Part shown: one piece after another, positions 1-64,000 of the stretch
How positions within the stretch are numbered: position 1 is the first letter of the stretch
How the letters are laid out: each line of letters opens with the position of its first letter
Source of the DNA: Candidatus Dormiibacterota bacterium
Lineage (GTDB): Bacteria > Chloroflexota > Dormibacteria > Aeolococcales > Aeolococcaceae
Assembly (NCBI GenBank): GCA_036495095.1
Contig: DASXNK010000196.1
Location: forward strand, 11,472 to 75,471
Direction of reading: 5' to 3'
DNA: 64,000 bases
Notes under the pieces: model-generated
The model's database searches: none
The model's input: the letters and a program-made list of their open reading frames with translations, nothing else
Told to the model about the DNA's origin: nothing
Made by a program: the position numbers and the translations under genes

Positions 1-1008
1 TACGACCACCAGACGGTGAAGCTGAACGGCGTGACCGTGGGGCAGGTCGACGACCTCAGCCCCAACTACGCGGCCCGCGCGGTGGACGTCAATCTCGGGA
101 TCACCCCGGACCACGCGCCGCTCCACCGCGGGGCGCGGTTCAGCGTCCACTCCTCGGGGCTGTTCGCCGAGCAGTACGTGAAGATCGTCGACGGGCCCGC
201 CGGCGCCCCGGCGCTTCCCGACGGCGCGGCGATCCCGGTCAGCGAGACCATACCTGCGGTCGGCATCGACACCGTGGTCGACACCCTCGACGCCACCACG
301 CGGGCGGAGATCCGCACCCTGGTCACCCAGGCGAGGACCGGACTCGACGGGCAGTCGGCGGCCGACCTCAACGCCAGCCTCGGCGCCCTCCACCAGGCGG
401 TCGAGGCGCTCGATCCCGCGGTCACCGCCTTCTCGCAGCGCACCGGCGCGATCGACTCGATGATCAGCGACTACGACGCCCTGGGCACCAAGGTCGCCAG
501 CGACCGGGCCGCGCTCACCCGGACGCTCCCGCAGCTGGAGCAGGCCTTCGCGACCCTGGACACCCACCGGGACGAGGTCAGCCAGGCGCTGCAGACCGCG
601 GCGTCGACGATGGTCACGGCGAGCACCGTGGTGACCCAGCGGGTGCCCGAGCTGCGCAGCACCTTCGTCGAGCTGCCGGGGATGCTCCGCGTCGTCGACT
701 CGATGCTCGGGGAGCTCAACCCGCTGCTCGCCCGCATCGAACCGGCGGCTCCGCAGATCCGGCAGCTGCTGGTCGAGCTGCAGCGCAGCTTCGGCGACAG
801 CGACCAGTTCGGCAGCTACCTGCGCGTGCTGCCGCAGTTCGGCGCCGGGTCGATCGAGGAGGGCGTGCCCGGGCAGCGCTTCCCCGATCCCGGCTTCCCG
901 CCGTCGACGAGCCCTCCGTCCGCGCCGCCCGGCGCGTCCCACTCGGCGGCCCCGGCGCCGGGCGCGCGCGATCGCAACGCCGACGCCTGGAAGGAGCTGT
1001 TCAAGTGA
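1..1008 (+). CDS. Mce (mammalian cell entry) family protein; 5' end lies outside the window. Pro-rich C-terminal tail.
   Basis: Reading frame is open from base 1. The N-proximal region resembles the MlaD/Mce domain (VTVGQVDDLSP... Y-VKIVDG). Coiled-coil middle region and a Pro/Ala/Ser-rich C-tail are typical of actinobacterial Mce proteins. The stop overlaps the next mce gene start (GTGA at 1005). Confidence 0.7.
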   Translation, partial: YDHQTVKLNGVTVGQVDDLSPNYAARAVDVNLGITPDHAPLHRGARFSVHSSGLFAEQYVKIVDGPAGAPALPDGAAIPVSETIPAVGIDTVVDTLDATTRAEIRTLVTQARTGLDGQSAADLNASLGALHQAVEALDPAVTAFSQRTGAIDSMISDYDALGTKVASDRAALTRTLPQLEQAFATLDTHRDEVSQALQTAASTMVTASTVVTQRVPELRSTFVELPGMLRVVDSMLGELNPLLARIEPAAPQIRQLLVELQRSFGDSDQFGSYLRVLPQFGAGSIEEGVPGQRFPDPGFPPSTSPPSAPPGASHSAAPAPGARDRNADAWKELFK

Positions 1009-2219
1009 GCACCACACCCACCGGGACCGGGCCCAGGATCAAGACCACGCTGTACCCCGTCCTCCTCACCCGGGTGCATCCCCTCATCGCCGGGACGGTC
1101 GGCCTGGTGGTCATCTCCTTCATCGTCTATCTCGTCTTCGCCGTCACCGCGGTCCAGGGCAATCCCTTCGTCCACAAGTACACGGTGCACGGGCGGTTCT
1201 CGAACGTCGTCGGGCTGAGCAAGAACGACTTCGTCACCGTCAAGGGGGTGCGCGTCGGCCGCGTCAGCGACATCGAGCAGGCGGGGCCGCTGGCGGACGT
1301 CAGCCTCGCCTTCGACCACATCCGCCTCCACGATGACGCGAGCGCGATCGTCCGCCCGCGCAACCTGGTCGGCGAGACCTGGCTGGAGGTGAACCCGGGC
1401 TCGACCTCCCGGCCCGAGCTGCCCGACGGCGCGGTGCTCCGGGTCCAGCAGACGGTGAGCCCCGTGCAGCTCGACGAGGTTCTGAAAACCCTGAACCCGG
1501 AGGTGCGCACCGCGCTCGCCGGCTTCCTCCGGGAGACCGGCACCGGGCTCCGCGGACGGGGCGAGGACCTCAGCATGCTGGTGCGCCAGAGCGAGTCGAC
1601 GCTGCCGTCGACGGCGGACACATTCGCGGCCTTCAACGCGCCCCAGCTCGACGACCTGATCGCCACCCTCAACACCGACGCGGCCACCCTCGCGGCGCGC
1701 TCCGGCCAGCTGACCAGCCTGGTCGTGAACGGCAACAGCCTCCTCGGCGCGCTCGCCGGTGACACCCGGAACATCCAGTCCGCCATCGAGCACGCGGACG
1801 TCGCCCTGGGCCGGAGCCACGCGGTGCTCCAGGACCGCACCCAGGGGCTCGGCAACACCATCGCCGGGCTGGACTCGGCGGCCAGCAGCATCGGCACGCT
1901 GGTCGACCACTCGCGGCCGATCGCGGACGCGGTCACCCCCCAGCTGCCGGCGCTGATGGCCTTCATCGGCGAGCTCCAGTCGGCCACGGGGACGTCCGAC
2001 CTCAACGGCTACTTCATGCGGCTGATCGTCTCCGTCGGAGCCGGCAGCCTCGCCGACCCCGGCTACCAGGGCGTGCCCGGCATCCCCGGTCCTCGGGTGC
2101 AGCGAGCACCGGCCGGCGGGGCGAGCGCGCCGTCACCGCGGCCGCAGCCGGCCCCGTCCGGCCCCGAGCTGGCCCCGAGCATGTCGGGGCTGATGGACCT
2201 GGTGTACGGAGGCCGATAG
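1005..2219 (+). CDS. Mce family protein (N-terminal TM helix, Mce/MlaD domain, Pro-rich tail)
   Basis: N-terminal hydrophobic helix (LIAGTVGLVVISFIVYLVFAV), then an MlaD-like segment (VHGRFSNVVGLSKNDFVTVKGVRVGRVSDIE). The 4-nt overlap with the upstream gene and high GC3 support coding. Confidence 0.75.
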   Translation: MSTTPTGTGPRIKTTLYPVLLTRVHPLIAGTVGLVVISFIVYLVFAVTAVQGNPFVHKYTVHGRFSNVVGLSKNDFVTVKGVRVGRVSDIEQAGPLADVSLAFDHIRLHDDASAIVRPRNLVGETWLEVNPGSTSRPELPDGAVLRVQQTVSPVQLDEVLKTLNPEVRTALAGFLRETGTGLRGRGEDLSMLVRQSESTLPSTADTFAAFNAPQLDDLIATLNTDAATLAARSGQLTSLVVNGNSLLGALAGDTRNIQSAIEHADVALGRSHAVLQDRTQGLGNTIAGLDSAASSIGTLVDHSRPIADAVTPQLPALMAFIGELQSATGTSDLNGYFMRLIVSVGAGSLADPGYQGVPGIPGPRVQRAPAGGASAPSPRPQPAPSGPELAPSMSGLMDLVYGGR

Positions 2220-2220
2220 C

Positions 2221-3354
2221 GTGACCCTTCATCCCCGCCTCTACCGATCCCTGTGCATCGGGGCGGGCCTCGGCGTCTTCGTGGTCGCCGTGATCGCCAT
2301 CACCGAGGTCTTCGTGGCCGCGCTCGGGCTGCACGTCGTGCCCCCGATCAGGGCGCCCTACAAGATCTCCGCGGACTTCCCCGACGCCCTCGGCGTGCGC
2401 GTCGGCCAGCAGGTGATGGAGAACGGCGCGGTGGTCGGCCAGGTCTCGGGCGTCGAGGTCCAGGACCGTCACGCCCATGTGGACATGGAGTTCGACAGCG
2501 GCAGGGGGCCGATCCACGACACCGCCTCCGCGCAGATCCTCCCCACCAGCCAGGTCGGGCATCCGGTCATCGAGATCGACGACCCCGGCTACGGCAACGA
2601 CCTGCTCAGCGACCGCACCCTGCCGCTGGCACGCAACCACATCCCCGTCTACGTCGACGACGTGGTCTCGGCGCTGAACGGCGACGACCGCACCGGGCTG
2701 CAGACCATCATGCGCGAGCTGGGCACCGCGAGCACGGGCCGCGGGCAGGACATCCGCGCCGTGGCCTCCGACACCCGGGCCTTCCTCGCCGCGCTCACGC
2801 CGATCTCGCAGCAGCTCTCCACCGACAGCGCGCACATCGCCGGCATCCTCGACCACAGCCACGCGGTGATGGGGCAGCTCGCCCAGTCGAACATGGACGC
2901 CCTGGTCGGCGAGCTCGGCCGTCTCGGCGGGACCGTCGCGGCCCAGGAGCCCCACCTCGGTGGCACCCTGCGCGCGGCCAGCGCCGACCTCGCCACCGTC
3001 CGCGACATGCTGCAGGGGAACGAGGACAGCGCTCTGCGGGCGCTCACCGGCCTCCCGCCGGCGATCGCCGCGGTCGAGAGGACGGTCGCGGACTTCACGC
3101 CGCTGCTCGAGAGGGCCCTGGTCCCCAACCAGGCGGACATCGTCCAGCTCATCACCGAGCTGCAGCAGAGCTTCGCGCGCACCGGGTCGGACGGGCAGAA
3201 CTTCCTGAAGGTCGCGGTCGCCGGCAACAACATCCGCAGCTTCCTGGGCGGCACCGGCCACGGGCCGGGGGGCTTCGGGTCCGGCTCCGGCGCGGCGGCG
3301 CCGGCACCGCCCGCGAGCCCCGACACCCTGCTGTCCATCCTGTTCGGAGGCTGA
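2221..3354 (+). CDS. Mce family protein
   Basis: GTG start one base after the previous stop. TM helix, then an MlaD-like domain (PYKISADFPDALGVRVGQQVMENGAVVGQVSGVEV). Same architecture as the two preceding genes. Confidence 0.7.
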   Translation: MTLHPRLYRSLCIGAGLGVFVVAVIAITEVFVAALGLHVVPPIRAPYKISADFPDALGVRVGQQVMENGAVVGQVSGVEVQDRHAHVDMEFDSGRGPIHDTASAQILPTSQVGHPVIEIDDPGYGNDLLSDRTLPLARNHIPVYVDDVVSALNGDDRTGLQTIMRELGTASTGRGQDIRAVASDTRAFLAALTPISQQLSTDSAHIAGILDHSHAVMGQLAQSNMDALVGELGRLGGTVAAQEPHLGGTLRAASADLATVRDMLQGNEDSALRALTGLPPAIAAVERTVADFTPLLERALVPNQADIVQLITELQQSFARTGSDGQNFLKVAVAGNNIRSFLGGTGHGPGGFGSGSGAAAPAPPASPDTLLSILFGG

Positions 3355-3355
3355 G

Positions 3356-3871
3356 GTGACCCGCCCCGCGACCGCGGCCGGCCCCCCCTCCGTCGAGTCG
3401 CTGCGGTGGACGCTGGCGCTGTGGGGCACGGCGACCTACCCGTTCGCGGCACTGGTCATCGCGCTCACCGTCGGCCACGGCAAGCAGCTGCTCCGGGCCC
3501 TCGCCTACGTGCTGGCGACACCCGAGCCGGTCTCCGTGTGCATGGGCTACGGGGTCGGCTACCTCATCGTCCAGTACCGCGTCCGCACCCCCAACCCGAG
3601 CTTCATGCAGTCACAGGTCTTCGCGGCCTGCGCCTTCGCGGGGATGGTCGTCACGGTTGGCGTCCTCCACCTGCTCGTGCCCGGCGGCACCCCGCTGGCG
3701 GTGTCCTTCGGCCTGGTCATCGCGCTCAAGATCGCGGCCGGATCGGTGGCCGCAGCCCTCCTCTATCCCTGGCTCTCCCACCGGCGCTCGCCGTCGCAGC
3801 GCTACCGGCCGCTCGCATCGCGGCGTGTCACCGGCGACGCCCCGGCGGACGTCCCCGACCCGCACCACTGA
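3356..3871 (+). CDS. Mce-associated integral membrane protein (hypothetical)
   Basis: About 4 predicted TM helices. Sits immediately after the mce genes (GTG start 1 nt after the stop). No recognisable catalytic motif. Confidence 0.5.
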   Translation: MTRPATAAGPPSVESLRWTLALWGTATYPFAALVIALTVGHGKQLLRALAYVLATPEPVSVCMGYGVGYLIVQYRVRTPNPSFMQSQVFAACAFAGMVVTVGVLHLLVPGGTPLAVSFGLVIALKIAAGSVAAALLYPWLSHRRSPSQRYRPLASRRVTGDAPADVPDPHH

Positions 3872-3880
3872 GGATCAGGA

Positions 3881-5521
3881 ATGGCCGCTCCATCGAGCCG
3901 TCGACGCAGCATCACCCGCACCCACGAGCGCATCTCCCAGCTGGGCTGGGAGGCGACCTACGAGACGCCGGTGGCGAAGCATCCCACCCGCTATCGCTTC
4001 CCGCACCGGGCCAAGGACCCGATGAAGCACATCATGCGCGAGTACCTCCCGATGGAGCTGGAGAAGGACGAGCGCGTCTACGGCGGCCACGACGCGGCGG
4101 TGCGCGCCGAGATGCCGGCGAAGGCCGAGCTCCGGTGGCAGGAGATCCTCAAGCCCTTCGTGTCGGTGACCAACTTCGCGGAGATCGGCGCGGGACGGTG
4201 CATGTCGATGCTCATCGACGCGGTGCCGAACAACGAGCTCCGCAACGGCTACCACGTGCAGTTCGTCGACGAGGTGCGGCACACCGGCATGCAGATGTCG
4301 CTGGCGCGCTGGTACGCGAAGCACTCCCCGGATCCCGCCGGCTGGAACATCGCCAACTCGGCGCTGCCGAGCACCCCGCTGACGTCGGCCGGCCTGAACA
4401 TGCTCTCGCACTTCATGGTCGGCGACCCCATCCAGTGCGCCTTCACGCTCCAGGTCGTCGCCGAGACCGCGTTCACCAACGTGGCCTTCGTCGCGCTGCC
4501 CGACGTGGCGGCGCGCAACGGCGACTTCACGCTGCCCACCACCTACCTGTCGGTGCAGTCGGACGAGGCGCGCCACATCTCGAACGGCTACGCCACCCTG
4601 CTCACCGTCCTCCAGGACGACCACAACGCACCGCTGATCGAGCGCGACCTTCAGCAGGCGTGGTGGATCAACCACGCGTTCCTCGACACCTTCAGCGGCG
4701 GGATCATGGAGTACTTCTCGCGGTCGCGAACCGACCACGAGTCGTACCTCGACAAGTGGGACCGGTGGGTGCGGGACGACTGGTATCGCGCCTACGTCCT
4801 CAAGCTCGGCAAGCTGGGGCTGAACCTGTCGCCCGAGATCTTCGAGAACGCCCGCGAGCGGATCGTCAAGGGCCTCGTCCACAAGAACGTCATGCTGGCG
4901 TTCGCCGCCTGGCCGCTGCACTTCTGGCGCTTCGACCCGCTCGACGAGCGCGACTTCGAGTGGCTCGAGAACCGGTACCCGGGCTGGTACGACGACTACG
5001 GCGCCTTCTGGGAGATGTACCGGGAGGCGAAAAACCCCCAGGACCGCACCCTGCTGCTGTCGTTCCTCAACCTGTCCCCCCCCTTCTGCTGGACCTGCAT
5101 GGTGCCCTGCGTGCTCGACGAGGACATGTGCCATCGCGTGGTGGATGAGCGCACCCGCTTCTACTGCTCGAAGTGGTGCTCGTGGCTCGACGAGTCCAAC
5201 CCCGGCCGCTACACCGGCGACCGCAACTTCTTCGATCGCTACCACGGCTGGGAGCTCTCGGAGGTGGTCCGGGACCTGGGCTTCGTGCGCGCCGACGGGA
5301 AGACGCTGGTCGGCCAGCCCCACCTCGAGGACGAGAACCGCTGGACCCTCGACGACATCCGGGCATGTGAGCTCGAGATCAGGAGCCCGAACATCCGCGT
5401 GGCTCAGGAGATGGGCCTGCCCAGCGGCGACTGGCACGCCGCCGCGATGGCGGATCGCGCCATCGGGGCCGGTGCGCGCCCCGCGGTGCGGCCGTCCGCC
5501 AACGGAACGGCGCACGCCTGA
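3881..5521 (+). CDS. prmA: Soluble diiron monooxygenase hydroxylase alpha (large) subunit, propane/2-propanol monooxygenase type (PrmA/MimA-like)
   Basis: 546 aa. Contains the diiron carboxylate ligand motif (FVDEVRHTGMQM and E...E-x2-H repeats). Length and order (alpha, reductase, beta, coupling) match group 5/6 SDIMO prmABCD operons. Confidence 0.8.
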   Translation: MAAPSSRRRSITRTHERISQLGWEATYETPVAKHPTRYRFPHRAKDPMKHIMREYLPMELEKDERVYGGHDAAVRAEMPAKAELRWQEILKPFVSVTNFAEIGAGRCMSMLIDAVPNNELRNGYHVQFVDEVRHTGMQMSLARWYAKHSPDPAGWNIANSALPSTPLTSAGLNMLSHFMVGDPIQCAFTLQVVAETAFTNVAFVALPDVAARNGDFTLPTTYLSVQSDEARHISNGYATLLTVLQDDHNAPLIERDLQQAWWINHAFLDTFSGGIMEYFSRSRTDHESYLDKWDRWVRDDWYRAYVLKLGKLGLNLSPEIFENARERIVKGLVHKNVMLAFAAWPLHFWRFDPLDERDFEWLENRYPGWYDDYGAFWEMYREAKNPQDRTLLLSFLNLSPPFCWTCMVPCVLDEDMCHRVVDERTRFYCSKWCSWLDESNPGRYTGDRNFFDRYHGWELSEVVRDLGFVRADGKTLVGQPHLEDENRWTLDDIRACELEIRSPNIRVAQEMGLPSGDWHAAAMADRAIGAGARPAVRPSANGTAHA

Positions 5522-5533
5522 CCGGGAGCGGGA

Positions 5534-6599
5534 CATGTCCCCACGCGTCGTGTTCGAGCCGATCGCCGAGGAGATCGAGTGTGAGGAGGACGAGTCGGTC
5601 CTCGACGCCGCCTTCCGTCAGGGACTCAACCTCGCGCACGGCTGCCGTGAGGGCCAGTGCTCGGCGTGCAAGTCGTATCTGCTCCAGGGCGAGGTGTCAC
5701 TGAGGCGGTACTCGAGCTTCGCCCTCTCCGACTCGGAGGAGGCGAACGGCTACACGCTGCTCTGCCGGGCGATGCCCGACGAGGACCTCGTCGTCGAGCT
5801 CCTCCACTACGACCCCGACAACTACCGCCTCGAGAACCCGATCCGCGACGTCCGCACCACGGTCGTCGCGGTCGAGCCGCTCACCCACGACATCCGCCGC
5901 CTCCTCCTCCGGATCGTCGAGCCGGAGGACTTCGCCTTCGTCCCCGGCCAGTACGTCGACGTCCACGTTCCCGGAACCGAGCTGCGGCGCGCGTTCTCCA
6001 TGGCCAACGTGCCCGGCGATGGGCACCTCGAGCTCATCGTCAAGAGGTACCCGGGCGGCCGCTTCTCGGGCATGCTCGACGGCGAGCTCGCGACCGGCGA
6101 CGAGCTGAGCGTCACCGGCCCGTACGGCGCCTTCCACCTGCGTCGCGGCGAGCGGCCGATCCTCCTCGTCGCGGGCGGCTCGGGGATGGCTCCGGTGCTC
6201 GCACTGCTCCGGCAGCTCGCCTCCCAGGGCAGCACCCGCACCACCCGCTTCCTCTATGGGGCGCGCACCCGCCCCGACCTGTTCCACCTCGACCTGGTCG
6301 AGGAGCTGGGCGCGTCGCTCGTCGACTTCCGCTTCACGCCGGTGCTCTCCCACGCGTCCCCGGAGGACGCGTGGGAGGGCGAGCAGGGGCTTGTGCACGA
6401 GGCGGTCGGGCGCTGCCTGGCCTCCGGCGAGCTGGAGGACCCGGAGATCTACATGTGCGGCCCCCCGCCGATGATCGACGCGGTCACCGAGCTCGTCGTC
6501 GACGGCCACGGGATCGCCCCGGACCGCATCCACTTCGACAGCTTCACGACCTCGGCCGACGCCGGGGCCGCCACCGGCAGTGCGCTGCCGCAGCGATGA
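5534..6599 (+). CDS. prmB: Monooxygenase NADH oxidoreductase: N-terminal plant-type [2Fe-2S] ferredoxin plus FAD/NAD-binding ferredoxin-NADP reductase domain
   Basis: ATG at 5534 gives MSPRVVFEPIAEEIECEED... with the 2Fe-2S Cys cluster (C-x4-C-x2-C: GCREGQCSACK), then RxFS (RRAFSMAN) and GGSGMAP flavin/NAD motifs. The longer 5145 ORF in the track is an upstream extension with no support. Confidence 0.8.
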
Positions 6600-6613
6600 G
6601 AGGAGGCACCGAC

Positions 6614-7693
6614 GTGTCCACCCCGGCTCCCCCCGTGAAGTCCCTCGGCGACGGCATCCCGGCACCGGGCGGTGGCGGCGAGGAGGGACGCACCTTCCAG
6701 TGGTTCACCCCCCGCAGGCGCCGCGCCAGCCTGTACGAGGACGTCACGATCGACACCCAGCCGTCGATCCACCGCCACATCACGCGGGGCTGGCCGCTGA
6801 GCTTCGAGGACGGTCGGGGCATGTGGTGGGAGAGCTCCACCGCGCTCCGCTGCGTCGACTGGTACGACTTCCGCGATCCCGGCGAGACCTGGGAGCGCCC
6901 CTACTACCAGCAGGGCGCCGGCTACGAGCGGCAGATCGAGGGGGCCCTCGCCGGCGCCGCCGCCGACCACCTCTTCGAGGACTTCAGCCCGGAGTGGGTC
7001 GACTTCCTGCGCGCCCACCTGCAGGTGCCGGCGTTCGTCGAGCATGGCCTCTGGCTGGCCTCGGCGAGCCTGGCCCGCGACTGCCTCTCCGACAGCCTGA
7101 CTCACTGCCTCGCCCTCCACGCCGCGATGAAGCAGCGCTCCGCCCAGGCGGTGGTGCTCTACGCGATGGACCTGGAGCCGCACCTCGGCGAGTTCCCGAT
7201 CGAGACCGCCCGCGAGCGCTGGCTGAAGGACGAGGCCTGGCAGCCCTCCCGCCGCTACGTGGAGCGGCTCGCCAACGTCCGGGACTGGGGAGAGCTGATC
7301 GTCGCCGCCAACGCCTGCTTCGAGCCCACCGTCGTGACCCTGCTCCGCCGCGAGCTGGGGATCCGGGCGGCCACCGCCCACGGCGACACCGTCACCCCGG
7401 TGGTCGCCCGCGCCGCCACCACGGAGTGGCAGTGGACCCGTGCCTGGACCGTCGAGTTCCTGCGCTTCGTCACCGAGGACCGGGAGCACGGGGAGCACAA
7501 CCGCGAACTGGTCGAGGGCTGGGTCGCCCGGTGGATGCCGGACGCGACCGCGGCGGCGCTCGCCCTGGGCGCGATCGCGGGCGGCCTGTCCAACACGGTG
7601 CCCTTCGAATCCTCGCTGCGGAGCCTCCGCCAGACCGTCGCCGAGGTCTTCACCGAGGCCGGGCTTGCCGGCCTGGCGCCGGCGGCCGGATGA
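6614..7693 (+). CDS. prmC: Soluble diiron monooxygenase hydroxylase beta (small) subunit
   Basis: GTG start at 6614, preceded by AGGAGG at 6601-6606. About 360 aa, lacks metal-ligand E-x2-H pairs, consistent with a beta subunit. Position follows the reductase as in prmABCD. The annotated 5657 start is an artefactual extension. Confidence 0.7.
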   Translation: MSTPAPPVKSLGDGIPAPGGGGEEGRTFQWFTPRRRRASLYEDVTIDTQPSIHRHITRGWPLSFEDGRGMWWESSTALRCVDWYDFRDPGETWERPYYQQGAGYERQIEGALAGAAADHLFEDFSPEWVDFLRAHLQVPAFVEHGLWLASASLARDCLSDSLTHCLALHAAMKQRSAQAVVLYAMDLEPHLGEFPIETARERWLKDEAWQPSRRYVERLANVRDWGELIVAANACFEPTVVTLLRRELGIRAATAHGDTVTPVVARAATTEWQWTRAWTVEFLRFVTEDREHGEHNRELVEGWVARWMPDATAAALALGAIAGGLSNTVPFESSLRSLRQTVAEVFTEAGLAGLAPAAG

Positions 7694-8004
7694 GCGACGC
7701 AGACGAGCGGTTCGACTTCGTCGGCATCGTGATGTCGAAGAGCGCCGAGGGCGATGCGGTGGTCTCCGCGCTGCGGAAGAAGGAGGGCGTCCAGGTCATC
7801 GAGCAGCCGTCCTTCTGGGACGTGCGCGCCCGGGACCGGCTCGTCATCGACTACGACGAGGTGAGCGAGGAGCTGGGCTTCGAGATCGACGGCTACGCGA
7901 TCCAGCACGAGATGTCCACCCACTACGGGCGGATGATCGCCACCGACGACGCGCTGATGCTGTTCTCCGATCCGACCGAGGTGATGGAGCACCTCATGGG
8001 ATGA
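7690..8004 (+). CDS. prmD: Monooxygenase coupling/effector protein (MmoB/DmpM family)
   Basis: 104-aa acidic protein (MSDADERFDFVGIVMSKSAEGDAVVSALRKKEGVQVIEQPSFWDV...), the size and composition typical of SDIMO regulatory proteins. ATG overlaps the prmC stop. Confidence 0.7.
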   Translation: MSDADERFDFVGIVMSKSAEGDAVVSALRKKEGVQVIEQPSFWDVRARDRLVIDYDEVSEELGFEIDGYAIQHEMSTHYGRMIATDDALMLFSDPTEVMEHLMG

Positions 8005-9230
8005 GGGCGGGGGCCTCCACCGGCCTCAGGCACAGACCGCGGCCCATGGGCGCCGCCTCGCTCCTCGGCCCCGCGATGGTGGCGGCGATCGCCTACGTGG
8101 ACCCGGGGAACATCGCCACCACCGCGGTGGCGGGCTCGACGCGCGGGTTCCAATTGGCCGGCGTCGTCCTCGGCGCCAGCCTGCTGGGCATCCCCGTCCA
8201 GGCGCTCGCGGCCAAGGTCGCCCTCGCCACCGGCGGAGACCTCGCCGGCGTCTGCGGCCGTGAGCTCCCCGGCATCGCGCGGGTGCTGCTCTGGGCGGTC
8301 GCCGAGGTCATGGTCATGGCCACCGACGTCGCCGAGGTGGTCGGCGCCAGCCTCGGCCTCTCCCTGCTGCTCGGCATCGGCATGCTCCAGGCCGGCGCGC
8401 TCACCGCCACGGCGAGCGTCGCGCTGCTGGCGCTGCGACGCCATCGCCCCCGCTGGTTCGAGGCGGCGATGGGGATGACGATCGTCATGCTCGGCGCCCT
8501 GTCGGTGCAGCAGCTGCTCCTCGCCGGTCACCCCGCCACCCAGGCGATGCCGGTCGGTGGCGGCGCGGCGGTGCCCGGCCTCGCCTTCCTCGCCGCGGGG
8601 ATCATCGGCGCCACGGTGATGCCGCACGCCATCTTCCTGCAGAGCGCCCTGATCACCGCCCGGGCGCGCCACCGCCCACCGCACTCGCCCGGGGCCGCGT
8701 ACCGGCGGGCGTGGGTCGATACCGGGATGGCGCTGGGCGCGGCCGGGCTGGTCAACGTGCTCATGCTGGTGGTCGCCGCCGTCGCCCTCCACGGCAGCGG
8801 CGCGCCGGTGGCCGGCCTGCCCGAGTTCTGGCAGCGCCTGCGCGACCTCGCCGGCCCGATGGCGGGACATCTCTTCGCCGTCGCGCTGGTCGTCTCCGGG
8901 CTCGCGTCGGCCTCGGTCGGCACGCTCGCCGGTGAGGTCGTCATGGCGGGGCTGCTTCGGCGCCGGGTGCGCCCCATGGCGCGCCGGCTGGTGACCCTCC
9001 TGCCGTCGCTCGCAGTGCTCGCCGCCGGCGTTCCGGCGACGCCCGCGCTCCTCGGCAGCCAGGTGGTGCTCAGCCTCACGCTGCCGTGTGCGCTGGTCCC
9101 GCTGATCTGGGTGACGCACAGCCGGCGCCTGATGGGCGACCTCGCCAACCGCCGCGTCACCACCGTCGCGGCCGCGGCGGGGAGCGCCGTGGTGGTCTCT
9201 GTCGCCGTGTGGGCGGTCCTGGGGGGATGA
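8001..9230 (+). CDS. mntH: Nramp family divalent metal (Mn2+/Fe2+) : proton symporter
   Basis: Nramp signature DPGN (AIAYVDPGNIATT). Multiple TM helices with conserved MPH (TVMPHAIFLQSAL). ATG at 8001 overlaps the prmD stop (ATGA), indicating translational coupling with the monooxygenase operon. Confidence 0.8.
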   Translation: MRAGASTGLRHRPRPMGAASLLGPAMVAAIAYVDPGNIATTAVAGSTRGFQLAGVVLGASLLGIPVQALAAKVALATGGDLAGVCGRELPGIARVLLWAVAEVMVMATDVAEVVGASLGLSLLLGIGMLQAGALTATASVALLALRRHRPRWFEAAMGMTIVMLGALSVQQLLLAGHPATQAMPVGGGAAVPGLAFLAAGIIGATVMPHAIFLQSALITARARHRPPHSPGAAYRRAWVDTGMALGAAGLVNVLMLVVAAVALHGSGAPVAGLPEFWQRLRDLAGPMAGHLFAVALVVSGLASASVGTLAGEVVMAGLLRRRVRPMARRLVTLLPSLAVLAAGVPATPALLGSQVVLSLTLPCALVPLIWVTHSRRLMGDLANRRVTTVAAAAGSAVVVSVAVWAVLGG

Positions 9231-9356
9231 CTCGCCGTGGCGTCACCTCAACCGGCGGGATCGCGGGTGAAAAGGAGGGTGGGTACGCGGCGGCGCCGTC
9301 GCTACCATCGTCACCGTGGCTGCCCCGGACAGGATCGAAGCACGTGGGGGACGTCT

Positions 9357-9860
9357 GTGATGAGGATCGGGATACCTGCATCCAGGCTGCTCGGCTGGAT
9401 CTGCGTCGGCGTCGGTGTGGTCATGGCCGCGATGCCGTTCGCCGGTCCGCTCGTGGGGGTGCCCTTCGACGGGCTGCCGGCCCTGGCCTGGAGCGTGCAC
9501 CGGGGCCTGCTGCACGTGCTCCCCGGTGAGCTCACCATCGCCCTGGGTGGGCTGCTGCTGTGGCGTCCGCCGTCGCTGGGACGCCGCTCGTCGGCGGCGG
9601 TGGCCGCGGGCCTGGTCGCGGTGGGCATCTGGGACACGGCCGGTCCCTGGATCTACGGCCTGTTCACGCCCCACGCCCGCCAGTCCGGGCTGATGTTCCT
9701 CGGCATCCCGCAGTTCGGCGGCTTCTCCTCCGCCCACCAGATGGTGGTGAAGGCGTTCTGCCACTGGCTGCCGGGCACGGTCACCCTCGGCCTGGCGGTG
9801 GCCTGGATGGCGTACCTGGTCACGTCGCGGGTCGCGAGGCGTGGCGTCGCCACCTCCTGA
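9357..9860 (+). CDS. Hypothetical integral membrane protein
   Basis: GTG/ATG at 9357/9360 gives VMRIGIPASRLLGWICVGVGVVMAAMPFAG... with about 4 hydrophobic helices. Coding-like GC3. Confidence 0.45.
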   Translation: MMRIGIPASRLLGWICVGVGVVMAAMPFAGPLVGVPFDGLPALAWSVHRGLLHVLPGELTIALGGLLLWRPPSLGRRSSAAVAAGLVAVGIWDTAGPWIYGLFTPHARQSGLMFLGIPQFGGFSSAHQMVVKAFCHWLPGTVTLGLAVAWMAYLVTSRVARRGVATS

Positions 9861-10365
9861 CGGCTCGGGGATTCACGCCGTCGCGGCGGCATCCCCGGAC
9901 GACCCGGGGTCGATGCGCCGTGCGTCCCTGCACGCGCTGAGCCTCACCGGCCTCTGCTGGCCGTTCGCGAGCCTGGTGGTCGCTGCGGGCGTGGTCGCCA
10001 CCGGCCGGTGGGACGGCGGATACGTGATCGCCCTGGCCCGCTTCATGGCGGACGAGGCGGGGGTGGGAAGCTGCTATGTCATGGTCGCGCTCGCCGGTGC
10101 GGTCGGCTACGCCCTGGCGCAGCAGCGCCACCCGGTGCTGCGCCAGGGGTTCGTGGAGTCGCAGATCTTCGCGGCCGTCATCTTCGGCGCGGCCACCGGT
10201 GCGGCCCTGCTCGCCCGCGCGGCGGTCACCGCCGCCGGGCTCGGGCTCGACTCTCCGCGATCGCTGCTGGTGCTCCTGCCCGTCAAGGTCGCGGCCGCGG
10301 CCGCTGCCGCGGCGTACGTCTACCCGCTCTACCTCCGCTACCGGTCCTCCGACCGTCGACCCTGA
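9841..10365 (+). CDS. Hypothetical integral membrane protein (start uncertain, possibly the internal Met near 9910)
   Basis: Hydrophobic helices (LCWPFASLVVAAGVVATG..., VMVALAGAVGYALA..., IFAAVIFGAATGAALLA...). No known motif. Confidence 0.4.
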   Translation: MASPPPDGSGIHAVAAASPDDPGSMRRASLHALSLTGLCWPFASLVVAAGVVATGRWDGGYVIALARFMADEAGVGSCYVMVALAGAVGYALAQQRHPVLRQGFVESQIFAAVIFGAATGAALLARAAVTAAGLGLDSPRSLLVLLPVKVAAAAAAAAYVYPLYLRYRSSDRRP

Positions 10366-10498
10366 GCGGGCCGCTCCCGACGGTACCTGAATCTCCAGCA
10401 GCGGGCGCGACCGGTGGCCATTCACGGTTGTCATCGTGTCATCAGCGGCGCTTTTCGCCGGCAGCGCCCATCGTCCCCGCACATGAATCGATCGGTTC

Positions 10499-12133
10499 TT
10501 GTCATCGCCCCCGATGCCGTCCCGGGCGAGTGGCGCGTGTAGGATCGATTCCGACGTGATCGAGGAGTGTCGTCCGCGACCGAGCGATGCAGGGGCCACC
10601 GTGCGCGGAGACCGGCCGCCATCGCAGTTCACCGGGCTCCCGCCGCGCTGGGTGAAGGTGGTGGACCAGACGCGATGCATCGGATGCCACGCCTGCACCA
10701 CCGCCTGCAAGTCGGAGAACGCGGTGCCGCTCTCCGTGACCCGAACCTACGTGAAGAGCGTCGACGTGGGGCTCTTCCCACAGGTCCGGCGCAGCTTCCA
10801 GGTGACCCGATGCAATCAGTGCGACGACGCGCCGTGCGTCGCCGCCTGCCCGACCGCGGCGATGTTCCAACGCGCTGACGGCATCGTCGACTTCGACAAG
10901 TCCGCGTGCATCGGCTGCAAGGCGTGCATGGCCGCGTGTCCGTATGACGCCATCTTCATCAACCCCGAGGATCACTCCGCGGAGAAGTGCAACCTCTGCG
11001 CTCACCGTCTGGACGTCGGCCTGGAGCCGGCCTGCGTGGTGGTGTGTCCCGTCGAGGCCATCCTCGTCGGCGACATCAACGATCCCGTCTCACGGGTGTC
11101 GGAGATCGTGCACCGCGACGCCGTCGCCGTGCGGCGGCCGGAGAAGGGCACCCGGCCCAAGCTCTTCTACAGGGGCGCCCACCAGGCGACCCTCGACCCG
11201 ATCGCGGCCCGCCGCCCCAGCGGGGGCATCTTCGCCTGGAGCGAGCAGAGGGGTCCGGTGGTGTCGGGCCATCCAGGCGGTCACAACTCGTCGGCGTCGG
11301 CGGTTCTGTCGTACGACATCGGGCATGCGCTCCCCTGGGGCTGGCGCGTCAGCCTGTACACCTGGACCAAGGGTGTCGCCGCCGGCGCCTACCTGCTGCC
11401 ACTCCTGCTGGTGTGGAGTGGCCGGCTCGCCGACTCCAGCCCGCTCTGGCGCTGGGCCGCCCCGATCGTGAGCGGGATGTTCCTCGCCATCACCGGGGTG
11501 CTGCTGATCTGGGACCTCAAGCATCCGCGGCGCTTCCACTACATCTTCCTGCGCCCGCAGTGGCGCAGCTGGCTGGTGCGCGGATCGTTCGTGATCGCCG
11601 CCTACAGCCTCGTCCTCGGGCTCGACGCAGTCGCCGGGATCGCGGGCAGCACGGCGATGGAGCGCACGCTCGCGATCGCCGGGGCGCCGCTGGCGGCGAT
11701 GACCGCGATCTACACCGCGTACCTGTTCGCACAGGCGAGGGCTCGAGACCTGTGGCAGAGCCCGCTGCTCCCGCCGCATCTCCTCGTGCAGGCGCTGCTC
11801 GTCGGCGCAGCCGTGCTGCTGCCGGTGGCCGCCATCTGGGACGGGACGGCGGTGACCCCGCTGAGCTGGGTGCTCGCCGGCACCGCGGTCCTCCATCTGC
11901 TGCTCGTGGGCGGCGAGACGACGCTGAGCCACGGCACCGCCCACGCTCACCTCGCCGTCCACGAGATGACCCGGGGCCGCCAGGCGCGCTTCTTCTGGAG
12001 CGGGGTCGGTCTCATCGCCATCGCCCTGCTGGCGCCGGTCCTCGGCGTCGCCGCCGTCCCCTTCGCGGCGCTCGGGCTGCTCGCCCACGAGCACGCATTC
12101 GTCGAGGCCGGGCAGTCGGTTCCGCTCGCGTGA
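10499..12133 (+). CDS. Fused 4Fe-4S ferredoxin subunit (DmsB/NrfC/PsrB-like, four Cys clusters) and NrfD/PsrC-like polytopic membrane anchor
   Basis: N-terminal half carries four CxxCxxCxxxCP-type clusters (CIGCHACTTACK, CNQCDDAPCVAACP, CIGCKACMAACP, CNLCAHRLDVGLEPACVVVCP). C-terminal half has about 8 TM helices. Start could instead be the GTG at 10553 or 10603. Confidence 0.7.
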   Translation: MSSPPMPSRASGACRIDSDVIEECRPRPSDAGATVRGDRPPSQFTGLPPRWVKVVDQTRCIGCHACTTACKSENAVPLSVTRTYVKSVDVGLFPQVRRSFQVTRCNQCDDAPCVAACPTAAMFQRADGIVDFDKSACIGCKACMAACPYDAIFINPEDHSAEKCNLCAHRLDVGLEPACVVVCPVEAILVGDINDPVSRVSEIVHRDAVAVRRPEKGTRPKLFYRGAHQATLDPIAARRPSGGIFAWSEQRGPVVSGHPGGHNSSASAVLSYDIGHALPWGWRVSLYTWTKGVAAGAYLLPLLLVWSGRLADSSPLWRWAAPIVSGMFLAITGVLLIWDLKHPRRFHYIFLRPQWRSWLVRGSFVIAAYSLVLGLDAVAGIAGSTAMERTLAIAGAPLAAMTAIYTAYLFAQARARDLWQSPLLPPHLLVQALLVGAAVLLPVAAIWDGTAVTPLSWVLAGTAVLHLLLVGGETTLSHGTAHAHLAVHEMTRGRQARFFWSGVGLIAIALLAPVLGVAAVPFAALGLLAHEHAFVEAGQSVPLA

Positions 12134-12134
12134 G

Positions 12135-15077
12135 GTGACCCGTATGGATCTGCGTCGCATCGCCGCGCGTGTCAGCGCCGCCCGACAGGACGTCGAGGCC
12201 CGGGGTGAGACCTTCTATCCCGGGCCCAGCCGTGTCCACCTCGCCGCGTACCCGCCCAGGGAGCGGTGGGACAACTGGGTGGAGCTGGAGTCGCGCGCCT
12301 GGCCGCGGCGCGAGGAGCACCGGTACATGCTGGTGCCGACCACCTGCTTCAACTGCGAATCGGCCTGCGGGCTGCTCGCCTACGTCGATCGCGACACCCT
12401 GCAGGTGCGCAAGTTCGAGGGCAACCCCGAGCATCCGGGATCGCGCGGCCGCAACTGCGCCAAGGGTCCCGCCACCCTCAACCAGGTCACCGATCCCGAC
12501 CGCATCCTCCAGCCGCTGCGGCGGGCCGGGGCGCGGGGGGAGGGGCGGTGGGAGCAGGTCGGCTGGGACGAGGTGCTCGACGACATCGCCGGCCGGATCC
12601 GGACCGCGATCCTCGACGGCCGCAACAACGAGATCATGTACCACATCGGCCGCCCCGGTGAGGACGGCTACACCGAGCGCGTCCTCGCGGCCTGGGGCGT
12701 CGACGGTCACAACTCGCACACCAACATCTGCAGCAGCGGCGGCCGGGCGGGCTACCACTACTGGATGGGCATCGACCGCCCCAGCCCCGACCACGCCAAC
12801 GCCCGCGTCATCCTGCTGATCAGCGCCCATCTCGAGGCGGGGCACTACTTCAACCCCCATGCGCAGCGGATCATGGAGGCGAAGGAGCGGGGTGCGAAGC
12901 TGGTCGTCGTCGACGTCCGTCTCTCCAACACGGCGACCCATGCCGACCACTGGCTGGCACCGCATCCGGGAAGCGAGGCGGCGATGCTGCTCGCCATCGC
13001 AAACCACATCATCCAGACGGGTGCCTACGACCGCGAGTTCGTGCGCCGCTGGTGGAACTGGCAGGAGTTCCTGACCCATGAGCACCCCGAGCTCGAGCCC
13101 ACGTTCGAGATCTTCGAGCAGCGGCTGCGCCTGCTCTACGCGGACCATACCCTCGAGTCCGCCGCCGCGGAGTCCGGGCTCGACGCCGGCGTGCTCCGGC
13201 GGGTGGCGGAGCTGGTCGCCGGCGCGGGCACCCGGCTGTCCACCCACACCTGGCGATCGGCGACGGCGGGCAACCTGGGCGGCTGGCAGGTGTCACGCTG
13301 CCTCTTCCTGCTCAACGCGCTGCTCGGTGCGGTCGCCACCGAGGGCGGAACATATCCCAACACCTGGAACAAGTTCGTCCCCCGTCCGATCCACATGCCC
13401 CCCCACCCGCAGGGGTGGAACCAACTGACCTGGCCGGAGGAATTCCCGCTCTCCAACAACGAGATGTCCTTCCTGTTGCCGCAGTTCCTCAAGGACGGCC
13501 GGGGGACCCTCGACGTCTACTTCTCGCGCGTCTACAACCCGGTGTGGACGAACCCGGACGGCTTCAGCTGGATGGAGGTCCTCACCGACGAGCGCCTGGT
13601 CGGTCTCCACGTCGCGCTCACTCCGACCTGGAACGAGACCGCCTTCCTCGCCGACTACGTCCTGCCGATGGGCCATGCGTCCGAACGGCACGACCTCCAC
13701 TCCTACGAGACCCACGACGCCCGCTGGCTGGGCTTCCGCCAGCCGGTGCTGCGGGCCGCGCGCGAGCGGCTTGGCGAGACCGTGAGCGACACCCGGGAGG
13801 TCAACCCGGGTGGGGTCTGGGAGGAGAACGAGTTCCTGATCGAGCTGAGCTGGCGGATCGACCCGGACGGCACCATGGGCATCCGCCGGCACTTCGAGTC
13901 GCGGCAGCACCCCGGGCAGAGGCTGGGCGTCGACGAGTACTACGCACACATCTTCGAGACGTCGGTCCCCGGCCTCCCCGAGAGGGCGGCGGCCGAGGGA
14001 CGCACGCCGCTGCAGTACATGCGCCAGTACGGTGCCTTCGAGGTCGAGCGCGGCATCGGACCGCTGCACGAGCAGGAGGTGCCCGCGGCGGAGCTGGCCG
14101 ACCTGCGCGTCTCGGACGGTGGCCGGGTCTACACCGGGGCGCCGAAGCCGGAGGCGGTGAACCTGGCGCCGGAGGGCGTTCCCGACGGTGACGGCGAGGG
14201 CCGGCGTCCGGTCGGGGTGCGGATCGACGGCCGCATCCTGCGGGGCTTCCCCACACCGAGCGGGCGGCTCGAGTTCTACTCCCGAACCCTGGCCGACTGG
14301 GGCTGGCCGGAGTACGCGATCCCCACGTACATCCGGAGCCACGTCCACCCGGGCCGGCTCGCACCCGACCAGGTGGTGCTGCTGTCCACCTTCCGCCTCC
14401 CGACCCAGATCCACACCCGCAGCGCCAACGCCAAGTGGCTCGACGAGATCGCCCACACCAACCCGCTCTGGCTGCACCCCGTCGACGGCGACCGGCTCGG
14501 GGGCATCGCGACCGGGGACCTGGTGCGGGTGGAGACCGAGATCGGGTATTTCGTTCTCAAGGCGTGGGTCACCGAGGGAATCCGGCCGGGCGTGGTTGCC
14601 TGCAGCCATCACATGGGCCGGTGGAAGGTGCAGGAACAGGGCGTGCGGGCGATGATGGCGACGGTCTCCCTCGACCACGAGGGCTCGAGCTGGGCGATGC
14701 GGCGCGTCGCCGGGGTCGGCCCCTACCGGTCGAGTGACCCGGACACCCGTCGCATCTGGTGGACGGACGTCGGCGTCCATCAGAACCTCACCTTCCCCGT
14801 GCACCCGGACCCGATCTCGGGGATGCACTGCTGGCACCAGGCTGTCCGGGTCCGCCGTGCCGAGGCCGGCGACCGGTACGGCGACATCAGCGTCGACACC
14901 GCCAGGTCACGGGACGTCTACCGTCGCTGGATGCAGGGCACCCGGGCGGCGTCCGGCCATTCGCCCGACGGCACCCGCCGGCCCCACTGGCTGATCCGGC
15001 CACTGCGGCCCGGACGTGACGGCTACCTCCTCCCCGACGCCGCCCGGCGCCGGCCGGTGCCGGACGGGGCGCCGTAG
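12135..15077 (+). CDS. Molybdopterin (bis-MGD) oxidoreductase catalytic subunit, DMSO-reductase superfamily (Psr/Ttr/arsenate-reductase-like branch)
   Basis: 980 aa. N-terminal 4Fe-4S motif (CFNCESACGL...CAKG) and multiple MopB-like segments. GTG start 1 nt after the upstream stop. No obvious twin-arginine signal peptide (RRIAARVSAA lacks a hydrophobic core). Confidence 0.75.
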   Translation: MTRMDLRRIAARVSAARQDVEARGETFYPGPSRVHLAAYPPRERWDNWVELESRAWPRREEHRYMLVPTTCFNCESACGLLAYVDRDTLQVRKFEGNPEHPGSRGRNCAKGPATLNQVTDPDRILQPLRRAGARGEGRWEQVGWDEVLDDIAGRIRTAILDGRNNEIMYHIGRPGEDGYTERVLAAWGVDGHNSHTNICSSGGRAGYHYWMGIDRPSPDHANARVILLISAHLEAGHYFNPHAQRIMEAKERGAKLVVVDVRLSNTATHADHWLAPHPGSEAAMLLAIANHIIQTGAYDREFVRRWWNWQEFLTHEHPELEPTFEIFEQRLRLLYADHTLESAAAESGLDAGVLRRVAELVAGAGTRLSTHTWRSATAGNLGGWQVSRCLFLLNALLGAVATEGGTYPNTWNKFVPRPIHMPPHPQGWNQLTWPEEFPLSNNEMSFLLPQFLKDGRGTLDVYFSRVYNPVWTNPDGFSWMEVLTDERLVGLHVALTPTWNETAFLADYVLPMGHASERHDLHSYETHDARWLGFRQPVLRAARERLGETVSDTREVNPGGVWEENEFLIELSWRIDPDGTMGIRRHFESRQHPGQRLGVDEYYAHIFETSVPGLPERAAAEGRTPLQYMRQYGAFEVERGIGPLHEQEVPAAELADLRVSDGGRVYTGAPKPEAVNLAPEGVPDGDGEGRRPVGVRIDGRILRGFPTPSGRLEFYSRTLADWGWPEYAIPTYIRSHVHPGRLAPDQVVLLSTFRLPTQIHTRSANAKWLDEIAHTNPLWLHPVDGDRLGGIATGDLVRVETEIGYFVLKAWVTEGIRPGVVACSHHMGRWKVQEQGVRAMMATVSLDHEGSSWAMRRVAGVGPYRSSDPDTRRIWWTDVGVHQNLTFPVHPDPISGMHCWHQAVRVRRAEAGDRYGDISVDTARSRDVYRRWMQGTRAASGHSPDGTRRPHWLIRPLRPGRDGYLLPDAARRRPVPDGAP

Positions 15078-15078
15078 C

Positions 15079-15933
15079 GTGGAGCTGGTGAGGGCGCTGG
15101 CGACGCTGGTGGAGCCGCCCTCGGCGGATCGCCGCGCACTCGAGCATGCGCTCGGCCTGGCCGCGCCGCCCTCTGCCGAGGAGCACACCGACCTCTTCGT
15201 CCTGCAGCTGCCGCCCTACGCCTCGATCTACCTCGGCGAGGAGGGGATGATCGGAGGCGACGCACGCGACCGCGTCGCCGGGTTCTGGCGGGCGCTCCGT
15301 CTGCTCCCCCCCGCCGAGCCCGACCACCTCACGGCGCTCCTCGGCCTCTACGCCACCGTGGGCGAGCTCGCCGAGACCGAGACCGAGCCGGCGCGGCGTG
15401 TCCTCGCGGAGCGCGCGGGCGCGGCGCTCTTCTGGGAGCACCTGGCGAGCTGGCTCCCCGTCTACCTGCTGCGCGTCGGCGAACTCGGCGCCGGGCCCCA
15501 CCGGCGGTGGGCGGCGCTGCTGGGGGCTGTCCTCGCAGCGGATGCGGAGCGGTGGGGACCGCCCGACTCCATCCCGGCGCACCTCCGTGAGAGCACCGCG
15601 CTGGTGGACGAGGACCTGGACCGCGAGCGCATCGTCCGCGCCGTGCTCAGCCCCGTGCGCAGCGGCCTTGTCCTCACCCGCGCCGACCTGGGGCGGGCGG
15701 CGCGCGACCTCGGCCTGGGGCTGCGCCTCGGAGAGCGTGCCTTCGTGGTGAGGACGCTCATCGACCAGGACGCCAGGTCCGTGGTGCGCTGGCTCGCCGG
15801 TGAGGCGCGGCGGCAGGCTGGAGGTCATCGTGGCCTCGCCGCGCCGCTGCAGCCGCTGGTGAGGCTGTGGCGGGAGCGCGCGGAGTCGTCCGCATGCCGG
15901 CTGCTGCGGCTGGTCGGGGACCGCACCGCATGA
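15079..15933 (+). CDS. TorD/DmsD/NarJ-family redox-enzyme maturation chaperone
   Basis: GTG at 15079 directly after the TAG of the catalytic subunit. Motif EEHTDLFVLQLPPYASIYLGEEG matches the TorD family E-x-T-x-LF...PPYES-Y signature. Confidence 0.55.
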   Translation: MELVRALATLVEPPSADRRALEHALGLAAPPSAEEHTDLFVLQLPPYASIYLGEEGMIGGDARDRVAGFWRALRLLPPAEPDHLTALLGLYATVGELAETETEPARRVLAERAGAALFWEHLASWLPVYLLRVGELGAGPHRRWAALLGAVLAADAERWGPPDSIPAHLRESTALVDEDLDRERIVRAVLSPVRSGLVLTRADLGRAARDLGLGLRLGERAFVVRTLIDQDARSVVRWLAGEARRQAGGHRGLAAPLQPLVRLWRERAESSACRLLRLVGDRTA

Positions 15934-15992
15934 GGGCGGGCAGGGCACACCGCCGGAGCGGGAGCTGAATGTCATGCCAGCCGAGGACCGGC

Positions 15993-16649
15993 ATGCCCGA
16001 TCCCCTGCGGGTCCTGATCGCCGACGATCACCATGTCGTCCGACGTGGACTGGCCATGATCCTTCAGGTCGAGGCCGGCGTCGACGTCGTCGGTGAGGCG
16101 TGCAACGGCCAGGAGGCGGTGGAGATGGCGCTGCGGCTCCTCCCCGACCTGGTCCTCCTCGACGTCCGGATGCCCGGCCGCGACGGCGTGCAGGCGGCGC
16201 AGATCATCAAGCAGCGGGCGCCATCGGTGCGCATCCTCATGCTCACCGGGATCATCCCGTCGCAGGCGACGATGACGATCTTCCAGGGCGCTGCCGACGG
16301 CTACATCCTGAAGGATGCCAGCCCACCGGAACTGCTCGACGCGATGCGCTGCGTGGCCGGCGGCAAGCCGTACCTCCAACCGTCGATCATCCGGCAGCTC
16401 TTCGGCGCCGTCACGCCCGAGGTTGAGCAGGCGGAGACCCTCCTCGGTCCCGCCCTCACCGCGCGGGAGATCGACGTCCTGCGGCTGATGGCTGGCGGTC
16501 ACACGAATCGCGAGATCGCCAGCCGCCTCTCAATCGGGGAGGAGACGGTGCGCACTCACGTGAAGCACATCCTCCACAAGCTGGATGCGTCCAGCCGAAC
16601 CCACGCCGTCAATGCCGCCATCCGCGCCGGCCTGCTCGAACTCGGCTGA
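15993..16649 (+). CDS. NarL/FixJ (LuxR-type) two-component response regulator; no histidine kinase gene adjacent
   Basis: Receiver domain ([16 protein letters not shown]...[14 protein letters not shown]...[13 protein letters not shown]) plus C-terminal LuxR HTH ([40 protein letters not shown]). Confidence 0.85.
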
Positions 16650-19083
16650 CGCCGCTCAGGGGACCGTCGCCCCGGTCCGACGAACCAGCGTCCGTCGATG
16701 CGAGCGCATTGGATCCCGAACACCACGAACCGGTGGCTCCAGCGGCCCGCTGACTCGCGGCCGAGGTGATCGGCCTGTCGTCCACCGACCGCCGACCGAA
16801 GCGCCGCAACCGGAGTGCGTTGAGAACCACGCTGACCGAGCTGAAGGCCATGGCCAGAGCGGCGCAGATCGGCGGCAGGACGTTGGCCACGGCGAGAGGC
16901 ACGAGCAGGACGTTGTAGCCGAACGCCCAGGCGAGGTTCTGGCGGATGGTGCGGAGGGTGGCCCGGGAGAGCGCGATGGCCGAGCCGACCGCCTCGATAT
17001 CACCGTGGACCAGGGTGATGTCCGCCGCCTCCATCGCAACCCCGGTGCCCGCGCCGATGGCGATGCCGACGTCGGCGAGCGCCAGCGCGGGGGCGTCGTT
17101 GATGCCGTCGCCCACCATGGCGACCGTGCCGAAGCGACGCTTGAGGTCACTGACCAGGATCGACTTGTCCTCGGGCCGGAGCTCCGCGTGCACCTCGTCG
17201 ATGCCCACCTGCCGGGCGATCGCCCTGGCGGTGGCCTCGAGGTCGCCGCTGGCGAGCACGATGTGGAGGCCGAGCCGGCGGAGTCGGGCGATACCGGCAG
17301 CCGCACCCGCCCGCAGCGGGTCGGCGACCGCCAGGACGAGGCGCATCTCGGTGCCAACCGCCACGCCGACCGGGGTGTGCGCCCGCTCGGCCATCTCGGT
17401 GGCGGCTGCCTGTGCCGTCGGCGAGGTCATTCCATGCTCCCCGAGCCAGCGAAGTGACCCGACGAACACCTCGGCGTCACCGACCAGGCCGCGCACGCCG
17501 CCACCGGGGACCGCCTCGACGAGGCGAGCCTCCGGGAGCGAGCCGGCCTCTCGACCGCGACCGACGATCGCCCGCGCAAGCGGGTGCTCGGACGCCTGCT
17601 CGATGGCGGCCGCGAGCAGGAGAGAGGAGGAGACGTCGGCGTCTCCCACGGGGATGACCGCCACCACCTCGGGCCGACCCAGGGTGAGCGTGCCGGTCTT
17701 GTCGAACACGATCGCCCGCAGCCCGTGGATGCGCTCGAGTGCATCACCGCCGCGGACCAGCAGGCCCATCTCGGCGCCACGCCCCGTGCCCACCATGATG
17801 GCCACCGGCGTGGCCAGTCCCAGCGCACAGGGGCAGGCGACGACCAGCACCGCGACCGCGGGGATGATGGCGCCGATGACGGTGTGGCCGGTGAGCAGCC
17901 AGCCAGCGAAGGTGGCAGCGGCCACGACCAGGATGGCGGGGACGAAGAGCGCGGAGACGCGATCGGCCAGTCGCTGCGCCGGCGCCTTCTCAGCCTGGGC
18001 GCGCTCGACGAGGTGGAGGATCTGGGCAAGCACCGTGTCCGAGCCAACCCGGGTCACCCGGACGACCAGCGGCTGGTTGCCGTTCACGCTGGCGCCGACC
18101 ACCTCGTCGCCGGCACCCCTGCTGACGGGCAGGCTCTCGCCGGTGAGCATCGACTCGTCGAGGCTGCCGGTCCCCTCGAGCACGGCTCCGTCGGTGGGGA
18201 CACGCTCTCCCGGGCGGATCAGGACCACATCACCGATCCTCAGGCTCTCGACGGGGATGTCCACCGACGAGCTGCTGCCGACCCGGGCCTCCGCCCACTC
18301 CGCCCTGGCGAGGAGGTGGGCGACCCGCGGCTGGAGACCCGCGAGCACTTCGATGGCGTCGCCGGCCCGGCCGCGCGCGACGATCTCGAGCAGCTTGCCC
18401 ACCGAGATCAGGGTGATGATCAGCGCGGCGACGTCGTAGTACGTCATCGCGGTCGCCATCGACATCCCCGGCATCTGGTTCGGTGGAAACAGGGTGACGG
18501 CAGCCGAGTAGACGAAGGCGACCGTGGCGCCCAGGGATACCAGGGTGTCCATGTTGGCCGACCGGTGGCGCGCGGTCCGCAGTGCCCCACGATGGAAGGT
18601 CCAGCCGACCCATCCGAAGACGGGGAGAGCAAGCGCCAGCTGGGCGAATTGAGACCAGCGGTCCATGCCGTAGCCGTAGCTGAGCACGAGGATGGCCGCC
18701 GAGAGGACGCCGCCAGCACCGATCTGCCAGAGCCGGTACCGGACGTTCGCCCGACGGCGCGCACGCCGCTGTTCGGCCTCCTCGCCGGCGGGCCGCTGGC
18801 GGGCCAGGAGCCGTCCCTCGTACCCGGCCTCGCGGACCGCCCTCAGGAGGCACTCGGGGTCGATCCCCGGCGCTGCGCTCACCTCGGCGCTCTCGGTGAT
18901 CAGACTGACACTCGCCGCCTCGACGCCGGGCACCGTGGCAAGCGCCCTCTCCACCCGGCGCACGCACGAAGCGCAGGACATTCCCTCCACGCCGATCCCC
19001 ATCCGCGTCGCCGCCTCGTTCACAGCCATGGCCGCACTCACGCCCTCACCCCTCGCCCTGGTCCCCGCACCGGGCATCCCCAT
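16609..19083 (-). CDS. copA: Copper-translocating P1B-type ATPase (CopA/CtpA-like)
   Basis: N-terminal heavy-metal-associated domain ([15 protein letters not shown]). CPC transmembrane metal site ([11 protein letters not shown]). DKTGTLT phosphorylation motif and [10 protein letters not shown] hinge. The true start may be an internal Met around 19030. Confidence 0.9.
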
Positions 19084-19116
19084 GATCGGACCCCAACCTC
19101 CGTGTCCACCCCAGCG

Positions 19117-19390
19117 TCAGCGGCCGGAGAAGCGGTGGATGGTGGTGATGAGTTCGTCGAGGGCTTCCTCCCCTCTGCCCCCGCCGACGTCATCCACGAC
19201 GCAGTGCCCGATGTGCTCCCGAAGCAGGATGAACCCGATCTTCTCGAGCCCAGCGATCGAGGCACTGAGCTGGGTGAGGACCTCCGGGCAGTAGCGCTCG
19301 TCCTCCACCATCTGCGAGATGCCGCGAATCTGACCCTCGACCCGCCTGAAGCGGGCCAGCATCTCCGCCTTCGAGGCCTGGTACGAGCCC
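19117..19390 (-). CDS. csoR: CsoR/RcnR-family copper-sensing transcriptional repressor
   Basis: GTG at 19390 follows the RBS AAGGAGAAGG. About 91 aa: ...EMLARFRRVEGQIRGISQMVEDERYCPEVLTQLSASIAGLEKIGFILLREHIGHCV... Contains the conserved C-H-C ligand set (YCPEV, GHCV). The upstream 5' extension in the track is not supported. Confidence 0.8.
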
Positions 19391-19440
19391 CTCCGCACCG
19401 TGGTGGCCACAACCTTCTCCTTGGTGGGCCGGGTGTGAAT

Positions 19441-19465
19441 GCAGGTACCCGGCAAGGGTATTGTA
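19441..19465 (-). promoter_or_regulatory. Candidate CsoR operator (inverted repeat TACCC-N5-GGGTA) in the csoR-copA promoter region
   Basis: GGTACCCGGCAAGGGTATTG lies about 55 nt upstream of the csoR start. Known CsoR boxes are GC-rich pseudo-palindromes of the TACCC...GGGTA type. Confidence 0.35.
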
Positions 19466-19606
19466 GCCGGCGCGGGCCGCCGGCGGATCGTCCTGACATT
19501 GACGACCGTGTGAAGGTTTTGTCGAAGCCGGTGCCCGCCGGCGTGGGCCCGCTGATCGGCGGTCGACGTCAGTGACCAGGTCATCGGGACACTCGAGGGC
19601 GAGCGG

Positions 19607-19813
19607 GTGCGTGTCGGCCTGTCCTCCCTGCCCGAGCCGCAGCGGCGGACCCTGGAACTGGCCTACTTCGACGGGTACACCCAGAGTGAGATCGCTGGGC
19701 GGATGGACGTGCCGCTGGGCACGGTCAAGGGCCGGACCCGTGCAGGTCTGATGAGACTGCGGGACCTTCTCGTGACCGACCTGGAGGATGTCGAGGTCCC
19801 CATCCGGGGGTGA
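19607..19813 (+). pseudogene. Fragment of an ECF sigma-70 factor (region 4 / -35-binding HTH only)
   Basis: 68 aa (PEPQRRTLELAYFDGYTQSEIAGRMDVPLGTVKGRTRAGLMRLRDLL) is a textbook sigma-70 region 4. No region 2 ORF lies upstream, so this is a truncated remnant. Confidence 0.6.
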
Positions 19814-19974
19814 CGAGTCCGTCGGCGTCATCCCTGATCTGAACATGGCCGATCCCACGACCCGGCGTGCCCAGCACGGCCGTGGTGTCGGCGTCGCGTG
19901 TGCAAGCCACGGCGTCGACCGGTAGGATGCGCCCGGCGGGCGATCCGTGGCAGGGCGTCAGTGGGAGATGCAAC

Positions 19975-21069
19975 GTGACCGAGGCCGTCCTCCTGATCGG
20001 GACACGCAAGGGGCTGGTGATCGCCCGCAGCGGACGCGAGCGCCGGGACTGGCGCGTGGAGCCGATTCGGTTCTCCAACAAGGAGGTGTACGCCGTCGCG
20101 GTCGATTCCCGCCCCGACCCGCCCCGGGTCTTCGCCGGCGTGGGGACGGGCCACTGGGGTTCATACCTCGTCCACTCCGACGACCTGGGGCGGACCTGGG
20201 TCGAGCCCGACCGCACACCGCTCGCGTTCCCCGAGAGCGCCGGGACCGCGCTGGTTCGCGTGTGGCAGGTGCAGCCCGCCGGCGACGACCAACCTGGCGT
20301 GGTGTACGCAGGGGTCGAGCCTCACGCCCTGTTTCGCTCGGACGACGGTGGTCTGAGCTTCTCGCTCGTCGAGGGGTTGTGGAACCACCCGCACCGGTCC
20401 GCATGGATGCCCGGCGGCGGCGGGGCGTGTCTGCACACCGTGCTCACCCACCCGACCGACCCGGGTTGGCTGCTGGTTGCGATGTCGAGCGCCGGGGTCT
20501 ACCGAAGCACCGACGGAGGGACGACCTGGGAGCCCGCCAACCGGGGGATCCAGGCGGTCTGGCTTCCCGAGGACCAGCGCTTCCCGGAGTTCGGCCAATG
20601 TGTCCACCGGGTGGCGATGCACCCCCGCCGGCCCGACCGGCTCTATGCGCAGAACCACTTCGGCGTCTACCGGAGCGATGACGCCGGCGGCTCCTGGGAG
20701 GCGATCGAGTCCGGGCTGCCGAGCACCTTCGGCTTCCCCATCGTCGTGCATCCGCACCAGCCCGACACCATCTACACGTTCCCACTGCAGGCGGACGAGG
20801 ATCGGATGCCGCCGGAGGGCAGGTGCCGTGTGTATCGCAGCCACGACGCCGGCGCGACCTGGAGTGCGCACTCCGAGGGATTGCCTCAGGACCCGTACCA
20901 CGCCGCCGTTCTGCGCGACGCGATGTGCACCGACAACGCCGATCCCGCCGGGATCTACTTCGGTACACGTCTCGGCGAGGTCTACGCCAGCACCGACGAC
21001 GGCGACTCCTGGACCGCCGTCGCGACCCACCTGCCCGACGTGCTCACCGTCCGCGCCGTCGTCCCATGA
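19975..21069 (+). CDS. BNR/Asp-box repeat beta-propeller protein (sialidase / GH74 / Ycf48-like fold); cytoplasmic, no signal peptide
   Basis: Six S-x-D-x-G-x-T-W repeats (HSDDLGRTW, FRSDDGGLSF, YRSTDGGTTW, YRSDDAGGSW, YRSHDAGATW, YASTDDGDSW). Probable GTG start near 19975. Confidence 0.7.
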   Translation: MTEAVLLIGTRKGLVIARSGRERRDWRVEPIRFSNKEVYAVAVDSRPDPPRVFAGVGTGHWGSYLVHSDDLGRTWVEPDRTPLAFPESAGTALVRVWQVQPAGDDQPGVVYAGVEPHALFRSDDGGLSFSLVEGLWNHPHRSAWMPGGGGACLHTVLTHPTDPGWLLVAMSSAGVYRSTDGGTTWEPANRGIQAVWLPEDQRFPEFGQCVHRVAMHPRRPDRLYAQNHFGVYRSDDAGGSWEAIESGLPSTFGFPIVVHPHQPDTIYTFPLQADEDRMPPEGRCRVYRSHDAGATWSAHSEGLPQDPYHAAVLRDAMCTDNADPAGIYFGTRLGEVYASTDDGDSWTAVATHLPDVLTVRAVVP

Positions 21070-21374
21070 GGGTCACGCTGGTGGTCCCCGCGGCGCTTCG
21101 GAGCTGCGCGGACGGGTTGCGCGAGGTCGCCCTGGAGGGGGCCACCCTCGGCGGTGTCCTCGACGACCTGGCGCAGCGGCTGCCGGTCCTCGAGCGCCGC
21201 CTCCGTGACGAGCGTGGGCACCTTCGCCCCCACGTGCTCGTCTTCGTCGACGGCGTCATGGTGGGCGATACCCCGGGCCTCGACACACCGGTCGACGACG
21301 GCACCGAGGTGTTCATCGCGCCGGCGGTGTCGGGAGGGCGACCACCCATGGAGAGTTCCTCGACGGTCAGGTGA
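21066..21374 (+). CDS. MoaD/ThiS-family ubiquitin-like sulfur-carrier protein with an 11-residue extension after the Gly-Gly
   Basis: MRVTLVVPAALRSCADGLREVALEGATLGGVLDDLAQRLPVLERRL...VFVDGVMV...GTEVFIAPAVSGG-RPPMESSSTVR. Beta-grasp pattern ending in GG. Overlaps the BNR gene stop by 4 nt. Confidence 0.6.
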   Translation: MRVTLVVPAALRSCADGLREVALEGATLGGVLDDLAQRLPVLERRLRDERGHLRPHVLVFVDGVMVGDTPGLDTPVDDGTEVFIAPAVSGGRPPMESSSTVR

Positions 21375-21506
21375 GGACTGGCCCGCCGGACAGGTCGCCG
21401 AGGCCCCGCACCGACCGAATGTGTCAGAGACGCAGTCCGCCGAGACACGTTGAGCGAGAACTCACCGAGGCGATGCGCGGTGTTGGATGACGGAGAGAGG
21501 ACGGCC

Positions 21507-22220
21507 ATGTCGGTCACGCGGAGGCGCTTCTGGACCGTGGTGCTCGCGGTCAGCGGTCTGATCTTCATCGTGGCCCTCGCCGCACTGATCACGGCGCCCC
21601 TGCCGTCGGGGAGGTCCGCGTCCATCGGCACCCCGGTCCACCCCAGGGTTCGGCCCCGGGCGGTGGCGCCCCACCCGGCCGGCGCTGGCGGAACCGTTTC
21701 CGTGCCACCGCCGAGGATCCCGGGAGGGACCGCCGCCATCCGGAGGGTCCACGGGCCGCAGGCGCTCGCCGGCCCCGCTGCTGCCGCCGCGAGGGTGCGC
21801 GGGTCCCAGGCGAGGCCGGCCGGGAGGTCCACCGGCGGTGGCGTGGTCCCGGCGCCGCAGGCGGCCCTCTCCGGAGGCACGGCCGGCCCAGCGGTCCTGG
21901 GGCCGCCGGCGATCCCTCCAGCAGACGCCGCCGCCGGGACGGCAGGCGCCGTTGGCGACGCGGTCACCCAGCCGGAGCCGGCGCCCACCGGCAGAGCCGA
22001 GGGCGGCGACGGGGATCAGGGATCGGCGGACCACCACCGTCACCATCACCACGGCGACTCCCACCGGAGGGATCCCAAGGAACGGCGAGAGCACCGAGGC
22101 GACGGTCGGTCGCGCCCGGAGGATCCATCGGGCTCGGCGGAGCAGGCGCCGACCGCCTCGCCCGAGCCGGGAGCGGATACGGACCGGAAGACACCCGACC
22201 AGGACACTCAGTCGAACTGA
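21507..22220 (+). CDS. Hypothetical membrane-anchored Pro/Ala-rich protein with a His-rich C-terminal segment
   Basis: N-terminal TM helix (FWTVVLAVSGLIFIVALAALITA), long low-complexity P/A/G region, and a DHHRHHHHGDSH cluster. Moderate GC3 bias. Confidence 0.35.
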   Translation: MSVTRRRFWTVVLAVSGLIFIVALAALITAPLPSGRSASIGTPVHPRVRPRAVAPHPAGAGGTVSVPPPRIPGGTAAIRRVHGPQALAGPAAAAARVRGSQARPAGRSTGGGVVPAPQAALSGGTAGPAVLGPPAIPPADAAAGTAGAVGDAVTQPEPAPTGRAEGGDGDQGSADHHRHHHHGDSHRRDPKERREHRGDGRSRPEDPSGSAEQAPTASPEPGADTDRKTPDQDTQSN

Positions 22221-22240
22221 GGCCGGCGGTGCCGGTGGCG

Positions 22241-22504
22241 CTACCTCCGGGCGGACCCGGCCACCGGGTGGCGCTCATGCGCGCCGCAGGCGTGGAGGCG
22301 CCGGTGCAGGTTCTCGACGAGCGGCTCGAGCACCGCGAGGTTGGCCTCGATGACCCGGCGCCGGACCTCCTCCGACAGCGGGCCCTCGACGGCGGTGAGG
22401 TGCACCTCGACCAGATGAAGGTCTGAGCCCTTCGGGTGGTCCACGTTCGTATATCTCCCCCAGTCTGCCGGCGAGCGGCGACCGATGTCGCGCGCGACTC
22501 CCAT
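22241..22504 (-). CDS. Hypothetical small protein (87 aa)
   Basis: Strong GC3 bias on the minus strand. The protein LHLVEVHLTAVEGPLSEEVRRRVIEANLAVLEPLVENLHRRL has no recognisable motif. Confidence 0.35.
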   Translation of the reverse strand: MGVARDIGRRSPADWGRYTNVDHPKGSDLHLVEVHLTAVEGPLSEEVRRRVIEANLAVLEPLVENLHRRLHACGAHERHPVAGSARR

Positions 22505-22617
22505 CCTGAGGCCTGCCGGCCCTGCTGAAAAGGGTCAGAGGTCCCGTGAATCCTGGGCCCGACGACGATGTCGTGAACCGGCGCACCGGCTGGACCTGGC
22601 ATCGGGATGAGGGCGAC

Positions 22618-23679
22618 TCAGCAGGCGCGACCCCAGAGCTGGCCGAGCCAGTCGAGACTGTCCTGTGCCTCCACCTGCCAGGCCTGCCAGCCGTGCGGGC
22701 CGGGGACGATCTGAGTGTGGATCGGGGCCCAGCCCAGCGCCTGCACGGTGGCGATGAACCGCTCGGTGTCGGGGAGGTATTCGGTGTCGTCCGCTCCGCC
22801 GCCGAGGAACAGCGCGCCCCGCTGCGAGGCGGGGACGCCGGCGACGGTGAGCTGCGGGCTGTTTGCGGACGCACTCGCCCCGAAGAGCGCGCCCGGTGCC
22901 GTGAACACCCCGGAGTAGCTCGCCACCCAGCTGAACATCCCGGGGTGGTGGATGGAGATGTTGAGCGCGCCGAAGCCTCCGGAGCTCAATCCGGCGATGC
23001 CGCGGTAGCGGGCCCCGAGTGTGCGGTAGCGGGCATCGATGGCGGGGATGAGCTGGTCGACCAGCCAGGTCTCGTCCTGGTCGCCGACGGCGTCGTTCCC
23101 CCAGTAGTTCCCGTCACCGGTGACTGCGTCGCCATCGGGGTAGACGGCGAGCGTCGGCATCAGCACGTTGGTGGCGGTCAGGCCGTTGAGGATGGTCGGC
23201 AGGGACGATCCCGAGCCCAGCCAGTCCGCACCCGAGCCGGTGGAGCCGTGGAGGAAGTAGACGACCGGGAACCCCTGCGTGGGAAGCGCCGCGTAGGCGC
23301 CGGGAACGTCGACGTAGACGGTGTGGCCGCCGACCGAGAGCTGGTCGATGTGGCCGGCGAGACCGTCGGCGGTCGTGGGGATGCAGCCGGCGGTCGCGGG
23401 CGCCACGGTCGCCGCCGGTGTGGCGATCGTGGGCGCGGCGGTCGGCGCTGATGTCGGCGCCGGGGTGGCGGTGGCCGCAGCTGTGGCGGTCGGCGTCGCG
23501 GTCGTCGCCGGGCCGGCTGTGGCCGCGGGGATGGCCGCCGGTGTGGACGTCCTGGGTGACGGCGTCGTCCCGTGAGCGTGGGCCGCCGCGATCGAACCGA
23601 CGGTTGCGGCGACAGCGGTGGCGAGCGCCGCGACCCCGATGGCCATCGTCCGGCTGCCGTGCGCCCGGCGCATCTCCAC
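22618..23679 (-). CDS. Secreted alpha/beta-hydrolase esterase (esterase-D / putative esterase PF00756-like) with a Pro/Thr/Ala-rich linker
   Basis: Signal peptide (MAIGVAALATAVAATVGSIAAAHA), PT-rich linker, and catalytic nucleophile elbow GLSSGG. Carries YFLHG and D/H downstream residues. Confidence 0.75.
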   Translation of the reverse strand: MEMRRAHGSRTMAIGVAALATAVAATVGSIAAAHAHGTTPSPRTSTPAAIPAATAGPATTATPTATAAATATPAPTSAPTAAPTIATPAATVAPATAGCIPTTADGLAGHIDQLSVGGHTVYVDVPGAYAALPTQGFPVVYFLHGSTGSGADWLGSGSSLPTILNGLTATNVLMPTLAVYPDGDAVTGDGNYWGNDAVGDQDETWLVDQLIPAIDARYRTLGARYRGIAGLSSGGFGALNISIHHPGMFSWVASYSGVFTAPGALFGASASANSPQLTVAGVPASQRGALFLGGGADDTEYLPDTERFIATVQALGWAPIHTQIVPGPHGWQAWQVEAQDSLDWLGQLWGRAC

Positions 23680-23939
23680 GACCTCCTGTCTGGAACCTGA
23701 GGTCAGTCTCGACGTGGCTGTCTTTCAGATCCCTGACCGGACCGATCGCGCGGTCGTGACGGTTGTCGCGGGGCTGTCACGGGCATGGCCCGGGCACCGT
23801 GCATCGCCGTGCCCCGGGCTCGGAAACGTCCGCGACCTCTTACGCACCTCTTGCGGTCCTCTCACCCCTGTCTTGTACGCGGTCGCCGATCGTGCCCCTC
23901 ACGGAAGCTGGATCTGCCGCTCGCGGCGAGGGCGTGCCC

Positions 23940-25931
23940 ATGACGATGCGGGCGAGGGCGGCTGCGCGCGCCCCGGGCACCGCCGAGGCCTCGGCGGCGC
24001 GGACGCTGCCATCGTGGCTGGGGCTGGGCGCGGTTCTTGCGCGCAGCGCCCTGGTCGACGGGATCGGCCTCTGGAACCTGGGATACGGGAACTCGTATTA
24101 CGCCGCCGCCGTCCAGAGCATGCTGACCAGCTGGCACAACCTCCTCTATGCATCCTTCGACGCCGGCGGCTTCGTCAGCATCGACAAGCCGCCGCTCGGC
24201 TTCTGGCTGCAGGCGGCGAGCGCCAGGCTGTTCGGATTCCACGGCATCAGCCTGCTGCTGCCCGAGGCGATCGCCGGGATGGTCTCGGTCGCGCTGCTCC
24301 ACCACCTCGTCGCCCGGGCCTGGGGACGTGCCGCCGGGCTGATCGCGGCCCTCGTGCTCGCCATCAGCCCGATCAGCGTGGTGGCGGCGCGAAGCAACAT
24401 CGTCGACGGCGTGCTGGCGATGGTGCTGCTCCTCGGCGCCGTCGCCGTCACCCGGGCGGCGGAGAGCGGGCGGCTGCGCTGGCTGCTGCTCTGCGCGGTT
24501 CTCGTCGGCCTGGGCTTCAACGTGAAGATGCTCGAGGCCTACCTGGTGGTGCCCGCCTTCGGCCTCGTGTATCTGCTGTCCGCGTCGATCCCGTGGCGGC
24601 GGCGAGCGATGCACCTCGCCGCCGCCACCGTGGTCCTGGTCGGGGTGTCACTGTCATGGGCGGTGGCGGTCGACACCACCCCCGCAGCCCAGCGCCCCTA
24701 CGTCGGCTCCAGCACCGGCGACTCGGAGGTGAACCTCGCGCTCGGCTACAACGGGTGGGGTCGGGTCACCGGAAGCTGGTTCCAGCGTCCCGCGGCCCGG
24801 GCGACGGCTCGCCCGGGTGCGGCGGCGCCCCAGGGCGCGTTCGCCGGGTTCGGGACCGCGGAGGCGGGCGGCACCGGTCCCCTTCGCCTGCTCCGGCAGC
24901 CGCTGGGGAGCCAGACCGGCTGGCTGCTCCCCCTCGCCCTCCTCGGCCTGGTCGCGGCGGCGGTGCGGCAGCGCTGGCGGGAGCCCTTCGACCGGCGACG
25001 GCGGTCGCTGGTCCTCTGGGGGAGCTGGCTTCTCGGCGAGGGGGCGTTCTTCAGCGCTGCCGGCACCCTCCACGCCTACTACCTCACCGTGCTCGAACCG
25101 GCGATCGCGGCGCTCGCCGGGATCGGCCTGACGGTGCTGTGGGGGGAGTACCGGCGCCGGACGCGCTGGGGATGGCTGCTGCCGGCGGCGGTGGTGGCGA
25201 CCGCCGCCGAGGCCGCCTGGGTGCTCGCCGGCTTCCCCGACTGGGCGAGATGGCTGACCCCGCTGGTGCTCGCCACCGCCGCAGCGGCGGTGGTGCTGCT
25301 CGCGGTGTCGCGGTGGCGTGCCGCCGCCCGCCGGCCGCTGGCGGCGCTCGCGGTGCTGGCCGGGGCCACCTCGCTGCTGGCGGCCCCGGTGACCTGGACG
25401 GTGGTCACCATCGGAGAGGCGAGCACCGCCATGCTGCCCACCGCCGGTCCGCCGCCGGCCGCCCAGACGGCGTTCCTGCACTCCCTGACGCGCGGGCGGG
25501 GGCGGGCGACGTTCGGGCAGCAGCCGGACCCGTCGCTGCTGCGCTACCTCGAGACCCACCAGGGCTCGGCGGGCTACCTGGTCGGCGGCCTCGCAGCCAT
25601 GAGCGTGGCGCCGTACATGCTGGCCAGCGACCGGCCCGCGCTCGCCCTGGGTGGCTTCATGGGCCGCGATCGCATCGTCGACCCCGCGCGGCTCGCCGGC
25701 ATGGTGGCGGGCGGCGCGGTGCGGTTCTTCCTGCTGCCCGCCCCGCCCGGCACCCGGCGCGGACCGTTCGGCCCCGGCGGCGGCGGCGTGAACGACGACC
25801 TGATCGCCTGGGTGAGGGCCGAGTGCGCGCCCGTCGATCGCGGCCTCTGGTCGGCCGCCCCCGCGCGGGGCGGCAGGATGGGGTCGGGACAGCAGGTCTA
25901 CGACTGCGCGCCCGCGGCGGGAGCGGGTTGA
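23940..25931 (+). CDS. GT-C fold glycosyltransferase, PMT_2/ArnT-like (GT39/GT83 family): lipid-linked sugar to protein/glycolipid transferase
   Basis: ATG at 23940 (MTMRARAAARAP...). About 11 N-terminal TM helices with an early loop carrying a conserved D (VSIDKPPLGFW), then a large C-terminal extracytoplasmic domain. 663 aa. Confidence 0.65.
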   Translation: MTMRARAAARAPGTAEASAARTLPSWLGLGAVLARSALVDGIGLWNLGYGNSYYAAAVQSMLTSWHNLLYASFDAGGFVSIDKPPLGFWLQAASARLFGFHGISLLLPEAIAGMVSVALLHHLVARAWGRAAGLIAALVLAISPISVVAARSNIVDGVLAMVLLLGAVAVTRAAESGRLRWLLLCAVLVGLGFNVKMLEAYLVVPAFGLVYLLSASIPWRRRAMHLAAATVVLVGVSLSWAVAVDTTPAAQRPYVGSSTGDSEVNLALGYNGWGRVTGSWFQRPAARATARPGAAAPQGAFAGFGTAEAGGTGPLRLLRQPLGSQTGWLLPLALLGLVAAAVRQRWREPFDRRRRSLVLWGSWLLGEGAFFSAAGTLHAYYLTVLEPAIAALAGIGLTVLWGEYRRRTRWGWLLPAAVVATAAEAAWVLAGFPDWARWLTPLVLATAAAAVVLLAVSRWRAAARRPLAALAVLAGATSLLAAPVTWTVVTIGEASTAMLPTAGPPPAAQTAFLHSLTRGRGRATFGQQPDPSLLRYLETHQGSAGYLVGGLAAMSVAPYMLASDRPALALGGFMGRDRIVDPARLAGMVAGGAVRFFLLPAPPGTRRGPFGPGGGGVNDDLIAWVRAECAPVDRGLWSAAPARGGRMGSGQQVYDCAPAAGAG

Positions 25932-25961
25932 GCGCCGAGGGCCGCGTTGATCAGCAGCCGC

Positions 25962-26736
25962 TCACGCGGCGATGTCACGGCGGCGGAGCTCGAGGGCTCC
26001 CACCACGATCAGGCCGATCGCCCACGCGGCGGCGACGATGAGAGCGCTGCCATAGCCGACGTCGGCCGTCCCACCGTGGCCGATGGCGTCGAGCTGGCTT
26101 GCGAAGAGCACGCTGCTCAGCGAGGCGAAGGAGTTGGTGAGCAGGCCCTCGACCGCGAACACGTAGGCCAGTCCCGCGACGATCGCGGGAGCCGGGGAGC
26201 GGAGCAGCACCCCGAGCAGCGCGCCCAGGATCGAGTATCCCAGGGTCGAGAGCACCAGGTCGCCGGCACCGGCGAGGAGGGCCCTGACACCCGCGGGCGT
26301 GGTCCACAGCGAGGTGGAGACCCCGTAGTGCGGTGCGGTCACGAGCGCCGCGGGGTAGGCCACGAAGTAGGCGAGGAGCACCACCGCGGTGATCAGGGCC
26401 GCGATCACCACGCTCTTGCCCGCGAACAGCGTGAGGCGCCGCGGCTGTCGCACCAGGAGGTTGCGGAGCGTCCCGCTGGAGAACTCCGTGGAGAACGCGA
26501 ACGCCGCGAAGCCGAGCCCGACGATGGCGAGGAAGTCCGTGGAGTGCGCCAGGATCGCGTGGATGCCGTCGGCCTGCGAGTACAGCCCGACGTTCGCTTT
26601 GCGCCGGGGCCGGTCGAGCTCGTGGAGACCGACGATCACCGCCGTCACCGAGAGGACGGCTGTGATCGCGGCCGTGGTTCCGAGGATGCCGGCGCGCCGC
26701 ACCTTGAGCCATTCGCTGAGCAGCGCGTGTCTCATC
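25962..26736 (-). CDS. ABC-2 type transporter permease
   Basis: About 258 aa with 6 TM helices (MRHALLSEWLKVRRAGILGTTAAITAVLSV...). Start overlaps the ATPase stop (ATGA). The longer ORF in the track is a fusion across the ATPase frame. Confidence 0.7.
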
Positions 26737-27682
26737 GGTCGTGTCCACCGGTGATCGCCAGGAAGGTGTCCTCGAGGCTCGAGCGGACGTGGGTGATCTC
26801 GTCGAGCGCGATCCCCCCCTCCATCGCCTGGCGGTTCACGGCTGCCGCCCCGCCCTGGAATCCGTCGATACGCACGTGCCCGTCCTGGCGCCGGGCGTGA
26901 TACCCCCTGTCGGTGAGGAGCATGGTGAGCTGCTCGAGCTGGTCGGGCCTCTCGGGCACGAGCACCAGGGTGGTGCGGCGGCGCTCGAGGAGGTCCGCCA
27001 TGGTCCCGTGGAAGAGGAGGTGGCCCTCCTTGAGCACGAGGATCCAGTCGGCGATCTGCTCGAGCTCGCTCAGGATGTGACTGCTGATGAAGATCGTCAC
27101 CCCCTGGTCGCGAAGCCGCCCGAGGAGGCGTCGCATGTCCTGGATGCCCGAGGGGTCGAGCCCGTTGGCGGGCTCGTCGAGGATGAGGAGCTCCGGCCGG
27201 GGAAGAAGCGCGGCGGCGATCCCGAGCCGCTGCCTCATCCCCAGCGAGTACCCGAGCACGCGGTCGTCGGCACGCTCCTGCAGCTCGACGATGGCCAGCA
27301 CCTCGTCGACCCGTGACGCCGGCGTCCCATCGAGCGCGGCGAGGACCTGGAGGTTCCGGCGCCCGCTCAGCCACCAGTAGAAGGCCGGGCCCTCGATGAG
27401 CGCTCCCACCCGCGGCAGGTGGTCGCCCGGCCTGCTGATCGGCGACCCGAGGACCTCCGCCGTGCCGGCCGTCGGCGCGACGAACGACAGCAGCATGCGG
27501 ATGGTCGTGGTCTTGCCGGAGCCGTTGGGACCGACGAACCCCGCGATGACACCGGTGGGGATGTCGAAGTCGATGCCGTCCACCGCAGCCCTGGTCCCGT
27601 AGTGCTTGGTCAGACCGCGTGCACGGATCGCGGGCGGCAGGCCCGCGGATTCGGTGATGGGCGAAGGCATCGGCGTCCCCAT
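26732..27682 (-). CDS. ABC transporter ATP-binding protein (exporter-type, partner of the ABC-2 permease)
   Basis: Walker A GPNGSGKTT, ABC signature LSGGMRQRLGIAAAL, Walker B LLILDEP, and H-loop. 316 aa. Confidence 0.9.
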   Translation of the reverse strand: MGTPMPSPITESAGLPPAIRARGLTKHYGTRAAVDGIDFDIPTGVIAGFVGPNGSGKTTTIRMLLSFVAPTAGTAEVLGSPISRPGDHLPRVGALIEGPAFYWWLSGRRNLQVLAALDGTPASRVDEVLAIVELQERADDRVLGYSLGMRQRLGIAAALLPRPELLILDEPANGLDPSGIQDMRRLLGRLRDQGVTIFISSHILSELEQIADWILVLKEGHLLFHGTMADLLERRRTTLVLVPERPDQLEQLTMLLTDRGYHARRQDGHVRIDGFQGGAAAVNRQAMEGGIALDEITHVRSSLEDTFLAITGGHDR

Positions 27683-27762
27683 GATGCCACCTTCCTCTGA
27701 CGGTTCCCGGTCCGATCGTCCCCCTCGCCGAGAAGACGGCTTTACACGACTTTCCCGGAGCC

Positions 27763-33684
<5,922 letters not shown>

Positions 33685-33944
33685 GCGCGAACCGGCGTGG
33701 GTGGCGGTGTATTACTCGCCAACAGGAGCGATGTCGCAACTCATGCGGGCGGGCGTCCCATCACGGGGGTGCTCCGTCACCCGAACGTCCTCCGCTGTCA
33801 CCTGTCATGGCTAGGATCAGCGATGTCGGCAGCCACTGACAAAGGCAAACCCTTCGCGAGGAGGGGACGCAAAGCCACGGGTCTCACGCAGACAGCCGGG
33901 TTACCAAGGGTCGCCAAAGGAGGCCGACAGCACGGGGTGCTGCC

Positions 33945-34631
33945 ATGGCCGTCCACGGTCTTCTTCTGCTCGCCGTCGCCGCTGCCGGCGTCGCCGGTAC
34001 CGCGACTCTCGTCACCGGCGTCACCGGCCGTGGATCCGCCGGTCACGACGCTGTTCGCGCGATGGACACCCGGGCTCTCGCCCTCGCCAACGCTGACCAC
34101 TTCGCGGCGCCGCCTTCGACGCCCGTTCCCGCGCCGGTGGCGACTCCCGCGCCGGTCATCGTCGCCGCGCAGCAGGCCTCGACGCCCGTCCCGGTCGCCG
34201 CACCGGTGGCGCGGCGTGCGGTGACGCCGGTGCCGGCGGTGTCACCGGAGGTGCTCCACAACTTCCTCACCAGCGGTGATGGGACGCTGCGCACCGGCGT
34301 CGGCGTCTACGGGGACTGCACCGGACGTACCCCGCTGACCAGGGCCGAGGCGGCAATCGACCCCTGCAGCGGAGGACCGACCTACTTCGTCGGTCACAAC
34401 GCCGGTGTCTTCACACCGCTCATGCACATGGCGGTGGGCGCGATCATCGTGTACCACGACGGCGCGGGCGTGGCACACAGCTGGCGGGTGGTGAGCGTCC
34501 GTGACGGCTACGCCTCTGCCGGCGGCGTGCCGGCCCCGACCCAGGCCGACGTCGTGGCCCAGTTCCAGACCTGCGAGACCTACTCGCCCAGCGGGCAGTT
34601 CGATCGGATCCTCGATGTGGTCGAGGCGTGA
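33945..34631 (+). CDS. Secreted hypothetical protein with a Pro/Val/Ala-rich linker and a Cys-containing globular C-terminal domain
   Basis: Signal peptide (MAVHGLLLLAVAAAGVAG), PVPAPVATPAPV repeats, and a C-terminal domain with GDCTGRTPLT...CSGGPTYFVGHN...VYHDG. Confidence 0.5.
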   Translation: MAVHGLLLLAVAAAGVAGTATLVTGVTGRGSAGHDAVRAMDTRALALANADHFAAPPSTPVPAPVATPAPVIVAAQQASTPVPVAAPVARRAVTPVPAVSPEVLHNFLTSGDGTLRTGVGVYGDCTGRTPLTRAEAAIDPCSGGPTYFVGHNAGVFTPLMHMAVGAIIVYHDGAGVAHSWRVVSVRDGYASAGGVPAPTQADVVAQFQTCETYSPSGQFDRILDVVEA

Positions 34632-34934
34632 TCACGCGCCGGATGTGACGGGATGCTGCATATGCTTGACGGCAACGGCCGCAGGGGGCATGCTGGGGGA
34701 GAACCAGTGGCCATACGTCGGAGGGATCGCCAACATGACGCGAACCATCTGGCAGCGCCTGCGCCGTGGGCGAGGCGAGGTCTAGGCCCCGGCCACCAGT
34801 CGCCAGTCGCAGGACTGGGGGACGCGAGTGGAGGGCGATGAGCCTTCCGCGGATGGTCTGGGGCCAAAGTGCACGACATCACGGTATTCGCACCGAACAC
34901 CGACTCATATGAGCCGGGTCGAAAGAGATGTCGA

Positions 34935-34968
34935 ACGAGAAGGGCCGGCCGCACGCCGGCCCTTCTCC
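34935..34968 (+). terminator. Rho-independent-terminator-like hairpin (GGGCCGGCCGCACGCCGGCCC followed by TTCTCCTTTG)
   Basis: 8-bp GC stem with a 5-nt loop, followed by a T-rich tract, inside a ~0.9-kb non-coding gap. Confidence 0.35.
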
Positions 34969-35572
34969 TTTGCATGGCAAGGCGAAACCGGCGCGGGCGC
35001 ACCCGACCCGCGGTTGCCCCCGCAACGACGCGCGTGCGCGGTGAGGCGAGAGTGGAGCGTCGCATGAGAGGGCGTGCGACGCTCCACGAGCGCGGCGACT
35101 GGGAATGGTTCCTACACCGCCACAGTGCCCGGAACATGTCCGAGTTCGCGCTCGCAGGGTAGCGGACGAGGTCTGTGCATGTGTTGTGGATCAGGCTGTG
35201 GAAACCTGCGTGTTTCTCGCCTGGCACGAAGCGAGCCGGCCTGCCTCCGTCGCAAGCTGTCGGTCGACCGACCACGGCCAGGGGGAGGGAGGCCATGGGT
35301 GCCGACCGGCAAGCCCTCTCATACGACTGAAGGACAGTCCGGCTCGGGGTGTTTCGGACTTGCCGTTCCCCCCGCGCGACAGATCGCGGGGGGCGCCACG
35401 GCCCAGCGACGGGCTCCTCTCGGGGCCGGAGCGGGGGGTGCCGCCAACTCAGAGAGTCAGCGGGTCTGCGGCCTGGGCCGGTGATCATAACGGATCTGTA
35501 ATGACGATCGCAAGCGGGGGGACCCGTGTAGCGTTGTCGACCGACCGGTGAGCGCGACAGGAGGTGAGGCCC

Positions 35573-35956
35573 ATGGCAGCTGAGCCACAGGACCCCGATG
35601 TCAGCGTCCTCGACGTCGTCGGACTGGTCGCCGGGATCGCCGTGGACGACGTCGCCGAGATCCTGCTGACCCACGGTGATCGCCCTCTCGACGAGCTGGG
35701 GGAGCGTCTCCGGCAACGCCAGGAGAACCGGGTCGACCTGATCCGCCGCCAGCTGCCGAACCGCGCCGTCCAGGTTCTCTGCGAGGCGGAGGTCGAGGAC
35801 CTGTTCGGACGGTGGATCCGCCGGTTCGGCGACGCCCCGGAGCTGCGCCACGAGCACCTTCCCCGGCTCGCCGAGGAGGTGCGCGGCCTGCGCAACAGCT
35901 ACGTGGCGGATCGGGTCGAGGCGGTCTCCGTGCTCCTGGTGCGACGGGACCCCTGA
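35573..35956 (+). CDS. Hypothetical cytoplasmic protein (127 aa)
   Basis: Strong GC3 periodicity on the + strand. RBS-like GGAGGTGAGG precedes the ATG at 35573. No known motif (…DDVAEILLTHGDRPLDELGERLRQRQENRVDLIRRQL…). Confidence 0.5.
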   Translation: MAAEPQDPDVSVLDVVGLVAGIAVDDVAEILLTHGDRPLDELGERLRQRQENRVDLIRRQLPNRAVQVLCEAEVEDLFGRWIRRFGDAPELRHEHLPRLAEEVRGLRNSYVADRVEAVSVLLVRRDP

Positions 35957-36036
35957 GCCGACGCGGTGGTCGCTGTGAGATCGGGGAGCCGCCGCCCTCC
36001 GCGGGCGGCGGTCCCTCACGACGCCAGCCCGTCGGG

Positions 36037-36516
36037 CTAACCGCCAGGCTTCGGGGACGGGGTCGTGCCGGCGGTCTCCTGCGCCTCACGCTGCGCGCTC
36101 TCCGACTTCTCGTGGGCCGGATCCTCGTTCGGATGGCCGGCCCCGCCGGGCCCGCCGACGTGCGCCCGGCCCGCGGCCTCATCGGCCTCGCGCTGCGCGC
36201 TCTCCCCCTTCTCGTGGGTCGCGTCCTCGTTGGAGGTGGCGGCCCCAGGGGAGGCGGCGGCGGCGGGCGGCGTGGTGACCGCCGAGGGGGCGGTGGTGCC
36301 CGACGGCGCCGTCCCGGTGGACGTGGTCGTGGTGGTGGTCGTGGTGGAGGAGGTCGCGGCGTGCGAGATGATGGCTCCTCCGGCGACACCGCCGGCGATG
36401 AGGCCGAGGGCCGTGGTCGCGGCGGCGGTGCGGCGGTTGAGACCGCCGAACCGGGCCGGTCTCGACGGCTCCTCCGGCTGCGGGGTCTCCTGGTCGTCGT
36501 CGTGCTTCACGGGCAC
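36037..36516 (-). CDS. Small single-TM protein with a Ser/Thr-rich spacer and duplicated acidic motif HPNED-x-HE-x-ESAQREA (paralog A)
   Basis: RFGGLNRR, TM helix (ALGLIAGGVAGGAIISHAA), poly-T/S stretch, and two copies of NEDATHEKGESAQREADE / NEDPAHEKSESAQREAQE. High GC3 on the minus strand. Confidence 0.55.
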   Translation of the reverse strand: MPVKHDDDQETPQPEEPSRPARFGGLNRRTAAATTALGLIAGGVAGGAIISHAATSSTTTTTTTTSTGTAPSGTTAPSAVTTPPAAAASPGAATSNEDATHEKGESAQREADEAAGRAHVGGPGGAGHPNEDPAHEKSESAQREAQETAGTTPSPKPGG

Positions 36517-36656
36517 ATCCTCCTTGCTGGCGCGCGGGCGTGGCGTCTCCAGCCTGGCGCCCGACCCTCAAGGTGGGCTGGCAGTATCCTCAGAATCGGC
36601 TGTGAATCCGTGGGCGGTGCGGGAGCCGGCCGGTGCCGGCCCCCACACGCCGCGAC

Positions 36657-37016
36657 CTACGGAACGGTCGGCATCTGGCCCGCGTTCTCCTGGGCCTCGC
36701 GCGCCGCGCTCTCGCCGGCCTCGTGGGTGGCGTCCTCGTTGGGGTGGAAGGTGCCGCTGGGTGCGGTGGTCGCGGAACTGCCGCTCGCTCCCGGGGTCGC
36801 TGCCGCGGTGCTGCTCGCCGTCGCCGCATGGGAGACGATGTAGCCTCCGAGCATGCCCCCGGTCATCAGGCCGGCCGCGGTGGCGATGGCGGCGCCACGC
36901 CGGCCGAGACCGAAGCGCGACGAACGGTTGGGCTGCGGGTCCTGCGTGGTGCCGGTGATGGGGTCCATGGTGTGTGCCTCCGAGCCTTCTCTGCCGGTGT
37001 CCGCCGGCCATGGCAT
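36657..37016 (-). CDS. Small single-TM protein, paralog B of 36037-36516
   Basis: RFGLGRRG, TM helix (AAGLMTGGMLGGYIVSHAA), and HPNEDATHEAGESAAREAQENAG. Same architecture as the neighbouring gene. Start may be the internal Met at ~36969. Confidence 0.55.
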   Translation of the reverse strand: MPWPADTGREGSEAHTMDPITGTTQDPQPNRSSRFGLGRRGAAIATAAGLMTGGMLGGYIVSHAATASSTAAATPGASGSSATTAPSGTFHPNEDATHEAGESAAREAQENAGQMPTVP

Positions 37017-37319
37017 CAGAGTGCGGTCACACCCTCAGAACCGCCGGTGGACTTCCTGGGAGACCGCTGTGGAACACTCCGCCCGGCGGCGCCGGGACAG
37101 AGGCGGTTGCGCGAACCCGCCGGCGAGGCGGCTCCGGAACGCGCGCAGGCCGTCCTCCGACCCCGCCCGGGGCTCGGATTCCGAGCGCGGGGGGCGGTCC
37201 GCGTGTATAGTGACCCGGCGACGGCCCACCCTGGGTCGACCGATTGCCCGTGCTCTCCTCCGCCTTCTCGAACGGAACGCGCGCGTTGTTCAGAGAGTTC
37301 GGGAAGGCAGGAGCACAAG

Positions 37320-37523
37320 ATGTCCAACGGGACAATCAAGAAGGTCGCATCCGACCGCGGGTTCGGGTTCATCGCCGCTGACGATGGGCAGGAGTACTTC
37401 TTCCATCGGAGCAGCGTCGACAGCACGCTCGACTTCGACCGCCTCAGCGGCGGCGAGGCCGTGACGTTCGAGGTCGAGGCGAGCCCCAAGGGCCCGCGGG
37501 CCGGGCAGGTGCGCGCCGCCTAG
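37320..37523 (+). CDS. cspA: Cold-shock protein (CspA family, S1-like cold-shock domain)
   Basis: MSNGTIKKVASDRGFGFIAADDGQEYFFHRSSV... carries RNP1 (RGFGFI) and RNP2 (FFH) motifs. 67 aa. RBS GGAAGGCAGGAG upstream. Confidence 0.9.
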   Translation: MSNGTIKKVASDRGFGFIAADDGQEYFFHRSSVDSTLDFDRLSGGEAVTFEVEASPKGPRAGQVRAA

Positions 37524-37690
37524 TTCGGCGCACGATCGGTCCGGGGCCGGGGCGGGCTCACCCGCCACGGCCCCAGGGCCGGTCACCGTCACGTCGGATG
37601 CGGCACCGCAACGGTCGTGCCGCGAAGCGGTGGCGCTCCGCCACCTCCCCGCCTTGGACGACGAGGATGAGCCGGTAGATCCGGCTGCTC

Positions 37691-39907
37691 GTGCGAATCC
37701 AGCAGGGGGAGGACGTGGACGAGCGTCAGACCGACACCGCGCGGAGCGCCGTCGAGCGACTGCGCTGGGTGGCGATGGCGCTGGCACTGGCCCGCGTCGG
37801 CCTCGCCCAGCCGCCGCCGGTGTCCAGGACCGCCGCGATCGGCACCGTCCTCGCCATGGCGGCGTACAACGCCATCGTGACGGTGGCCCGCCGCCGCGGC
37901 CGGTGGGCCGCACCGCTGGCGCTGACCGCCCTCGTCCTCGACTTCCTCGCCTGCACCGTCTGGGTGCTGCTCTCCGCCGACGACCCGTCGAGCTCCGCCT
38001 TCGCGATCTACATCTTCGTCGCCATCGAGGCCGCGGCGCTCTACCAGATGCGCGGAGCCGCACTGTTCGCGCCCGGGTTCGCCACCGGGTTCGCGCTGCT
38101 GACCTGGGCCCGGCACCACTACTTCGGCTTCCCCCTCGACAGCGGCAGCCTGGTGTTCCGATCCGGGATCGTCCTGCTGGTCGGCGTCGCCGTCGGCGCC
38201 ATCGCCACCCAGAGCCAGCGGCGGCGCTTCGAGCTGGATCGCCAGGCGGAGGCGCTGCGCGCCTCCGAGCAGCGCTTCCGCACCATCGTCGACACCACCT
38301 CCATCGGCGTCAGCGTCGCCGACGCGCAGGGGCGGCTGATCAGCGCCAACCCCGCCTACCAGGAGCTCGCCGGCTACACCGAGGCCGAGCTGACGACGAT
38401 GCGGATCATCGACTTCACCCATCCCGACGACGCCGGCGCGGACATGCGGCTCGCCCAGGAGGTGGCCAGCGGGCGGCGCAGCCACGGGCAGGTGGAGAAG
38501 CGGTGGATCCGCAAGAACGGAGAGGTGCGCTGGGTGCGCGTCAACGCCTCCCACCTTCCCGCCGCCGGCGGCGCGCCGGGACGGGTGGTCGCCATCGTCG
38601 AGGACATCAGCGAGCGCAGGCGGGCGGAGCGCGAGCTGGCCGAGAGCGCGGGGCGCCTGGCGGCGATCGCCGCCACCGACGTCCTCACCGGCCTCCCCAA
38701 CCGCAGGGAGTTCGAGCGCCTGCTGGCCCTCCCGCAGAGCCGGTCCTTCGCCATCCTGGCCATCGATGTCGACAACCTCAAGGTTGTGAACGACGGGTAC
38801 GGCCACGAGGCCGGGGACGCCGCTCTGCGAGCGATCGCCACCGCCCTGCGGATGGCGGTGCGCGACGGAGACGTGGTCGCCCGGAGCGGCGGTGACGAGT
38901 TTTCGGCGCTCCTCCCCGACACCGCCCCCGAGGCGGCGGTCCAGGTCGGGGACCGGTTGCGCCGAGCGATGCACGGCCTCGCGCTGCCCCACGGGCAGGC
39001 GCGGATCAGCATCGGCTGCGCCACCGGCCCGGCGATGGCGGACGCTGCGACCGTCCTCATCGCCGCCGACGAGGCCCTGTACCGGGCCAAGCGGAACGGG
39101 CGTGACCGGCTCGAGGCGGCGCCCGCGGTCAACGAGACCGGCTCGCAGCAGGTGCGCTGGGAGACGCTGGTGCCCAGCCTGCTGCGCGAGGACGGGATGG
39201 TCTCCGTCTTCCAGCCGATCGTCGGCCTTCGCGACGGGCGGGTGATCGGCTACGAGGCCCTGGGCCGTCCCACCGACGGGCCCCACGACATCGGGGTCGA
39301 GGGGCTGTTCGCGGCCGCCGACCGGATCGGCGAGGGCCGCAGCCTCGACTGGGTCTGCCGCCGCGCCGCGCTCCTGGGGTGCCGCGGCCTGCCCGCCTCG
39401 ACCGCGCTCTTCCTCAACGTGGGGGTGTCGGTGCTCCTCGACCCGCTCCATGCCGTCGACCAGATGCTCCTGCTGCTGCGCTGGGCCGGCCGGGAGCCGG
39501 CTCAGGTGGTCCTGGAGATCACCGAGCGGGAGGCGGTTCGCGACCTCGAGCGGCTGCGGGTGGTGATCATGGAGTACCGCAGCCACGGCTTCCGGTTCGC
39601 CCTCGACGACGTGGGCACCGGCCACTCCACCTTCGAGGTCCTCTCGGTCGCGACGCCGGAGTTCATCAAGATCGCCGGCACCCTGACCCGGCACGCCGGC
39701 GAGGTCGGGCCACGGTCGGCGATCAGGGCGCTGGTGGCCTTCGCCGCCTCGAGCGGAGCGCGGGTGATCGCCGAGGAGGTCGAGAACGACACCACCGCCT
39801 CGCTGATGCGGCACCTCGGAGTGGATCTCGCCCAGGGCTTCATGTGGGGGACCCCGGCGGCGGCGTCGACGTGGCCGGCGGAGGGTGACCTCACCGCCCG
39901 CGGATGA
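37691..39907 (+). CDS. Membrane-anchored PAS-GGDEF-EAL c-di-GMP turnover protein (N-terminal ~5-TM sensor domain)
   Basis: TM helices in the first ~190 aa. PAS (EQRFRTIVDTTSIGVSVADAQGRLISANPAYQELAGYT). GGDEF (RSGGDEFSALLP). EAL (QPI...YEALGRP, DDVGTGHSTF, EEVENDTT). C-terminal ~430 aa closely paralogous to the C-terminus of the 27763-33684 protein. Confidence 0.85.
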   Translation: MRIQQGEDVDERQTDTARSAVERLRWVAMALALARVGLAQPPPVSRTAAIGTVLAMAAYNAIVTVARRRGRWAAPLALTALVLDFLACTVWVLLSADDPSSSAFAIYIFVAIEAAALYQMRGAALFAPGFATGFALLTWARHHYFGFPLDSGSLVFRSGIVLLVGVAVGAIATQSQRRRFELDRQAEALRASEQRFRTIVDTTSIGVSVADAQGRLISANPAYQELAGYTEAELTTMRIIDFTHPDDAGADMRLAQEVASGRRSHGQVEKRWIRKNGEVRWVRVNASHLPAAGGAPGRVVAIVEDISERRRAERELAESAGRLAAIAATDVLTGLPNRREFERLLALPQSRSFAILAIDVDNLKVVNDGYGHEAGDAALRAIATALRMAVRDGDVVARSGGDEFSALLPDTAPEAAVQVGDRLRRAMHGLALPHGQARISIGCATGPAMADAATVLIAADEALYRAKRNGRDRLEAAPAVNETGSQQVRWETLVPSLLREDGMVSVFQPIVGLRDGRVIGYEALGRPTDGPHDIGVEGLFAAADRIGEGRSLDWVCRRAALLGCRGLPASTALFLNVGVSVLLDPLHAVDQMLLLLRWAGREPAQVVLEITEREAVRDLERLRVVIMEYRSHGFRFALDDVGTGHSTFEVLSVATPEFIKIAGTLTRHAGEVGPRSAIRALVAFAASSGARVIAEEVENDTTASLMRHLGVDLAQGFMWGTPAAASTWPAEGDLTARG

Positions 39908-40957
39908 TCACGCCTCGAACGGTCCTCGGTGCCCCTCGCATGTTCTCGGCGGAGACGGCGCGAAGGTCGCGGCCGCGGAGACGGAGGCGCGGCGGGCGGC
40001 GAGCCGGGACACCATCTCCACCACCGCCCAGCAGCCGGCGCCGAGGGCGAGCCCGGCCACAACGTCGCTGACGTAGTGCTCGCCGAGGTCGACGACGGCG
40101 AAGCTGATGGTCAGCGGATAGAGCAGCCAGAGGCGGCTGATCCGGCGGCGCTGTCCGGCCATCATCGTCAGGGCGATGACCATGGGGACGGCGACGTGGA
40201 GCGACGGCATCGCTCCGTTGGGGAAGGGGTCGGCTCCCGAGTACAGCGCGCCGAAGCCGCCGAGGTGGTCGAGGACGGACACCACCACCCGTCCCACCGG
40301 CGGGACCAGGCCATGCTGTGCGGCCAGCCACGGCGGCATCTCGGGGTAGAGGAGGTAGCCGGCGAAACCGAGCGCCATCACCAGGGTGTAGGCGGCGACG
40401 TAGCCCTCGAAGCGGGCACGGTGGCGCCACCAGAGCCAGCCCCCGGCGAGGAGCGGGGCGAGGAAGTGCACGAGGTACTCCCCGACCAGCGGGAGCTGCC
40501 ACCAGACCGCGCCGACCAGGCCGCCGAGGTGCGCCTGGAGCCAGGGCGCCGCGTCGACCCCGAGGACCCGGCGTTCGAGGATGGCGGGGCCGGCGGCGTG
40601 CACGCTGCCTGCCACCAGGGGCTGGAGGGCGCCGAGGTCCTCGAACATCACCGCGATGAACAGGAAGGGGACCCAGTCGCGCACGACCACGCGGAGACGC
40701 GGGACCAGCCCCGCGGCGACGAGCACGAGGAGGATGACGTGCTCGGAGGTGAGGCCGACGCGGTGGGTGGCCACCAGGGCGACGGACGCGACGGCGTAGA
40801 CCGCGATCCCGGCGTTGACCAGCCGGAGCGCCGCCGCCGGTCGCACCCTCGCGACCACGGCGGCCGGGCTCCGACGAGGCTGCGCGCCGGCAGCCGCCCC
40901 CGTGGGGTCGCGGCGCCAGCCGGGCAGGTCGTCGACGCGGGCCGGATGCACCGCCAT
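39908..40957 (-). CDS. PAP2-superfamily membrane phosphatase / phosphotransferase
   Basis: Multi-TM protein with PAP2 motifs (PSLHVA ... SDVVAGLALG). Confidence 0.55.
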   Translation of the reverse strand: MAVHPARVDDLPGWRRDPTGAAAGAQPRRSPAAVVARVRPAAALRLVNAGIAVYAVASVALVATHRVGLTSEHVILLVLVAAGLVPRLRVVVRDWVPFLFIAVMFEDLGALQPLVAGSVHAAGPAILERRVLGVDAAPWLQAHLGGLVGAVWWQLPLVGEYLVHFLAPLLAGGWLWWRHRARFEGYVAAYTLVMALGFAGYLLYPEMPPWLAAQHGLVPPVGRVVVSVLDHLGGFGALYSGADPFPNGAMPSLHVAVPMVIALTMMAGQRRRISRLWLLYPLTISFAVVDLGEHYVSDVVAGLALGAGCWAVVEMVSRLAARRASVSAAATFAPSPPRTCEGHRGPFEA

Positions 40958-41028
40958 CGCGTGTCCCCCAGGAGCTCGGAATCGGGTGCCTCACTCGCAC
41001 CATCCCAGTCGATCGCATCATTCCACAC

Positions 41029-42183
41029 TTGAACGGTTTCAAACCGGTCGCGCCGACTCCCGTGAACTCCTCCATGGCGGCGGGCCCCGCGCACCGGTAC
41101 GGTGGTGTCACCGGGCCGTCTCGGGGGCTCGCCGCGCCCGTGCTACGGTCGGCCGGCGCCATCGCGCAGAACATTCCGAGAGAGGGGCGACCCATCTCCA
41201 CGTCCACGCTCACGCTCCGTGGCGTCCTCTGCCACCCTGGATCCCGCGTCGCCGGGAGCGCCCTCGGCATCCTCCTGCTGGTGCGCACCACCGACCTCGG
41301 CGGCGCCGCGCGCGACGTGCACGCTGCCAGCCCGGGATGGCTCGCCGCCGGCCTCGCCCTCACCGTGCTGACCTTCACCGCCGGTGTGGTGCAGTGGGGC
41401 GTGCTCCTCCGCGGCGCCGGCACCCGCATCCTCTGGCGCTCGGTCGCCTCCTGGCAGGCGCAGTCGGTGTTCGCCGGCCACGTCCTCCCCACCGCCGCCG
41501 CCGGTGACGCGGTCCGCGCCGTCAACGCCTGCCGGGCCGCGGGCAGCGGCGCCGGGATCGGATCGATCCTGGGCAGCCGGCTCGCCGGCGCTCTGAGCAT
41601 GGCGGTGTGGGGGCTCGCCGGCGCGGTGACCCTGCGCGGAGTGTTCGGCGTGCCCGTCCTCGCCGCCGCGGCGGCCTATGTCGCCGGCATCGTCGTCGCC
41701 TGGCTGCTGGTGCTGACGGCGCGGCCGTCGGCTCCCGCCCGTCCCGGGAGGCGGGGCGGGCTCGCCACCCGCGGCGCCCGGGTCGTCGCCTCGCTCCGCG
41801 ACGGCTGTCACGCCATCCGCCACCGCACCGGGGCGATCGTGATGTGCCTGATGATCGCGCTCCTGGGATGGGGCTGCCAGCTGCTGGCCCTGGTCGCCTT
41901 CGCGCACGCGGTGGGCGTCGTGGTCCCGCCCACGGTCTTCGCCGTCGCCCTGCCGATCTCCCTGGTCGCGACCTGGTCACCCGCCTCGGTCAACGGTGTC
42001 GGCCTTCGCGAGGGGGTGATGGCCGGGGTGCTGGTGCACGCCGGCGTCAGCGCCGCGCACGCCGGAGCGGTGTCGCTGATCATCGACCTGCAGATGCTCC
42101 CGATCGCGCTCGGTGGAGCGATCACCTGGATGGTCGCCCGGCGGCGGTGTCCACGAGTTCGGGCGGTTGCTCCGCCGCGGTGA
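41029..42183 (+). CDS. Lysylphosphatidylglycerol-synthase-TM-region-like (flippase-like, UPF0104) integral membrane protein
   Basis: About 8 TM helices of the PF03706 type. Start may be downstream (Met at ~41074). Divergently arranged with the PAP2 gene. Confidence 0.45.
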   Translation: MNGFKPVAPTPVNSSMAAGPAHRYGGVTGPSRGLAAPVLRSAGAIAQNIPREGRPISTSTLTLRGVLCHPGSRVAGSALGILLLVRTTDLGGAARDVHAASPGWLAAGLALTVLTFTAGVVQWGVLLRGAGTRILWRSVASWQAQSVFAGHVLPTAAAGDAVRAVNACRAAGSGAGIGSILGSRLAGALSMAVWGLAGAVTLRGVFGVPVLAAAAAYVAGIVVAWLLVLTARPSAPARPGRRGGLATRGARVVASLRDGCHAIRHRTGAIVMCLMIALLGWGCQLLALVAFAHAVGVVVPPTVFAVALPISLVATWSPASVNGVGLREGVMAGVLVHAGVSAAHAGAVSLIIDLQMLPIALGGAITWMVARRRCPRVRAVAPPR

Positions 42184-42203
42184 CGCCCTGGTACTGTCCG
42201 GTG

Positions 42204-43133
42204 ATGCCCTCGACGCCGCTCCGCACCGGCGAGGCGTGGCCGGCCCTGCCGCTCGAGGAGTGGCAGGACACCTACGCAACCCTGCACATGTGGACCCAGA
42301 TCGTCGGCAAGGTGAAGCTCGCCTCGACGCCGCGGCTGAACCACTGGTGGAACGTGACCCTCCAGGTGACCTCCCGCGGTCTCACCACCGGCCTGATGCA
42401 CCACGGGACCCGCGGCTTCCAGATCGACCTCGACCTCCTCGACCGCACTCTCGTCGTCACCACCGCCGGCGGCGCCCGCCGCACCGTCGGGCTCGGCCCC
42501 TCGCTGTCGGTCGCCGGCTTCTTCGGCCAGGTCATGGGGGCGCTGGGCGAGCTCGACCTGCCGGTCGCCATCCACGCCAGGCCGGTCGAGGTGCCGGTGG
42601 CCATCCCGTTCGCGGAGGACGAGGTGCACCACACCTTCGACGCCGAGCAGGCGCGGCGGTTCTGGCGGGTCCTGGTTCAGGCCCAGCGGGTGCTGGAGGT
42701 GTTCCGCGCCCGGTACGTCGGCAAGGCCAGCCCGGTCCACTTCTTCTGGGGCGGGTGCGACATGGCGGTCACGCGGTTCTCCGGCCGGCCCGCCCCCCCG
42801 CATCCGGGGGGCGTCCCCAACTGCCCGGACTGGGTGATGACCGAGGCGTACTCGCACGAGGTGAGCAGCTGCGGGTTCTGGCCGGGAGGGATGGGGAGGG
42901 AGGCCGCCTTCTACGCCTACGCGTACCCCGAGCCCGACGGGTTCCGCGACCATCCGCTCGACGTGCCCGCCGCCCGCTACGACCCCGACCTCGGCGAGTT
43001 CCTCCTGCCCTACGACGAGATGCGGCGCGCCGCCGACCCCGACGCGGCCCTGCTGCGGTTCCTCCAGACCACCTACGAGGCGGCCGCGAACCTGGCCGGC
43101 TGGGACCGGGCCGCGGTGGAGCGAGCCGGCTAG
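42204..43133 (+). CDS. Conserved hypothetical protein (DUF5996-like)
   Basis: 309 aa (MPSTPLRTGEAWPALPLEEWQDTYATLHMWTQIVGKVKLA...HWWNVTLQV...FFWGGCDMAVTRFSG). High GC3, no catalytic motif recognised. Confidence 0.45.
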   Translation: MPSTPLRTGEAWPALPLEEWQDTYATLHMWTQIVGKVKLASTPRLNHWWNVTLQVTSRGLTTGLMHHGTRGFQIDLDLLDRTLVVTTAGGARRTVGLGPSLSVAGFFGQVMGALGELDLPVAIHARPVEVPVAIPFAEDEVHHTFDAEQARRFWRVLVQAQRVLEVFRARYVGKASPVHFFWGGCDMAVTRFSGRPAPPHPGGVPNCPDWVMTEAYSHEVSSCGFWPGGMGREAAFYAYAYPEPDGFRDHPLDVPAARYDPDLGEFLLPYDEMRRAADPDAALLRFLQTTYEAAANLAGWDRAAVERAG

Positions 43134-43166
43134 CCCCCGGCCAGCCCGCGCCTGCGCGGCCGCGGG

Positions 43167-44543
43167 GTGATCCCACCCCTGCGCTCCCCCGCGGGGGTGT
43201 GGCGGCGGGCGGGAGGCCCGCATACGCTCGGGCGAACCGTGGACGTCATCGCCACCGCGCTCGCCCTCCCGCCCGCGCTCGGCCGCGTCGGGCCGCTGCG
43301 CCGGTCGGTCCACCCGGTCGCCGCGGTGGCCCTGGGGCCGGGCACCTCGCTGCGTGACGGGCGGCTCGAGGTCGGGGTGGCCGCCGCCGAGGCCTGTTTC
43401 GTCAGCCCCGCGCTCGCCGGGGTGCGGATCGGCACCACCAGCCCCGGCGAGAGCGCGCGGATCGTCAAGGTGCTCGACGCGGTCGAGCCGCGCACCAAGG
43501 GTCGAGGCGGCGCCGGGGTGTTCCCCGGGCTGATCGGCCGGGCGCTCCCCCAGGGCCAGGGCGACGTCCACGTGCTCCGTGGCGCCGCCGTGGTCACCGC
43601 CGGCTTCCTGCCCCGCGCCCAGGAGGCGCTGGTCGACATGTCCGGCCCGGCGGCGCCGCTCTCGCCGCTGGCGGCGCTCCACTGCGTCGTGGTCGAGTTC
43701 GAGCCCGCCGCCGGCGCCGCCTGGGAGGCGGTGGCCACCGCGCTGCGGATGGGTGCGCTGCGGCTCGCCGCCCACCTCGCCGAGGTGGGGCTCGACGCGC
43801 CTCCCGCGGCGGTCGAGGAGCTGCCGCCGACCAGCCTGCAGCGCAGCCCCGGCGACGCGCTGCCCCGGGTCGTGGTGGTCACCCGGCTGCAGTGCCAGGG
43901 CGCCTTCAAGGACGTCCTCGTCTATGGGGGCACCATGGCCGGCGCGCTGTCGGTCTGCCTCGACCCCAACGAGCTCGAGGACGGCGCGGTGGTGGGCGCG
44001 CAGTACGGTCACCCCGGGCTGAAGAACCCCACATACCTCTTCCAGAACCACCCGGTGGTGGGCGCGCTGCGGGCGCGGGACGGCATCGACCTCCGGCTGG
44101 CCGGCCTGGTGCTCAGCCCCGAGCCGGTGGAGCAGGCCCGCAAGGAGCTGGTCGCCGCTCACTGCGCCCGGCTCTGCGCCGCCCTCGGCGCCGACGCCGC
44201 GATCGTCACCAAGGAGGGCGCGGGCAACGCCGACGCCGACCTCGCCCTCACCATGGACGGCCTCGAGGAGCTGGGGATCCCCGCCGTCGGCCTCTTCGCG
44301 GAGATGGCCGGGGCGGACGGGAGCGGCCCTCCGCTGGTGGTCGCGCCCGACCGCGCCATCGCCGTGGTGAGCACCGGCAACTACGACCAGCCGCTGCGCC
44401 TGCCCGCCGTCGAGCGCGTCCTCGGCGGCCGCGGGCTGGCGGTCACGGGCGCCGCGGCGGACGCGGCGCTCGAGGTGCCCACCGCGGTGGTGTACGGATC
44501 GCTCAGCCCGCTCGGCTGGGGACGGCTGCGGGCGATGCCATGA
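43167..44543 (+). CDS. grdE: Glycine/sarcosine/betaine reductase component B alpha/beta proprotein-like (GrdE family)
   Basis: 458 aa preceding grdB, with the stop overlapping the grdB ATG. Limited similarity to GrdB typical of the GrdE/PrdA family (…VVVTRLQCQGAFKDVLVYGG…GHPGLKNPTYLFQNHPVVGAL…). Confidence 0.5.
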   Translation: MIPPLRSPAGVWRRAGGPHTLGRTVDVIATALALPPALGRVGPLRRSVHPVAAVALGPGTSLRDGRLEVGVAAAEACFVSPALAGVRIGTTSPGESARIVKVLDAVEPRTKGRGGAGVFPGLIGRALPQGQGDVHVLRGAAVVTAGFLPRAQEALVDMSGPAAPLSPLAALHCVVVEFEPAAGAAWEAVATALRMGALRLAAHLAEVGLDAPPAAVEELPPTSLQRSPGDALPRVVVVTRLQCQGAFKDVLVYGGTMAGALSVCLDPNELEDGAVVGAQYGHPGLKNPTYLFQNHPVVGALRARDGIDLRLAGLVLSPEPVEQARKELVAAHCARLCAALGADAAIVTKEGAGNADADLALTMDGLEELGIPAVGLFAEMAGADGSGPPLVVAPDRAIAVVSTGNYDQPLRLPAVERVLGGRGLAVTGAAADAALEVPTAVVYGSLSPLGWGRLRAMP

Positions 44544-45856
44544 CCATCCGCGCCGTCCACTACCTCAACCAGTTCTTCGCGGGCGTCGGCGGCGAGGAGG
44601 CGGCCGGGTCGCCGCCGGCGCGCCGCGAGGGCGCGGTGGGGCCGGGGCGGCGGCTGCAGACGATGCTCGGTGACGCGGTGTGGATCGAGGCGACCGTGCA
44701 CTGCGGCGACGACCGCGCCGCCTCCGACCCGGAGGCGCCGCGGGCGATCCTCGAGCTCGCCGGCGACACCGACCTGATCATCGCCGGCCCCGCCTTCACC
44801 AGTGGCCGCTACGGCATCGCCTGCGCCCGGGTGGTTGCGGCCGCGGTCGCCGCCGGCGGCCGCGCCGTCGCCTCGATGCACGGCGACAATCCGGGCGCGG
44901 GCGAGGCCGGCGCCGCCCCCGTGGTGCTGAGCCTCGAGACCGCTCGGGGGATGGAGGAGTCGCTGCGCCGTCTCGCCCACGCCGTGGGCGCGATCGCCGC
45001 CGGTGACGATCCGTCCTCCGTCGACCATGTGCTCGTGCGCGCGGTGCGGAGCAACCGCCTCGCCGACCGCTGCGCCGCCGAGCGTGCCGTGGATCTCCTC
45101 CTGGCGCGGTTGCACGGCGACCGCGCCGCCACGGAGATCGCCATGAGCGGCTTCGGGCGGGTCAGCCCGGCGGCTCCGGTCGCCGATCCCGGCACGGCGG
45201 TGATCGCGCTGCTCACCGAGGGGGCGCTGGTGCCCCACGGCAACCCCGACCGGCTCGAGTCGGCCCGTGCCCGGCGCTGGCTGCGGTACTCGCTGGCGGG
45301 GCGCGCCGGGCTCGCCGCCGGCGAGTTCGAGTCGGTGCACGGCGGGTTCTCGACGGTGCTCGCCAACGCCGACCCCCATCGCATCCTCCCCCTCGACGTC
45401 GCCCGCGAGATGGAGGCCGAGGGCCGCATCGGCCGGCTCCACGACGACTACCTGGTGACCGCGGGCAACGGCACCCACGTCGCCACCGCCACCGGGTTCG
45501 GGGTGGAGTGGGCCGCGGAGCTGCGCCGTGCCAGCGTGCAGGCCGCGATCCTCACCGCGACGTGAGGGACCGGGACGCGTTGCGGGTCAACGCTCGCCAA
45601 GGAGCTGGAGCGCGCCGGCATCCCGACCGCCGTGCTCTGCAACCTCGTCCCGATCGCGCTGAGCGTGGGCGCGCCACGGATCGTGCCCACCCGCGGCATC
45701 CAGTTCCCGTCCGGGGATCCGTCTCTCTCCGCGGCCGAGGAACGGGCCTGGCGCCGCCGTCTCCTGGAGACCGCGCTGCGGGCGGTGGCCACGGCGGTGA
45801 GCGGCCCGACGGTGTTCGACCCCGCGGAGGTCACCGGCGTGGCGGCCGCCGGATGA
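44540..45856 (+). CDS. grdB: Glycine/sarcosine/betaine reductase selenoprotein B (GrdB family); in-frame UGA (45563-45565) decoded as selenocysteine
   Basis: N-terminus MTIRAVHYLNQFFAGVGGEE matches the GrdB family start. The track ORF ends at the TGA at 45565, but the same frame continues 97 codons (GTGTRCGSTLAKELERAGIPTAVLCNLVPIALSVGAPRIVPTRGIQFPSGDP...) with high GC3 to the TGA at 45856. The TSTU-GTCTRCG-type context is as remembered for GrdB Sec sites. Confidence 0.7.
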
Positions 45857-45860
45857 GGGC

Positions 45861-47291
45861 GTGGTGACCACCGGCGCGGCCGTCTCCGCCGCCTGCCAGC
45901 TGCTGGTGCACGCCCCCGGCATGGCCTGCCACGGCAGCAAGCCGGCCCGCGAGCTGCCCGGCGACCCGGAGGTGGCCGCCGCCTTCCGCGCGGCGCTGCG
46001 GTCGTTTCCCGAGGCGGTGGCGTACGCGCCCCACCAGGCCTTCATCGGCAACCTCCATCCCCGCGACCTGCCGCCGCGACCGTGGGTGGGGCACCCGCTC
46101 GAGGGCGCGCGACCCGACGGTCCGGACGGCGGGGTGCTGGACGAGCTCGACCTGCTCGGCGCCATGGCGGCGGTGGACGAGTTCAACCTGGTGATGCTCG
46201 ACCCCGTGGTCGCCTCCCGCGCCGCCGAGCGGCTGGCCCACCGGCCGGCGACCGCCGGCCTGGTGCTCGCCGAGGGCTGCGCCGGCGACGTCGAGGCCGC
46301 CGCCGCCGTCCCCGGGGCCATCCCCCTGCGGCTCGGCTCCACCGAGGAGATCGGCGGCGTGCTCCGCGCCGCCCACGACAGCGACGAGGCGCTGAGCGCG
46401 CCGGTGCTGCTCGAGAACCTGGTCAACAAGGCGACGGCGACGCTCGCGCTCCTCGACCTGCTGCATCGCACCGGCATCGACCCGGGGTCCATCGACTACG
46501 TGATCTCCTGCTCGGAGGAGGCGGTGGGCGACCGCTACCAGCGCGGCGGCGGCAACATGGGCAAGGCCGTCGCCGGTGCGGCCGGCCTCCAGCAGGCGTC
46601 GGGCGTCGACGTCAAGAACTTCTGCGCCGGCCCGCTCTCGGCGCTGGTCATCGCCGGCAGCCTGGTGTCGGCGGGGGTGTTCCGCCGGGTCGCCGTGGTC
46701 GGCGGCGGCTCGCTCCCCAAGCTCGGCATGAAGTTCCAGGGCCACCTGCGCCACGGGCTCCCGGTGCTCGAGGACGTCCTCGGCGCCTGCGCGCTGCTGG
46801 TCGAGGCGGATGCCGCCGGCCTGCCGCGGCTGCGCCTCGACGCGGTGGGACGCCACCGGGTCGGCGCCGGCGCCTCCGGGCCGCAGATCATGGAGGCGCT
46901 CGCGTTCGAGCCCCTCGACCGGGTCGGGCTGCGCTCGATGGACGTCGACGACTACGCCACCGAGCTCCACGATCCCGACGTCACCGAGCCGCAGGGCTCG
47001 GGCAACGTCGCCGACCGCAACTACCGCACCCTCGCCGCGCTCGCGGTGCGCCGCGGCGAGATCGGGCGCGACGGCATCGACGCCTTCGTCACCGGGCGCG
47101 GCATGCCCGGCTTCGCGCCCACCCAGGGACACATCGCCTCGGCGCTCTGCTACCTGCCCCACGCGCTCCGGCGCCTGGGTCCGGAGGGATCGGCCGAACG
47201 GGTCATGCTGCTGGCCAAGGGCAGCCTCTTCCTTGGCAGGATGTCGCAGCTGTCGGACGGGATGAGCGTGCTGCTCACCCGCGGTGGCTGA
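45861..47291 (+). CDS. grdC: Thiolase-fold (KAS-III/FabH-like) protein, probable glycine reductase complex protein C beta subunit (GrdC-like)
   Basis: 476 aa, GTG start. KAS-III-like active-site region NFCAGPLSALVIAGSLVSAGVFRRVAVVGGGSL. Located between grdB and grdA. Confidence 0.45.
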   Translation: MVTTGAAVSAACQLLVHAPGMACHGSKPARELPGDPEVAAAFRAALRSFPEAVAYAPHQAFIGNLHPRDLPPRPWVGHPLEGARPDGPDGGVLDELDLLGAMAAVDEFNLVMLDPVVASRAAERLAHRPATAGLVLAEGCAGDVEAAAAVPGAIPLRLGSTEEIGGVLRAAHDSDEALSAPVLLENLVNKATATLALLDLLHRTGIDPGSIDYVISCSEEAVGDRYQRGGGNMGKAVAGAAGLQQASGVDVKNFCAGPLSALVIAGSLVSAGVFRRVAVVGGGSLPKLGMKFQGHLRHGLPVLEDVLGACALLVEADAAGLPRLRLDAVGRHRVGAGASGPQIMEALAFEPLDRVGLRSMDVDDYATELHDPDVTEPQGSGNVADRNYRTLAALAVRRGEIGRDGIDAFVTGRGMPGFAPTQGHIASALCYLPHALRRLGPEGSAERVMLLAKGSLFLGRMSQLSDGMSVLLTRGG

Positions 47292-47303
47292 CAGGAGGGA
47301 TGC

Positions 47304-47768
47304 ATGTTCGAAGGCAGACAGGTCGTGGTCCTCGGTGAGCGCGACGGCGTCGCCGGGCCCGCCATCATGGCCTGCGTCGAGGCGGCCGGCGGCTCGGTCG
47401 TCTTCGCCGCCAGCGAGTGCTTCGTCTGAACCGCGTCGGGAGCCATGGACCTGCACAACCAGGCGACCATCAAGGAGCTGGCCGAGAAGCACGGCCGTGA
47501 CTCGCTGATGGTCATCCTGGGCTCGCCCGACCCGGAGTCGGCAGGCCTCTCGGCCGCCACCGTGGTCACCGGCGATCCCACCTACGCAGGTCCGCTCTCG
47601 GAGGTCCAGTTGGGCCTCGACGTGTATCACATCCTCGAGGACGAGGTGCGCAGCGCTGTTCCCGCCCAGGTCTGGGAGGAGCAGATCGGCGTCATGGCCG
47701 AGGTGCTCGACGGCCCCGGGCTCACCGAGATGGTGAGCGGGATCCGCGGGTCGCGAACCGGCGCCTGA
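47304..47768 (+). CDS. grdA: Glycine reductase complex selenoprotein A (GrdA); in-frame UGA (47427-47429) decoded as selenocysteine in the C-F-V-U motif
   Basis: ATG at 47304, preceded by CAGGAGGGA. MFEGRQVVVLGERDGVAGPAIMACVEAAGGSVVFAASECFV-[TGA]-TASGAMDLHNQATIKELAEKHG...LSAATVVTGDPTYAGPLSEVQLGLDVYHILE reproduces the canonical GrdA sequence (GDRDG, ECFVU-TA-GAMD, AGDP-AGPL) across the stop codon. The track lists only the post-TGA part (47445-47768). Confidence 0.8.
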
Positions 47769-47813
47769 GCGCCTCCCGCCGCAGCGCCGCCCGGCGGCGC
47801 TGCGGCGCGGCCG

Positions 47814-48953
47814 TCAGTGCCGGCCGCCGGCGCGTGCGAGCAGGAGGGCGCCGGCGGTCGCCGGGATCAGGGTCAGGCAGCCGCCCGCGACCAGCGCCGC
47901 GGCGTCGGCCGGGGCGAGCAGGTGGCTGGAGAGCCCGAGGGTCGCGGCGGCCGCCGGCATCCCCAGCTGCGCCGAGGCGGCCAGCCCGGTGGCGATGCGG
48001 TCGCGACCGGCGGCGGCGAGGGCGCCGAGGACGTGGGTGACCACCGCGGCCAGCGCCAGGGCGGCGGCGAGGGCGAGCCGCGACGGCGAGGTGAGCAGCG
48101 CCCGGAGGTCGAGCTCGGCTCCCAGGAGCACGAAGAACATCGGCACGAAGAAGCCGTTGCCCAGGCCGGCGAGCTGGAGGCTGAGCCGGTCCGGCTCGCG
48201 AAGCCGGACCAGGACCATCCCGGCCACGAATCCCGCGACCAGGAGGCTCGCCCCGGTGCGCTCGGCGATCGCCGAGAGCCCGAGCAGGAGCACCATCGAC
48301 AGGCGCAGCTGCAGCGCCCAGTTGCGGGTCCGCGATTGCTCGAAGAGCCGGTGGGAGATGTCGCCGCGGAGGCGGGGGAGGAGCGCCATGAGGGCGGCGC
48401 CGGCGACGACGATGGCGGCGTCGCCGGCGAGCGCCTCGCCGAGTCCCGCCGATCCCGAGAGGGTCAGGGGCATGAGCACCACGGTGACCGAGTCGGCGAT
48501 CGCCACCCAGGCGATGAGGACGGCGACCGCGTCGCCCCCGATCCCGCGCTCCTCGATGATCGGGAATGCCACCGCCGCCGAGCTGCCGGCGATGAGGACG
48601 GCGAGGAGCGTGGCGTGACCGAGGCCGACGCCGCGGTCGACGAGGAGGCCCGCCGGCACCGCGGTGGCGGCGACCACCGCGAAGGCGGCGAGGCCGCGGA
48701 CGAACCCGCGGCGGATCGCCGGCGAGCCGATGTCGACGTGGGCCCCGGCGTTGAGCATCAGCATCGCGAAGCCGAGGGCGCGGAAGACCGGCAGCGGCGC
48801 CGCGCCGGGGTCGACGAGGCGCAGGCCGGTGTGCCCGAGGAATGCGCCGGCGGCGAGCTCGCCGACCACGACGGGGATGAGCCCGCTCCGGCCCGCGGCG
48901 AGCAGGGGGCCGGCCAGCCCGGCGATGACGAGGATGGCGAGCTGGACGAACAT
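47814..48953 (-). CDS. Cation:proton antiporter (CPA2 / Na+/H+ exchanger KefB-like)
   Basis: 379 aa, about 11 TM helices with a Na_H_Exchanger-type pattern (…GELAAGAFLGHTGL…LGFAMLMLNAG…). Confidence 0.7.
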   Translation of the reverse strand: MFVQLAILVIAGLAGPLLAAGRSGLIPVVVGELAAGAFLGHTGLRLVDPGAAPLPVFRALGFAMLMLNAGAHVDIGSPAIRRGFVRGLAAFAVVAATAVPAGLLVDRGVGLGHATLLAVLIAGSSAAVAFPIIEERGIGGDAVAVLIAWVAIADSVTVVLMPLTLSGSAGLGEALAGDAAIVVAGAALMALLPRLRGDISHRLFEQSRTRNWALQLRLSMVLLLGLSAIAERTGASLLVAGFVAGMVLVRLREPDRLSLQLAGLGNGFFVPMFFVLLGAELDLRALLTSPSRLALAAALALAAVVTHVLGALAAAGRDRIATGLAASAQLGMPAAAATLGLSSHLLAPADAAALVAGGCLTLIPATAGALLLARAGGRH

Positions 48954-49072
48954 GGGTCGGGATCATGGCGCCCCCACCATTCGCGATGCACGTGTGGATC
49001 GTGCCCGCGGCGCGCCGGCCGGCCCGCCATGGCTGCGGCGGTGCGGTGCCGCCGCCGACAATGGGCGCTGTC

Positions 49073-49435
49073 ATGGGAGACGAGACCGCGGAGGGCCTCG
49101 ACCCGATCCAGCGCCGGGTGGGCGCGGCGATCGCGTCGGCGCGTGCGTCGGCCCGGCTGAGCCAGGAGCGGCTGGCGGCGGAGGCGGGACTCGGACAGCC
49201 GGTGATCTCCCGCATCGAGTCGGGGCGTCGCCGGGTCGGCGTCGACGAGCTGCTGCGGATCGCCACCGCGCTCGGGATCGACGCCGGCGAGCTGCTCGCC
49301 ACCGGGGGGGCCGCCGACGGTGACGAGACCGTGCTCGAGCAGCTGCGCGACCCCGCGGTGGCGGTGCCGCTGGGCTGGGTGCCCGGCTTCCTCGACGACC
49401 TCGAGCGGCTGGAGCGGCTGGGCTCCGGAACATGA
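49073..49435 (+). CDS. XRE-family helix-turn-helix transcriptional regulator
   Basis: HTH_3 motif (IASARASARLSQERLAAEAGLGQPVISRIESGRRRVGVDELLRIATALGIDAGELL). Start could also be the Met at 49061. Confidence 0.75.
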   Translation: MGDETAEGLDPIQRRVGAAIASARASARLSQERLAAEAGLGQPVISRIESGRRRVGVDELLRIATALGIDAGELLATGGAADGDETVLEQLRDPAVAVPLGWVPGFLDDLERLERLGSGT

Positions 49436-50220
49436 CCGACCGGCGGCCGATCCGCGAGGGTGTGGAGCGGGCCGCCGCGCTGCGCATCGAGCAGCGCCTG
49501 GGTGCGGCTCCGATCCGCGACGTCTTCGCGGTGATCGAGGACCTGCGTCCGGATGCGATGGTGATCCGCCGCCCCATGACCGGCGGCCCCGGCGGAGCCC
49601 TGGTCGGGATCCGCGACCGCTGGCTGGTGATCGTCAACACCCACGAGCGCGTCCTGCGTGAGCAGCGCGACATGGCCGCGCACCTGCTCGGCCATCTGCT
49701 GCTCGACCCCGGGTCGCGGCGCCTCCACGTCGAGGTCGACATGCTCGACGGCAGCACCCCCGCGAGGGTGCGGGCGAGCGCGTTCGCGACCAACTGGCTG
49801 GTCCCGGTCTCGGCGATCGCCGGATGCGCCGCCGCCTGGGGGCTGGAGAGCTGGGGCGCCGAGCACCTCACCGCGGTGTCGATGGAGTACGGGATCAGCG
49901 TCCGGGCGCTGGTCTGGCAGCTGCTCACCACCTCGACCCTCGGGGAGGCCGACCGCCGCCGGGTGGTGGGCGCCGGCGAGGCGTCGCCGGAGGACACCCT
50001 CCGCCTCGCCAGCAGGATGGGGATGTCGGAGTACGTACGCAGCGGCCTCGCCGCCCGGGGGGCGGTGGCCTGGCCGCGGCGGTACGTCGCGCTGGTGGCC
50101 CGGGCGTACGACCGCGGTGACCTGGCGCGCGCCGAGGTCGAGAGGCTGCTCGAGGACGACGCGCTGGTGCGCCAGGTCACCGACCTCAGGGGTCGGGACC
50201 GGGACGCCGCCGGCTCCTGA
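49432..50220 (+). CDS. ImmA/IrrE-family (DUF955) metallopeptidase-like protein, partner of the XRE regulator; HEXXH motif degenerate
   Basis: ATG overlaps the XRE stop (ATGA). Family-typical core AAHLLGHLLL, where canonical members have HExxH. Confidence 0.55.
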   Translation: MTDRRPIREGVERAAALRIEQRLGAAPIRDVFAVIEDLRPDAMVIRRPMTGGPGGALVGIRDRWLVIVNTHERVLREQRDMAAHLLGHLLLDPGSRRLHVEVDMLDGSTPARVRASAFATNWLVPVSAIAGCAAAWGLESWGAEHLTAVSMEYGISVRALVWQLLTTSTLGEADRRRVVGAGEASPEDTLRLASRMGMSEYVRSGLAARGAVAWPRRYVALVARAYDRGDLARAEVERLLEDDALVRQVTDLRGRDRDAAGS

Positions 50221-50844
50221 ACCGCTGGGGCCCGGCCACCGCGCTGCTGCGTGCGGATGACCGGGCCCGTGCGTGTGTGAGATCCCCGCCAGCGTAGGCG
50301 GCACCGCGCCTCCAGGTCACCGGACGCCGCGCCCGAGCCGGCGCGGCCACGCCCGTCCACGCGATCGCATCGGAGCGGGCCCGTGGCGTTGCGATCTCAT
50401 GCGGCGAGCGCATCGTCGTGGCGCCCTGCCAACCGTGTCCGGTACGCATCCGCCGGTGATATTCGGATATCGCATGACCCACCGCCGCATCGTGCGCACG
50501 CTCATTCACCTGCGGGCGCCGGCGCGGGGCGGCCGGGTTGGGCGAACTGCAACGGGGATCGCCGGGGCTGGTGGGTCTGTGGGACATCGGCGCCGCCGGG
50601 TTCACCGCTCTGTCCGGTGACACCGTGCCGGCGGCGCCATACCTTCAGCGCATGTGCCACGCACGAGCAGTGCAGCCCTCTCGCGTGGTTCCACGTCTCG
50701 GCTTCCTCGTCGGGTGGCGGCGGAATTCGGGGATCCGCAAGGAGGGAAATGTGATCTCAGCCTAGACCAGGCACTCGGTTGCACGTCACTCGACAACACC
50801 GGTCACATGACATGTGCCTGCACATGCGCGAGGTAGTACGTCCC

Positions 50845-52923
50845 ATGGTTGCAACACGATTCAGACGGGCACGGAGAGCGCGGCGCGTGCTCCCCCTGCT
50901 GTTGGTTCCGGCGCTGCTCGGAGCCGTCGCCCTCGGTGGGACCCGCATCTCGTCGAGCAAGCCCGTCTCCGCGGCGGGTGAGCTCCCGATGGTCCCGCCG
51001 ATCTTCCACCTCAACGACGGGCCGACGTGGTTCGACACCGGCGTGGACGTCTCCGGCACCCACTCCCTGGCGGTGGCGACGCCGGGCACCACGGTGAAGT
51101 TCATCGTGGGACCGCCCGACACCCTCAGCGACCACGATCCCGACAGCGTGATCTGGCCGACCGGCGCACCCGGCATGCCCTTCCACAATGACGGCGGCTT
51201 CATCGGGGAGAAGTCGGTCACGCTGACCACCCCCGGTCTGTATGCGTTCCAATGCACCATTCATCCCTACATGCTCGGCGCGGTGCTGATCGTCGACCCC
51301 GCCGCGGCGGCCGGCGGCACCCTGGTGCCCGACTTCGGGAAGATGCTGAGCGTCCGCGGCGTCGACAAGCCGCTGCCCTCGGCGTCCGACTACATCTACC
51401 GGCTGGTCCGGGTGTTCTTCGTCATCACCAACTCCGAGAACTGGAGGCGGTACTACCCGGACAAGGCGGGGTCGTGGATGCCGCGATACGCGCCGTCCCC
51501 GATCATCGTCCACGACGCCAGCGGGACGCCGAACCTGATTCCCAACCTCGAGACCTTCTTCCATCAGTACTTCCATGAGCCGGTCGCGATTCCCGCGATC
51601 ACCGATGCGCAGCACCCCAAGGTCCCGGGGGTGGGCGAGGTCATGCAGTCCACCCAGATGGAGGAGCTCAACGAGAAGGCCTATCCGGGCACGGTCTCCT
51701 TCATCGACACCAACAGCTGGAAGGTGGTCCGGAAGTTCGGGCTCCCGAGCATCAACAACGGTGGTGGCCTCGACAACCCCCACAACCAGTGGGTGAGCCG
51801 GGACGAGAACACCGTCTACTCGGACGAGTGGTTCTCCAACAAGACCACCGCGTTCGACCGCTTCACCGGCCAGTTCCTCCGCCAGACGGTGGTGGGACTC
51901 TCGCCGGCCCACGTGGTCACCCGCAGCGCCACCGACGAGCTGATCGTCGGCATCAACGGCGGCAACAGCCTCGCCGAGGTCGCGCCCGGCGACAACGGCG
52001 TCATGAAGAACTTCTCGGCGGTCCTCCCCGGAGAGGGCATCGCCCATCCGCACGCCCACTGGCTGAGCCCCGACGGCAACACCGCGGTCGCCCCGAATGC
52101 CAACTTCGACAGCGCTTCGCTGTTCAACCTCAACGCCAACGATCCCAACCTGTCGATCACCAAGCGGACCTTCGTGGGCAGCATCCCGATCGCCACGGCG
52201 ATGAGCTCGACCGCCGACCGCGCCTACTCCGCCGGCCTGATGAGCAACAACATCGTCTGCATCTCGATGGCCGGCCCCGCCTGCCACGACGGCGGCAGGC
52301 TGGTCGACAGCAAGAACATCTCGCTCACCAAGGGCTACGACTACGTCAGCGGGCTGATGAGTGGCACCTCGGGCATCCCGATCGAGCTCCCCCCGCTCAG
52401 CGCGGACTCCGGCAGCAGCGCGATGGGTCCCGGCTTCCTGCCGATCCAGAACGCGGTCAGCCCGGACAACCGGGTGATGCTGGTCGCCAACGCCGTCTCC
52501 GGCACCATCAGCGTCATCGACATCGCCAGGGACGAGGTCGTCAAGGTCCTGCCCTGCGATCCCGGATGCCACGGCGTCAACTGGGGCGCGAAGAAGGGTG
52601 GCGGCTACTACGGCTACGTCACCAGCAAGTTCGCGAACATCACCTCGGTCGTCGACTCCGACCCGGCCGGTGACGGCGACATCTCCAAGGTCGCGGTGGT
52701 CGGCAGGTTCCTGACCGACACCGACTCCGGCACCAAGACCGACGTCAGCCCCAAGAAGCTGCAGGGCCTCCGCGGCCAGTACACCACCGACGGGATGGGT
52801 GGCCAGGGCGTCCTCGGCCTTCCGATCGCCTACAACGGCTGGGTCCAGAGGCTCCCCGACGGGCTGAAGGCCGGCCTCACCTGCCAGCAGCGGGATCCGA
52901 TGAATCCCCGGGCCTGCGGCTGA
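50845..52923 (+). CDS. Secreted two-domain protein: N-terminal type-1 copper cupredoxin domain plus C-terminal YVTN/beta-propeller repeat domain
   Basis: Signal peptide with RRARRARRVLPLLLVPALLGAVALG. Cupredoxin ligands H...C-x2-H-x2-M (FHNDGG ... LYAFQCTIHPYMLG). Propeller repeats (SPDNRVMLVANAVSGTISVIDIARDEVVKVL). Confidence 0.7.
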   Translation: MVATRFRRARRARRVLPLLLVPALLGAVALGGTRISSSKPVSAAGELPMVPPIFHLNDGPTWFDTGVDVSGTHSLAVATPGTTVKFIVGPPDTLSDHDPDSVIWPTGAPGMPFHNDGGFIGEKSVTLTTPGLYAFQCTIHPYMLGAVLIVDPAAAAGGTLVPDFGKMLSVRGVDKPLPSASDYIYRLVRVFFVITNSENWRRYYPDKAGSWMPRYAPSPIIVHDASGTPNLIPNLETFFHQYFHEPVAIPAITDAQHPKVPGVGEVMQSTQMEELNEKAYPGTVSFIDTNSWKVVRKFGLPSINNGGGLDNPHNQWVSRDENTVYSDEWFSNKTTAFDRFTGQFLRQTVVGLSPAHVVTRSATDELIVGINGGNSLAEVAPGDNGVMKNFSAVLPGEGIAHPHAHWLSPDGNTAVAPNANFDSASLFNLNANDPNLSITKRTFVGSIPIATAMSSTADRAYSAGLMSNNIVCISMAGPACHDGGRLVDSKNISLTKGYDYVSGLMSGTSGIPIELPPLSADSGSSAMGPGFLPIQNAVSPDNRVMLVANAVSGTISVIDIARDEVVKVLPCDPGCHGVNWGAKKGGGYYGYVTSKFANITSVVDSDPAGDGDISKVAVVGRFLTDTDSGTKTDVSPKKLQGLRGQYTTDGMGGQGVLGLPIAYNGWVQRLPDGLKAGLTCQQRDPMNPRACG

Positions 52924-52982
52924 CGACGACGATCACCTGACCCTCGGGTGCCCGTCCCAGGTGGGGCGGGCACCTCTCGGGG

Positions 52983-53480
52983 TCACGCCCGATGATCGCA
53001 CGTCCGGAGCGAGTCGACGAGCCTCACCAGACAGCCGGCGAGCGCCGGCGCGCCGGCGCCGCCGTCGCCGCGTGAACTCCGATCGAGCTCGGCGTCGAGC
53101 TCGGCGAGGAGCCGGTGGGCGCGCTGCACCCGCGCCTCGGGCCCGTCGATGACCAGGCGGGGGACGGTCGCGCTGCGCTCGCCCTCGGGCGGCAGGCTCC
53201 GCGCCAGCGCGGTGGTGACGGCCGTCGCGCCGTCGAGCAGCCGGGCGGCGGCGGGGACGCGCTCCCGCCGGAGGGCGTCGGCGAGGCGTCCGAGCAGCTC
53301 GTCCAGGTCCTCGCAGAGGGTGCGCTGGTGGCGGCGCACGATCTGCAGCTCCAGCTCGTCGTGGGACAGCTCGCGCCAGTGGCGCTGGGCGCCGATCAGC
53401 CGCTGCAGGCGCCCGGCGCCGCCGTCACGCTCCGCGGCGGGAGCATCGGCGTGTCCGCGCCGCAGCTCATGGGTGGCGAC
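52983..53480 (-). CDS. Hypothetical protein (helical, Arg/Glu/Leu-rich), downstream partner of the 93-aa gene
   Basis: Minus-strand ORF with high GC3. Likely starts at an internal GTG near 53480. No motif identified. Confidence 0.3.
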   Translation of the reverse strand, partial: VATHELRRGHADAPAAERDGGAGRLQRLIGAQRHWRELSHDELELQIVRRHQRTLCEDLDELLGRLADALRRERVPAAARLLDGATAVTTALARSLPPEGERSATVPRLVIDGPEARVQRAHRLLAELDAELDRSSRGDGGAGAPALAGCLVRLVDSLRTCDHRA

Positions 53481-53748
53481 GGCCGAGCGGGCTGACGCTC
53501 CGCACCTCGAAGCCCAGCCGGCGCAGGGCCGCCCGGGCCTGGGTCGTGTTGAAGTCGAGGACGTCGATGCCGGTCGCCCGGGCGAAGACCTCCTTGACCG
53601 GGTACAGCGTCCTCTCGATCTCGACGGCGTGCTGCCGGACCATCCCGAAGTCGCCGTCGCGCACCGCGCGGAGCACGTCCGCCCTGCGGAGGCGCAGCCG
53701 CACACCGCGAACCACCAGCTCCACGGCGTCCACCTTGGCCTCGGGCAT
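53467..53748 (-). CDS. Hypothetical small protein (93 aa)
   Basis: MPEAKVDAVELVVRGVRLRLRRADVLRAVRDGDFGMVRQHAVEIERTLYPVKEVFARATGIDVLDFNTTQARAALRRLGFEV. Small, with a 14-nt overlap with the downstream ORF, resembling a toxin-antitoxin-like pair. Family not identified. Confidence 0.4.
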   Translation of the reverse strand: MPEAKVDAVELVVRGVRLRLRRADVLRAVRDGDFGMVRQHAVEIERTLYPVKEVFARATGIDVLDFNTTQARAALRRLGFEVRSVSPLGRRHP

Positions 53749-54295
53749 CCGGCACTCCTGGGGTGGTCGGCGCTACACCAACCATAACAACAACCATACT
53801 CCTACCAGAGCAGGCGAGATCGGCGGGAGGTGACACCCGGGCAGGGGGATCCGCCTCGGCTGAGCGGGCACCTTAACCGGCTTGGCGGCGGATATACTCA
53901 TAATCACAATAATCCTACAAGCGCTCGGCACGCGACACGCTGCCCGCCCTGGGCATCCCGGAGAGCTGCAGGGCAGAGGTGACCCCGACGTTGAAGAAGC
54001 GCGTTCTGATCCCGGCAGCCGAGCTGGTGCTCGCCCCGTTGATCTTCAGCTGGATGGTGATCGTGGGCCTGACCAAGGGCATCATCACGATCACGCCGGA
54101 CATCGGCCGCTATCGCAAGATGCGCGACATGTGACCTGCGGCCTGACTCGTGCAGGTCACGAGTCCGACCGATCGCGGGCTTGTCGGGTACACTGATCTC
54201 ATCACCCACTCGGGTGATGTTCGCTCGTGGTCGTCCCCCTTCTCGACCTGGACACGCGCGGCACCCCTTCCAGGTTCGGGAAATGGAGATACCGA

Positions 54296-54498
54296 TGCAG
54301 ACAGGCAACGTCAAGCGCATCGTCTTCGAGCGCGGCTTCGGTTTCATCACCGGTGACGATGGCCACGAGTACTTCTTCCATCGCAGCGGTCTGGACAGCT
54401 CGATCGACTTCGACCGGCTCGCCGGCGGCGAGCAGGTGAGCTTCGACCTGGAGCAGAGCGACAAGGGCCCCCGCGCCCGCGCGGTGCGGATGGCCTAG
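54296..54498 (+). CDS. cspA: Cold-shock protein (CspA family), second copy
   Basis: MQTGNVKRIVFERGFGFITGDDGHEYFFHRSGL... with RNP1/RNP2 motifs. RBS GGAGAT 5 nt upstream. About 60% identical to the csp at 37320. Confidence 0.9.
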
Positions 54499-54996
54499 GC
54501 ACTCGCCTCGCCGCGGGTGCGCTGGTCGCATCCGCGGTGGCGACGTGCGAGGCGGTGGAACCGAGAACGAGGATCACCACGGCCCGAGCACAGGGCTGAG
54601 GAGAGGCCAGTGAACGTCCGGCATTATCACGTCACCGAGCGGCTCGGGCAGACCGAGCGCGTGGTCGTCGCCACCTTCTCGTCGGCATTCCAGGCGGGAC
54701 GCGACATGGCGCTCCGCGAGCGCGCGTCGCACGCCGTCGTGCCGGAGCGGCGCGACGAGCCGATGGTCGAGTTCGGCCCCGGGGAGGACGCCCGGCGGGA
54801 GCCGCAGCAGCGAGCGGTCATCAGCTACGAGGCGTGCTGCTGCACCGTCGACACGGGGATCGCACCCGCCTGATCCGGGCCCGGCGCCCCGCGGCCGGTG
54901 CCGATGTGCGCGCAGGTCTCCCTGTCGAGACCCGCGCCCCGCCCCGGGCCCACGGTGACCCGCAGGGCCTGGTAGGGCCCATGTCCGGTCCCGGGG

Positions 54997-55806
54997 GTGG
55001 ATTTCCGGCGCCGATCGGCGTATGGTCGTGCCCGCCCGGGGGGCACAGGAAGGGAGGATCCAGTGGACGAGCACCGTGTGTGTGGCGAGCCCCCGAGAGG
55101 GCGGTGGGGAGTTCGGTCCGCGAGGCGGGCGGCGGTGGCCGCGGCGCTGGGCGCCGGCGGCCTCGCCGTGTCCGCGCTCGGCGGCGCCGGCGCCGGTCTG
55201 CGCGCGCAGGCTGCGGAGGTCATCCCCAACGATGTCTGGGTGGACAACGCCGGGGGCCATCTCGGACCCTTCCACGACGACGACAGGCGGCTGAGCTGCG
55301 CCCCCATCACCGTGACCGGGGCGCGCTTCGCGCACACCGCCGGCAGCTTCGAGATCGTGCTGGTGAGGCCCAGCGCCGGCCGGGACCACCCCGTCCTCGA
55401 GGCCGGCTGGCAGTTCGACCGCAGCCAGGGCGGCCACCAGCTCCTCCGCACCCTCAGCGGCGCCGAGCTGGTGTCGAAGGCGCGCGCGCTGGGCGCGACC
55501 GAGAGGTCCGGCGGGTTCCACTTCGAGTTCCGCTTCCTCCAGCAGCCCCACCAGCACAAGCCGTTCTGGGTATCGGCGGACTGCCCGGTCAGGGCGGCCG
55601 AGATCGCCCCCCGGCCGGCGGCGGCGGCACCGGCGCCGGTGGCCCCGATGCCCTCGACGCCGGTCGCGAAGGCGGCCGCGGTGACCCCGCCGAAGACCGG
55701 CGCGGACGTGCGCTGGGGCGGCGCCGCGCTGCTGGTCCTCGCGGGTGCCGGCCTCCTGGGCGGGGCGCGGCGGCTGCGGTGGCGGTGGTGGGTCAGCCGG
55801 GGCTGA
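54997..55806 (+). CDS. Secreted protein with a C-terminal sorting-signal-like segment (PPKTG + hydrophobic helix + RRLRWRWW)
   Basis: Signal-peptide-like N-terminus (RRAAVAAALGAGGLAVSALGGAGA; true start likely a GTG near 55075). C-terminus is TPPKTGADVRWGGAALLVLAGAGLLGGARRLRWRWW. A minus-strand ORF overlapping the same span has protein-unlike composition. Confidence 0.4.
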   Translation: MDFRRRSAYGRARPGGTGREDPVDEHRVCGEPPRGRWGVRSARRAAVAAALGAGGLAVSALGGAGAGLRAQAAEVIPNDVWVDNAGGHLGPFHDDDRRLSCAPITVTGARFAHTAGSFEIVLVRPSAGRDHPVLEAGWQFDRSQGGHQLLRTLSGAELVSKARALGATERSGGFHFEFRFLQQPHQHKPFWVSADCPVRAAEIAPRPAAAAPAPVAPMPSTPVAKAAAVTPPKTGADVRWGGAALLVLAGAGLLGGARRLRWRWWVSRG

Positions 55807-56308
55807 TCCCGATCGCCTCGTAGGAGGTCGCCTCGGTCACCCCGCCGGAGGCGCAGTCCGACGGGTGCGCGGGGTCGATCTCGCCGCTGATGCCGAACCT
55901 GTCGCCGGTGAACTCGCCCTGGGTGACCGTGCCGCTGCCGAGCAGGTGCCAGCCGGTGCTGCCGAACGAGAACATGCCCGCGGAGGTCCGGCCGTTGTCC
56001 CAGCGCACGGTGAAGTGGGCGGTGCCCTGCCCGGCGGCGCAGCTGAGCGAGCCCGTGCCCGCGCCGGTCAGCGTGCCCGACAGGATGGCGCCGTCGGCGA
56101 GCCGGCAGGGGCCGAGGTTCTGGGCCAGGGTGAAGCCGCCGTCCTGCGGGCTCGCGGTCACCCCCGGGGTGAACGCCACCCGTCCGAATCCGTAGCAGCC
56201 CTCAGGGCCCTGGCCCGCGGCGTGGGCCGCTCCCGGCAGCGCCACCCCCAGTCCGGTGCAGGCGACCACCACGGTCGCGGCCGCGGTGACAGCGGGCATC
56301 CGTCGCAT
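55793..56308 (-). CDS. Secreted hypothetical protein (171 aa)
   Basis: Signal peptide (MRRMPAVTAAATVVVACTGLGVALPGAAHAAG), then a Gly/Thr/Ser-rich beta-type domain with 4 Cys. Confidence 0.5.
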   Translation of the reverse strand: MRRMPAVTAAATVVVACTGLGVALPGAAHAAGQGPEGCYGFGRVAFTPGVTASPQDGGFTLAQNLGPCRLADGAILSGTLTGAGTGSLSCAAGQGTAHFTVRWDNGRTSAGMFSFGSTGWHLLGSGTVTQGEFTGDRFGISGEIDPAHPSDCASGGVTEATSYEAIGISPG

Positions 56309-56970
56309 CAGCTCATCCCTCCTTGGCGCCGGTGGCGCACGGGTCCTGTCTGGTGCCGCCGCACGGTGGCGACGGTGACCACGGTGTGGGCGAGGTCGCG
56401 GGCGCCCCGCTGGGCGCGCACCTCGAAGCCCGACGACGCCACCTCGGCGCGAAGCTCGCCGCGGGTCGGCCAGGAGCCGGCGCCGAGCAGGCGGGTGCCC
56501 GCCCCGCTCATCAGCCGGCTCATCGCCGGCGTGCGCGGGTTGATCATGGCGATCACCAGCAGGCCGCCGGGGCGGAGCACCCGGTGGAACTCGGCGAGCG
56601 CGGCGCGGCGATCGGGCAGGAAGTGGAAGGCCTGGGTGGTCACCACCGCGTCGAGGGCGCCGTCGCGCAGCGGCAGGCGGAGCGCGTCGCCCTGCACCCA
56701 GGCGCCGCGGACGCGTGCGGCGGCGCGCCGCAGCATCCCCATCGACAGGTCGCAGCCCACCACCCGCGGACCCCGGGCATCCGCACCGATCCGCGCGGCG
56801 AGGATGCCGGTGCCGCAGCCGACGTCGAGCACCCGGCGCGACCCCTCGGCCCGCAGCTCGGCGACGACCGCGTCGTGGGCGGCGCGGTACACCACCCGCT
56901 GCAGCGCCCCGGTGTCGTACAGGTGCGCGGCGCGGTCGAAGAAGCGCCGGACCCGCGGCGAGCCGGCGGT
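56308..56970 (-). CDS. Class I SAM-dependent methyltransferase
   Basis: Motif I VLDVGCGTGILAARIG, motif post-I VVGCDLS, and LRPGGLLVI. The 503-aa ORF in the track is a fusion. Confidence 0.7.
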   Translation of the reverse strand, partial: TAGSPRVRRFFDRAAHLYDTGALQRVVYRAAHDAVVAELRAEGSRRVLDVGCGTGILAARIGADARGPRVVGCDLSMGMLRRAAARVRGAWVQGDALRLPLRDGALDAVVTTQAFHFLPDRRAALAEFHRVLRPGGLLVIAMINPRTPAMSRLMSGAGTRLLGAGSWPTRGELRAEVASSGFEVRAQRGARDLAHTVVTVATVRRHQTGPVRHRRQGGMS

Positions 56971-57641
56971 CACGGCGCGCCGCCGGGGGCGTCGGGGCGC
57001 GTCCGCCCGGAGAGGATCGCCTCGGCGAGGCGGATCACCACCGGCGCCTGCTCGGGGAGGTGCTCGATGCGGTCGAGGCGGGCGGCCTCGCGCACCAGCT
57101 CGGCGATACCGCCGACCAGCATCGTCAGCTCGGTGCCGTCGGCCTCGGGGATGGCGGGGTCCTGGCTGCGCGCGATCGCGTTGAGGGTGCGCATCTGCGC
57201 GACCGACCACTCCAGCGCCTGGGCGCGCAGCTCCAGCGCGCGGCCGCCCACGGTGGTCACCGCCGCCTCCGCGGCGCGCACCAGCCGAGGCTCGGCGGCG
57301 AGGGTGTCGAAGTAGGTCTGCAGGCTGACCCGCAGCCGGGTCCGCCAGTCCCGCCCGGGGACGGCGGCGAGCTCGGCGGCGATCCGGCCGGCGACGAAGC
57401 GCTGTCCCAGCCGGCCGGCGGCGAGGATGCAGTCCTCCTTGTCGGCGAAGTGCTCGTAGAAGGTGCGCCGGGAGACCCGGGCGCGCTCGACGATGTCGCC
57501 GACGGTCATCGCGGCGCAGCCCGTGGTGCCCATCAGCTGGCCGGCCGCGGCGATGAGTCGCCCCCGATGCGAGGCAAGGACGGCCTCCCTGGCGGTGCGG
57601 TGGCGCTCCAGGAAGGGAGAGCCGGTACCTTCCTGTACCAA
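56970..57641 (-). CDS. TetR/AcrR-family transcriptional regulator
   Basis: N-terminal HTH (MTVGDIVERARVSRRTFYEHFADKEDCILAA). Confidence 0.8.
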   Translation of the reverse strand: MVQEGTGSPFLERHRTAREAVLASHRGRLIAAAGQLMGTTGCAAMTVGDIVERARVSRRTFYEHFADKEDCILAAGRLGQRFVAGRIAAELAAVPGRDWRTRLRVSLQTYFDTLAAEPRLVRAAEAAVTTVGGRALELRAQALEWSVAQMRTLNAIARSQDPAIPEADGTELTMLVGGIAELVREAARLDRIEHLPEQAPVVIRLAEAILSGRTRPDAPGGAP

Positions 57642-57739
57642 AGTGGTATCGGAGTGTACCCAGGGGCGCGGGCGGGGTCAACCGTAACCACGACCGGTAC
57701 TCCCAGGTGGCGATCCATCCACCCCCTGAGGAGCTCTCC

Positions 57740-58345
57740 ATGGACGCATCCACCCCGCGCGCCGGCACCCGCGGCGCGCTCGCGCGCACCACCGCCCTCG
57801 GTGTCACCGCCGCGGCCACCCTCGGCCTCGCCGCCTGCGGCGGCTCGTCGGGCTACGGCTCCGCCGCCGGCTCGTCCGCGTCCTCGACGTCCGGGCAGGC
57901 CCCGGCGGCCGCCGGGGCCGCCAACCCCGCGATCACCGTCGCGGCCGCCAGCGTACCCGGGGTGGGGACGGTGCTGGTCAACGGCAGCGGCCGCACCCTC
58001 TACCTGCTCACCTCCGAGAAGAGCGGCACCCTGACCTGCACCGACGACAACGGCTGCACCAAGGTCTGGCCCGACACCGAGCTGCCCTCCGGCACCATCG
58101 CCCCGATCGCGGGCAGTGGCATCCAGGCGTCGATGCTGAGCACCGTCAAGGGGCCGAGCGGCGCGCTGTACATCACCTACGCGGGCTGGCCGCTGTACAC
58201 GTTCTCGGGCGACTCCGGACCCGGGCAGGCGCACGGCCAGGGCATCGTGAGCTTCGGCGGCACCTGGCAGACGCTGAGCCCCGCGGGCACCCCGGTCACC
58301 GGTACCTCGTCGAGCAGCTCGAGCACCGGCGGCTCCGGCTACTGA
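57740..58345 (+). CDS. Lipoprotein of the COG4315 family (Y-x-[FWY]-x-x-D motif lipoprotein)
   Basis: Lipobox LAAC. Repeated modules TLYLLTSEKSGTLTCTDDNGCTKVWP and ALYITYAGWPLYTFSGDSGPGQAHGQG. Confidence 0.65.
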   Translation: MDASTPRAGTRGALARTTALGVTAAATLGLAACGGSSGYGSAAGSSASSTSGQAPAAAGAANPAITVAAASVPGVGTVLVNGSGRTLYLLTSEKSGTLTCTDDNGCTKVWPDTELPSGTIAPIAGSGIQASMLSTVKGPSGALYITYAGWPLYTFSGDSGPGQAHGQGIVSFGGTWQTLSPAGTPVTGTSSSSSSTGGSGY

Positions 58346-58379
58346 ACGGGGGAGGCCCACCGGCTCCGGAGCCGGGCGG

Positions 58380-60719
58380 TCAGCCCGCCTCGCGCTCGGC
58401 GGCGGCGAGCTCCCGGACCCGGCGGGAGCGCTCCTCCTCGGCCGACGCCTCGGCGAGCCCGGCGGGGCGCAGGCGCACCCGCACGTTCTTGTGGTGCGGG
58501 GTGCCGGCGATGGGGTCGCGGTCGTCGCCGGCGGTGAGCACGTTGATGCGCGGTCCGTCGACGATCCGGCCGCCGCGGCCGTCGGGGTACGCCTGCCCGT
58601 AGCCGTGGGGGAGGGTGACCACGCCCGGACGCAGGCTGGGATCGGCCTCGATGCGCGCCAGCAGCCGCCCGGTCGGCGTCGCCACCTCCATCCAACCGCC
58701 GGCCTCGCCACCGAGCCGCTCGATGTCGGCGGGATGGATGCGCAGCGCGCCGTCGGGGTCGCTCCTCCGCCACGCCGGGGTGCGGAAGATCTGGTTGGCG
58801 TTGTGCATGCGTCGCTGCCCGGCGACCAGGGTGAACGGGTGCTCGGGGTCGTCGCCCTCGGCCGCGGGTTCGAGGGCGGCGAGCCACTCGAGGAGCGGGG
58901 CGACGGCGAGGTGCACCCGTCGGTCGGGGTGGCGCAGCATCGACCACACGTCGTCGTGGCGGTGGACCGAGAACACGGTCCCCGAGGGCGACGAGACCAC
59001 CCGGGCGAAGAGCGCCTCGCCGAGCTGCGCGCCCTCACCGACGATGCCCGCGGCGCGCACCGCCTCGGGCTCGCGCGCCGCCAGGGTGTGGCACGCCGGC
59101 CACAGCGGCGCCGCCGCTCCGGCGCCCCCGGGCAGGGTGCGGCCCAGGGTCTCGTAGAGCACCGCCGGCGCCACCGCGGCCCAGCCCGGCTCGGAGCCGA
59201 GCAGCAGGCGCACCCGCTCGGCGAACCCCGCACGGTCGGTGGCGGCGAGGCCGCGCAGCTCGGCGAGCGTGCTCTCCGGGGGGAGCGCCCCCATGGTGCG
59301 GAGCAGGCGGGTGTAGATCTCCGGCTCGGCGAGCGTGCCCGGCAGCGGTTCGAGCACCGGCGGGCGCACGTGGATGGTGTTCGCGGGGAAGTCGAAGGTG
59401 AAGAGCGTGTACTCCCACTTCTCGTACTGCGAGGAGGCGGGCAGCACGTAGTCGGCGAGGGCCGCGGTCTCGGTCATGGCGACGTCGACGACCACCAGCA
59501 GGTCGAGCGCGTCCACCGCCCGCGCGAAGCGTGCGCTGTCGGCCGCGGTGCTGGCCGGGTTCGCGCTGTCGACCCAGAGGGCGCGGACCCGCCGGGGGTG
59601 GTCGGTGAGGATCTCCTCGGGCAGGCGGTTGGGGGGATAGAGACCGGCGATCTGCTCCTGGCCGGTCACCGCGCTCCGCTGGCCGCGCGAGTTCCCCCAC
59701 AGCGGCTGGAGCACGCCGTGGAGGACGTTGGTGCCGGTGCGGCCGAAGTTGCCGGTGAGCAGGAAGAGCAGCTTCTCCAGGTAGGAGTTGAGCGTGGAGT
59801 GGCGGGACTGCTGCAGCCCCAGCTCCACCCGGACGCACATCGACGGGGCGGCGAGGATGAGGTCGACGGCGCGCTCGACGGCATCGATGGGCACCCCGGC
59901 GTGGGCGATCCATGCCTCGACGTCGACGGTGCGGAGCACCGCCGCCACCGCCTCGAAGCCCTCGGTGCGGGCGTCGAGGAACTCGCGGTCCTCGCCGCCG
60001 CGGCCGAGGATCATCGCCAGGATGGCGCCGAGCAGGAAGGCGTCGGTGCCGGGACGGAGCTGGAGGTGGAGGTCGGCCATGTCCGCCGCCTCGGTGCGGC
60101 GGGGGTCGATGACCAGCATCCGCCGCGCCGGGTCGTTGCGGATCTCCTTCAGCGCCAGGCGGGCGTTGGCAAAGCCGTGGGCCAGCCAGGGGTTGCAGCC
60201 GATCACGACCAGGAGGTCGGTGTTCTCGACGTCCTCGCCGGTGTGGCAGGTCTGGGCGCCGAAGAGGTGGCCGTTGACCCAGAAGTCCCCGGTCTTCTCC
60301 TGGGCGAGGGCGTTGTAGTAGTTCGTCGAGCCCATCGCCCGCATCAGCGACACGCCGTAGGCGCCGCCGAGGTGGTTGCCCTGACCGCCGCCGCCGTAGA
60401 AGGCGAAGGCGTCGCCGCCGTGGGCCGCGCGCAACCCGCTCAGCCGCTCGGCGAGGTCGTCGACCGCCTGCTCCCATGACACCGGCTCGAACCCGCCCGC
60501 GGCGGTCCGCCGCAGCGGGGTCTGCAGCCGGTCGGCGTGCTCGCCGTAGAAGTGGAGCCGCTGCGCCTTCTGGCACAGGTAGCCGCGCGACCGGGGATGG
60601 GCCCGGTCGCCCCGCACCCGCGCGATGCGCCCGTCCTCGACGCCCAGCTCCACCCCGCAGTTGACGTAGCAGAGGATGCAGGCGGTCTGCCGCCACTCGA
60701 CACCGGTGGGTTCACTCAT
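58380..60719 (-). CDS. Cytoplasmic molybdopterin oxidoreductase (MopB superfamily; formate-dehydrogenase / assimilatory nitrate-reductase-like monomeric enzyme)
   Basis: Start MSEPTGVEWRQTACILCYVNCGVELGVEDGRIARVRGDRAHPRSRGYLCQKAQ with 4Fe-4S motif C-x2-C-x3-C...C. 779 aa, MopB segments throughout. No signal peptide. Confidence 0.75.
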   Translation of the reverse strand: MSEPTGVEWRQTACILCYVNCGVELGVEDGRIARVRGDRAHPRSRGYLCQKAQRLHFYGEHADRLQTPLRRTAAGGFEPVSWEQAVDDLAERLSGLRAAHGGDAFAFYGGGGQGNHLGGAYGVSLMRAMGSTNYYNALAQEKTGDFWVNGHLFGAQTCHTGEDVENTDLLVVIGCNPWLAHGFANARLALKEIRNDPARRMLVIDPRRTEAADMADLHLQLRPGTDAFLLGAILAMILGRGGEDREFLDARTEGFEAVAAVLRTVDVEAWIAHAGVPIDAVERAVDLILAAPSMCVRVELGLQQSRHSTLNSYLEKLLFLLTGNFGRTGTNVLHGVLQPLWGNSRGQRSAVTGQEQIAGLYPPNRLPEEILTDHPRRVRALWVDSANPASTAADSARFARAVDALDLLVVVDVAMTETAALADYVLPASSQYEKWEYTLFTFDFPANTIHVRPPVLEPLPGTLAEPEIYTRLLRTMGALPPESTLAELRGLAATDRAGFAERVRLLLGSEPGWAAVAPAVLYETLGRTLPGGAGAAAPLWPACHTLAAREPEAVRAAGIVGEGAQLGEALFARVVSSPSGTVFSVHRHDDVWSMLRHPDRRVHLAVAPLLEWLAALEPAAEGDDPEHPFTLVAGQRRMHNANQIFRTPAWRRSDPDGALRIHPADIERLGGEAGGWMEVATPTGRLLARIEADPSLRPGVVTLPHGYGQAYPDGRGGRIVDGPRINVLTAGDDRDPIAGTPHHKNVRVRLRPAGLAEASAEEERSRRVRELAAAEREAG

Positions 60720-60772
60720 AGGACGCACTGTAGTCCAGTGAGTTCTGTTACGCAACCCTATATGATGACCCC

Positions 60773-61258
60773 ATGCAGCGGACCAGCTTCAAGGACATGA
60801 ACTGCTCGCTCGCCCAGTGTTTGGAGGTGGTGGGGGAGTGGTGGTCGATGCTGATCCTGCGCGACGCGTTCCTCGGGGTCAGCCGGTTCGACGACTTCCA
60901 GGCCCGCCTCGGCATCTCCCGCAACGTGCTCAACCAGCGGCTCGCCCACCTCGTCGACGAGGGCGTGCTCGAGCGGGTGCCGTACCAGCAGCGGCCCGTC
61001 CGCAACGACTACCGCCTCACCGACAAGGGGCGCGACCTCTGGCACGTGCTCACCGCGATGCGCCAGTGGGGCGACCGGTGGGCCGCGCCCGGCGGGCCGC
61101 CCCTCGAGCTGCTGCACAGGGAGTGCGGCCATGTCACCGAGGCGGTGCCGACCTGCTCCGAGTGCGGCGGGGCCCTGCATGCCCGGGCGGTGCGCGCCGT
61201 GGCGGGCCCGGGTCACCGTGGTGAGACGGTGATCCCGGAGCGCCGCCCGCGCAGCTGA
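60773..61258 (+). CDS. HxlR-family winged-helix transcriptional regulator with a C-terminal Cys4 zinc-ribbon-like tail
   Basis: CSLAQCLEVVGEWWSMLILRDAFLGVSRFDDFQARLGISRNVLNQRLAHLVDEGVLERVPY, then CGH...CSECGG. Confidence 0.7.
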   Translation: MQRTSFKDMNCSLAQCLEVVGEWWSMLILRDAFLGVSRFDDFQARLGISRNVLNQRLAHLVDEGVLERVPYQQRPVRNDYRLTDKGRDLWHVLTAMRQWGDRWAAPGGPPLELLHRECGHVTEAVPTCSECGGALHARAVRAVAGPGHRGETVIPERRPRS

Positions 61259-61270
61259 GGCGCCGAGAGC

Positions 61271-61810
61271 CTACGGAATCGTGTGCCCGGTGGCGAGGAT
61301 CCAGGCCGGCACCCAGAAGGTGTAGATCGCGGTGGCGACGAGGATGACCCCGAGCGCCTTCGGCTGGAACTTGCCGTAGGTGGTCGCGGTCACCGCGAGG
61401 AAGGTCACCATCCAGAAGACCAGGATCGACTGGAACATCCAGCTGCCGGTGAAGAAGTGCCAGTAGAGGAGCGGGGCGAGGCCGACCGCGGCGGAGACGT
61501 TGCCCAGGGGCCGCAGGTCGAGGCCGAAGATCTCGGTGGCGCCGAGGAGGGTGAAGAACGCCGCGTAGAAGATCACCAGTCCGGCGAGCAGCACTGCGGC
61601 GTCGCCGAGCGGCGCGGGACGGGCCTGGATCAGGTAGAAGGCCTGGATGAAGTCGACGATGCCGGCGACCAGGGTGATCACCCCGACCGCCCTCAGCGGG
61701 TTGGACCCGTCCTTGGAGTCGGCCCCCGCTCCGAGGAAGAACAGACCGTTCGCCCACACGGCGATCCCGGTCAGGAAGAAGACGATCGTGATGGGAAGTG
61801 GTGCAGCCAT
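61271..61810 (-). CDS. AmiS/UreI-family channel (urea/short-chain-amide transporter), 6 TM
   Basis: 179 aa, six hydrophobic helices. Size and topology fit AmiS/UreI. Confidence 0.45.
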   Translation of the reverse strand: MAAPLPITIVFFLTGIAVWANGLFFLGAGADSKDGSNPLRAVGVITLVAGIVDFIQAFYLIQARPAPLGDAAVLLAGLVIFYAAFFTLLGATEIFGLDLRPLGNVSAAVGLAPLLYWHFFTGSWMFQSILVFWMVTFLAVTATTYGKFQPKALGVILVATAIYTFWVPAWILATGHTIP

Positions 61811-61916
61811 GACGGTGCCCTCGTGGGGGCTGATGAGGTTCCGGATAGTAGACGCACGCCGATAAGATAGTAAACGTCACCGGACAGAGGAACGAACCCC
61901 AGGGCGACCGTCCGGG

Positions 61917-63413
61917 TCAGACGACGACCTGCAGCCGCTCGGAGCTCGACGCCGACCGCTCGTACTCGCGCCACGCCCGGGCGAGGCGGCCGACGCCGTC
62001 GCGGAGGGTGGCGGCGTCGCGGGTGAGCGGCAACCGCACGTGATCGTCGAAGGCGCCGCGGGCGGACATCACCGGCCCGGGGACGATCGCCACCCCGTGG
62101 CCGCCGGCCAGCGCCGCCAGCTCGCTCGCGCTGCCGAAGGGCAGGCGGACCCAGAGGCTGCTACCGCCCTCCGGCCGGCGCCAGGTCCAGCCGGGGAGCT
62201 GCCGGGTGAGCAGGCCGGTGAGCAGGTCGAGGGCCTCGCCCAGCTCGCGGCGCCGCAGCTCGCGGATCTCGGGCGCCCGGTCGAGCAGGCCGACGGCGAC
62301 CGCCTGGCCGATGATCGACGTGCCCAGGTCGGCCACCGCCTTCACCCGGCCGAGGTGGGCGATCAGCGGGCGGGGCCCGCGGATCCATCCGATCCGCAGC
62401 CCGCCCCAGAAGAGCTTGCTCAGCGAGCCGACGGTGAGCACCGGGCCGCCGCCGGCATGGACCGCCACCGGGGGCGGGGGGTCGCCGCCGAGGCTCAGCT
62501 CGGCGAGGGCGTCGTCCTCGATCACGGGCACGTCGTAGGCGCGTGCCAGCGCGGCGAGGCGGCGGCGCCCGGGCTCGGGCAGGGTCGCGCCGGTGGGATT
62601 GTGGGAGGTCGGCATCAGGTACACGGCGCGCACCGGGTGGTCGGCCATCGTCGCCGCCAGGGCGTCGAGGTCGACCCCGGAGGCGTGGACGGGCACGGTG
62701 AGGATGCGCGCCCCGGCGGTGCGGAAGGCGTCGATGGCGCCGGGGAACGTCGGGTCCTCGACGACCACCACGGCTCCCGGCTCGAGCAGGCAGGTGGCGA
62801 GAACGCTGATCGCCTGCTGGGCGCCGCCGGTGATCAGCACCTCCTCGGCCGTGGTGGGGAGCCCCAGGGAGGTGAGGTGGGCGGCGACGGCGCGCCGCAG
62901 CGGCGGATGGCCGAGCGGCTGGACGCCGTGGTGCGCACCCAGCCCGTCGAGGTCGATCGCCGCGGTGGCGGCGCGCAGCGCCTCGCGTACCGCCGGCCCC
63001 GCCGGGGCGCAGGTGCCGATGAGGTCGACCCCGAGGTCGCCCGCGGCATTGAGCCCGCGGAAGAGCAGGTTGCGCTGCAGCGCGGTGGCCAGCTCCGCGG
63101 CCCGTCCCGAGGTGAGGGAGGTGGTCTCGGAGCGCACCACGGTGCCGCTGCCCTGGCGTCGCTCGACCAGCCCCAGGTCGCCCAGGGTGGCGAGGGCCGC
63201 GACCACGGTGCCGCGACCGACGCCGAGCTGGGCGGCGAGCGACCGCTCCGGGGGAAGCCGAAGCCCGGGCACCAGCTCGCCGGCCTCGATGCCGAGGCGG
63301 AGGGTGGCTGCGAGGCGGTCGCGCAGCGCGCCCTCCCGGTTCCGCCAGCCGGCGAGCACGCTGCGCAGCTCCGGGGGCAGGACCGGTCCAATGGGCGGTT
63401 GATTGGCTCTCAT
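61917..63413 (-). CDS. MocR/GabR-family regulator (GntR-type HTH fused to a PLP-dependent aminotransferase class I/II domain)
   Basis: ATG at 63413 (MRANQPPIG...). HTH (LPPERSLAAQLGVGRGTVVAALATLGDLGLVERRQGSGTVV). Aminotransferase domain with PLP lysine context (VLTVGSLSKLFWGGLRIGW). Confidence 0.75.
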   Translation of the reverse strand: MRANQPPIGPVLPPELRSVLAGWRNREGALRDRLAATLRLGIEAGELVPGLRLPPERSLAAQLGVGRGTVVAALATLGDLGLVERRQGSGTVVRSETTSLTSGRAAELATALQRNLLFRGLNAAGDLGVDLIGTCAPAGPAVREALRAATAAIDLDGLGAHHGVQPLGHPPLRRAVAAHLTSLGLPTTAEEVLITGGAQQAISVLATCLLEPGAVVVVEDPTFPGAIDAFRTAGARILTVPVHASGVDLDALAATMADHPVRAVYLMPTSHNPTGATLPEPGRRRLAALARAYDVPVIEDDALAELSLGGDPPPPVAVHAGGGPVLTVGSLSKLFWGGLRIGWIRGPRPLIAHLGRVKAVADLGTSIIGQAVAVGLLDRAPEIRELRRRELGEALDLLTGLLTRQLPGWTWRRPEGGSSLWVRLPFGSASELAALAGGHGVAIVPGPVMSARGAFDDHVRLPLTRDAATLRDGVGRLARAWREYERSASSSERLQVVV

Positions 63414-63768
63414 GATTGGCTCTATTGTGCCACTGAGCCGCCACCTGGAGGGGTCACCGGGATCCCGTGCGGCGCCACCGTGGAGGGCCGTGATGGGCGC
63501 CGTCGTCCTGCTCGTGGTGCTGCTCGCCGTCTGCCTGGTGGCGCCCTTCGCGGGCGCCGACTCGCGTCCCGCGCCGGAGGACCGGAGGCCGTGGTGGCCG
63601 GGCCGCGCCCCGGAGCGACCGGTCGCGCCGCGGGCCCGCATCCTCCGCCTGCCCCTGCCGGCGCCGGAGGGTGACCTCGCCACCCCCTTGAACTGAGCGC
63701 GGCCGCGGGCTAGGCTCGGTGCCGGCCCACCTCGTGTCCCTGGAGGTGGCGGAAGGGTGGGAGGGGTG

Positions 63769-64000
63769 ATGCGACGGCGACTCTGGGCGGCAGGGCTGGG
63801 TGTCCTCGCCCTCCTCCTCCAGGCGGCCGGCGTGCAGGCCGGGCCGCCCCTCCCCGAGCCTGGCGCACTGGCGCCGCTGGGTGGCGACGCCTGCACCCCC
63901 GACAACCCCTACCAGGCGCAGCTCTGGCAGCGGCTCGAGCCCTACGGCGACCGCTGCCGGCGGCTCCACTTCTCGGTCGGCCCGCTGCAGATCAAGGCGG
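63769..64000 (+). CDS. Secreted hypothetical protein, N-terminal fragment (runs off the window)
   Basis: MRRRLWAAGLGVLALLLQAAGVQAGPP... signal peptide. ORF still open at 64000. Confidence 0.4.
   Translation, partial: MRRRLWAAGLGVLALLLQAAGVQAGPPLPEPGALAPLGGDACTPDNPYQAQLWQRLEPYGDRCRRLHFSVGPLQIKA

Follow-up and report, generated by a model that had tools for sequence, protein, structure and literature searches.

We analysed a window of 64,000 nucleotides from a metagenome-assembled genome (MAG) that NCBI labels Candidatus Dormibacteraeota, in a region that looks chromosomal. The features at the locus are collected in Table 1. Between positions 3881 and 9230, open reading frames and Pfam matches bear out the gene content and order originally predicted, with the four genes of a soluble diiron monooxygenase (SDIMO), in the order hydroxylase alpha, reductase, hydroxylase beta and coupling protein, followed on the same strand by an Nramp/MntH importer. 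Mce-family genes lie directly 5' of the alpha gene on the same strand, and all genes from 16 to 9230 run in the + direction with junctions of -4 to +14 nt. Overlaps of 4 nt are common along this array (1005-1008, 7690-7693 and possibly 6596-6599), and the ATGA seen at 8001-8004 also occurs at 7690-7693. The gap between the stop of the 171-aa ORF and the alpha ATG, given as 10 bp in the original prediction, measures 9 nt. Both the Mce-alpha and the coupling-Nramp junctions are real, as they are seen again in two independent assemblies of the same strain: a Logan contig (L185, SRR11835593) with 99.9% identity to window positions 1201-4098, and a JGI contig (L186, 3300036845) with 99.97% identity to positions 4771-8744.

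Table 1. Features of the locus (coordinates refer to the window).
Coordinates	Strand	Product	Accession and support
16..1008	+	Mce-family (MlaD-domain) protein, 5'-truncated by window edge	MlaD profile 22-81, residues 2-60
1005..2219	+	Mce-family protein (NCBI: MlaD family protein)	HEY2705924.1; Pfam MlaD E 5e-13
2221..3354	+	Mce-family protein	HEY2705925.1; Pfam MlaD E 5e-10
3356..3871	+	171-aa protein, family unassigned	HEY2705926.1; several hydrophobic, probably membrane-spanning, stretches
3881..5521	+	Hydroxylase alpha, SDIMO Group 5, Thm-sister clade	HEY2705927.1; PF02332 E 9e-47
5535..6599	+	NADH:acceptor reductase	Pfam Fer2, FAD_binding_6, NAD_binding_1 ([2Fe-2S], FAD and NAD domains)
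6596 or 6614-7693	+	Hydroxylase beta	PF02332 E 1e-49
7690..8004	+	Coupling/effector protein, MmoB/DmpM family	PF02406 E 2e-19; ATGA overlap with beta stop
8001..9230 (or from 8046)	+	Nramp/MntH divalent-metal importer	PF01566 E 1.6e-75
9360..9860	+	166-aa membrane protein, family unassigned	No Pfam match
9913..10365	+	150-aa membrane protein, paralogue of the 171-aa ORF	HEY2705933.1; no Pfam match

The alpha subunit carries the diiron ligands E101, E131, H134, E195, E229 and H232, all invariant in a 22-sequence alignment spanning SDIMO Groups 1-6. Its best solved relative is MmoX (1e-84), and the nearest NCBIfam model for the reductase is MmoC, at a score under the cut-off. For the beta gene there are two candidate starts, ATG 6596 (the NCBI choice, whose ATGA overlaps the reductase stop) and GTG 6614, which is preceded by AGGAGG. 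The phylogeny that the original prediction had proposed, of alpha against Groups 1-6, places it in Group 5 (NJ, 99% bootstrap) and, inside that group, as the sister of ThmA, from the tetrahydrofuran/dioxane enzyme (100% bootstrap). The label 'prmABCD-type' is thus right about gene order, the four components and the group, and wrong about the closest kin: alpha is 53% identical to ThmA and 42-46% identical to PrmA and MimA, and with the NCBIfam MimD equivalog model the coupling protein reaches 84.8 bits, where the cut-off is 150. A tblastn search of the whole window finds no homologue of the amidohydrolase, DUF59, Zn-ADH or GroEL, so that the predicted absence of amidohydrolase, ADH and GroEL-like genes is true here; because their absence is the rule in the 80 close genome relatives compared (all Thermoleophilia), it is no peculiarity of this locus.

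The Nramp retains the metal-site motifs DPGN and ATVMPH as well as residues of the proton network, and its dN/dS against the closest metagenomic relative (L081) is 0.35. Judged from these sequences, the metal site is intact and the gene is under purifying selection. It belongs to a long-branch lineage with no more than 50% identity to all other Nramps but that of L081. The original prediction had the coupling and Nramp genes overlap at an ATGA; the ATGA is there, but the overlap depends on the choice of start codon, because the NCBI annotation has the Nramp begin at ATG 8046 (HEY2705931.1). On L081, which is colinear with window positions 7564-9435 at 84.7% nucleotide identity, the ATGA start is retained and there is no start codon at the equivalent of 8046; the two N-termini are an in-frame 6-nt indel apart. 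This comparison favours 8001. The N-terminus of the 166-aa protein is also conserved on L081, likewise 3' of the Nramp. The main cargo of bacterial MntH is Mn2+, which makes such an importer a less obvious partner for a diiron enzyme than an Fe-specific system.

Upstream, the three Mce proteins that had been predicted are indeed of MlaD/Mce type. The truncated first one matches Mce4_CUP1 below threshold and TIGR00996 at 83 bits, the second reaches 130 bits against the same model (cut-off 140.5), and the third has an identical copy on the Logan contig. The 171-aa ORF, described in the original prediction as an Mce-associated membrane protein, probably does span the membrane; it has no Pfam or NCBIfam match, and is therefore not recognisable as an Mce-associated protein. 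Its real homologues form only about 3 clusters among 1.84 billion representatives, and the ORF at 9841/9913-10365 is its paralogue (34% identity over 101 aa, BLASTP E 3e-6).

This arrangement raises the question of whether the Mce proteins import a hydrophobic substrate for the monooxygenase, the two forming one co-transcribed uptake-and-oxidation unit. The single strand and tight junctions from 16 to 9230 are what such a unit would look like, as is the presence of the Mce-alpha junction in an independent assembly; with 9 nt upstream, alpha would have no regulatory region of its own, and the paralogue of the 171-aa ORF after the block could mean that the block sits within the 3' part of the mce operon. 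MCE family proteins have also been described near a Mycobacterium isoprene monooxygenase cluster in one paper. The island is not conserved, however. A sister lineage (L178-L183) has a divergent aldehyde dehydrogenase upstream of the same cassette where the window has Mce genes, all 80 Thermoleophilia loci are free of Mce genes within 10 kb, and Mce is also absent at the other Nramp-linked clusters examined. One homologue of the unrecognised 171-aa ORF adjoins an alpha/beta hydrolase. Known Group-5 substrates (propane, acetone, THF, dioxane) are all small and diffusible, whereas characterised Mce systems transport sterols and fatty acids. We consider a dedicated uptake-and-oxidation unit very unlikely: since Mce is missing from the sister lineage and the 80 relatives, its adjacency to the monooxygenase is probably incidental, and the Mce genes are most likely a lineage-specific juxtaposition, a one-off neighbour without a dedicated role in substrate supply.

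The Nramp behaves differently from the Mce genes in this respect: four lineages have one at the 3' end of a Group-5 cluster. In L081 the ATGA junction of the window is conserved. In the L178-L183 lineage, the ABCD cassette is 81.7% identical to the window at the nucleotide level, with homology that sets in 12 nt 5' of the alpha ATG and ends precisely at the coupling stop, and a different Nramp follows 90 nt 3' of the cassette; this protein is 43% identical to the window Nramp and 64-67% identical to typical actinobacterial ones. Prm/Mim-type clusters from Streptosporangiaceae-labelled MAGs (L098, L104, L175, L176) have the order ABCD-amidohydrolase-DUF59-ADH-GroEL-Nramp with gaps of 33-51 nt, and two more loci (L174, L177) retain amidohydrolase-DUF59-ADH-Nramp without ABCD. 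In that lineage, therefore, the Nramp may be partnered with the accessory genes, or may simply reside beside the his operon. Lastly, in Rhodococcus ruber YYL the thm cluster carries, about 250 nt 3' of aldH, a same-strand Nramp remnant truncated by Tn3, and P. dioxanivorans EUR-1 is reported to have an Nramp 3' of its dxm/thm cluster (PMC12542641). One 2025 paper mentions such a Group-5-linked Nramp in passing. Because Nramp ends Group-5 clusters in these four settings, the predicted link to the monooxygenase is supported, and by sequence comparison it is real and recurrent in at least four lineages.

It is nevertheless worth asking whether such adjacency carries any meaning, since accessory genes may simply travel on shared mobile or recombining islands, with tight spacing left by deletion. 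Homology of the ABCD cassette breaks off sharply at its ends, its flanks differ between lineages, the thm cluster sits on a transposase-rich conjugative plasmid, and the L178 lineage has a 9.7-kb repeated unit. Most examined Group-5 clusters also lack an Nramp: none lies within 10 kb in 80/80 Thermoleophilia loci (alpha 72-81% identical), nor at the examined Rhodococcus, Mycobacterium, Methylocella and Nocardioides plasmid clusters, and the Nramp is thus not generally needed. Against this, the same cassette has two different Nramps in the same position, in two further Group-5 subclades a same-strand Nramp independently closes the cluster, and the window gene is under purifying selection with its junction kept in L081. 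We regard meaningless adjacency as unlikely, and the pairing probably reflects a need for metal.

Our preferred reading, held with moderate confidence, is a Group-5 four-component SDIMO operon of a Thm-sister clade, itself common among soil Thermoleophilia, to which a canonical proton-coupled Mn2+/Fe2+ Nramp has been joined directly at the 3' end for metal supply. The alpha, reductase, beta, coupling and Nramp genes would be transcribed together, probably by read-through from the mce genes given the 9 nt 5' of alpha. The reductase would hand electrons from NADH to an alpha2-beta2 hydroxylase, which would activate O2 and oxidise a small substrate; by analogy with Thm, Prm and Mim, our guess is an ether, short alkane or ketone. 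The Nramp would raise cytoplasmic Fe2+/Mn2+ during synthesis of the enzyme and so allow both the diiron hydroxylase and the [2Fe-2S] reductase to be loaded with metal, a part comparable to that of the maturation genes (DUF59, GroEL) in Mim-type clusters.

The same importer might instead bring in Mn2+ against H2O2 leaked by the uncoupled monooxygenase, with Mn-SOD, Mn-metabolite complexes and replacement of Fe in mononuclear enzymes protecting the cell. The protein is closest to a Mn-importing Deinococcus MntH and has the methionine-containing metal site of canonical Mn2+/Fe2+ Nramps, among NCBIfam models it comes nearest to 'Mn(2+) uptake NRAMP transporter MntH', mntH is peroxide-induced in enterobacteria, and recurrence in four lineages suits protection as well as supply. 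However, the operon and its close surroundings contain no SOD, catalase or OxyR/PerR-type gene, and the Mim-type Nramp stands among maturation genes, which points to assembly. Protection in place of diiron-site feeding seems to us rather unlikely, if the strongest of the competing readings; the role we infer for the Nramp is Fe/Mn supply or Mn protection.

Among known systems, the tetrahydrofuran/1,4-dioxane monooxygenases ThmADBC/DxmADBC of Pseudonocardia and Rhodococcus ruber YYL (Group 5) share the order alpha, reductase, beta, coupling and contain the nearest characterised alpha, at just the 53% identity given above. The same-strand Nramp ends the thm cluster (YYL remnant; EUR-1 per PMC12542641) as it does the window's, but several genes downstream rather than abutting the coupling gene, and the window lacks the flanking aldehyde dehydrogenases, EthD, GntR regulator and YaaH transporter. 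The propane/acetone/phenol monooxygenases PrmABCD/MimABCD of Gordonia, Rhodococcus and Mycolicibacterium have gene order, components and group in common with the window, and their Streptosporangiaceae-labelled versions likewise end in Nramp; they differ in alpha (42-46% identity), in the coupling protein (the window's is under the MimD cut-off) and in having a MimR regulator, amidohydrolase, DUF59, ADH and GroEL-like MimG, none of which is present in the window. The closest sequence relatives are 'propane monooxygenase' clusters of Thermoleophilia (Solirubrobacterales/Conexibacter), which share the ABCD core and, like the window, have no GroEL nearby. Unlike the window, they have neither Nramp nor Mce, and their conserved context is a PucR-like regulator upstream and, downstream, a protein of approximately 139 aa followed by a membrane protein, 2-oxoacid dehydrogenase E1/E2 and LipA (context genes named from representative sequences, not Pfam scans). 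For the importer, the best solved relative is DraNramp, the MntH of Deinococcus radiodurans, a full-length fold match (E 3e-68) at about 40% identity that shares the Asp/Asn (DPGN) and Ala/Met (ATVMPH) that bind the metal and, by alignment, the residues of the TM3/TM9 proton network; in place of the second conserved TM6 histidine the window protein has Gln. Bacterial MntH stands alone under MntR/Fur control, whereas the window Nramp is embedded in a monooxygenase operon.

The ABCD genes (alpha, reductase, beta and coupling genes of a soluble diiron monooxygenase, SDIMO) form an ordinary Group 5 core in an unusual setting, with an Nramp transporter gene immediately downstream and Mce-type genes immediately upstream. 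ORF calls and Pfam searches bear out the gene content and order originally predicted for 3881-9230, with small amendments, and find no extra SDIMO-type ORF within this stretch. The component set is that of Group 5 (alpha, beta, coupling protein and FAD/[2Fe-2S] reductase, with neither a gamma subunit nor a Rieske ferredoxin). The order alpha-reductase-beta-coupling is the Group 5 order as well; it equals thmADBC of R. ruber YYL and prm of Methylocella, and it differs from that of the Group 6, Group 4 and Group 3 clusters compared. ATGA overlaps occur at 7690-7693 and 8001-8004, in a window of 72% G+C where 4-nt overlaps are commonplace across the gene array. The short gap predicted ahead of alpha is present, but it measures 9 nt (from the stop of ORF171, the 171-aa ORF before alpha, to the alpha ATG) and not 10 bp. 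Two assemblies of this strain made independently of the window also contain these junctions, which are therefore not assembly artefacts: a Logan contig from SRR11835593 matches window 1201-4098, including the Mce-ORF171-alpha junction, at 99.9% identity, and a JGI contig (3300036845) matches window 4771-8744, from alpha to Nramp, at 99.97%.

Coordinates of the monooxygenase-Nramp operon and of other features of the window
Feature	Position	Strand	Domains or match
ORF171	3356-3871	+	no family match (Pfam, NCBIfam)
Hydroxylase alpha	3881-5521	+	PF02332
Reductase	5535-6599	+	Fer2, FAD_binding_6, NAD_binding_1
Hydroxylase beta	6596 or 6614-7693	+	PF02332
Coupling protein	7690-8004	+	MmoB_DmpM, PF02406
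Nramp (probable start)	8001-9230	+	PF01566, E 1.6e-75
150-aa ORF	9913-10365		
Molybdopterin oxidoreductase operon	10499-15933	+	
P1B ATPase and CsoR-family repressor	16609-19584	-	HMA domain in the ATPase
1973-aa signalling protein	27763-33684		Ser/Thr kinase-AAA-PAS-GGDEF-EAL
c-di-GMP-I-GGC riboswitch aptamer	33835-33909	+	Rfam RF03167, 73.5 bits, E 1.6e-15
228-aa ORF	33945-34631		no Pfam match
Second signalling protein	37691-39907		PAS-GGDEF-EAL
Reductase component B-like protein and DUF5940/ACP_syn_III-like protein	43167-47291	+	PF09338, E 8.5e-91 (component B-like)
Second molybdopterin oxidoreductase	58380-60755	-	

How the operon is expressed can be read in part from its spacing: since alpha has only 9 nt upstream of it, its expression would have to originate inside the mce genes or ahead of them. 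Scans for sigma-70 promoters and intrinsic terminators (window 1-12500 and L178, a sister-lineage contig with the same ABCD cassette) return nothing above shuffled sequence and are uninformative at 72% GC. Equally uninformative are a scan for an IdeR box in the window, which finds no match, and Rfam searches of the window and four related contigs (L178, L176, L104 and L081), which find neither a Mn riboswitch nor any other element close to the operon. Elsewhere in the window, Rfam places a c-di-GMP-I-GGC aptamer 36 nt upstream of a 228-aa ORF and just after the first of two GGDEF-EAL proteins.

To place the enzyme, we built a neighbour-joining tree of alpha subunits with one or two references per group. 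Annotated plasmids supplied all of these: DmpN (Group 1), TmoA (Group 2), a Rhodococcus smoX-type alpha (Group 3), EtnC of JS614 and NBB4 (Group 4), NBB4 and PH-06 (Group 6) and, for Group 5, ThmA of R. ruber YYL, Methylocella PrmA and a Rhodococcus PrmA-like protein. The window clade joins the Thm clade in 100% of 300 bootstraps, and that pair joins the Prm clade, completing Group 5, in 99%. Identity is highest to ThmA (53%), followed by PrmA-like proteins (42-46%), Group 6 (43%), Group 4 (40-41%), Group 3 (36%) and Groups 1 and 2 (21%). The "prmABCD-type" label of the original prediction thus holds for the architecture and for Group 5, and the proposed phylogeny check agrees; it is wrong as to the nearest characterised enzyme, which is ThmA. 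Orthology to Prm/Mim at the equivalog level was considered and rejected on these identities and on the coupling protein, whose nearest NCBIfam model, MimD, scores 84.8 bits, far below the equivalog cut-off of 150. All six diiron ligands (E101, E131, H134, E195, E229 and H232, in two E...ExxH motifs) are kept in the window alpha, and an alignment of 22 alpha subunits from Groups 1-6 shows no variation at these positions. A PDB search returns no Group 5 hydroxylase among solved structures, the best match being MmoX (1e-84). The enzyme is predicted to catalyse NADH/O2-dependent hydroxylation or epoxidation.

Pfam scans of the window ORFs reveal no alcohol or aldehyde dehydrogenase that would hint at a pathway. 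Elsewhere in the window, a protein resembling component B of glycine/sarcosine/betaine reductase and the DUF5940/ACP_syn_III-like protein listed with it are unexpected in an organism that also bears an O2-dependent monooxygenase. Beyond a lower-GC intergenic region lies a separate operon, in which a gene for a fused 4Fe-4S dicluster and NrfD-like membrane protein (listed at 544 aa) is accompanied by genes for a molybdopterin oxidoreductase of 980 aa and a chaperone of the TorD/NarJ type; another molybdopterin oxidoreductase is encoded on the opposite strand.

The transporter itself carries a full-length Nramp (LeuT-fold) domain, with PF01566 spanning residues 38-384 of 409. In Nramps, TM1 Asp/Asn (DPGN) and TM6 Ala/Met (A-x-x-M-P-H) set Mn/Fe transporters apart from the Mg-transporting NRMTs, and the window motifs AYVDPGNIAT (TM1) and GATVMPH (TM6) align with their DraNramp equivalents. 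Residues aligned with the TM3/TM9 proton network are also kept, and Gln stands in place of the second histidine of TM6. Among solved structures Deinococcus MntH comes closest (E 3e-68), and the NRMT structure 7qia matches weakly (E 4e-4). By these motifs and matches we read the protein as a canonical transition-metal Nramp, one predicted to import Mn2+/Fe2+ with protons. It is nonetheless an outlier within its family: it passes the NCBIfam Nramp_1 equivalog (139.7 bits, cut-off 50) but falls below the "Mn(2+) uptake NRAMP transporter MntH" model (343.6 bits against a cut-off of 430), consistent with its long branch. It has no supported sister in a tree and, in 5.8 billion clusters, one homologue at 83% (P0121), all others reaching at most about 50% identity. 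A second metal-homeostasis module, a copper-type P1B ATPase with an adjoining CsoR-family metal-sensing repressor, lies about 7 kb away.

The homologue at 83% is encoded on L081, a metagenomic contig colinear with window 7564-9435 at 84.7% nucleotide identity, on which the 3' end of beta, the coupling gene, the ATGA, Nramp and the start of a small downstream membrane ORF follow one another as in the window; the contigs of this lineage reach at most 3.8 kb. A comparison of the two contigs bears on where translation of Nramp begins. NCBI places the start at ATG 8046, a position to which the JGI gene start on the second assembly of this strain also corresponds. L081 has no start codon at the 8046 equivalent; its only candidates are the ATG of the ATGA and a GTG that lies six residues ahead of the metal-binding Asp, so that TM1a would be lost. 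The N-termini have MRA-ASTGL...LLGPA in common; what separates them is a 6-nt indel that keeps the frame, together with several synonymous substitutions. Because L081 lacks the later start and the N-termini are alike, 8001 is probably the true start. The predicted ATGA overlap is present as sequence, while its status as a gene overlap depends on this start; with either one, the coupling-to-Nramp gap is at most 41 nt. Between the two contigs dN/dS is 0.35 for Nramp and 0.11 for the coupling gene, which marks purifying selection and hence a functional Nramp, though one under less constraint.

We find that Nramp recurs at Group 5 clusters outside this lineage, which upholds the predicted Nramp-SDIMO link. 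Alpha subunits with 84-85% identity to that of the window (P0001/P0357) occur on a dozen JGI contigs (L178-L183) in the order divergent aldehyde dehydrogenase, ABCD, 90-nt spacer, Nramp, GAF histidine kinase and response regulator. Window 3869-8004 aligns with L178 9989-14123 at 81.7% nucleotide identity, from 12 nt before the alpha ATG to the last base of the coupling stop, and the genes on either side of the cassette are unrelated. As judged from this alignment, the four-gene cassette is a sharply bounded unit. The Nramp of the L178 lineage shares 43% identity with the window Nramp and 64-67% with ordinary actinobacterial Nramps, and the second histidine is present in it, as is usual; two non-orthologous Nramps therefore occupy one position behind the same cassette. 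Past Nramp, contig L179 carries a second copy (98.9%) of the GAF kinase-response regulator-orf132-aldehyde dehydrogenase block that precedes alpha in L178. Taken together, L178 5873-15886 and L179 1-11136 imply a sequence repeated every 9.7 kb or so: either the whole module is duplicated in tandem, or direct repeats of 3.9 kb lie on its flanks.

More distant Nramps show the same association. A metagenome scan with the single window Nramp gave 221 pattern matches and no relatives; a scan with a two-sequence alignment gave only Nramps of 40-47% identity, of whose 80 loci two (L098 and L104, about 87% identical to each other in nucleotides) contain an SDIMO. Both read alpha-reductase-beta-coupling-amidohydrolase-DUF59-Zn-ADH-GroEL-Nramp on one strand, and MAGs labelled Streptosporangiaceae contain a large clade of homologues of their Nramp. 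In two of the four contexts read there (L175 and L176), a full cluster with MimR is followed by Nramp at 33-34 nt; the other two (L174 and L177) have amidohydrolase-DUF59-ADH-Nramp without ABCD and without GroEL. All four share the site beside the his operon, with ABCD and GroEL present only in L175 and L176, and in L174 (7154-11299) and L177 (7137-11311) the four remaining genes are tightly packed, with 18-25 nt ahead of Nramp. The alpha of the Streptosporangiaceae-labelled clusters is Prm/Mim-type (78% to the Rhodococcus PrmA-like protein, 43% to the window). Finally, in the thm cluster of R. ruber YYL plasmid pYYL1.1, the first ~100 codons of an Nramp (62-70% to actinobacterial Nramps) lie on the same strand ~250 nt after the downstream aldehyde dehydrogenase, at 9177-9500 of the plasmid record, unannotated and truncated by a Tn3 transposase. 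The plasmid collection holds no record of an intact Nramp near an SDIMO. Searches of the literature linking SDIMO, propane or THF monooxygenase with Nramp/mntH found one passing remark and no interpretation, and found nothing on Dormibacterota SDIMOs.

The Nramp coupling is thus the point of interest here, and it gains weight from the recurrence and from the non-orthologous replacement at one position; some of its novelty is lost, since public annotation already shows an Nramp at the thm/dxm cluster. That the adjacency has no function and arises through shared mobility seems unlikely to us: the sharply bounded cassette is of the kind that this explanation would call for, and against it stand the same recurrence and replacement.

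The closest relatives of the monooxygenase itself lack this arrangement. Top protein matches to the window alpha (72-84%) are "propane monooxygenase large subunit" entries of Solirubrobacterales, Conexibacter and Paraconexibacter, and the 80 best genome-collection matches (72-81%), whose loci we compared with 10-kb flanks, are all Thermoleophilia (Actinomycetota). By exact sequence match, the window (proteins HEY2705924-HEY2705933) belongs to a 103-kb contig of an NCBI TPA MAG that NCBI labels Candidatus Dormibacteraeota. A Thermoleophilia-like alpha in a MAG so labelled points to either an inter-phylum transfer of the cassette or a mis-binned contig. Composition holds no sign of recent transfer and does not decide between the two, since GC3 is uniform (0.95-0.97 for alpha and the mce genes alike). 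The order alpha-reductase-beta-coupling is kept in all complete loci of the 80, one (L054) being rearranged, and none of the 80 has Nramp or Mce within its flanks (tblastn, E <= 1e-8). In the representative sequences read, a divergent PucR-like regulator lies upstream, with thiolase, SDR and MaoC further off, and a ~139-aa protein, a membrane protein, a 2-oxoacid dehydrogenase E1/E2 set and lipoyl synthase lie downstream; none of these neighbours occurs anywhere in the 64-kb window. The predicted absence of amidohydrolase, alcohol dehydrogenase and GroEL extends to the whole 64 kb, where L104 proteins as tblastn queries match no amidohydrolase, DUF59, Zn-ADH or GroEL-like MimG, and Pfam scans of the ORFs show no Mim-type accessory gene, MimR included. 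Because no GroEL was found at the Thermoleophilia loci either, this absence is the norm for the clade.

On the upstream side, ORF171 is preceded on the same strand by three Mce-type proteins with an MlaD domain, and the window begins within the gene for the first of them. A complete actinobacterial-type mce operon has two YrbE permeases ahead of six Mce proteins, together with an MceG ATPase, and Mce-associated (Mas/Mam) proteins after mceF. MlaD exceeds the Pfam threshold in all three, while Mce4_CUP1 (24-32 bits) and TIGR00996 (83-130 bits) stay below their cut-offs. ORF171 had been called an Mce-associated membrane protein; the hydrophobic stretches are there, but in profile searches it matches no family and so is not a recognised Mce-associated protein. 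Its family is almost an orphan, with about three small clusters in 1.84 billion representatives (whole-library HMMER); the one homologue context read (L184) is uninformative, and one of its members is annotated by JGI as "predicted RND superfamily exporter protein". ORF171 and the 150-aa ORF on the far side of the block are paralogues (34% over 101 aa, E 3e-6, pairwise), and on the basis of this 34% paralogy the ABCD-Nramp-ORF166 block (ORF166 being the small membrane ORF after Nramp) may lie where the mce operon ends, flanked by a tandem pair of paralogues. The original prediction had joined importer and oxygenase into an uptake-and-oxidation island. The 9-nt spacing fits such a model of Mce-mediated substrate uptake, but the arrangement does not recur: the L178 lineage has an aldehyde dehydrogenase in place of Mce, and no Mce gene is found at the 80 Thermoleophilia loci or the other Nramp-linked clusters. 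We consider the model improbable and would, for the time being, regard the Mce adjacency as incidental.

What, then, might the Nramp do? Judging from the protein families, the FAD/[2Fe-2S] reductase would hand NADH electrons to an alpha2-beta2 diiron hydroxylase, which the coupling protein tunes, and an Nramp made together with them would ensure that freshly synthesised hydroxylase and reductase receive their metal. We give this metal-supply role about an even chance. Bacterial Nramp is primarily a Mn2+ importer, and imported Mn2+ could instead guard against peroxide from uncoupled turnover, a reading we regard as doubtful but credible; these explanations are not all mutually exclusive. A bolder idea is that some Group 5 hydroxylases need manganese and might form a heterobinuclear Mn/Fe site, which would make Nramp a true fifth component. 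The textbook Group 5 site is Fe/Fe; Mn/Fe sites occur in class Ic ribonucleotide reductases and R2-like ligand-binding oxidases. The idea draws on the repeated recruitment of a mainly Mn2+ transporter, replaced even by a non-orthologous copy after the same cassette, and we found no metal analysis of a Group 5 SDIMO; we consider it a long shot.

Group 5 and Group 6 SDIMOs degrade propane, acetone, THF, 1,4-dioxane and nitrosamines, and their active expression is notoriously hard. The recurrent Nramp at operon ends points to metal supply as a limiting step, and Nramp co-expression with control of Fe and Mn is a testable idea for bioremediation strains and heterologous expression. The sharp boundaries suggest that the cassette moves as a four-gene unit between soil taxa. 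SDIMOs are known to be helped by a GroEL-like chaperonin and by accessory genes of which little is understood, and the roles of DUF59 and GroEL in Mim-type clusters are of the same kind as the part proposed here for the window Nramp.

What the first reader, a model, noticed from the sequence alone, without database searches (positions are those of the whole stretch)
37691..39907. Duplicated c-di-GMP module: C-terminus of a membrane PAS-GGDEF-EAL protein is a close paralog of the megaprotein C-terminus
Long stretches are near-identical between the two proteins:

- LTGLPNRREFERLLA vs LTGLGNRRFFDRFLA
- DQMLLLLRWAGREPAQVVLEITEREAVRDLERLRV...GFRFALDDVGTGHSTFEVLS...PEFIKIAG vs DQMLLLLRWSGCSPQDVVLEITEREAVHDLQRLRD...GFRFALDDLGEGHSTLAVLS...PEFVKLSG

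This implies a recent duplication of a PAS-GGDEF-EAL cassette onto two different N-terminal sensor platforms (5-TM membrane domain vs kinase-STAND), about 4 kb apart. The membrane copy keeps the canonical E-A-L triad; the giant copy has E-G-L. That pattern suggests an active enzyme paired with a receptor or degenerate partner.
Basis: seen in the sequence. Interest (0 to 1): 0.55.

Follow-up and report, generated by a model that had tools for sequence, protein, structure and literature searches.

The report
Shared c-di-GMP output module, anciently shuffled
Two neighbouring signalling genes carry related copies of a c-di-GMP-making and c-di-GMP-breaking module, but this is an old, widely shuffled module of this soil-bacterial lineage, not a recent local duplication, and both copies look equally functional.

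Summary
The C-termini of the 1973-aa giant (27763-33684) and the 738-aa membrane protein (37691-39907) align at 50% identity over 548 aa (E 1e-152). The generic GGDEF-EAL background is about 30-35%.

The interpretation mostly fails:
- The shared unit is GGDEF-EAL only (59% identity). The PAS domains are 25% identical.
- The duplication is not recent. Four-fold sites are near saturation, and the two modules are never sisters in a tree.
- Both belong to a large family in Dormibacterota/Chloroflexi-labelled MAGs (at least 236 protein clusters, several copies per genome), attached to many different sensor domains.
- EGL occurs in 6 of 47 family members, and every catalytic residue is kept in both copies.
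- The adjacency is not conserved. The closest genome lacks the giant at this locus.

New result: the giant's kinase-STAND-TPR-GAF-PAS scaffold is shared with Actinomycetota-labelled proteins (about 52% identity). Its GGDEF-EAL module is of the local family type (34% to theirs). Two shared indels place the junction in the PAS-GGDEF linker, so the output module was replaced.

A c-di-GMP-I-type riboswitch (33835-33909) lies between the two genes, upstream of a sortase-like gene.

Overall this is ordinary domain shuffling, with a well-documented module swap.

The parts
27763..33684 (+). Giant signalling protein (1973 aa): Ser/Thr kinase, AAA_16 STAND NTPase, TPR/helical region, GAF, PAS, GGDEF, EAL
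   Evidence: ORF. Pfam hits are all above the gathering score for Pkinase, AAA_16, PAS_4, GGDEF and EAL. Kinase motifs VIIK, HRDIKPAN, DFG, SPE and Walker B VVILDD are present. The P-loop AESGGGKT was read from the sequence. Full-length homologues are 45-61% identical over 97% of the length.
27940..32421 (+). Scaffold part of the giant (kinase through PAS, aa 60-1553), inherited together with the actinobacterial-type giants
   Evidence: 49-56% identity to 17 actinobacterial-type giants. Every region from Pkinase to PAS is 42-66% identical.
32422..33681 (+). Giant's linker plus GGDEF (32467-32907) and EAL (32989-33663) module, of the Dormibacterota family type; this is the replaced output module
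   Evidence: 31-37% identity to the actinobacterial giants' modules, against 50-59% to the family and 63.6% to P0122. The family clade has 100% bootstrap support. A 7-aa linker insertion and a 6-aa GGDEF deletion are shared with the family.
33835..33909 (+). c-di-GMP-I-type riboswitch aptamer (best Rfam model RF03167)
   Evidence: 73.5 bits against a gathering score of 59, E 1.3e-17, full-length match.
33945..34631 (+). Sortase-like secreted or membrane-anchored protein (228 aa), 36 nt downstream of the riboswitch
   Evidence: Weak Pfam Sortase hit (E 2.4e-5, 24.5 bits, below the gathering score of 26.6). His (VGHN), Cys (QTC) and Arg at sortase-like spacing were read from the sequence. The same ORF is called in JGI contig L086.
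27696..34638 (.). 6.9 kb segment (giant + riboswitch + sortase-like gene) that is present here but absent at this locus in the closest genome
   Evidence: blastn of L007 against the window: L007 1715-3460 = window 25949-27695, and L007 3532-4863 = window 34639-35969. Boundary alignment.
37320..37523 (+). Cold-shock domain gene, the conserved upstream neighbour of the membrane gene
   Evidence: Pfam CSD, E 2e-15. The same adjacency is seen in L001, L002 and L003, L007 and L086.
37691..39907 (+). Membrane PAS-GGDEF-EAL protein (738 aa): hydrophobic N-terminal region (about 37763-38215), PAS (38273-38623), GGDEF (38669-39109), EAL (39179-39856)
   Evidence: ORF, Pfam, hydropathy. An identical protein, P0001, and an 88% identical full-length orthologue, P0002, exist. 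The best solved relatives are PA0575 (5m3c) at E 2.6e-45 and RbdA/PA0861 (5xgb) at E 1.2e-41.

Best explanation
The two genes are separate members of a large GGDEF-EAL 'output module' family. The family is specific to a group of high-GC soil bacteria whose MAGs are labelled Candidatus Dormibacterota or Chloroflexi.

Evolution
- The module has been joined to many different sensor N-termini over a long time: TM-PAS, GAF, GAF-PAS, CHASE-PAS, REC-PAS and kinase-STAND.
- The membrane protein and the giant carry copies from different deep branches of the family. Their proximity is not ancestral.
- The giant has a composite history. Its kinase-STAND-TPR-GAF-PAS scaffold belongs to a family that is widespread in Actinomycetota-labelled MAGs. 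In those proteins the scaffold carries a canonical GGDEF-EAL, or alternatively a histidine-kinase output.
- In the common ancestor of the window giant and P0122, the output was replaced by the local family module. The junction lies in the helical linker just after the PAS domain ('...RDVTERR|RAE...').

Function (inferred)
- Both proteins are sensor-controlled c-di-GMP turnover enzymes.
- Both have an intact diguanylate cyclase site (GGDEF, the substrate and metal residues, and the RxxD inhibitory site).
- Both have an EAL phosphodiesterase with all metal-binding and catalytic residues, but a family-specific non-canonical loop 6.
- They differ in what they sense. One has a membrane-embedded domain plus PAS. 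The other has a cytoplasmic kinase/STAND NTPase/TPR/GAF/PAS integrator.
- Both feed the c-di-GMP pool. That pool is read at least by the riboswitch at 33835-33909, which controls a sortase-like gene.
For: Shown:
- Similarity well above background.
- The PAS domains are not shared.
- NJ tree of 109 modules: the family clade containing both window modules and P0122 has 100/100 support; giant+P0122 are sisters in 96/100; giant+membrane are sisters in 0/100.
- The module/scaffold identity ratio is 0.87-1.18 in 136 pairs of actinobacterial-type giants. It is 0.56-0.74 for the window giant against them, and 1.04 against P0122.
- Two indels at the junction are shared only with the family.
- Derived residues are shared by both window modules and the 47 family members sampled (V in 44/47, Kx(A/S) in 47/47, final T in 47/47), and are absent from all 28 actinobacterial-giant modules and nearly all 34 generic modules: loop 6 DDVG(E/T)GH(S)T, Kx(A/S) in place of KxD, and loss of the 'AE' Glu.
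- Family size and variety of architectures, with at least 5-6 copies per MAG.
- Scaffold homologues with HisKA/HATPase outputs exist.
- Near-saturated synonymous sites and no long identical nucleotide runs.
- The giant is absent at this locus in L007.
- Catalytic residues are intact in both copies.
- Riboswitch.

Inferred:
- Enzymatic activities and their regulation by the sensors.
- That the riboswitch reads c-di-GMP produced by these enzymes.
Against: - The direction of transfer is not proven. The giant+P0122 branch is deep in the family, so the giant could be an early donor of the module rather than a recipient.
- The tree is neighbour-joining on 393 columns, not maximum likelihood.
- Most database proteins lack taxonomy. 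11 of the 67 full-length GTDB loci carry non-Dormibacterota/Chloroflexi labels (Angelobacter, Solibacter, Actinomycetes), so 'lineage-specific' rests on MAG labels.
- EAL activity is uncertain. Loop 6 departs from DFG(T/A)GYSS (PMC2994820), and under the scheme in PMC12900916 such domains are classed as 'uncertain'.
- No experimental data exist for any family member.
Confidence: 0.8

Rival explanations
1. A recent local duplication copied a PAS-GGDEF-EAL cassette between the two genes, and the EGL copy is becoming a degenerate receptor paired with the active EAL copy.
For: The two genes are 4 kb apart on the same strand and share 59% identity in GGDEF-EAL. Of the non-giant family members listed in the giant-module search, the membrane protein's close orthologue P0002 scores best against the giant's module, but by a margin of only about 1% (58% against 55-57%).
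Against: - PAS identity is 24.8%.
- Four-fold sites are 0.56 identical, against 0.45 by chance.
- The pair were sisters in 0 of 100 bootstraps.
- The membrane module has relatives at 76-90% identity on other proteins.
- The giant is absent at this locus in the closest genome.
- All catalytic residues are kept in both copies, and EGL is found in 6 of 47 family members.
Confidence: 0.03
2. Reverse direction. The family module arose inside an ancestral Dormibacterota giant by in-place divergence, and was later copied from the giant onto the many other sensor proteins.
For: The giant+P0122 branch is deep within the family. The giant's module is roughly equidistant (50-59%) from all other members.
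Against: - In the tree, the family is not sister to the actinobacterial giants' modules. Its nearest outgroups are unrelated proteins P0076 and P0093.
- Giants with this module are rare: three distinct proteins found (the window giant, P0121 and P0122), and none among the 79 GTDB loci. The family itself has at least 236 clusters.
- In-place divergence would need two indels and several active-site-proximal changes to arise while the adjacent PAS stayed about 50% identical to its actinobacterial counterparts.
Confidence: 0.1
3. No swap at all. The giant's module is the orthologue of the actinobacterial giants' modules, and it resembles the local family through accelerated or convergent evolution, or through compositional bias in a 73% GC genome.
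For: All sequences involved are high-GC. Composition can inflate similarity.
Against: - The actinobacterial-type giants are the giant's closest full-length homologues (45-50% identity over 97% of the length), yet they show a module/scaffold identity ratio near 1 among themselves.
- Shared indels and position-specific derived residues are not what composition produces.
- The family clade has 100% bootstrap support.
Confidence: 0.03

Closest known systems
RbdA (PA0861) and PA0575 of Pseudomonas aeruginosa: membrane-anchored PAS-GGDEF-EAL proteins with solved GGDEF-EAL structures (5xgb, 5m3c)
   Same: Same domain order as the membrane protein (TM region, PAS, GGDEF, EAL). They are the best sequence matches among solved structures (E 1.2e-41 and 2.6e-45), with alignment through both catalytic domains.
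   Different: Only distantly related in sequence. They have the canonical loop 6 DDFGTGYSS (PA0575) and KID, where the window proteins have DDVGTGHST/DDLGEGHST and KIA/KLS. The N-terminal membrane domain of the window protein matches no Pfam or NCBIfam model.
MSDGC-1 (M. smegmatis) and MtbDGC (M. tuberculosis): GAF-GGDEF-EAL proteins; MSDGC-1 is reported as bifunctional (PMC2994820)
   Same: A tandem GGDEF-EAL in which both active sites are intact, controlled by an N-terminal small-molecule-binding domain. This is the precedent for one polypeptide both making and degrading c-di-GMP.
   Different: Canonical loop 6 (DFGTGYSA in MtbDGC, PMC2994820). A single GAF sensor rather than a TM-PAS or kinase-STAND platform. 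No close sequence relationship was tested here.
Kinase-AAA_16(STAND)-TPR-GAF-PAS giants of Actinomycetota-labelled MAGs, carrying GGDEF-EAL or HisKA-HATPase outputs (uncharacterised; the HstK-type Ser/Thr-plus-His kinases of cyanobacteria are the nearest named analogue, from memory)
   Same: The window giant shares the whole scaffold at about 52% identity and the same domain order.
   Different: Its GGDEF-EAL is not the orthologue of theirs: 34% identity, different indels and a different loop 6.
c-di-GMP-I (GEMM-I) riboswitches that control surface or adhesion genes, e.g. the Bc2 riboswitch upstream of the collagen adhesion protein in Bacillus thuringiensis (PMC4933901)
   Same: An aptamer of the same Rfam clan in a 5' leader, upstream of a cell-surface-related gene.
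   Different: The best-scoring model is the GGC variant, whose ligand I could not confirm from the held literature. The downstream gene here is sortase-like. In three related MAGs it is TadE-like.

Membership tests
GGDEF diguanylate cyclase domain (PF00990) | Profile match above the curated threshold | tested here: met
   122.4 bits (giant) and 124.8 bits (membrane protein), against a gathering score of 23.8.
GGDEF diguanylate cyclase domain (PF00990) | GG(D/E)EF active-site motif; the metal and substrate residues (PleD D327, N335, D344 equivalents; numbering from memory); the RxxD inhibitory site five residues upstream | tested here: met
   Membrane protein: D359, N367, D376, R391-D394, G400-F404. 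Giant: D1601, N1609, D1618, R1633-D1636, G1642-F1646. All are invariant in the 47 family members.
GGDEF diguanylate cyclase domain (PF00990) | Cyclase activity in vitro | not testable with these tools
   Needs purified protein.
EAL c-di-GMP phosphodiesterase domain (PF00563) | Profile match above the curated threshold | tested here: met
   124.8 bits (giant) and 139 bits (membrane protein), against a gathering score of 31.3.
EAL c-di-GMP phosphodiesterase domain (PF00563) | Metal-binding and catalytic residues: Glu of EAL, Arg (+4), Asn, ExxE, DD, Lys, the catalytic-base Glu of E(G)VE, and Gln | tested here: met
   Membrane protein: E522, R526, N576, E609, E612, D639, D640, K660, E695, E698, Q715. 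Giant: E1767, R1771, N1821, E1854, E1857, D1884, D1885, K1905, E1940, E1943, Q1960 (aligned to 5m3c). The roles of the EAL Glu and the EGVE base are as stated in PMC12900916.
Class I (canonical, predicted-active) EAL domains | Conserved loop 6 DFG(T/A)GYSS (PMC2994820; class scheme in PMC12900916) | tested here: not met
   DVGTGHST (membrane protein) and DLGEGHST (giant). In the family, F is replaced by V in 44/47, Y by H in 32/47, and the final S by T in 47/47. KxD is replaced by Kx(A/S) in 47/47. Both window copies deviate equally, so phosphodiesterase activity is 'uncertain' for both.
Recent local (segmental) duplicate pair | The two copies are each other's nearest relatives | tested here: not met
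   Sisters in 0 of 100 bootstraps. Closer relatives exist for each copy.
Recent local (segmental) duplicate pair | Low synonymous divergence, or long identical DNA tracts | tested here: not met
   Identity at four-fold sites is 0.56, against 0.45 by chance. The longest identical run is 20 nt. NG86 gives dN 0.35 and dS 0.54, which is unreliable at GC3 of about 97%.
Recent local (segmental) duplicate pair | The adjacency is shared by relatives | tested here: not met
   The giant segment is absent in L007. L001 and L007 carry a different family member there instead. P0122's contig has no membrane-gene orthologue within the 6.3 kb downstream or 10 kb upstream that the locus covers.
Dormibacterota-type GGDEF-EAL module family (defined here) | Placement in the clade, the shared indels (7-aa longer linker in a subset, 6-aa shorter GGDEF helix region), and the DDVGxGHxT / Kx(A/S) signatures | tested here: met
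   Both window modules meet these criteria.
Kinase-STAND-TPR-GAF-PAS-GGDEF-EAL giants (actinobacterial type) | Full-length collinear homology of the scaffold | tested here: met
   45-50% identity over 97% of the length to more than 100 proteins. Every scaffold region is 42-66% identical.
Kinase-STAND-TPR-GAF-PAS-GGDEF-EAL giants (actinobacterial type) | The output module is orthologous with the rest of the protein | tested here: not met
   Module/scaffold identity ratio of 0.56-0.74, against 0.87-1.18 within that family.
c-di-GMP-I riboswitch clan (CL00126) | Covariance-model score above the gathering threshold, in a 5' leader on the same strand as the downstream gene | tested here: met
   RF03167, 73.5 bits against 59. 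The aptamer ends 36 nt before the ATG at 33945. Ligand binding is not testable here.

The most novel reading that the evidence does not exclude
The Dormibacterota-type GGDEF-EAL module, with its invariant non-canonical loop 6 (DDVGxGHxT) and its Kx(A/S), is a functionally distinct EAL subclass. It might differ in dimerisation or regulation, or in substrate or product. It would be the preferred 'plug-in' output of this lineage, strongly enough that it displaced the canonical output of a kinase-STAND giant acquired from Actinomycetota. On this reading, the 6.9 kb giant + riboswitch + sortase-like segment is a self-contained c-di-GMP circuit that is gained and lost as a unit and controls cell-surface display.
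Probability: 0.12. Interest if true: 0.55.

Novelty: new member of a known kind. Interest (0 to 1): 0.3.

Why it matters
The finding as given has little wider importance. Paralogous GGDEF-EAL modules on different sensor domains are the norm in environmental bacteria (census in PMC1183210).

Three things are worth keeping:
- A clean, quantified example of output-module replacement in a roughly 2000-aa multi-sensor protein. The junction is mapped to the PAS-GGDEF linker, which is useful for understanding, and for engineering, how sensor and output modules are recombined.
- A large uncharacterised EAL subfamily with a fixed, unusual loop 6, in a phylum with no cultured c-di-GMP biology. My search of the held library found no paper containing both 'Dormibacterota' and 'c-di-GMP'.
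- A c-di-GMP riboswitch next to these enzymes, which points to surface-anchoring (sortase-like, TadE-like) genes as outputs in this lineage.

Tried and rejected
NG86 gave dN 0.35 and dS 0.54 for GGDEF-EAL, and YN00 failed. With about 97% G/C at third positions, the chance identity is already 0.45-0.47, so dS is saturated and the ratio is meaningless.
- Recent gene conversion between the two copies. No window longer than 30 nt is near-identical, and the longest exact run is 20 nt.
- Synteny of the giant. P0121's contig (L005) shares only the giant gene with the window. P0122's contig (L004) shares one ThiS/BNR-like gene pair about 7 kb upstream, in inverted orientation. That is a weak hint that the giant's neighbourhood is old and that L007 lost the segment.
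- Repeats or mobile-element signatures at the indel borders. The boundary alignment showed no obvious target duplication, and the window has no tRNA. I ran no dedicated repeat or integrase/transposase search.
- Pfam and NCBIfam for the membrane protein's N-terminal 190 aa, the two small ORFs at 36037-36516 and 36657-37016, and ORF 23618-26041. No significant hits.
- Riboswitch expression platform. The MFE fold pairs the GGAGG with the start-codon region, but it is no more stable than shuffled sequence (z = -0.5). No terminator was found before the ORF.
- Ligand of the Rfam 'GGC' variant. It was not found in the held papers, and Rao et al. 2008 is not held.
- Exact look-up of the giant. It is not on record, although L086 carries its last 865 aa.
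- Structure prediction was not run. It would not decide activity or evolutionary history.
Full report
**1. What is at the coordinates**

The window is 70-77% GC throughout. ORF 37691..39907 (+) encodes a 738-aa protein:
- a hydrophobic N-terminal region: four strong Kyte-Doolittle segments between residues 47 and 174, plus two weaker ones that I judged by eye;
- PAS (195-311), GGDEF (327-473) and EAL (497-722).

ORF 27763..33684 (+) encodes a 1973-aa protein with Pkinase (60-307), AAA_16 (346-519), a TPR/helical region, GAF (1304-1429), PAS (1438-1553), GGDEF (1569-1715) and EAL (1743-1967). The kinase motifs and Walker B are intact (VIIK, HRDIKPAN, DFG, SPE, VVILDD). The P-loop AESGGGKT was read from the sequence. 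The long antisense ORFs listed over both genes are the usual high-GC artefacts. Pfam hits and homologues support the + strand.

**2.

- BLASTP of the two proteins gives 50% identity over 548 aa, E 1e-152.
- A tblastn of the module against the window finds only these two copies.
- The relevant background is 27-37%. That is what both modules show against about 70 unrelated PAS-GGDEF-EAL proteins and against the modules of about 90 homologous giants.

**3. The shared unit is GGDEF-EAL, not PAS-GGDEF-EAL**

Identity by domain is PAS 24.8%, GGDEF 61.9% and EAL 58.0%. The giant's PAS is instead 46-53% identical to the PAS of other kinase-STAND giants.

**4. It is not a recent duplication, and the two are not each other's closest relatives**

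- Third codon positions are about 97% G/C, so chance identity there is already 0.47.
- At four-fold sites in conserved residues, identity is 0.56 against 0.45 by chance.
- The longest identical nucleotide run is 20 nt.
- NG86 values (dN 0.35, dS 0.54) are therefore not interpretable.
- The membrane module is 76-90% identical to modules on other proteins that have GAF/PAS N-termini (P0002-P0008). The giant's module is closest to that of another giant, P0122, at 63.6%.
- In a neighbour-joining tree of 109 modules (393 columns, 100 bootstraps), the clade holding both window modules, P0122 and 44 other proteins has 100% support. Giant+P0122 are sisters in 96 replicates. Giant+membrane are never sisters.

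**5. The family**

- A search with the membrane protein found about 47 proteins at 45-88% identity, then a sharp fall to about 33%.
- A search with the giant's module found 236 clusters at E <= 1e-60. Their N-termini include none/TM, PAS, GAF, GAF-PAS, REC-PAS and others. CHASE-PAS-GAF forms appear.
- Names, where given, are Candidatus Dormibacteraeota/Dormibacteria or Chloroflexota.
- A scan of one genome per GTDB species with a family alignment (A1) found 199 encoded relatives.
- Of the 67 best full-length loci, 33 are labelled Dormibacterota (counting Ca. Amunia, which I place in that phylum from memory), 23 Chloroflexi/ota/ia, and 11 otherwise (Angelobacter, Solibacter, Actinomycetes). There are at least 5-6 copies in several single MAGs.
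- The closest genome is MAG MFD04580.bin.1.38, labelled uncultured Chloroflexia. Its membrane module is 92% identical (L007).

**6. The EAL/EGL idea**

I aligned 47 family modules, 28 actinobacterial-giant modules and 34 generic modules and tabulated the functional positions. Solved structures were used as a guide.

Both window modules keep:
- GGDEF;
- the three further cyclase residues;
- the RxxD inhibitory site;
- in EAL, the Glu, Arg, Asn, ExxE, DD, Lys, both Glu of E(G)VE, and QG.

The Glu of the EAL motif binds the metal, and the first Glu of EGVE is the catalytic base (PMC12900916). The middle residue is G in 6 of 47 family members.

What is unusual is shared by both copies and by the family as a whole:
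- loop 6 is DDVG(E/T)GH(S)T instead of DDFGTGYSS;
- KxD is Kx(A/S) in 47/47;
- a Glu that is invariant in the 28 actinobacterial-giant modules and present in 33 of 34 generic modules ('AE') is lost in most of the family.

Loop 6 DFG(T/A)GYSS is considered important for activity. In MtbDGC the loop-6 Phe (F513) and the Asp two residues after the conserved Lys (D534) form a main-chain hydrogen bond (PMC2994820). It is notable that exactly these two positions changed together in this family. Under the scheme of PMC12900916, both domains fall in the 'uncertain' class. Nothing distinguishes an 'active' copy from a 'degenerate' one.

**7. The giant has a swapped output module**

- A search with the full giant found well over 100 proteins of 1.9-2.1 kaa with the same architecture, at 45-50% identity over 97% of the length. 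Where named, they are Acidimicrobiales, Actinomycetota, Frankiales or Mycobacteriales.
- Other homologues keep the scaffold but end in HisKA-HATPase (with or without REC/Hpt), or in GGDEF only.
- Against 17 such giants, the window giant's scaffold (aa 60-1553) is 49-56% identical, but its module is only 31-37% identical. The ratio is 0.56-0.74.
- Among 136 pairs of those giants, the ratio is 0.87-1.18. At comparable scaffold divergence their modules never fall below 48.5%.
- P0122 behaves like the window giant, and the two give a ratio of 1.04 with each other.
- At the junction, the giant follows the actinobacterial giants through '...LLDDPGVGGIVLNTRDVTER'. It then shares two indels with family members: a 7-residue longer linker (shared with the membrane protein and P0003), and a 6-residue shorter segment before the 'IDxDxLK' strand (shared with all family members shown).
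- So the output module was replaced, in the linker helix after PAS, before the window lineage and the P0122 lineage split.
- Giants with this module are rare: the window (also seen in JGI contig L086), P0121 (L005/L006) and P0122 (L004). None of the 79 GTDB loci has the scaffold upstream of the module.

**8. Genomic context**

- L007 is about 92% identical to the window in DNA over the flanks. However, window 27696-34638 is replaced there by about 70 bp. This segment holds the giant, an intergenic riboswitch and a 228-aa ORF.
- Window 23782-25948 is also absent in L007, and 35971-36608 is inverted.
- L007 and L001 carry a third, more distant family member (44-45% identity to the window modules) between these points. 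It lies in opposite orientations in the two, and the window lacks it.
- The conserved pair is the cold-shock gene (37320-37523) followed by the membrane gene. Downstream come PAP2 and an LPG_synthase_TM gene.
- P0122's contig shares one ThiS/BNR-like gene pair with the window (72% aa, inverted, about 7 kb from the giant in both). This hints that the giant's neighbourhood is old and that L007 lost it.
- An independent JGI contig (L086) reproduces window 31071-40329 exactly at the level of the proteins looked up.

**9. A c-di-GMP reader between the two genes**

- The only Rfam hit in the window is RF03167 (c-di-GMP-I-GGC) at 33835-33909 (+): 73.5 bits against 59, E 1.3e-17.
- It lies 150 nt after the giant's stop and 36 nt before ORF 33945-34631.
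- That ORF has an N-terminal hydrophobic segment, a Pro/Ala-rich linker and a weak Sortase match (24.5 bits, just under the gathering score). His, Cys (QTC) and Arg sit at sortase-like spacing.
- In the alignment, the nucleotide after 'GACGC' is A, where the variant model has G.
- From my memory of the Vc2 structure, this is position 47. A there, with the G of 'GGCAAACC' and the C of 'UUACC', is the canonical c-di-GMP-binding triad. This reading was not verified in the held literature.
- The same model hits three related MAG loci (L017, L055, L063; 65.7-67.4 bits), each immediately before a 181-aa ORF that I read as TadE-like from its N-terminal motif (not confirmed by a profile search), and each 3-6 kb from a family GGDEF-EAL gene.

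**10. Mechanism**

*Shown:*
- domain content;
- intact catalytic residues;
- membership of the family;
- the module swap;
- the riboswitch.

*Inferred:*
- Each protein converts its own input into a change in c-di-GMP synthesis or hydrolysis through the same type of GGDEF-EAL output. The membrane protein's input comes through its membrane domain and PAS. The giant's comes through kinase/STAND NTPase oligomerisation, TPR, GAF and PAS.
- c-di-GMP then acts on, among other targets, the leader RNA of the sortase-like gene.
- Which activity dominates in either protein cannot be read from sequence.

**11. Verdict**

This is ordinary shuffling of a c-di-GMP output module in an uncultured soil lineage. 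It comes with a well-supported case of output replacement in a conserved giant sensor, and an uncharacterised EAL loop-6 variant family.

Noticed in passing
window 33835-33909 (+), with ORF 33945-34631 (+): c-di-GMP-I-type riboswitch aptamer (RF03167, 73.5 bits, E 1.3e-17), 36 nt upstream of a 228-aa sortase-like ORF and directly downstream of the giant. At the variant-defining position the sequence has the canonical A rather than the model's G.
   Followed up: partly
L017 13742-13816, L055 13953-14027, L063 11558-11632: The same riboswitch model hits three related MAGs (65.7-67.4 bits). Each hit lies just upstream of a conserved 181-aa ORF that I read as TadE-like from its N-terminal motif (pilus-assembly type; not confirmed by a profile search), 3-6 kb from a family GGDEF-EAL gene.
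   Followed up: partly
window 27696-34638 versus L007 3461-3531: A 6.9 kb presence/absence difference from the closest genome (about 92% nt identity). It contains exactly the giant, the riboswitch and the sortase-like gene. No tRNA is present in the window. The boundary alignment showed no obvious repeat, but I ran no dedicated repeat or mobile-element search.
   Followed up: partly
window 23782-25948: A second segment (about 2.2 kb) absent from L007. It lies inside a long ORF (23618-26041, 807 aa) that has no Pfam or NCBIfam match.
   Followed up: no
window 35971-36608; ORFs 36037-36516 (-) and 36657-37016 (-): This segment is inverted relative to L007. It and its neighbour encode two paralogous small proteins, each with an N-terminal hydrophobic stretch and repeated 'NED(A/P)xHExxESxxREAxExAG' motifs. 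They match no family.
   Followed up: no
window 34639-35969: About 1.3 kb conserved at 92% with L007, with lower GC (about 0.70). It has no convincing ORF, Pfam hit or Rfam hit.
   Followed up: no
L007 about 4999-6483 (+); L001 18-1277 (-): Relatives carry a third family PAS-GGDEF-EAL gene (the two copies are 85% identical to each other and 44-45% identical to the window modules) between the ABC-transporter side and the CSD gene. It lies in opposite orientations in the two relatives and is missing from the window.
   Followed up: partly
L005 (ends at 10800) and L006 (ends at 4891): Two independent contigs carrying the P0121 giant both break at the same point. That point is about 35 residues into the GGDEF domain, at the family's most conserved DNA stretch, as expected if the repeated module breaks short-read assemblies.
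   Followed up: no

Follow-up and report, generated by a model that had tools for sequence, protein, structure and literature searches.

The genes at positions 43239-47768 (+) of the window, the whole 64-kb stretch of DNA that was analysed, form a four-gene grd operon in the order grdE-like, grdB, grdC and grdA. Sequence comparisons suggest, at a probability of about 65%, that it encodes a functional selenocysteine (Sec)-dependent reductase of the glycine/sarcosine/betaine reductase (Grd) family. The enzyme would be of a deep-branching clade whose architecture is reduced, using no Schiff base and having no adjacent GrdD. In textbooks, Grd and Prd selenoenzymes stand as markers of anaerobic Stickland fermentation. 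As judged from its sequences, the clade is a new and coherent selenium-dependent branch, undescribed so far, which is common in uncultured members of typically aerobic soil phyla and occurs without adjacent grdD and without the pyruvoyl site. The first-pass annotation had proposed a Grd-type operon with two Sec TGAs that stop-codon ORF calling had missed; the Sec columns, the profile matches and the conservation of the TGAs all agree with it. The features are as follows.

43239..44543 (+): grdE-like, 434 aa; Pfam Gly_reductase 6.9e-91
44540..45856 (+): grdB-family selenoprotein B, 438 codons; Pfam GRDB 3e-97
45563..45565 (+): in-frame TGA of grdB, predicted Sec; motif A-T-U-G-T-G-T-R-C
45577..45593 (+): grdB SECIS hairpin, GCGUUG-CGGGU-CAACGC, starting 11 nt downstream of the UGA
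45861..47291 (+): grdC, 476 aa; Pfam DUF5940 and ACP_syn_III
47304..47768 (+): grdA, selenoprotein A, 154 codons; Pfam GRDA 6.1e-59
47427..47429 (+): in-frame TGA of grdA, predicted Sec; redox motif C-F-V-U
47450..47463 (+): candidate grdA SECIS hairpin (candidate only), CCUG-CACAAC-CAGG
47814-48953 (-): Na+/H+ exchanger family protein, flanking the operon

The GTG at 43239 was taken as the start of the grdE-like gene, following the 434-aa gene call on a JGI contig with an identical GrdB N-terminal protein; the earliest possible start is 43167. The grdB start overlaps the grdE-like stop as ATGA, and an AGGAGG ribosome-binding site lies upstream of grdA. The aerobic-type genes pointed out before are present at 1-8004, namely a soluble di-iron monooxygenase and genes of the Mce/MlaD type.

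Recoding of the two in-frame TGAs

The GC3 coding frame is continuous across both TGAs. The TGA was kept in all of the related grdB genes (79/79) and in all of the cleanly aligned grdA genes (61/61). Alignment placed the grdB TGA in the Sec column of A. noterae GrdB, P. acidaminophilum GrdF and E. gilvus GrdH, and the grdA TGA in the Sec column of the A. noterae and E. gilvus GrdA proteins, where E-C-F-V-U also matches; the CxxU site earlier assigned to GrdA at 47427-47429 is thus the one found in both references. When read through, the two proteins match NCBIfam profiles end to end (GrdB, TIGR01918, 382.5 bits vs cutoff 65.45, spanning 1-431 of 431; GrdA, reduct_selen_A NF040748, 201.1 bits vs cutoff 130), and the segments downstream of the TGAs align with the family as had been anticipated. 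The same-frame continuation of grdB beyond 45563-45565 also held in frame and GC3, but it comprises 96 codons rather than the 97 first counted. The post-TGA sequence of both genes is under purifying selection, with dN/dS values of 0.06-0.15 for grdB and 0.21-0.25 for grdA, which are equal to or below those of the pre-TGA parts. Frameshifts and extra stops were absent across three phyla, except for one break in the grdA of locus L004.

RNAalifold analysis of 73 grdB sequences returned exactly the helix 45577-45593, with six U-G wobbles, one compensatory C-G pair and no broken pairs. The third-position entropy is 0-0.10 bit at codons +4 to +9, whereas four-fold codons on either side reach 1.3-1.8 bits. 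The same hairpin is found at the same codons of Firmicute grdB, grdF and grdH, with an outer U-A pair there and G-C here; the grdB SECIS hairpin is conserved family-wide, and one copy of it is present in the window. For grdA, the suggested SECIS fold yielded only a weak candidate: 90% of the cells were paired in 31 sequences without covariation, and synonymous variation was lowered at codons +5 to +8 and +11; however, the RNAalifold consensus was weak and the hairpin was not found in canonical grdA. The single-sequence folding energies were no better than those of shuffles. The Sec machinery (tRNA-Sec, selA, selB and selD) was not found in the window. In the relatives, tRNA-Sec lies near the cassette in L012 (Rfam 68 bits vs cutoff 47), L053 and L069, and selD, selA or selB genes adjoin it in L012, L069, L040, L062, L047 and L053.

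Two readings deny the Sec codons, and both are highly improbable. If the TGAs were true stops, the operon would be a decaying or truncated relic with a 341-aa GrdB and a 41-aa GrdA fragment, and the similarity downstream would be left over. The gene callers and public databases do list pieces of 341 aa and 41/108 aa, and the absence of Sec machinery from the window fits such a relic; however, the proven selenoproteins of the Grd family show the same truncation pattern. The low post-TGA dN/dS, the frames kept open in three phyla (save the L004 break), the frozen synonymous sites of the grdB hairpin and the Sec genes beside the cassette in relatives also argue against decay. In the other reading, a suppressor tRNA or code reassignment would place Cys, Trp or Gly, all standard amino acids, at the UGAs; in its favour, selenium incorporation itself is beyond the reach of sequence. 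But TGA is the ordinary stop of 46 of the 52 predicted genes in the window, all four grd genes included, and therefore a genome-wide reassignment of TGA is excluded. Moreover, each of the two recoded sites coincides exactly with a Sec position known from characterised selenoproteins, the 11-nt distance from the grdB UGA to its SelB-type hairpin is the canonical one, and relatives have tRNA-Sec, selA, selB and selD beside the cassette. Both in-frame UGAs are, by these comparisons, predicted Sec codons.

Subunit features and distribution of the cassette

Cys242 of GrdE is the pyruvoyl precursor, and the catalytic role of the pyruvoyl group is debated (PMC9908766). The GrdE-like protein has SGQ-Y-GHPG where GrdE and GrdG have SGN-C-VxxC. 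The Cys242 equivalent is Y, F or H in 69/69 clade members; the second processing Cys (Cys246 equivalent) was found in none of the 69, and no other conserved Cys substitutes for it. Since the Asn-Cys self-cleavage site is missing, the GrdE-like protein is not a proprotein; a GrdE-like gene does lie upstream of grdB as first described, but its description as a proprotein has to be dropped. The same Cys loss was described for FarE and GrdI, neither of which is a proprotein (PMC10838667). In the substrate-specific protein B, the GrdE-like protein is the subunit of alpha/beta type; its best NCBIfam match was GrdG (188.7 bits, cutoff 780).

The read-through GrdB-like protein scored below the cutoffs of all three equivalog models, including TIGR01917 for GrdB (358.5 vs 602.2), GrdF (376.5 vs 800) and GrdH (332.5 vs 775); the control, A. 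noterae GrdB, scored 945.7 on TIGR01917. Phylogenetic placement against GrdB, GrdF and GrdH, a comparison proposed at the outset, showed that the clade branches outside all three, and the raw identity is 42% to GrdB/GrdF and 37% to GrdH. The Sec motif is A-T-U-G-T-G-T-R-C, whereas the canonical one is S-T-U-G-T-C-T-R-C. The Ser of STUG, which is the other proposed carbonyl precursor (PMC10838667), is Ala or Gly here, the L078-80 subclade having G-T-U-G; of the two Cys residues of CxxC, the first has become Gly and the second is kept. YxNx6GGE, CGD and the glycine-type TxGNxTxV motif of Nobu et al. are retained; the published GrdB motif fails because VHGGFS stands for AHGGxD, and GPAFTSGRYG for GPxF[NF]AGRYG. 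The GrdF motifs IHGGYDR and TTGTGT were not found in this protein.

GrdC, a subunit of protein C, has a KAS-III/thiolase fold and carries DUF5940 as its C-terminal domain. It was correctly recognized between grdB and grdA in the first-pass annotation, and scored 507.9 bits with reduct_C_beta (NF040746; cutoff 450). The nucleophile Cys of FCAGP is invariant in the alignment of 65 clade members with two canonical GrdC proteins; the ~28-aa C-terminal tail of canonical GrdC is absent here.

The conserved unit is a self-contained cassette, grdE-like/grdB/grdC/(trx)/grdA, and the other neighbours are not conserved. Most relatives have a Grd-type CxPC thioredoxin between grdC and grdA; in the window, no trxA adjoins the operon. 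As had been stated for the adjacent genes, grdD, trxB and grdX are missing: at E<=0.01, tblastn matched none of them, neither in the window nor in the 80 loci together with their +-10 kb surroundings. The grdC and grdD genes are adjacent in the two canonical control operons that were fetched, whereas grdC of the clade is never followed by grdD in the 80 loci. No conserved transporter or pathway gene was found nearby, and no BCCT transporter in any of the 80 loci.

The cassette had been considered unusual and possibly of an actinobacterial lineage; it is no rarity, and the genome of the window is not actinobacterial. At least 80 genomes at species level have the cassette, as do hundreds of metagenome clusters; among the carriers are Chloroflexota of the Dormibacteria type and many MAGs of Actinomycetota and Gemmatimonadales. 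The window is closest to Chloroflexota/Dormibacteria-labelled MAGs, with synteny and 93.5% identity to one of this type, and most of the other carriers are Actinomycetota. The public pipelines already assign family-level names to the proteins of the cassette; because gene callers split the genes at the TGAs, MAG annotations show the system in fragments, and it is easy to overlook. A survey which filtered GrdB by canonical motifs reported only 107 natural-ecosystem species with GrdBE (PMC9751293), and that filter would have left out the present clade.

Possible substrate and reaction

Both the substrate of the clade and the way in which its product is released probably differ from those of the textbook enzyme, because three hallmarks are missing: the pyruvoyl Cys pair, the STUG/CxxC motif, and grdD/trxB/grdX within 10 kb. 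A different amine substrate had already been guessed for the operon, and the guess gains support from the absence of the pyruvoyl Cys pair and from the substrate-specific NCBIfam models, which are far below their cutoffs. Glycine may still be the substrate, since TxGNxTxV is present and the identity is slightly higher to GrdB/GrdF; the GrdH model score is no better than those of the GrdB and GrdF models.

A possible reaction might proceed as follows. The unprocessed GrdE-like/GrdB heteromer would bind an alpha-substituted acetate from which the leaving group can depart without activation through a Schiff base; suitable candidates would be quaternary ammonium and other onium compounds, glycine betaine among them, or a substrate with another good leaving group. 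The GrdB selenolate might displace the leaving group to give Se-carboxymethylated GrdB, and the carboxymethyl group might then move to the Sec of GrdA. GrdC would make an acetyl thioester on its conserved FCAGP Cys, leaving GrdA in the oxidised Se-S form. Without GrdD, CoA, phosphate or water could accept the acetyl group, unless the GrdD role is filled by a PlsX-like protein from another locus. GrdA would be re-reduced by thioredoxin, which may be the dedicated CxPC protein in most relatives and a housekeeping one in this genome.

These features leave room for a wider proposal, which is tentative: the clade may be an unrecognised Grd-type class in aerobic soil bacteria that acts on acetates activated by an onium or another group and breaks their carbon-heteroatom bond (e.g. 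glycine betaine to trimethylamine) without a carbonyl cofactor. The acetyl group would pass from GrdC directly to CoA rather than to acetyl phosphate via GrdD, and the system might be the main reason why the Actinomycetota, Dormibacteria and Gemmatimonadales carriers keep the Sec machinery. It is unlikely, by comparison with the reduced Sec-dependent reductase favoured here, that the operon encodes an ordinary glycine reductase, serving for example in glycine catabolism or as the last step of the reductive glycine pathway, with the genes for GrdD, thioredoxin reductase and acetate kinase at other genomic sites and acetyl phosphate as the product, as in clostridia. GrdA and GrdC do exceed their NCBIfam equivalog cutoffs, the GrdB-like protein keeps the three motifs above and resembles GrdB/GrdF marginally more than GrdH, and the absence of grdD covers +-10 kb around the loci. 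Such an enzyme is, however, hard to match with the loss of both GrdE processing Cys residues in 69/69 members, with Ala or Gly for the Ser of STUG, with the two failing positions of the GrdB motif, with a TIGR01917 score far below both its cutoff and the true GrdB, and with a grdC never followed by grdD in the clade while the two are adjacent in both control operons.

If the reduced reductase is active, the turnover of carbon and nitrogen in soil would gain a reductive route for C-N or C-X cleavage, together with a need for selenium. The clade would then be a natural experiment on the purpose of GrdD and the pyruvoyl group, and would help explain why Sec decoding is retained in the carrier lineages.

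Comparison with known Grd, Prd and Far systems

Glycine reductase (GrdX-TrxB-TrxA-GrdE-GrdA-GrdB-GrdC-GrdD) is known from the Peptostreptococcales, including Acetoanaerobium sticklandii/noterae, Peptoclostridium acidaminophilum and C. difficile. It shares with the clade the homologous GrdE, GrdB, GrdC and GrdA subunits, the Sec columns of GrdA (CxxU) and GrdB, the grdB SECIS, the FCAGP Cys of GrdC and, in most clade members, the Grd-type CxPC thioredoxin. However, the identity is only 30-51%, and the gene order is E-B-C-(trx)-A in the clade and E-A-B-C-D in glycine reductase. The hosts also differ; the clade is found in high-GC soil bacteria with O2-dependent enzymes, whereas glycine reductase is found in Stickland fermenters. 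For the sarcosine reductase GrdF/GrdG, both models scored below cutoff here (376.5 vs 800 and 188.7 vs 780). The D-proline reductase PrdA/PrdB is also a selenoprotein system with distant B- and E-type homology; its matches are partial and weak (PrdB 64.1 vs 300; PrdA 42.4 vs 700), and it has no GrdA/GrdC partners.

The betaine reductase GrdH/GrdI is known from P. acidaminophilum and from an Enterococcus gilvus plasmid operon (trxB-trx-grdA-grdC-grdD-grdI-grdH). Its large subunit is likewise unprocessed, with Phe in GrdI and Tyr/Phe in the clade at the position of the pyruvoyl Cys; by analogy with GrdI, the clade substrate need not form a Schiff base. On the other hand, GrdH retains S-T-U-G and CxxC, the identity is only 37% to GrdH and 34% to GrdI, the GrdH model remains at 332.5 vs 775, and the E. 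gilvus operon holds grdD and a BCCT betaine transporter, neither of which occurs in any of the 80 clade loci.

The fluoroacetate reductase FarB/FarE of Cloacibacillus porcorum (Synergistota) was reported to lack both processing Cys residues in FarE and CxxC in FarB, and it acts on an acetate that carries a good leaving group in the alpha position (PMC10838667). The clade differs from it in losing only the first Cys of CxxC, and the FarE model scored 125.7 against a cutoff of 675. The Far operon includes a radical-SAM gene and an antiporter, and borrows GrdA, GrdC and GrdD from the canonical system of its host; whereas the clade cassette includes GrdA and GrdC. FarB/FarE is nevertheless a precedent for a protein-B variant that has neither the processing Cys residues nor the CxxC protection motif.

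Organization of the operon and its selenocysteine codons

Four tightly packed grd genes lie on the + strand at 43239-47768, with the following features:

43239-44543, +, grdE-like gene, likely start at 43239 (Pfam Gly_reductase, 6.9e-91)
44540-45856, +, gene of the grdB family (Pfam GRDB, 3e-97), whose start codon shares the sequence ATGA with the grdE stop
45563-45565, +, in-frame TGA of grdB
45577-45593, +, SECIS hairpin of grdB, GCGUUG-CGGGU-CAACGC, starting 11 nt after the UGA
45861-47291, +, grdC (Pfam DUF5940 and ACP_syn_III; NCBIfam 507.9 bits, cutoff 450)
47304-47768, +, grdA, with an AGGAGG ribosome-binding site in front (Pfam GRDA, 6.1e-59; NCBIfam 201.1, cutoff 130)
47427-47429, +, in-frame TGA of grdA
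47450-47463, +, candidate 4-bp hairpin of grdA

The first-pass annotation had read this stretch as a Grd operon with two in-frame TGAs, and the Pfam and NCBIfam assignments and the GC3 signature, uninterrupted across both TGAs (region 72-77% GC), agree with it. The start of the grdE-like gene is likelier at 43239 than at the 43167 first proposed, and 96 codons, not 97, follow the grdB TGA. GrdC and GrdA exceed the NCBIfam equivalog cutoffs; the selenoprotein B homologue is above cutoff only for the family-level model TIGR01918 (382.5 bits, cutoff 65.45). With the TGA read through, the match covers positions 1-431 of 431, and the segment after the TGA aligns with the Grd C-terminus, as had been expected. 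An apparent thioredoxin match at 47201-47275 was an artefact of over-extended ORFs overlapping the end of grdC. The genes of the operon are not unseen, since public pipelines already name parts of it at the family level, e.g. “betaine reductase”.

Alignment with Grd references from annotated records (A. noterae GrdB, P. acidaminophilum GrdF, E. gilvus GrdH and two GrdA) placed both TGAs exactly at the Sec columns, as the first reading had anticipated. With the equivalog model for glycine reductase, the A. noterae GrdB reference reaches 945.7 bits. The window and reference motifs are TATUGTGTRCG and TSTUGTCTRCG in GrdB, and ECFVUTASGAMD and ECFVUTAAGAMD in GrdA. Among 80 related loci of species-representative genomes, the Sec codon is TGA in 79 of 79 grdB and in 61 of 61 cleanly aligned grdA genes, and TGC or TGT in none. 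The post-TGA segments have a dN/dS of 0.06-0.25 against four close relatives. TGA also serves as the normal stop of 46 of the 52 predicted genes of the window, the four grd genes among them, and therefore the genetic code is not reassigned.

RNAalifold recovered the grdB hairpin from 73 sequences; six U-G wobbles and a single compensatory C-G pair occur in it, and none of its pairs is broken. The six codons bearing it (ACG CGU UGC GGG UCA ACG) have a third-position entropy of 0-0.10 bit, against 1.3-1.8 bits in the neighbouring four-fold codons, and two of them (CGU and UCA) are disfavoured at the GC content of the window. The low-GC grdB, grdF and grdH references carry the hairpin U-CGUUGC-GGN-GCAACG-A at the same codons, with an outer U-A pair where the window has G-C. 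Of the SECIS elements sought after each TGA, only that of grdB is thus a conserved hairpin; the grdA candidate is 90% paired, shows no covariation and is absent from canonical grdA. Two alternative grdA hairpins, GGCU/AGCC immediately downstream of the UGA and CGGG-N9-CCUG, were discarded, since their pairs result from amino-acid constraints or occur in one subclade only. Minimum-free-energy folding of single sequences, over the 63-88 nt that follow each TGA, did not improve on shuffles in energy (z -0.95 and +0.21) and missed the conserved hairpin; such folding is uninformative at this GC content, so comparative analysis was used instead. Rfam searches, even at E<=5, gave no SECIS family and no riboswitch, for glycine or otherwise, in or upstream of the operon, where the sole match was a chance ribozyme match.

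Sec machinery was not found in the 64-kb window. In the relatives, a tRNA-Sec lies no farther than ~2 kb from the cassette in L012, L053 and L069 (ARAGORN; that of L012 has 68 bits in Rfam, cutoff 47), selD, selA and selB adjoin grdE on its upstream side in L012 and L069, and selA and/or selB adjoin the cassette in L040, L062, L047 and L053. These flanking genes suggest that, in such genomes, Grd is one of the main users of the Sec machinery. In the two Solirubrobacteraceae MAGs (L069, 4584-8570; L012, 1-2417), selD, tRNA-Sec, selA and selB stand just upstream of grdE with divergent transcription; in the others (L053, 13744-15688; L040, L062 and L047), selA/selB, or selB and tRNA-Sec, flank the cassette.

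Pseudogenes, or a read-through of the TGAs by something other than Sec, are essentially excluded by the Sec columns, the conservation of TGA, the dN/dS values, the use of TGA as a stop, the grdB hairpin and the Sec genes of the relatives. Judged from sequence, both TGAs are selenocysteine codons by several independent lines.

Host, distribution and genomic surroundings

Over 12.6 kb, the window shares 93.5% identity with the 1.83-Mb contig CAWJVN010000007.1, from a MAG labelled “uncultured Chloroflexia bacterium”, with synteny extending further, and the next nearest loci are labelled Chloroflexota and Candidatus Dormiibacterota. A JGI soil contig encodes a GrdB N-terminal protein identical to that of the window, with the same upstream genes. 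Because the nearest loci by identity and synteny carry these labels, the host is a Dormibacteria-type member of the Chloroflexota and not an actinobacterium. In the closest relative (L004), the grdA alignment breaks at ~13001-13003, between post-TGA residues 36 and 37, with the pieces in different frames; a frameshift or a misassembly of the MAG may explain this.

The same cassette, with a GrdB identity of 51-66%, occurs in MAGs of Solirubrobacterales, Thermoleophilaceae, Acidimicrobiia, Pseudonocardiales, Mycobacteriales, Egibacteraceae, Gaiellaceae and Gemmatimonadales, and in well over 100 metagenome clusters at 90% identity. The 493 confirmed stretches of the genome scan are not taken as the clade size, because the search pattern VHYLNQFF also matches canonical GrdB. 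No cultured carrier was found among the best 120 GrdC homologues, in which all named organisms are MAGs and the remainder are metagenome contigs. The whole GrdB family gave only 166 matches at E<=1e-30 among 1.84 billion 50%-identity representatives, and nearly all full matches end at ~345-350 residues, which is the Sec codon. Four proteins of 774-798 aa (P0142, P0156, P0182 and P0225) have a GrdB match confined to the C-terminal ~345 residues, and look like GrdE-GrdB fusions ending at the Sec codon. In a Pseudonocardiaceae MAG (L054), a group II intron domain lies ~400 nt downstream of grdA (7837-7914, -; RF00029, 52.8 bits, cutoff 40).

The GrdB phylogeny suggested at first reading was run against GrdB, GrdF and GrdH, and in the NJ tree, built without bootstrap, the whole clade falls outside these three. 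The Dormibacteria and Gemmatimonadales sequences are nested among the actinobacterial groups, which tentatively suggests lateral transfer into both lineages, as the branching is that of a tree without bootstrap. In the full-text literature outside subscription journals, we found no description of Grd for Actinomycetota, Dormibacteria or Gemmatimonadota, no Grd cassette devoid of GrdD and no such motif set; the motif filters of one broad survey of Grd distribution exclude the clade.

The aerobic-type monooxygenase and Mce genes remarked on earlier were found at 1-8004 (+), where three Mce/MlaD genes precede a soluble di-iron monooxygenase of four components (two Phenol_Hydrox subunits, a Fer2-FAD-NAD reductase and an MmoB/DmpM coupling protein); Nramp comes next, at 8001-9230. 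Such a monooxygenase needs O2 and therefore points to an O2-using lifestyle of the host. There are also two molybdopterin oxidoreductase systems, neither with an in-frame TGA. In the one at 10556-15933 (+), the membrane subunit is an unusual 4Fe-4S/NrfD fusion of 525 aa, accompanied by a catalytic subunit of 980 aa and a NarJ-like chaperone; the other, at 58380-60728 (-), is a stand-alone enzyme of 782 aa with an N-terminal Fe4S4 motif. A c-di-GMP-I-GGC riboswitch (33835-33909, +; RF03167, 73.5 bits, cutoff 59) lies just after a 1940-aa Ser/Thr-kinase/AAA/PAS/GGDEF/EAL protein (27862-33684) and precedes a small ORF ending at 34631; a putative second GGDEF-EAL protein, judged from its translation, is at 37691-39907. 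About 1.4 kb (~51048-52426) within a 678-aa ORF of lower GC and no Pfam match (50887-52923) has no counterpart in the syntenic L004, and is either an insertion in the window or a deletion in L004.

The predicted module without GrdD

The Sec-containing GrdB/GrdE-like pair, the Sec-containing GrdA and a GrdC with its nucleophile, usually together with a dedicated thioredoxin, form an autonomous module. The locus is a member of the Grd selenoenzyme family and is predicted to work like it, by a reaction scheme reportedly due to Andreesen and co-workers. By homology, the GrdB selenolate would attack C2 of an X-CH2-COO- substrate, and the Se-carboxymethyl group would pass to GrdA. GrdC would then make the acetyl thioester while GrdA is oxidised, and a thioredoxin would re-reduce GrdA. 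Most relatives have a ~110-aa CxPC thioredoxin, resembling the Grd-specific ones, between grdC and grdA; this gene is missing from the window and its closest relatives, in line with the earlier remark that no trxA is adjacent.

GrdD is not part of the module of this clade. Two GrdD queries gave no tblastn match at E<=0.01 in the window or in the 80 loci, flanks of up to 10 kb on either side included, and TrxB and GrdX were likewise absent from both, which upholds for the window the absence of adjacent grdD, trxB and grdX noticed at first. In two canonical control operons grdD directly follows grdC, whereas the clade has no adjacent grdD. Canonical GrdD is said, after Kohlstock et al. in 2001, to carry the acetyl thioester, from which phosphorolysis yields acetyl phosphate. 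KAS-III enzymes exchange acetyl with CoA, and in the clade the acetyl group is probably released from GrdC to CoA, water or phosphate; alternatively, an unlinked PlsX-like protein might take the role of GrdD. The FCAGP cysteine of GrdC is kept in 66 of 66 members. Canonical GrdC has a C-terminal tail of ~28 residues and a cysteine in EEAC; whereas the clade has no tail and reads EEAV/I. A clade-specific cysteine in ALCYLPH (92% of members; ASALCYLPH at ~47150-47180 in the window) stands where canonical GrdC has Pro. It is pure speculation that the gained or the lost cysteine could bear on managing without GrdD.

Substrate and comparison with characterised Grd enzymes

The tests that define the glycine, sarcosine, fluoroacetate and proline reductases each gave a negative result for this locus; for betaine reductase, the GrdH model stays below its cutoff (332.5 bits, cutoff 775), but the E-type subunit lacks the processing Cys as GrdI does. 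All four proteins are farther from the characterised ones than these are from each other, and a PDB sequence search gave no structures related to the GrdE-like protein or to GrdB.

Table. Sequence identity of the window proteins to the references, and of the references among themselves.
GrdB: window 37-42%; references 47-60%
GrdE: window 30-34%; references 39-63%
GrdC: window 37-39%; references 58%
GrdA: window 47-51%; references 72%

GrdE and GrdG are proproteins cleaved at Asn-Cys, whose Cys242 becomes a pyruvoyl group (PMC9908766). The cleavage site SGN-C-V-S/A-x-C reads SGQ-[Y/F]-G-H-P-[A/G] in the clade; neither processing Cys is present in any of the 69 GrdE-like proteins, and no other conserved Cys could substitute, so the proprotein first assumed here is contradicted. 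Betaine GrdI and fluoroacetate FarE are reported to share this cysteine loss; neither is a proprotein, since a Schiff base is either impossible or unnecessary with their substrates (PMC10838667). In selenoprotein B, the canonical S-T-U-G-T-C-T-R-C becomes A-T-U-G-T-G-T-R-C, without the first Cys of the CxxC pair and without the Ser, which was proposed as a second carbonyl precursor (PMC10838667). The published GrdB motif also fails in the window: GPxF[NF]AGRYG reads GPAFTSGRYG and AHGGxD reads VHGGFS; TxGNxTxV is kept.

Since both candidate carbonyl precursors are missing, we think that the substrate leaves without Schiff-base activation, being a quaternary ammonium or other onium compound (e.g. 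glycine betaine) or one with another good leaving group; glycine and sarcosine seem less probable. A conventional glycine reductase whose grdD lies elsewhere in the genome is considered unlikely; it would have to account both for a processing site lost from all members and for the consistent separation of grdC and grdD. The surroundings gave no pointer to a particular substrate: the 80 loci contain no BCCT transporter, and clustering of their flanking ORFs found nothing conserved beyond the cassette. Small recurrent clusters, read by eye, resemble an ABC-type ATPase and permease, or synteny among close relatives, and the two long-contig contexts of the cassette are housekeeping genes. The operon should interest specialists in selenoproteins and in soil metabolism, and lends itself to experiments. 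The GrdH model gives no better fit than the models of GrdB or GrdF; in betaine reductase, the E. gilvus GrdI has Phe at the position of the pyruvoyl Cys, where the GrdE-like proteins of the clade have Y/F.
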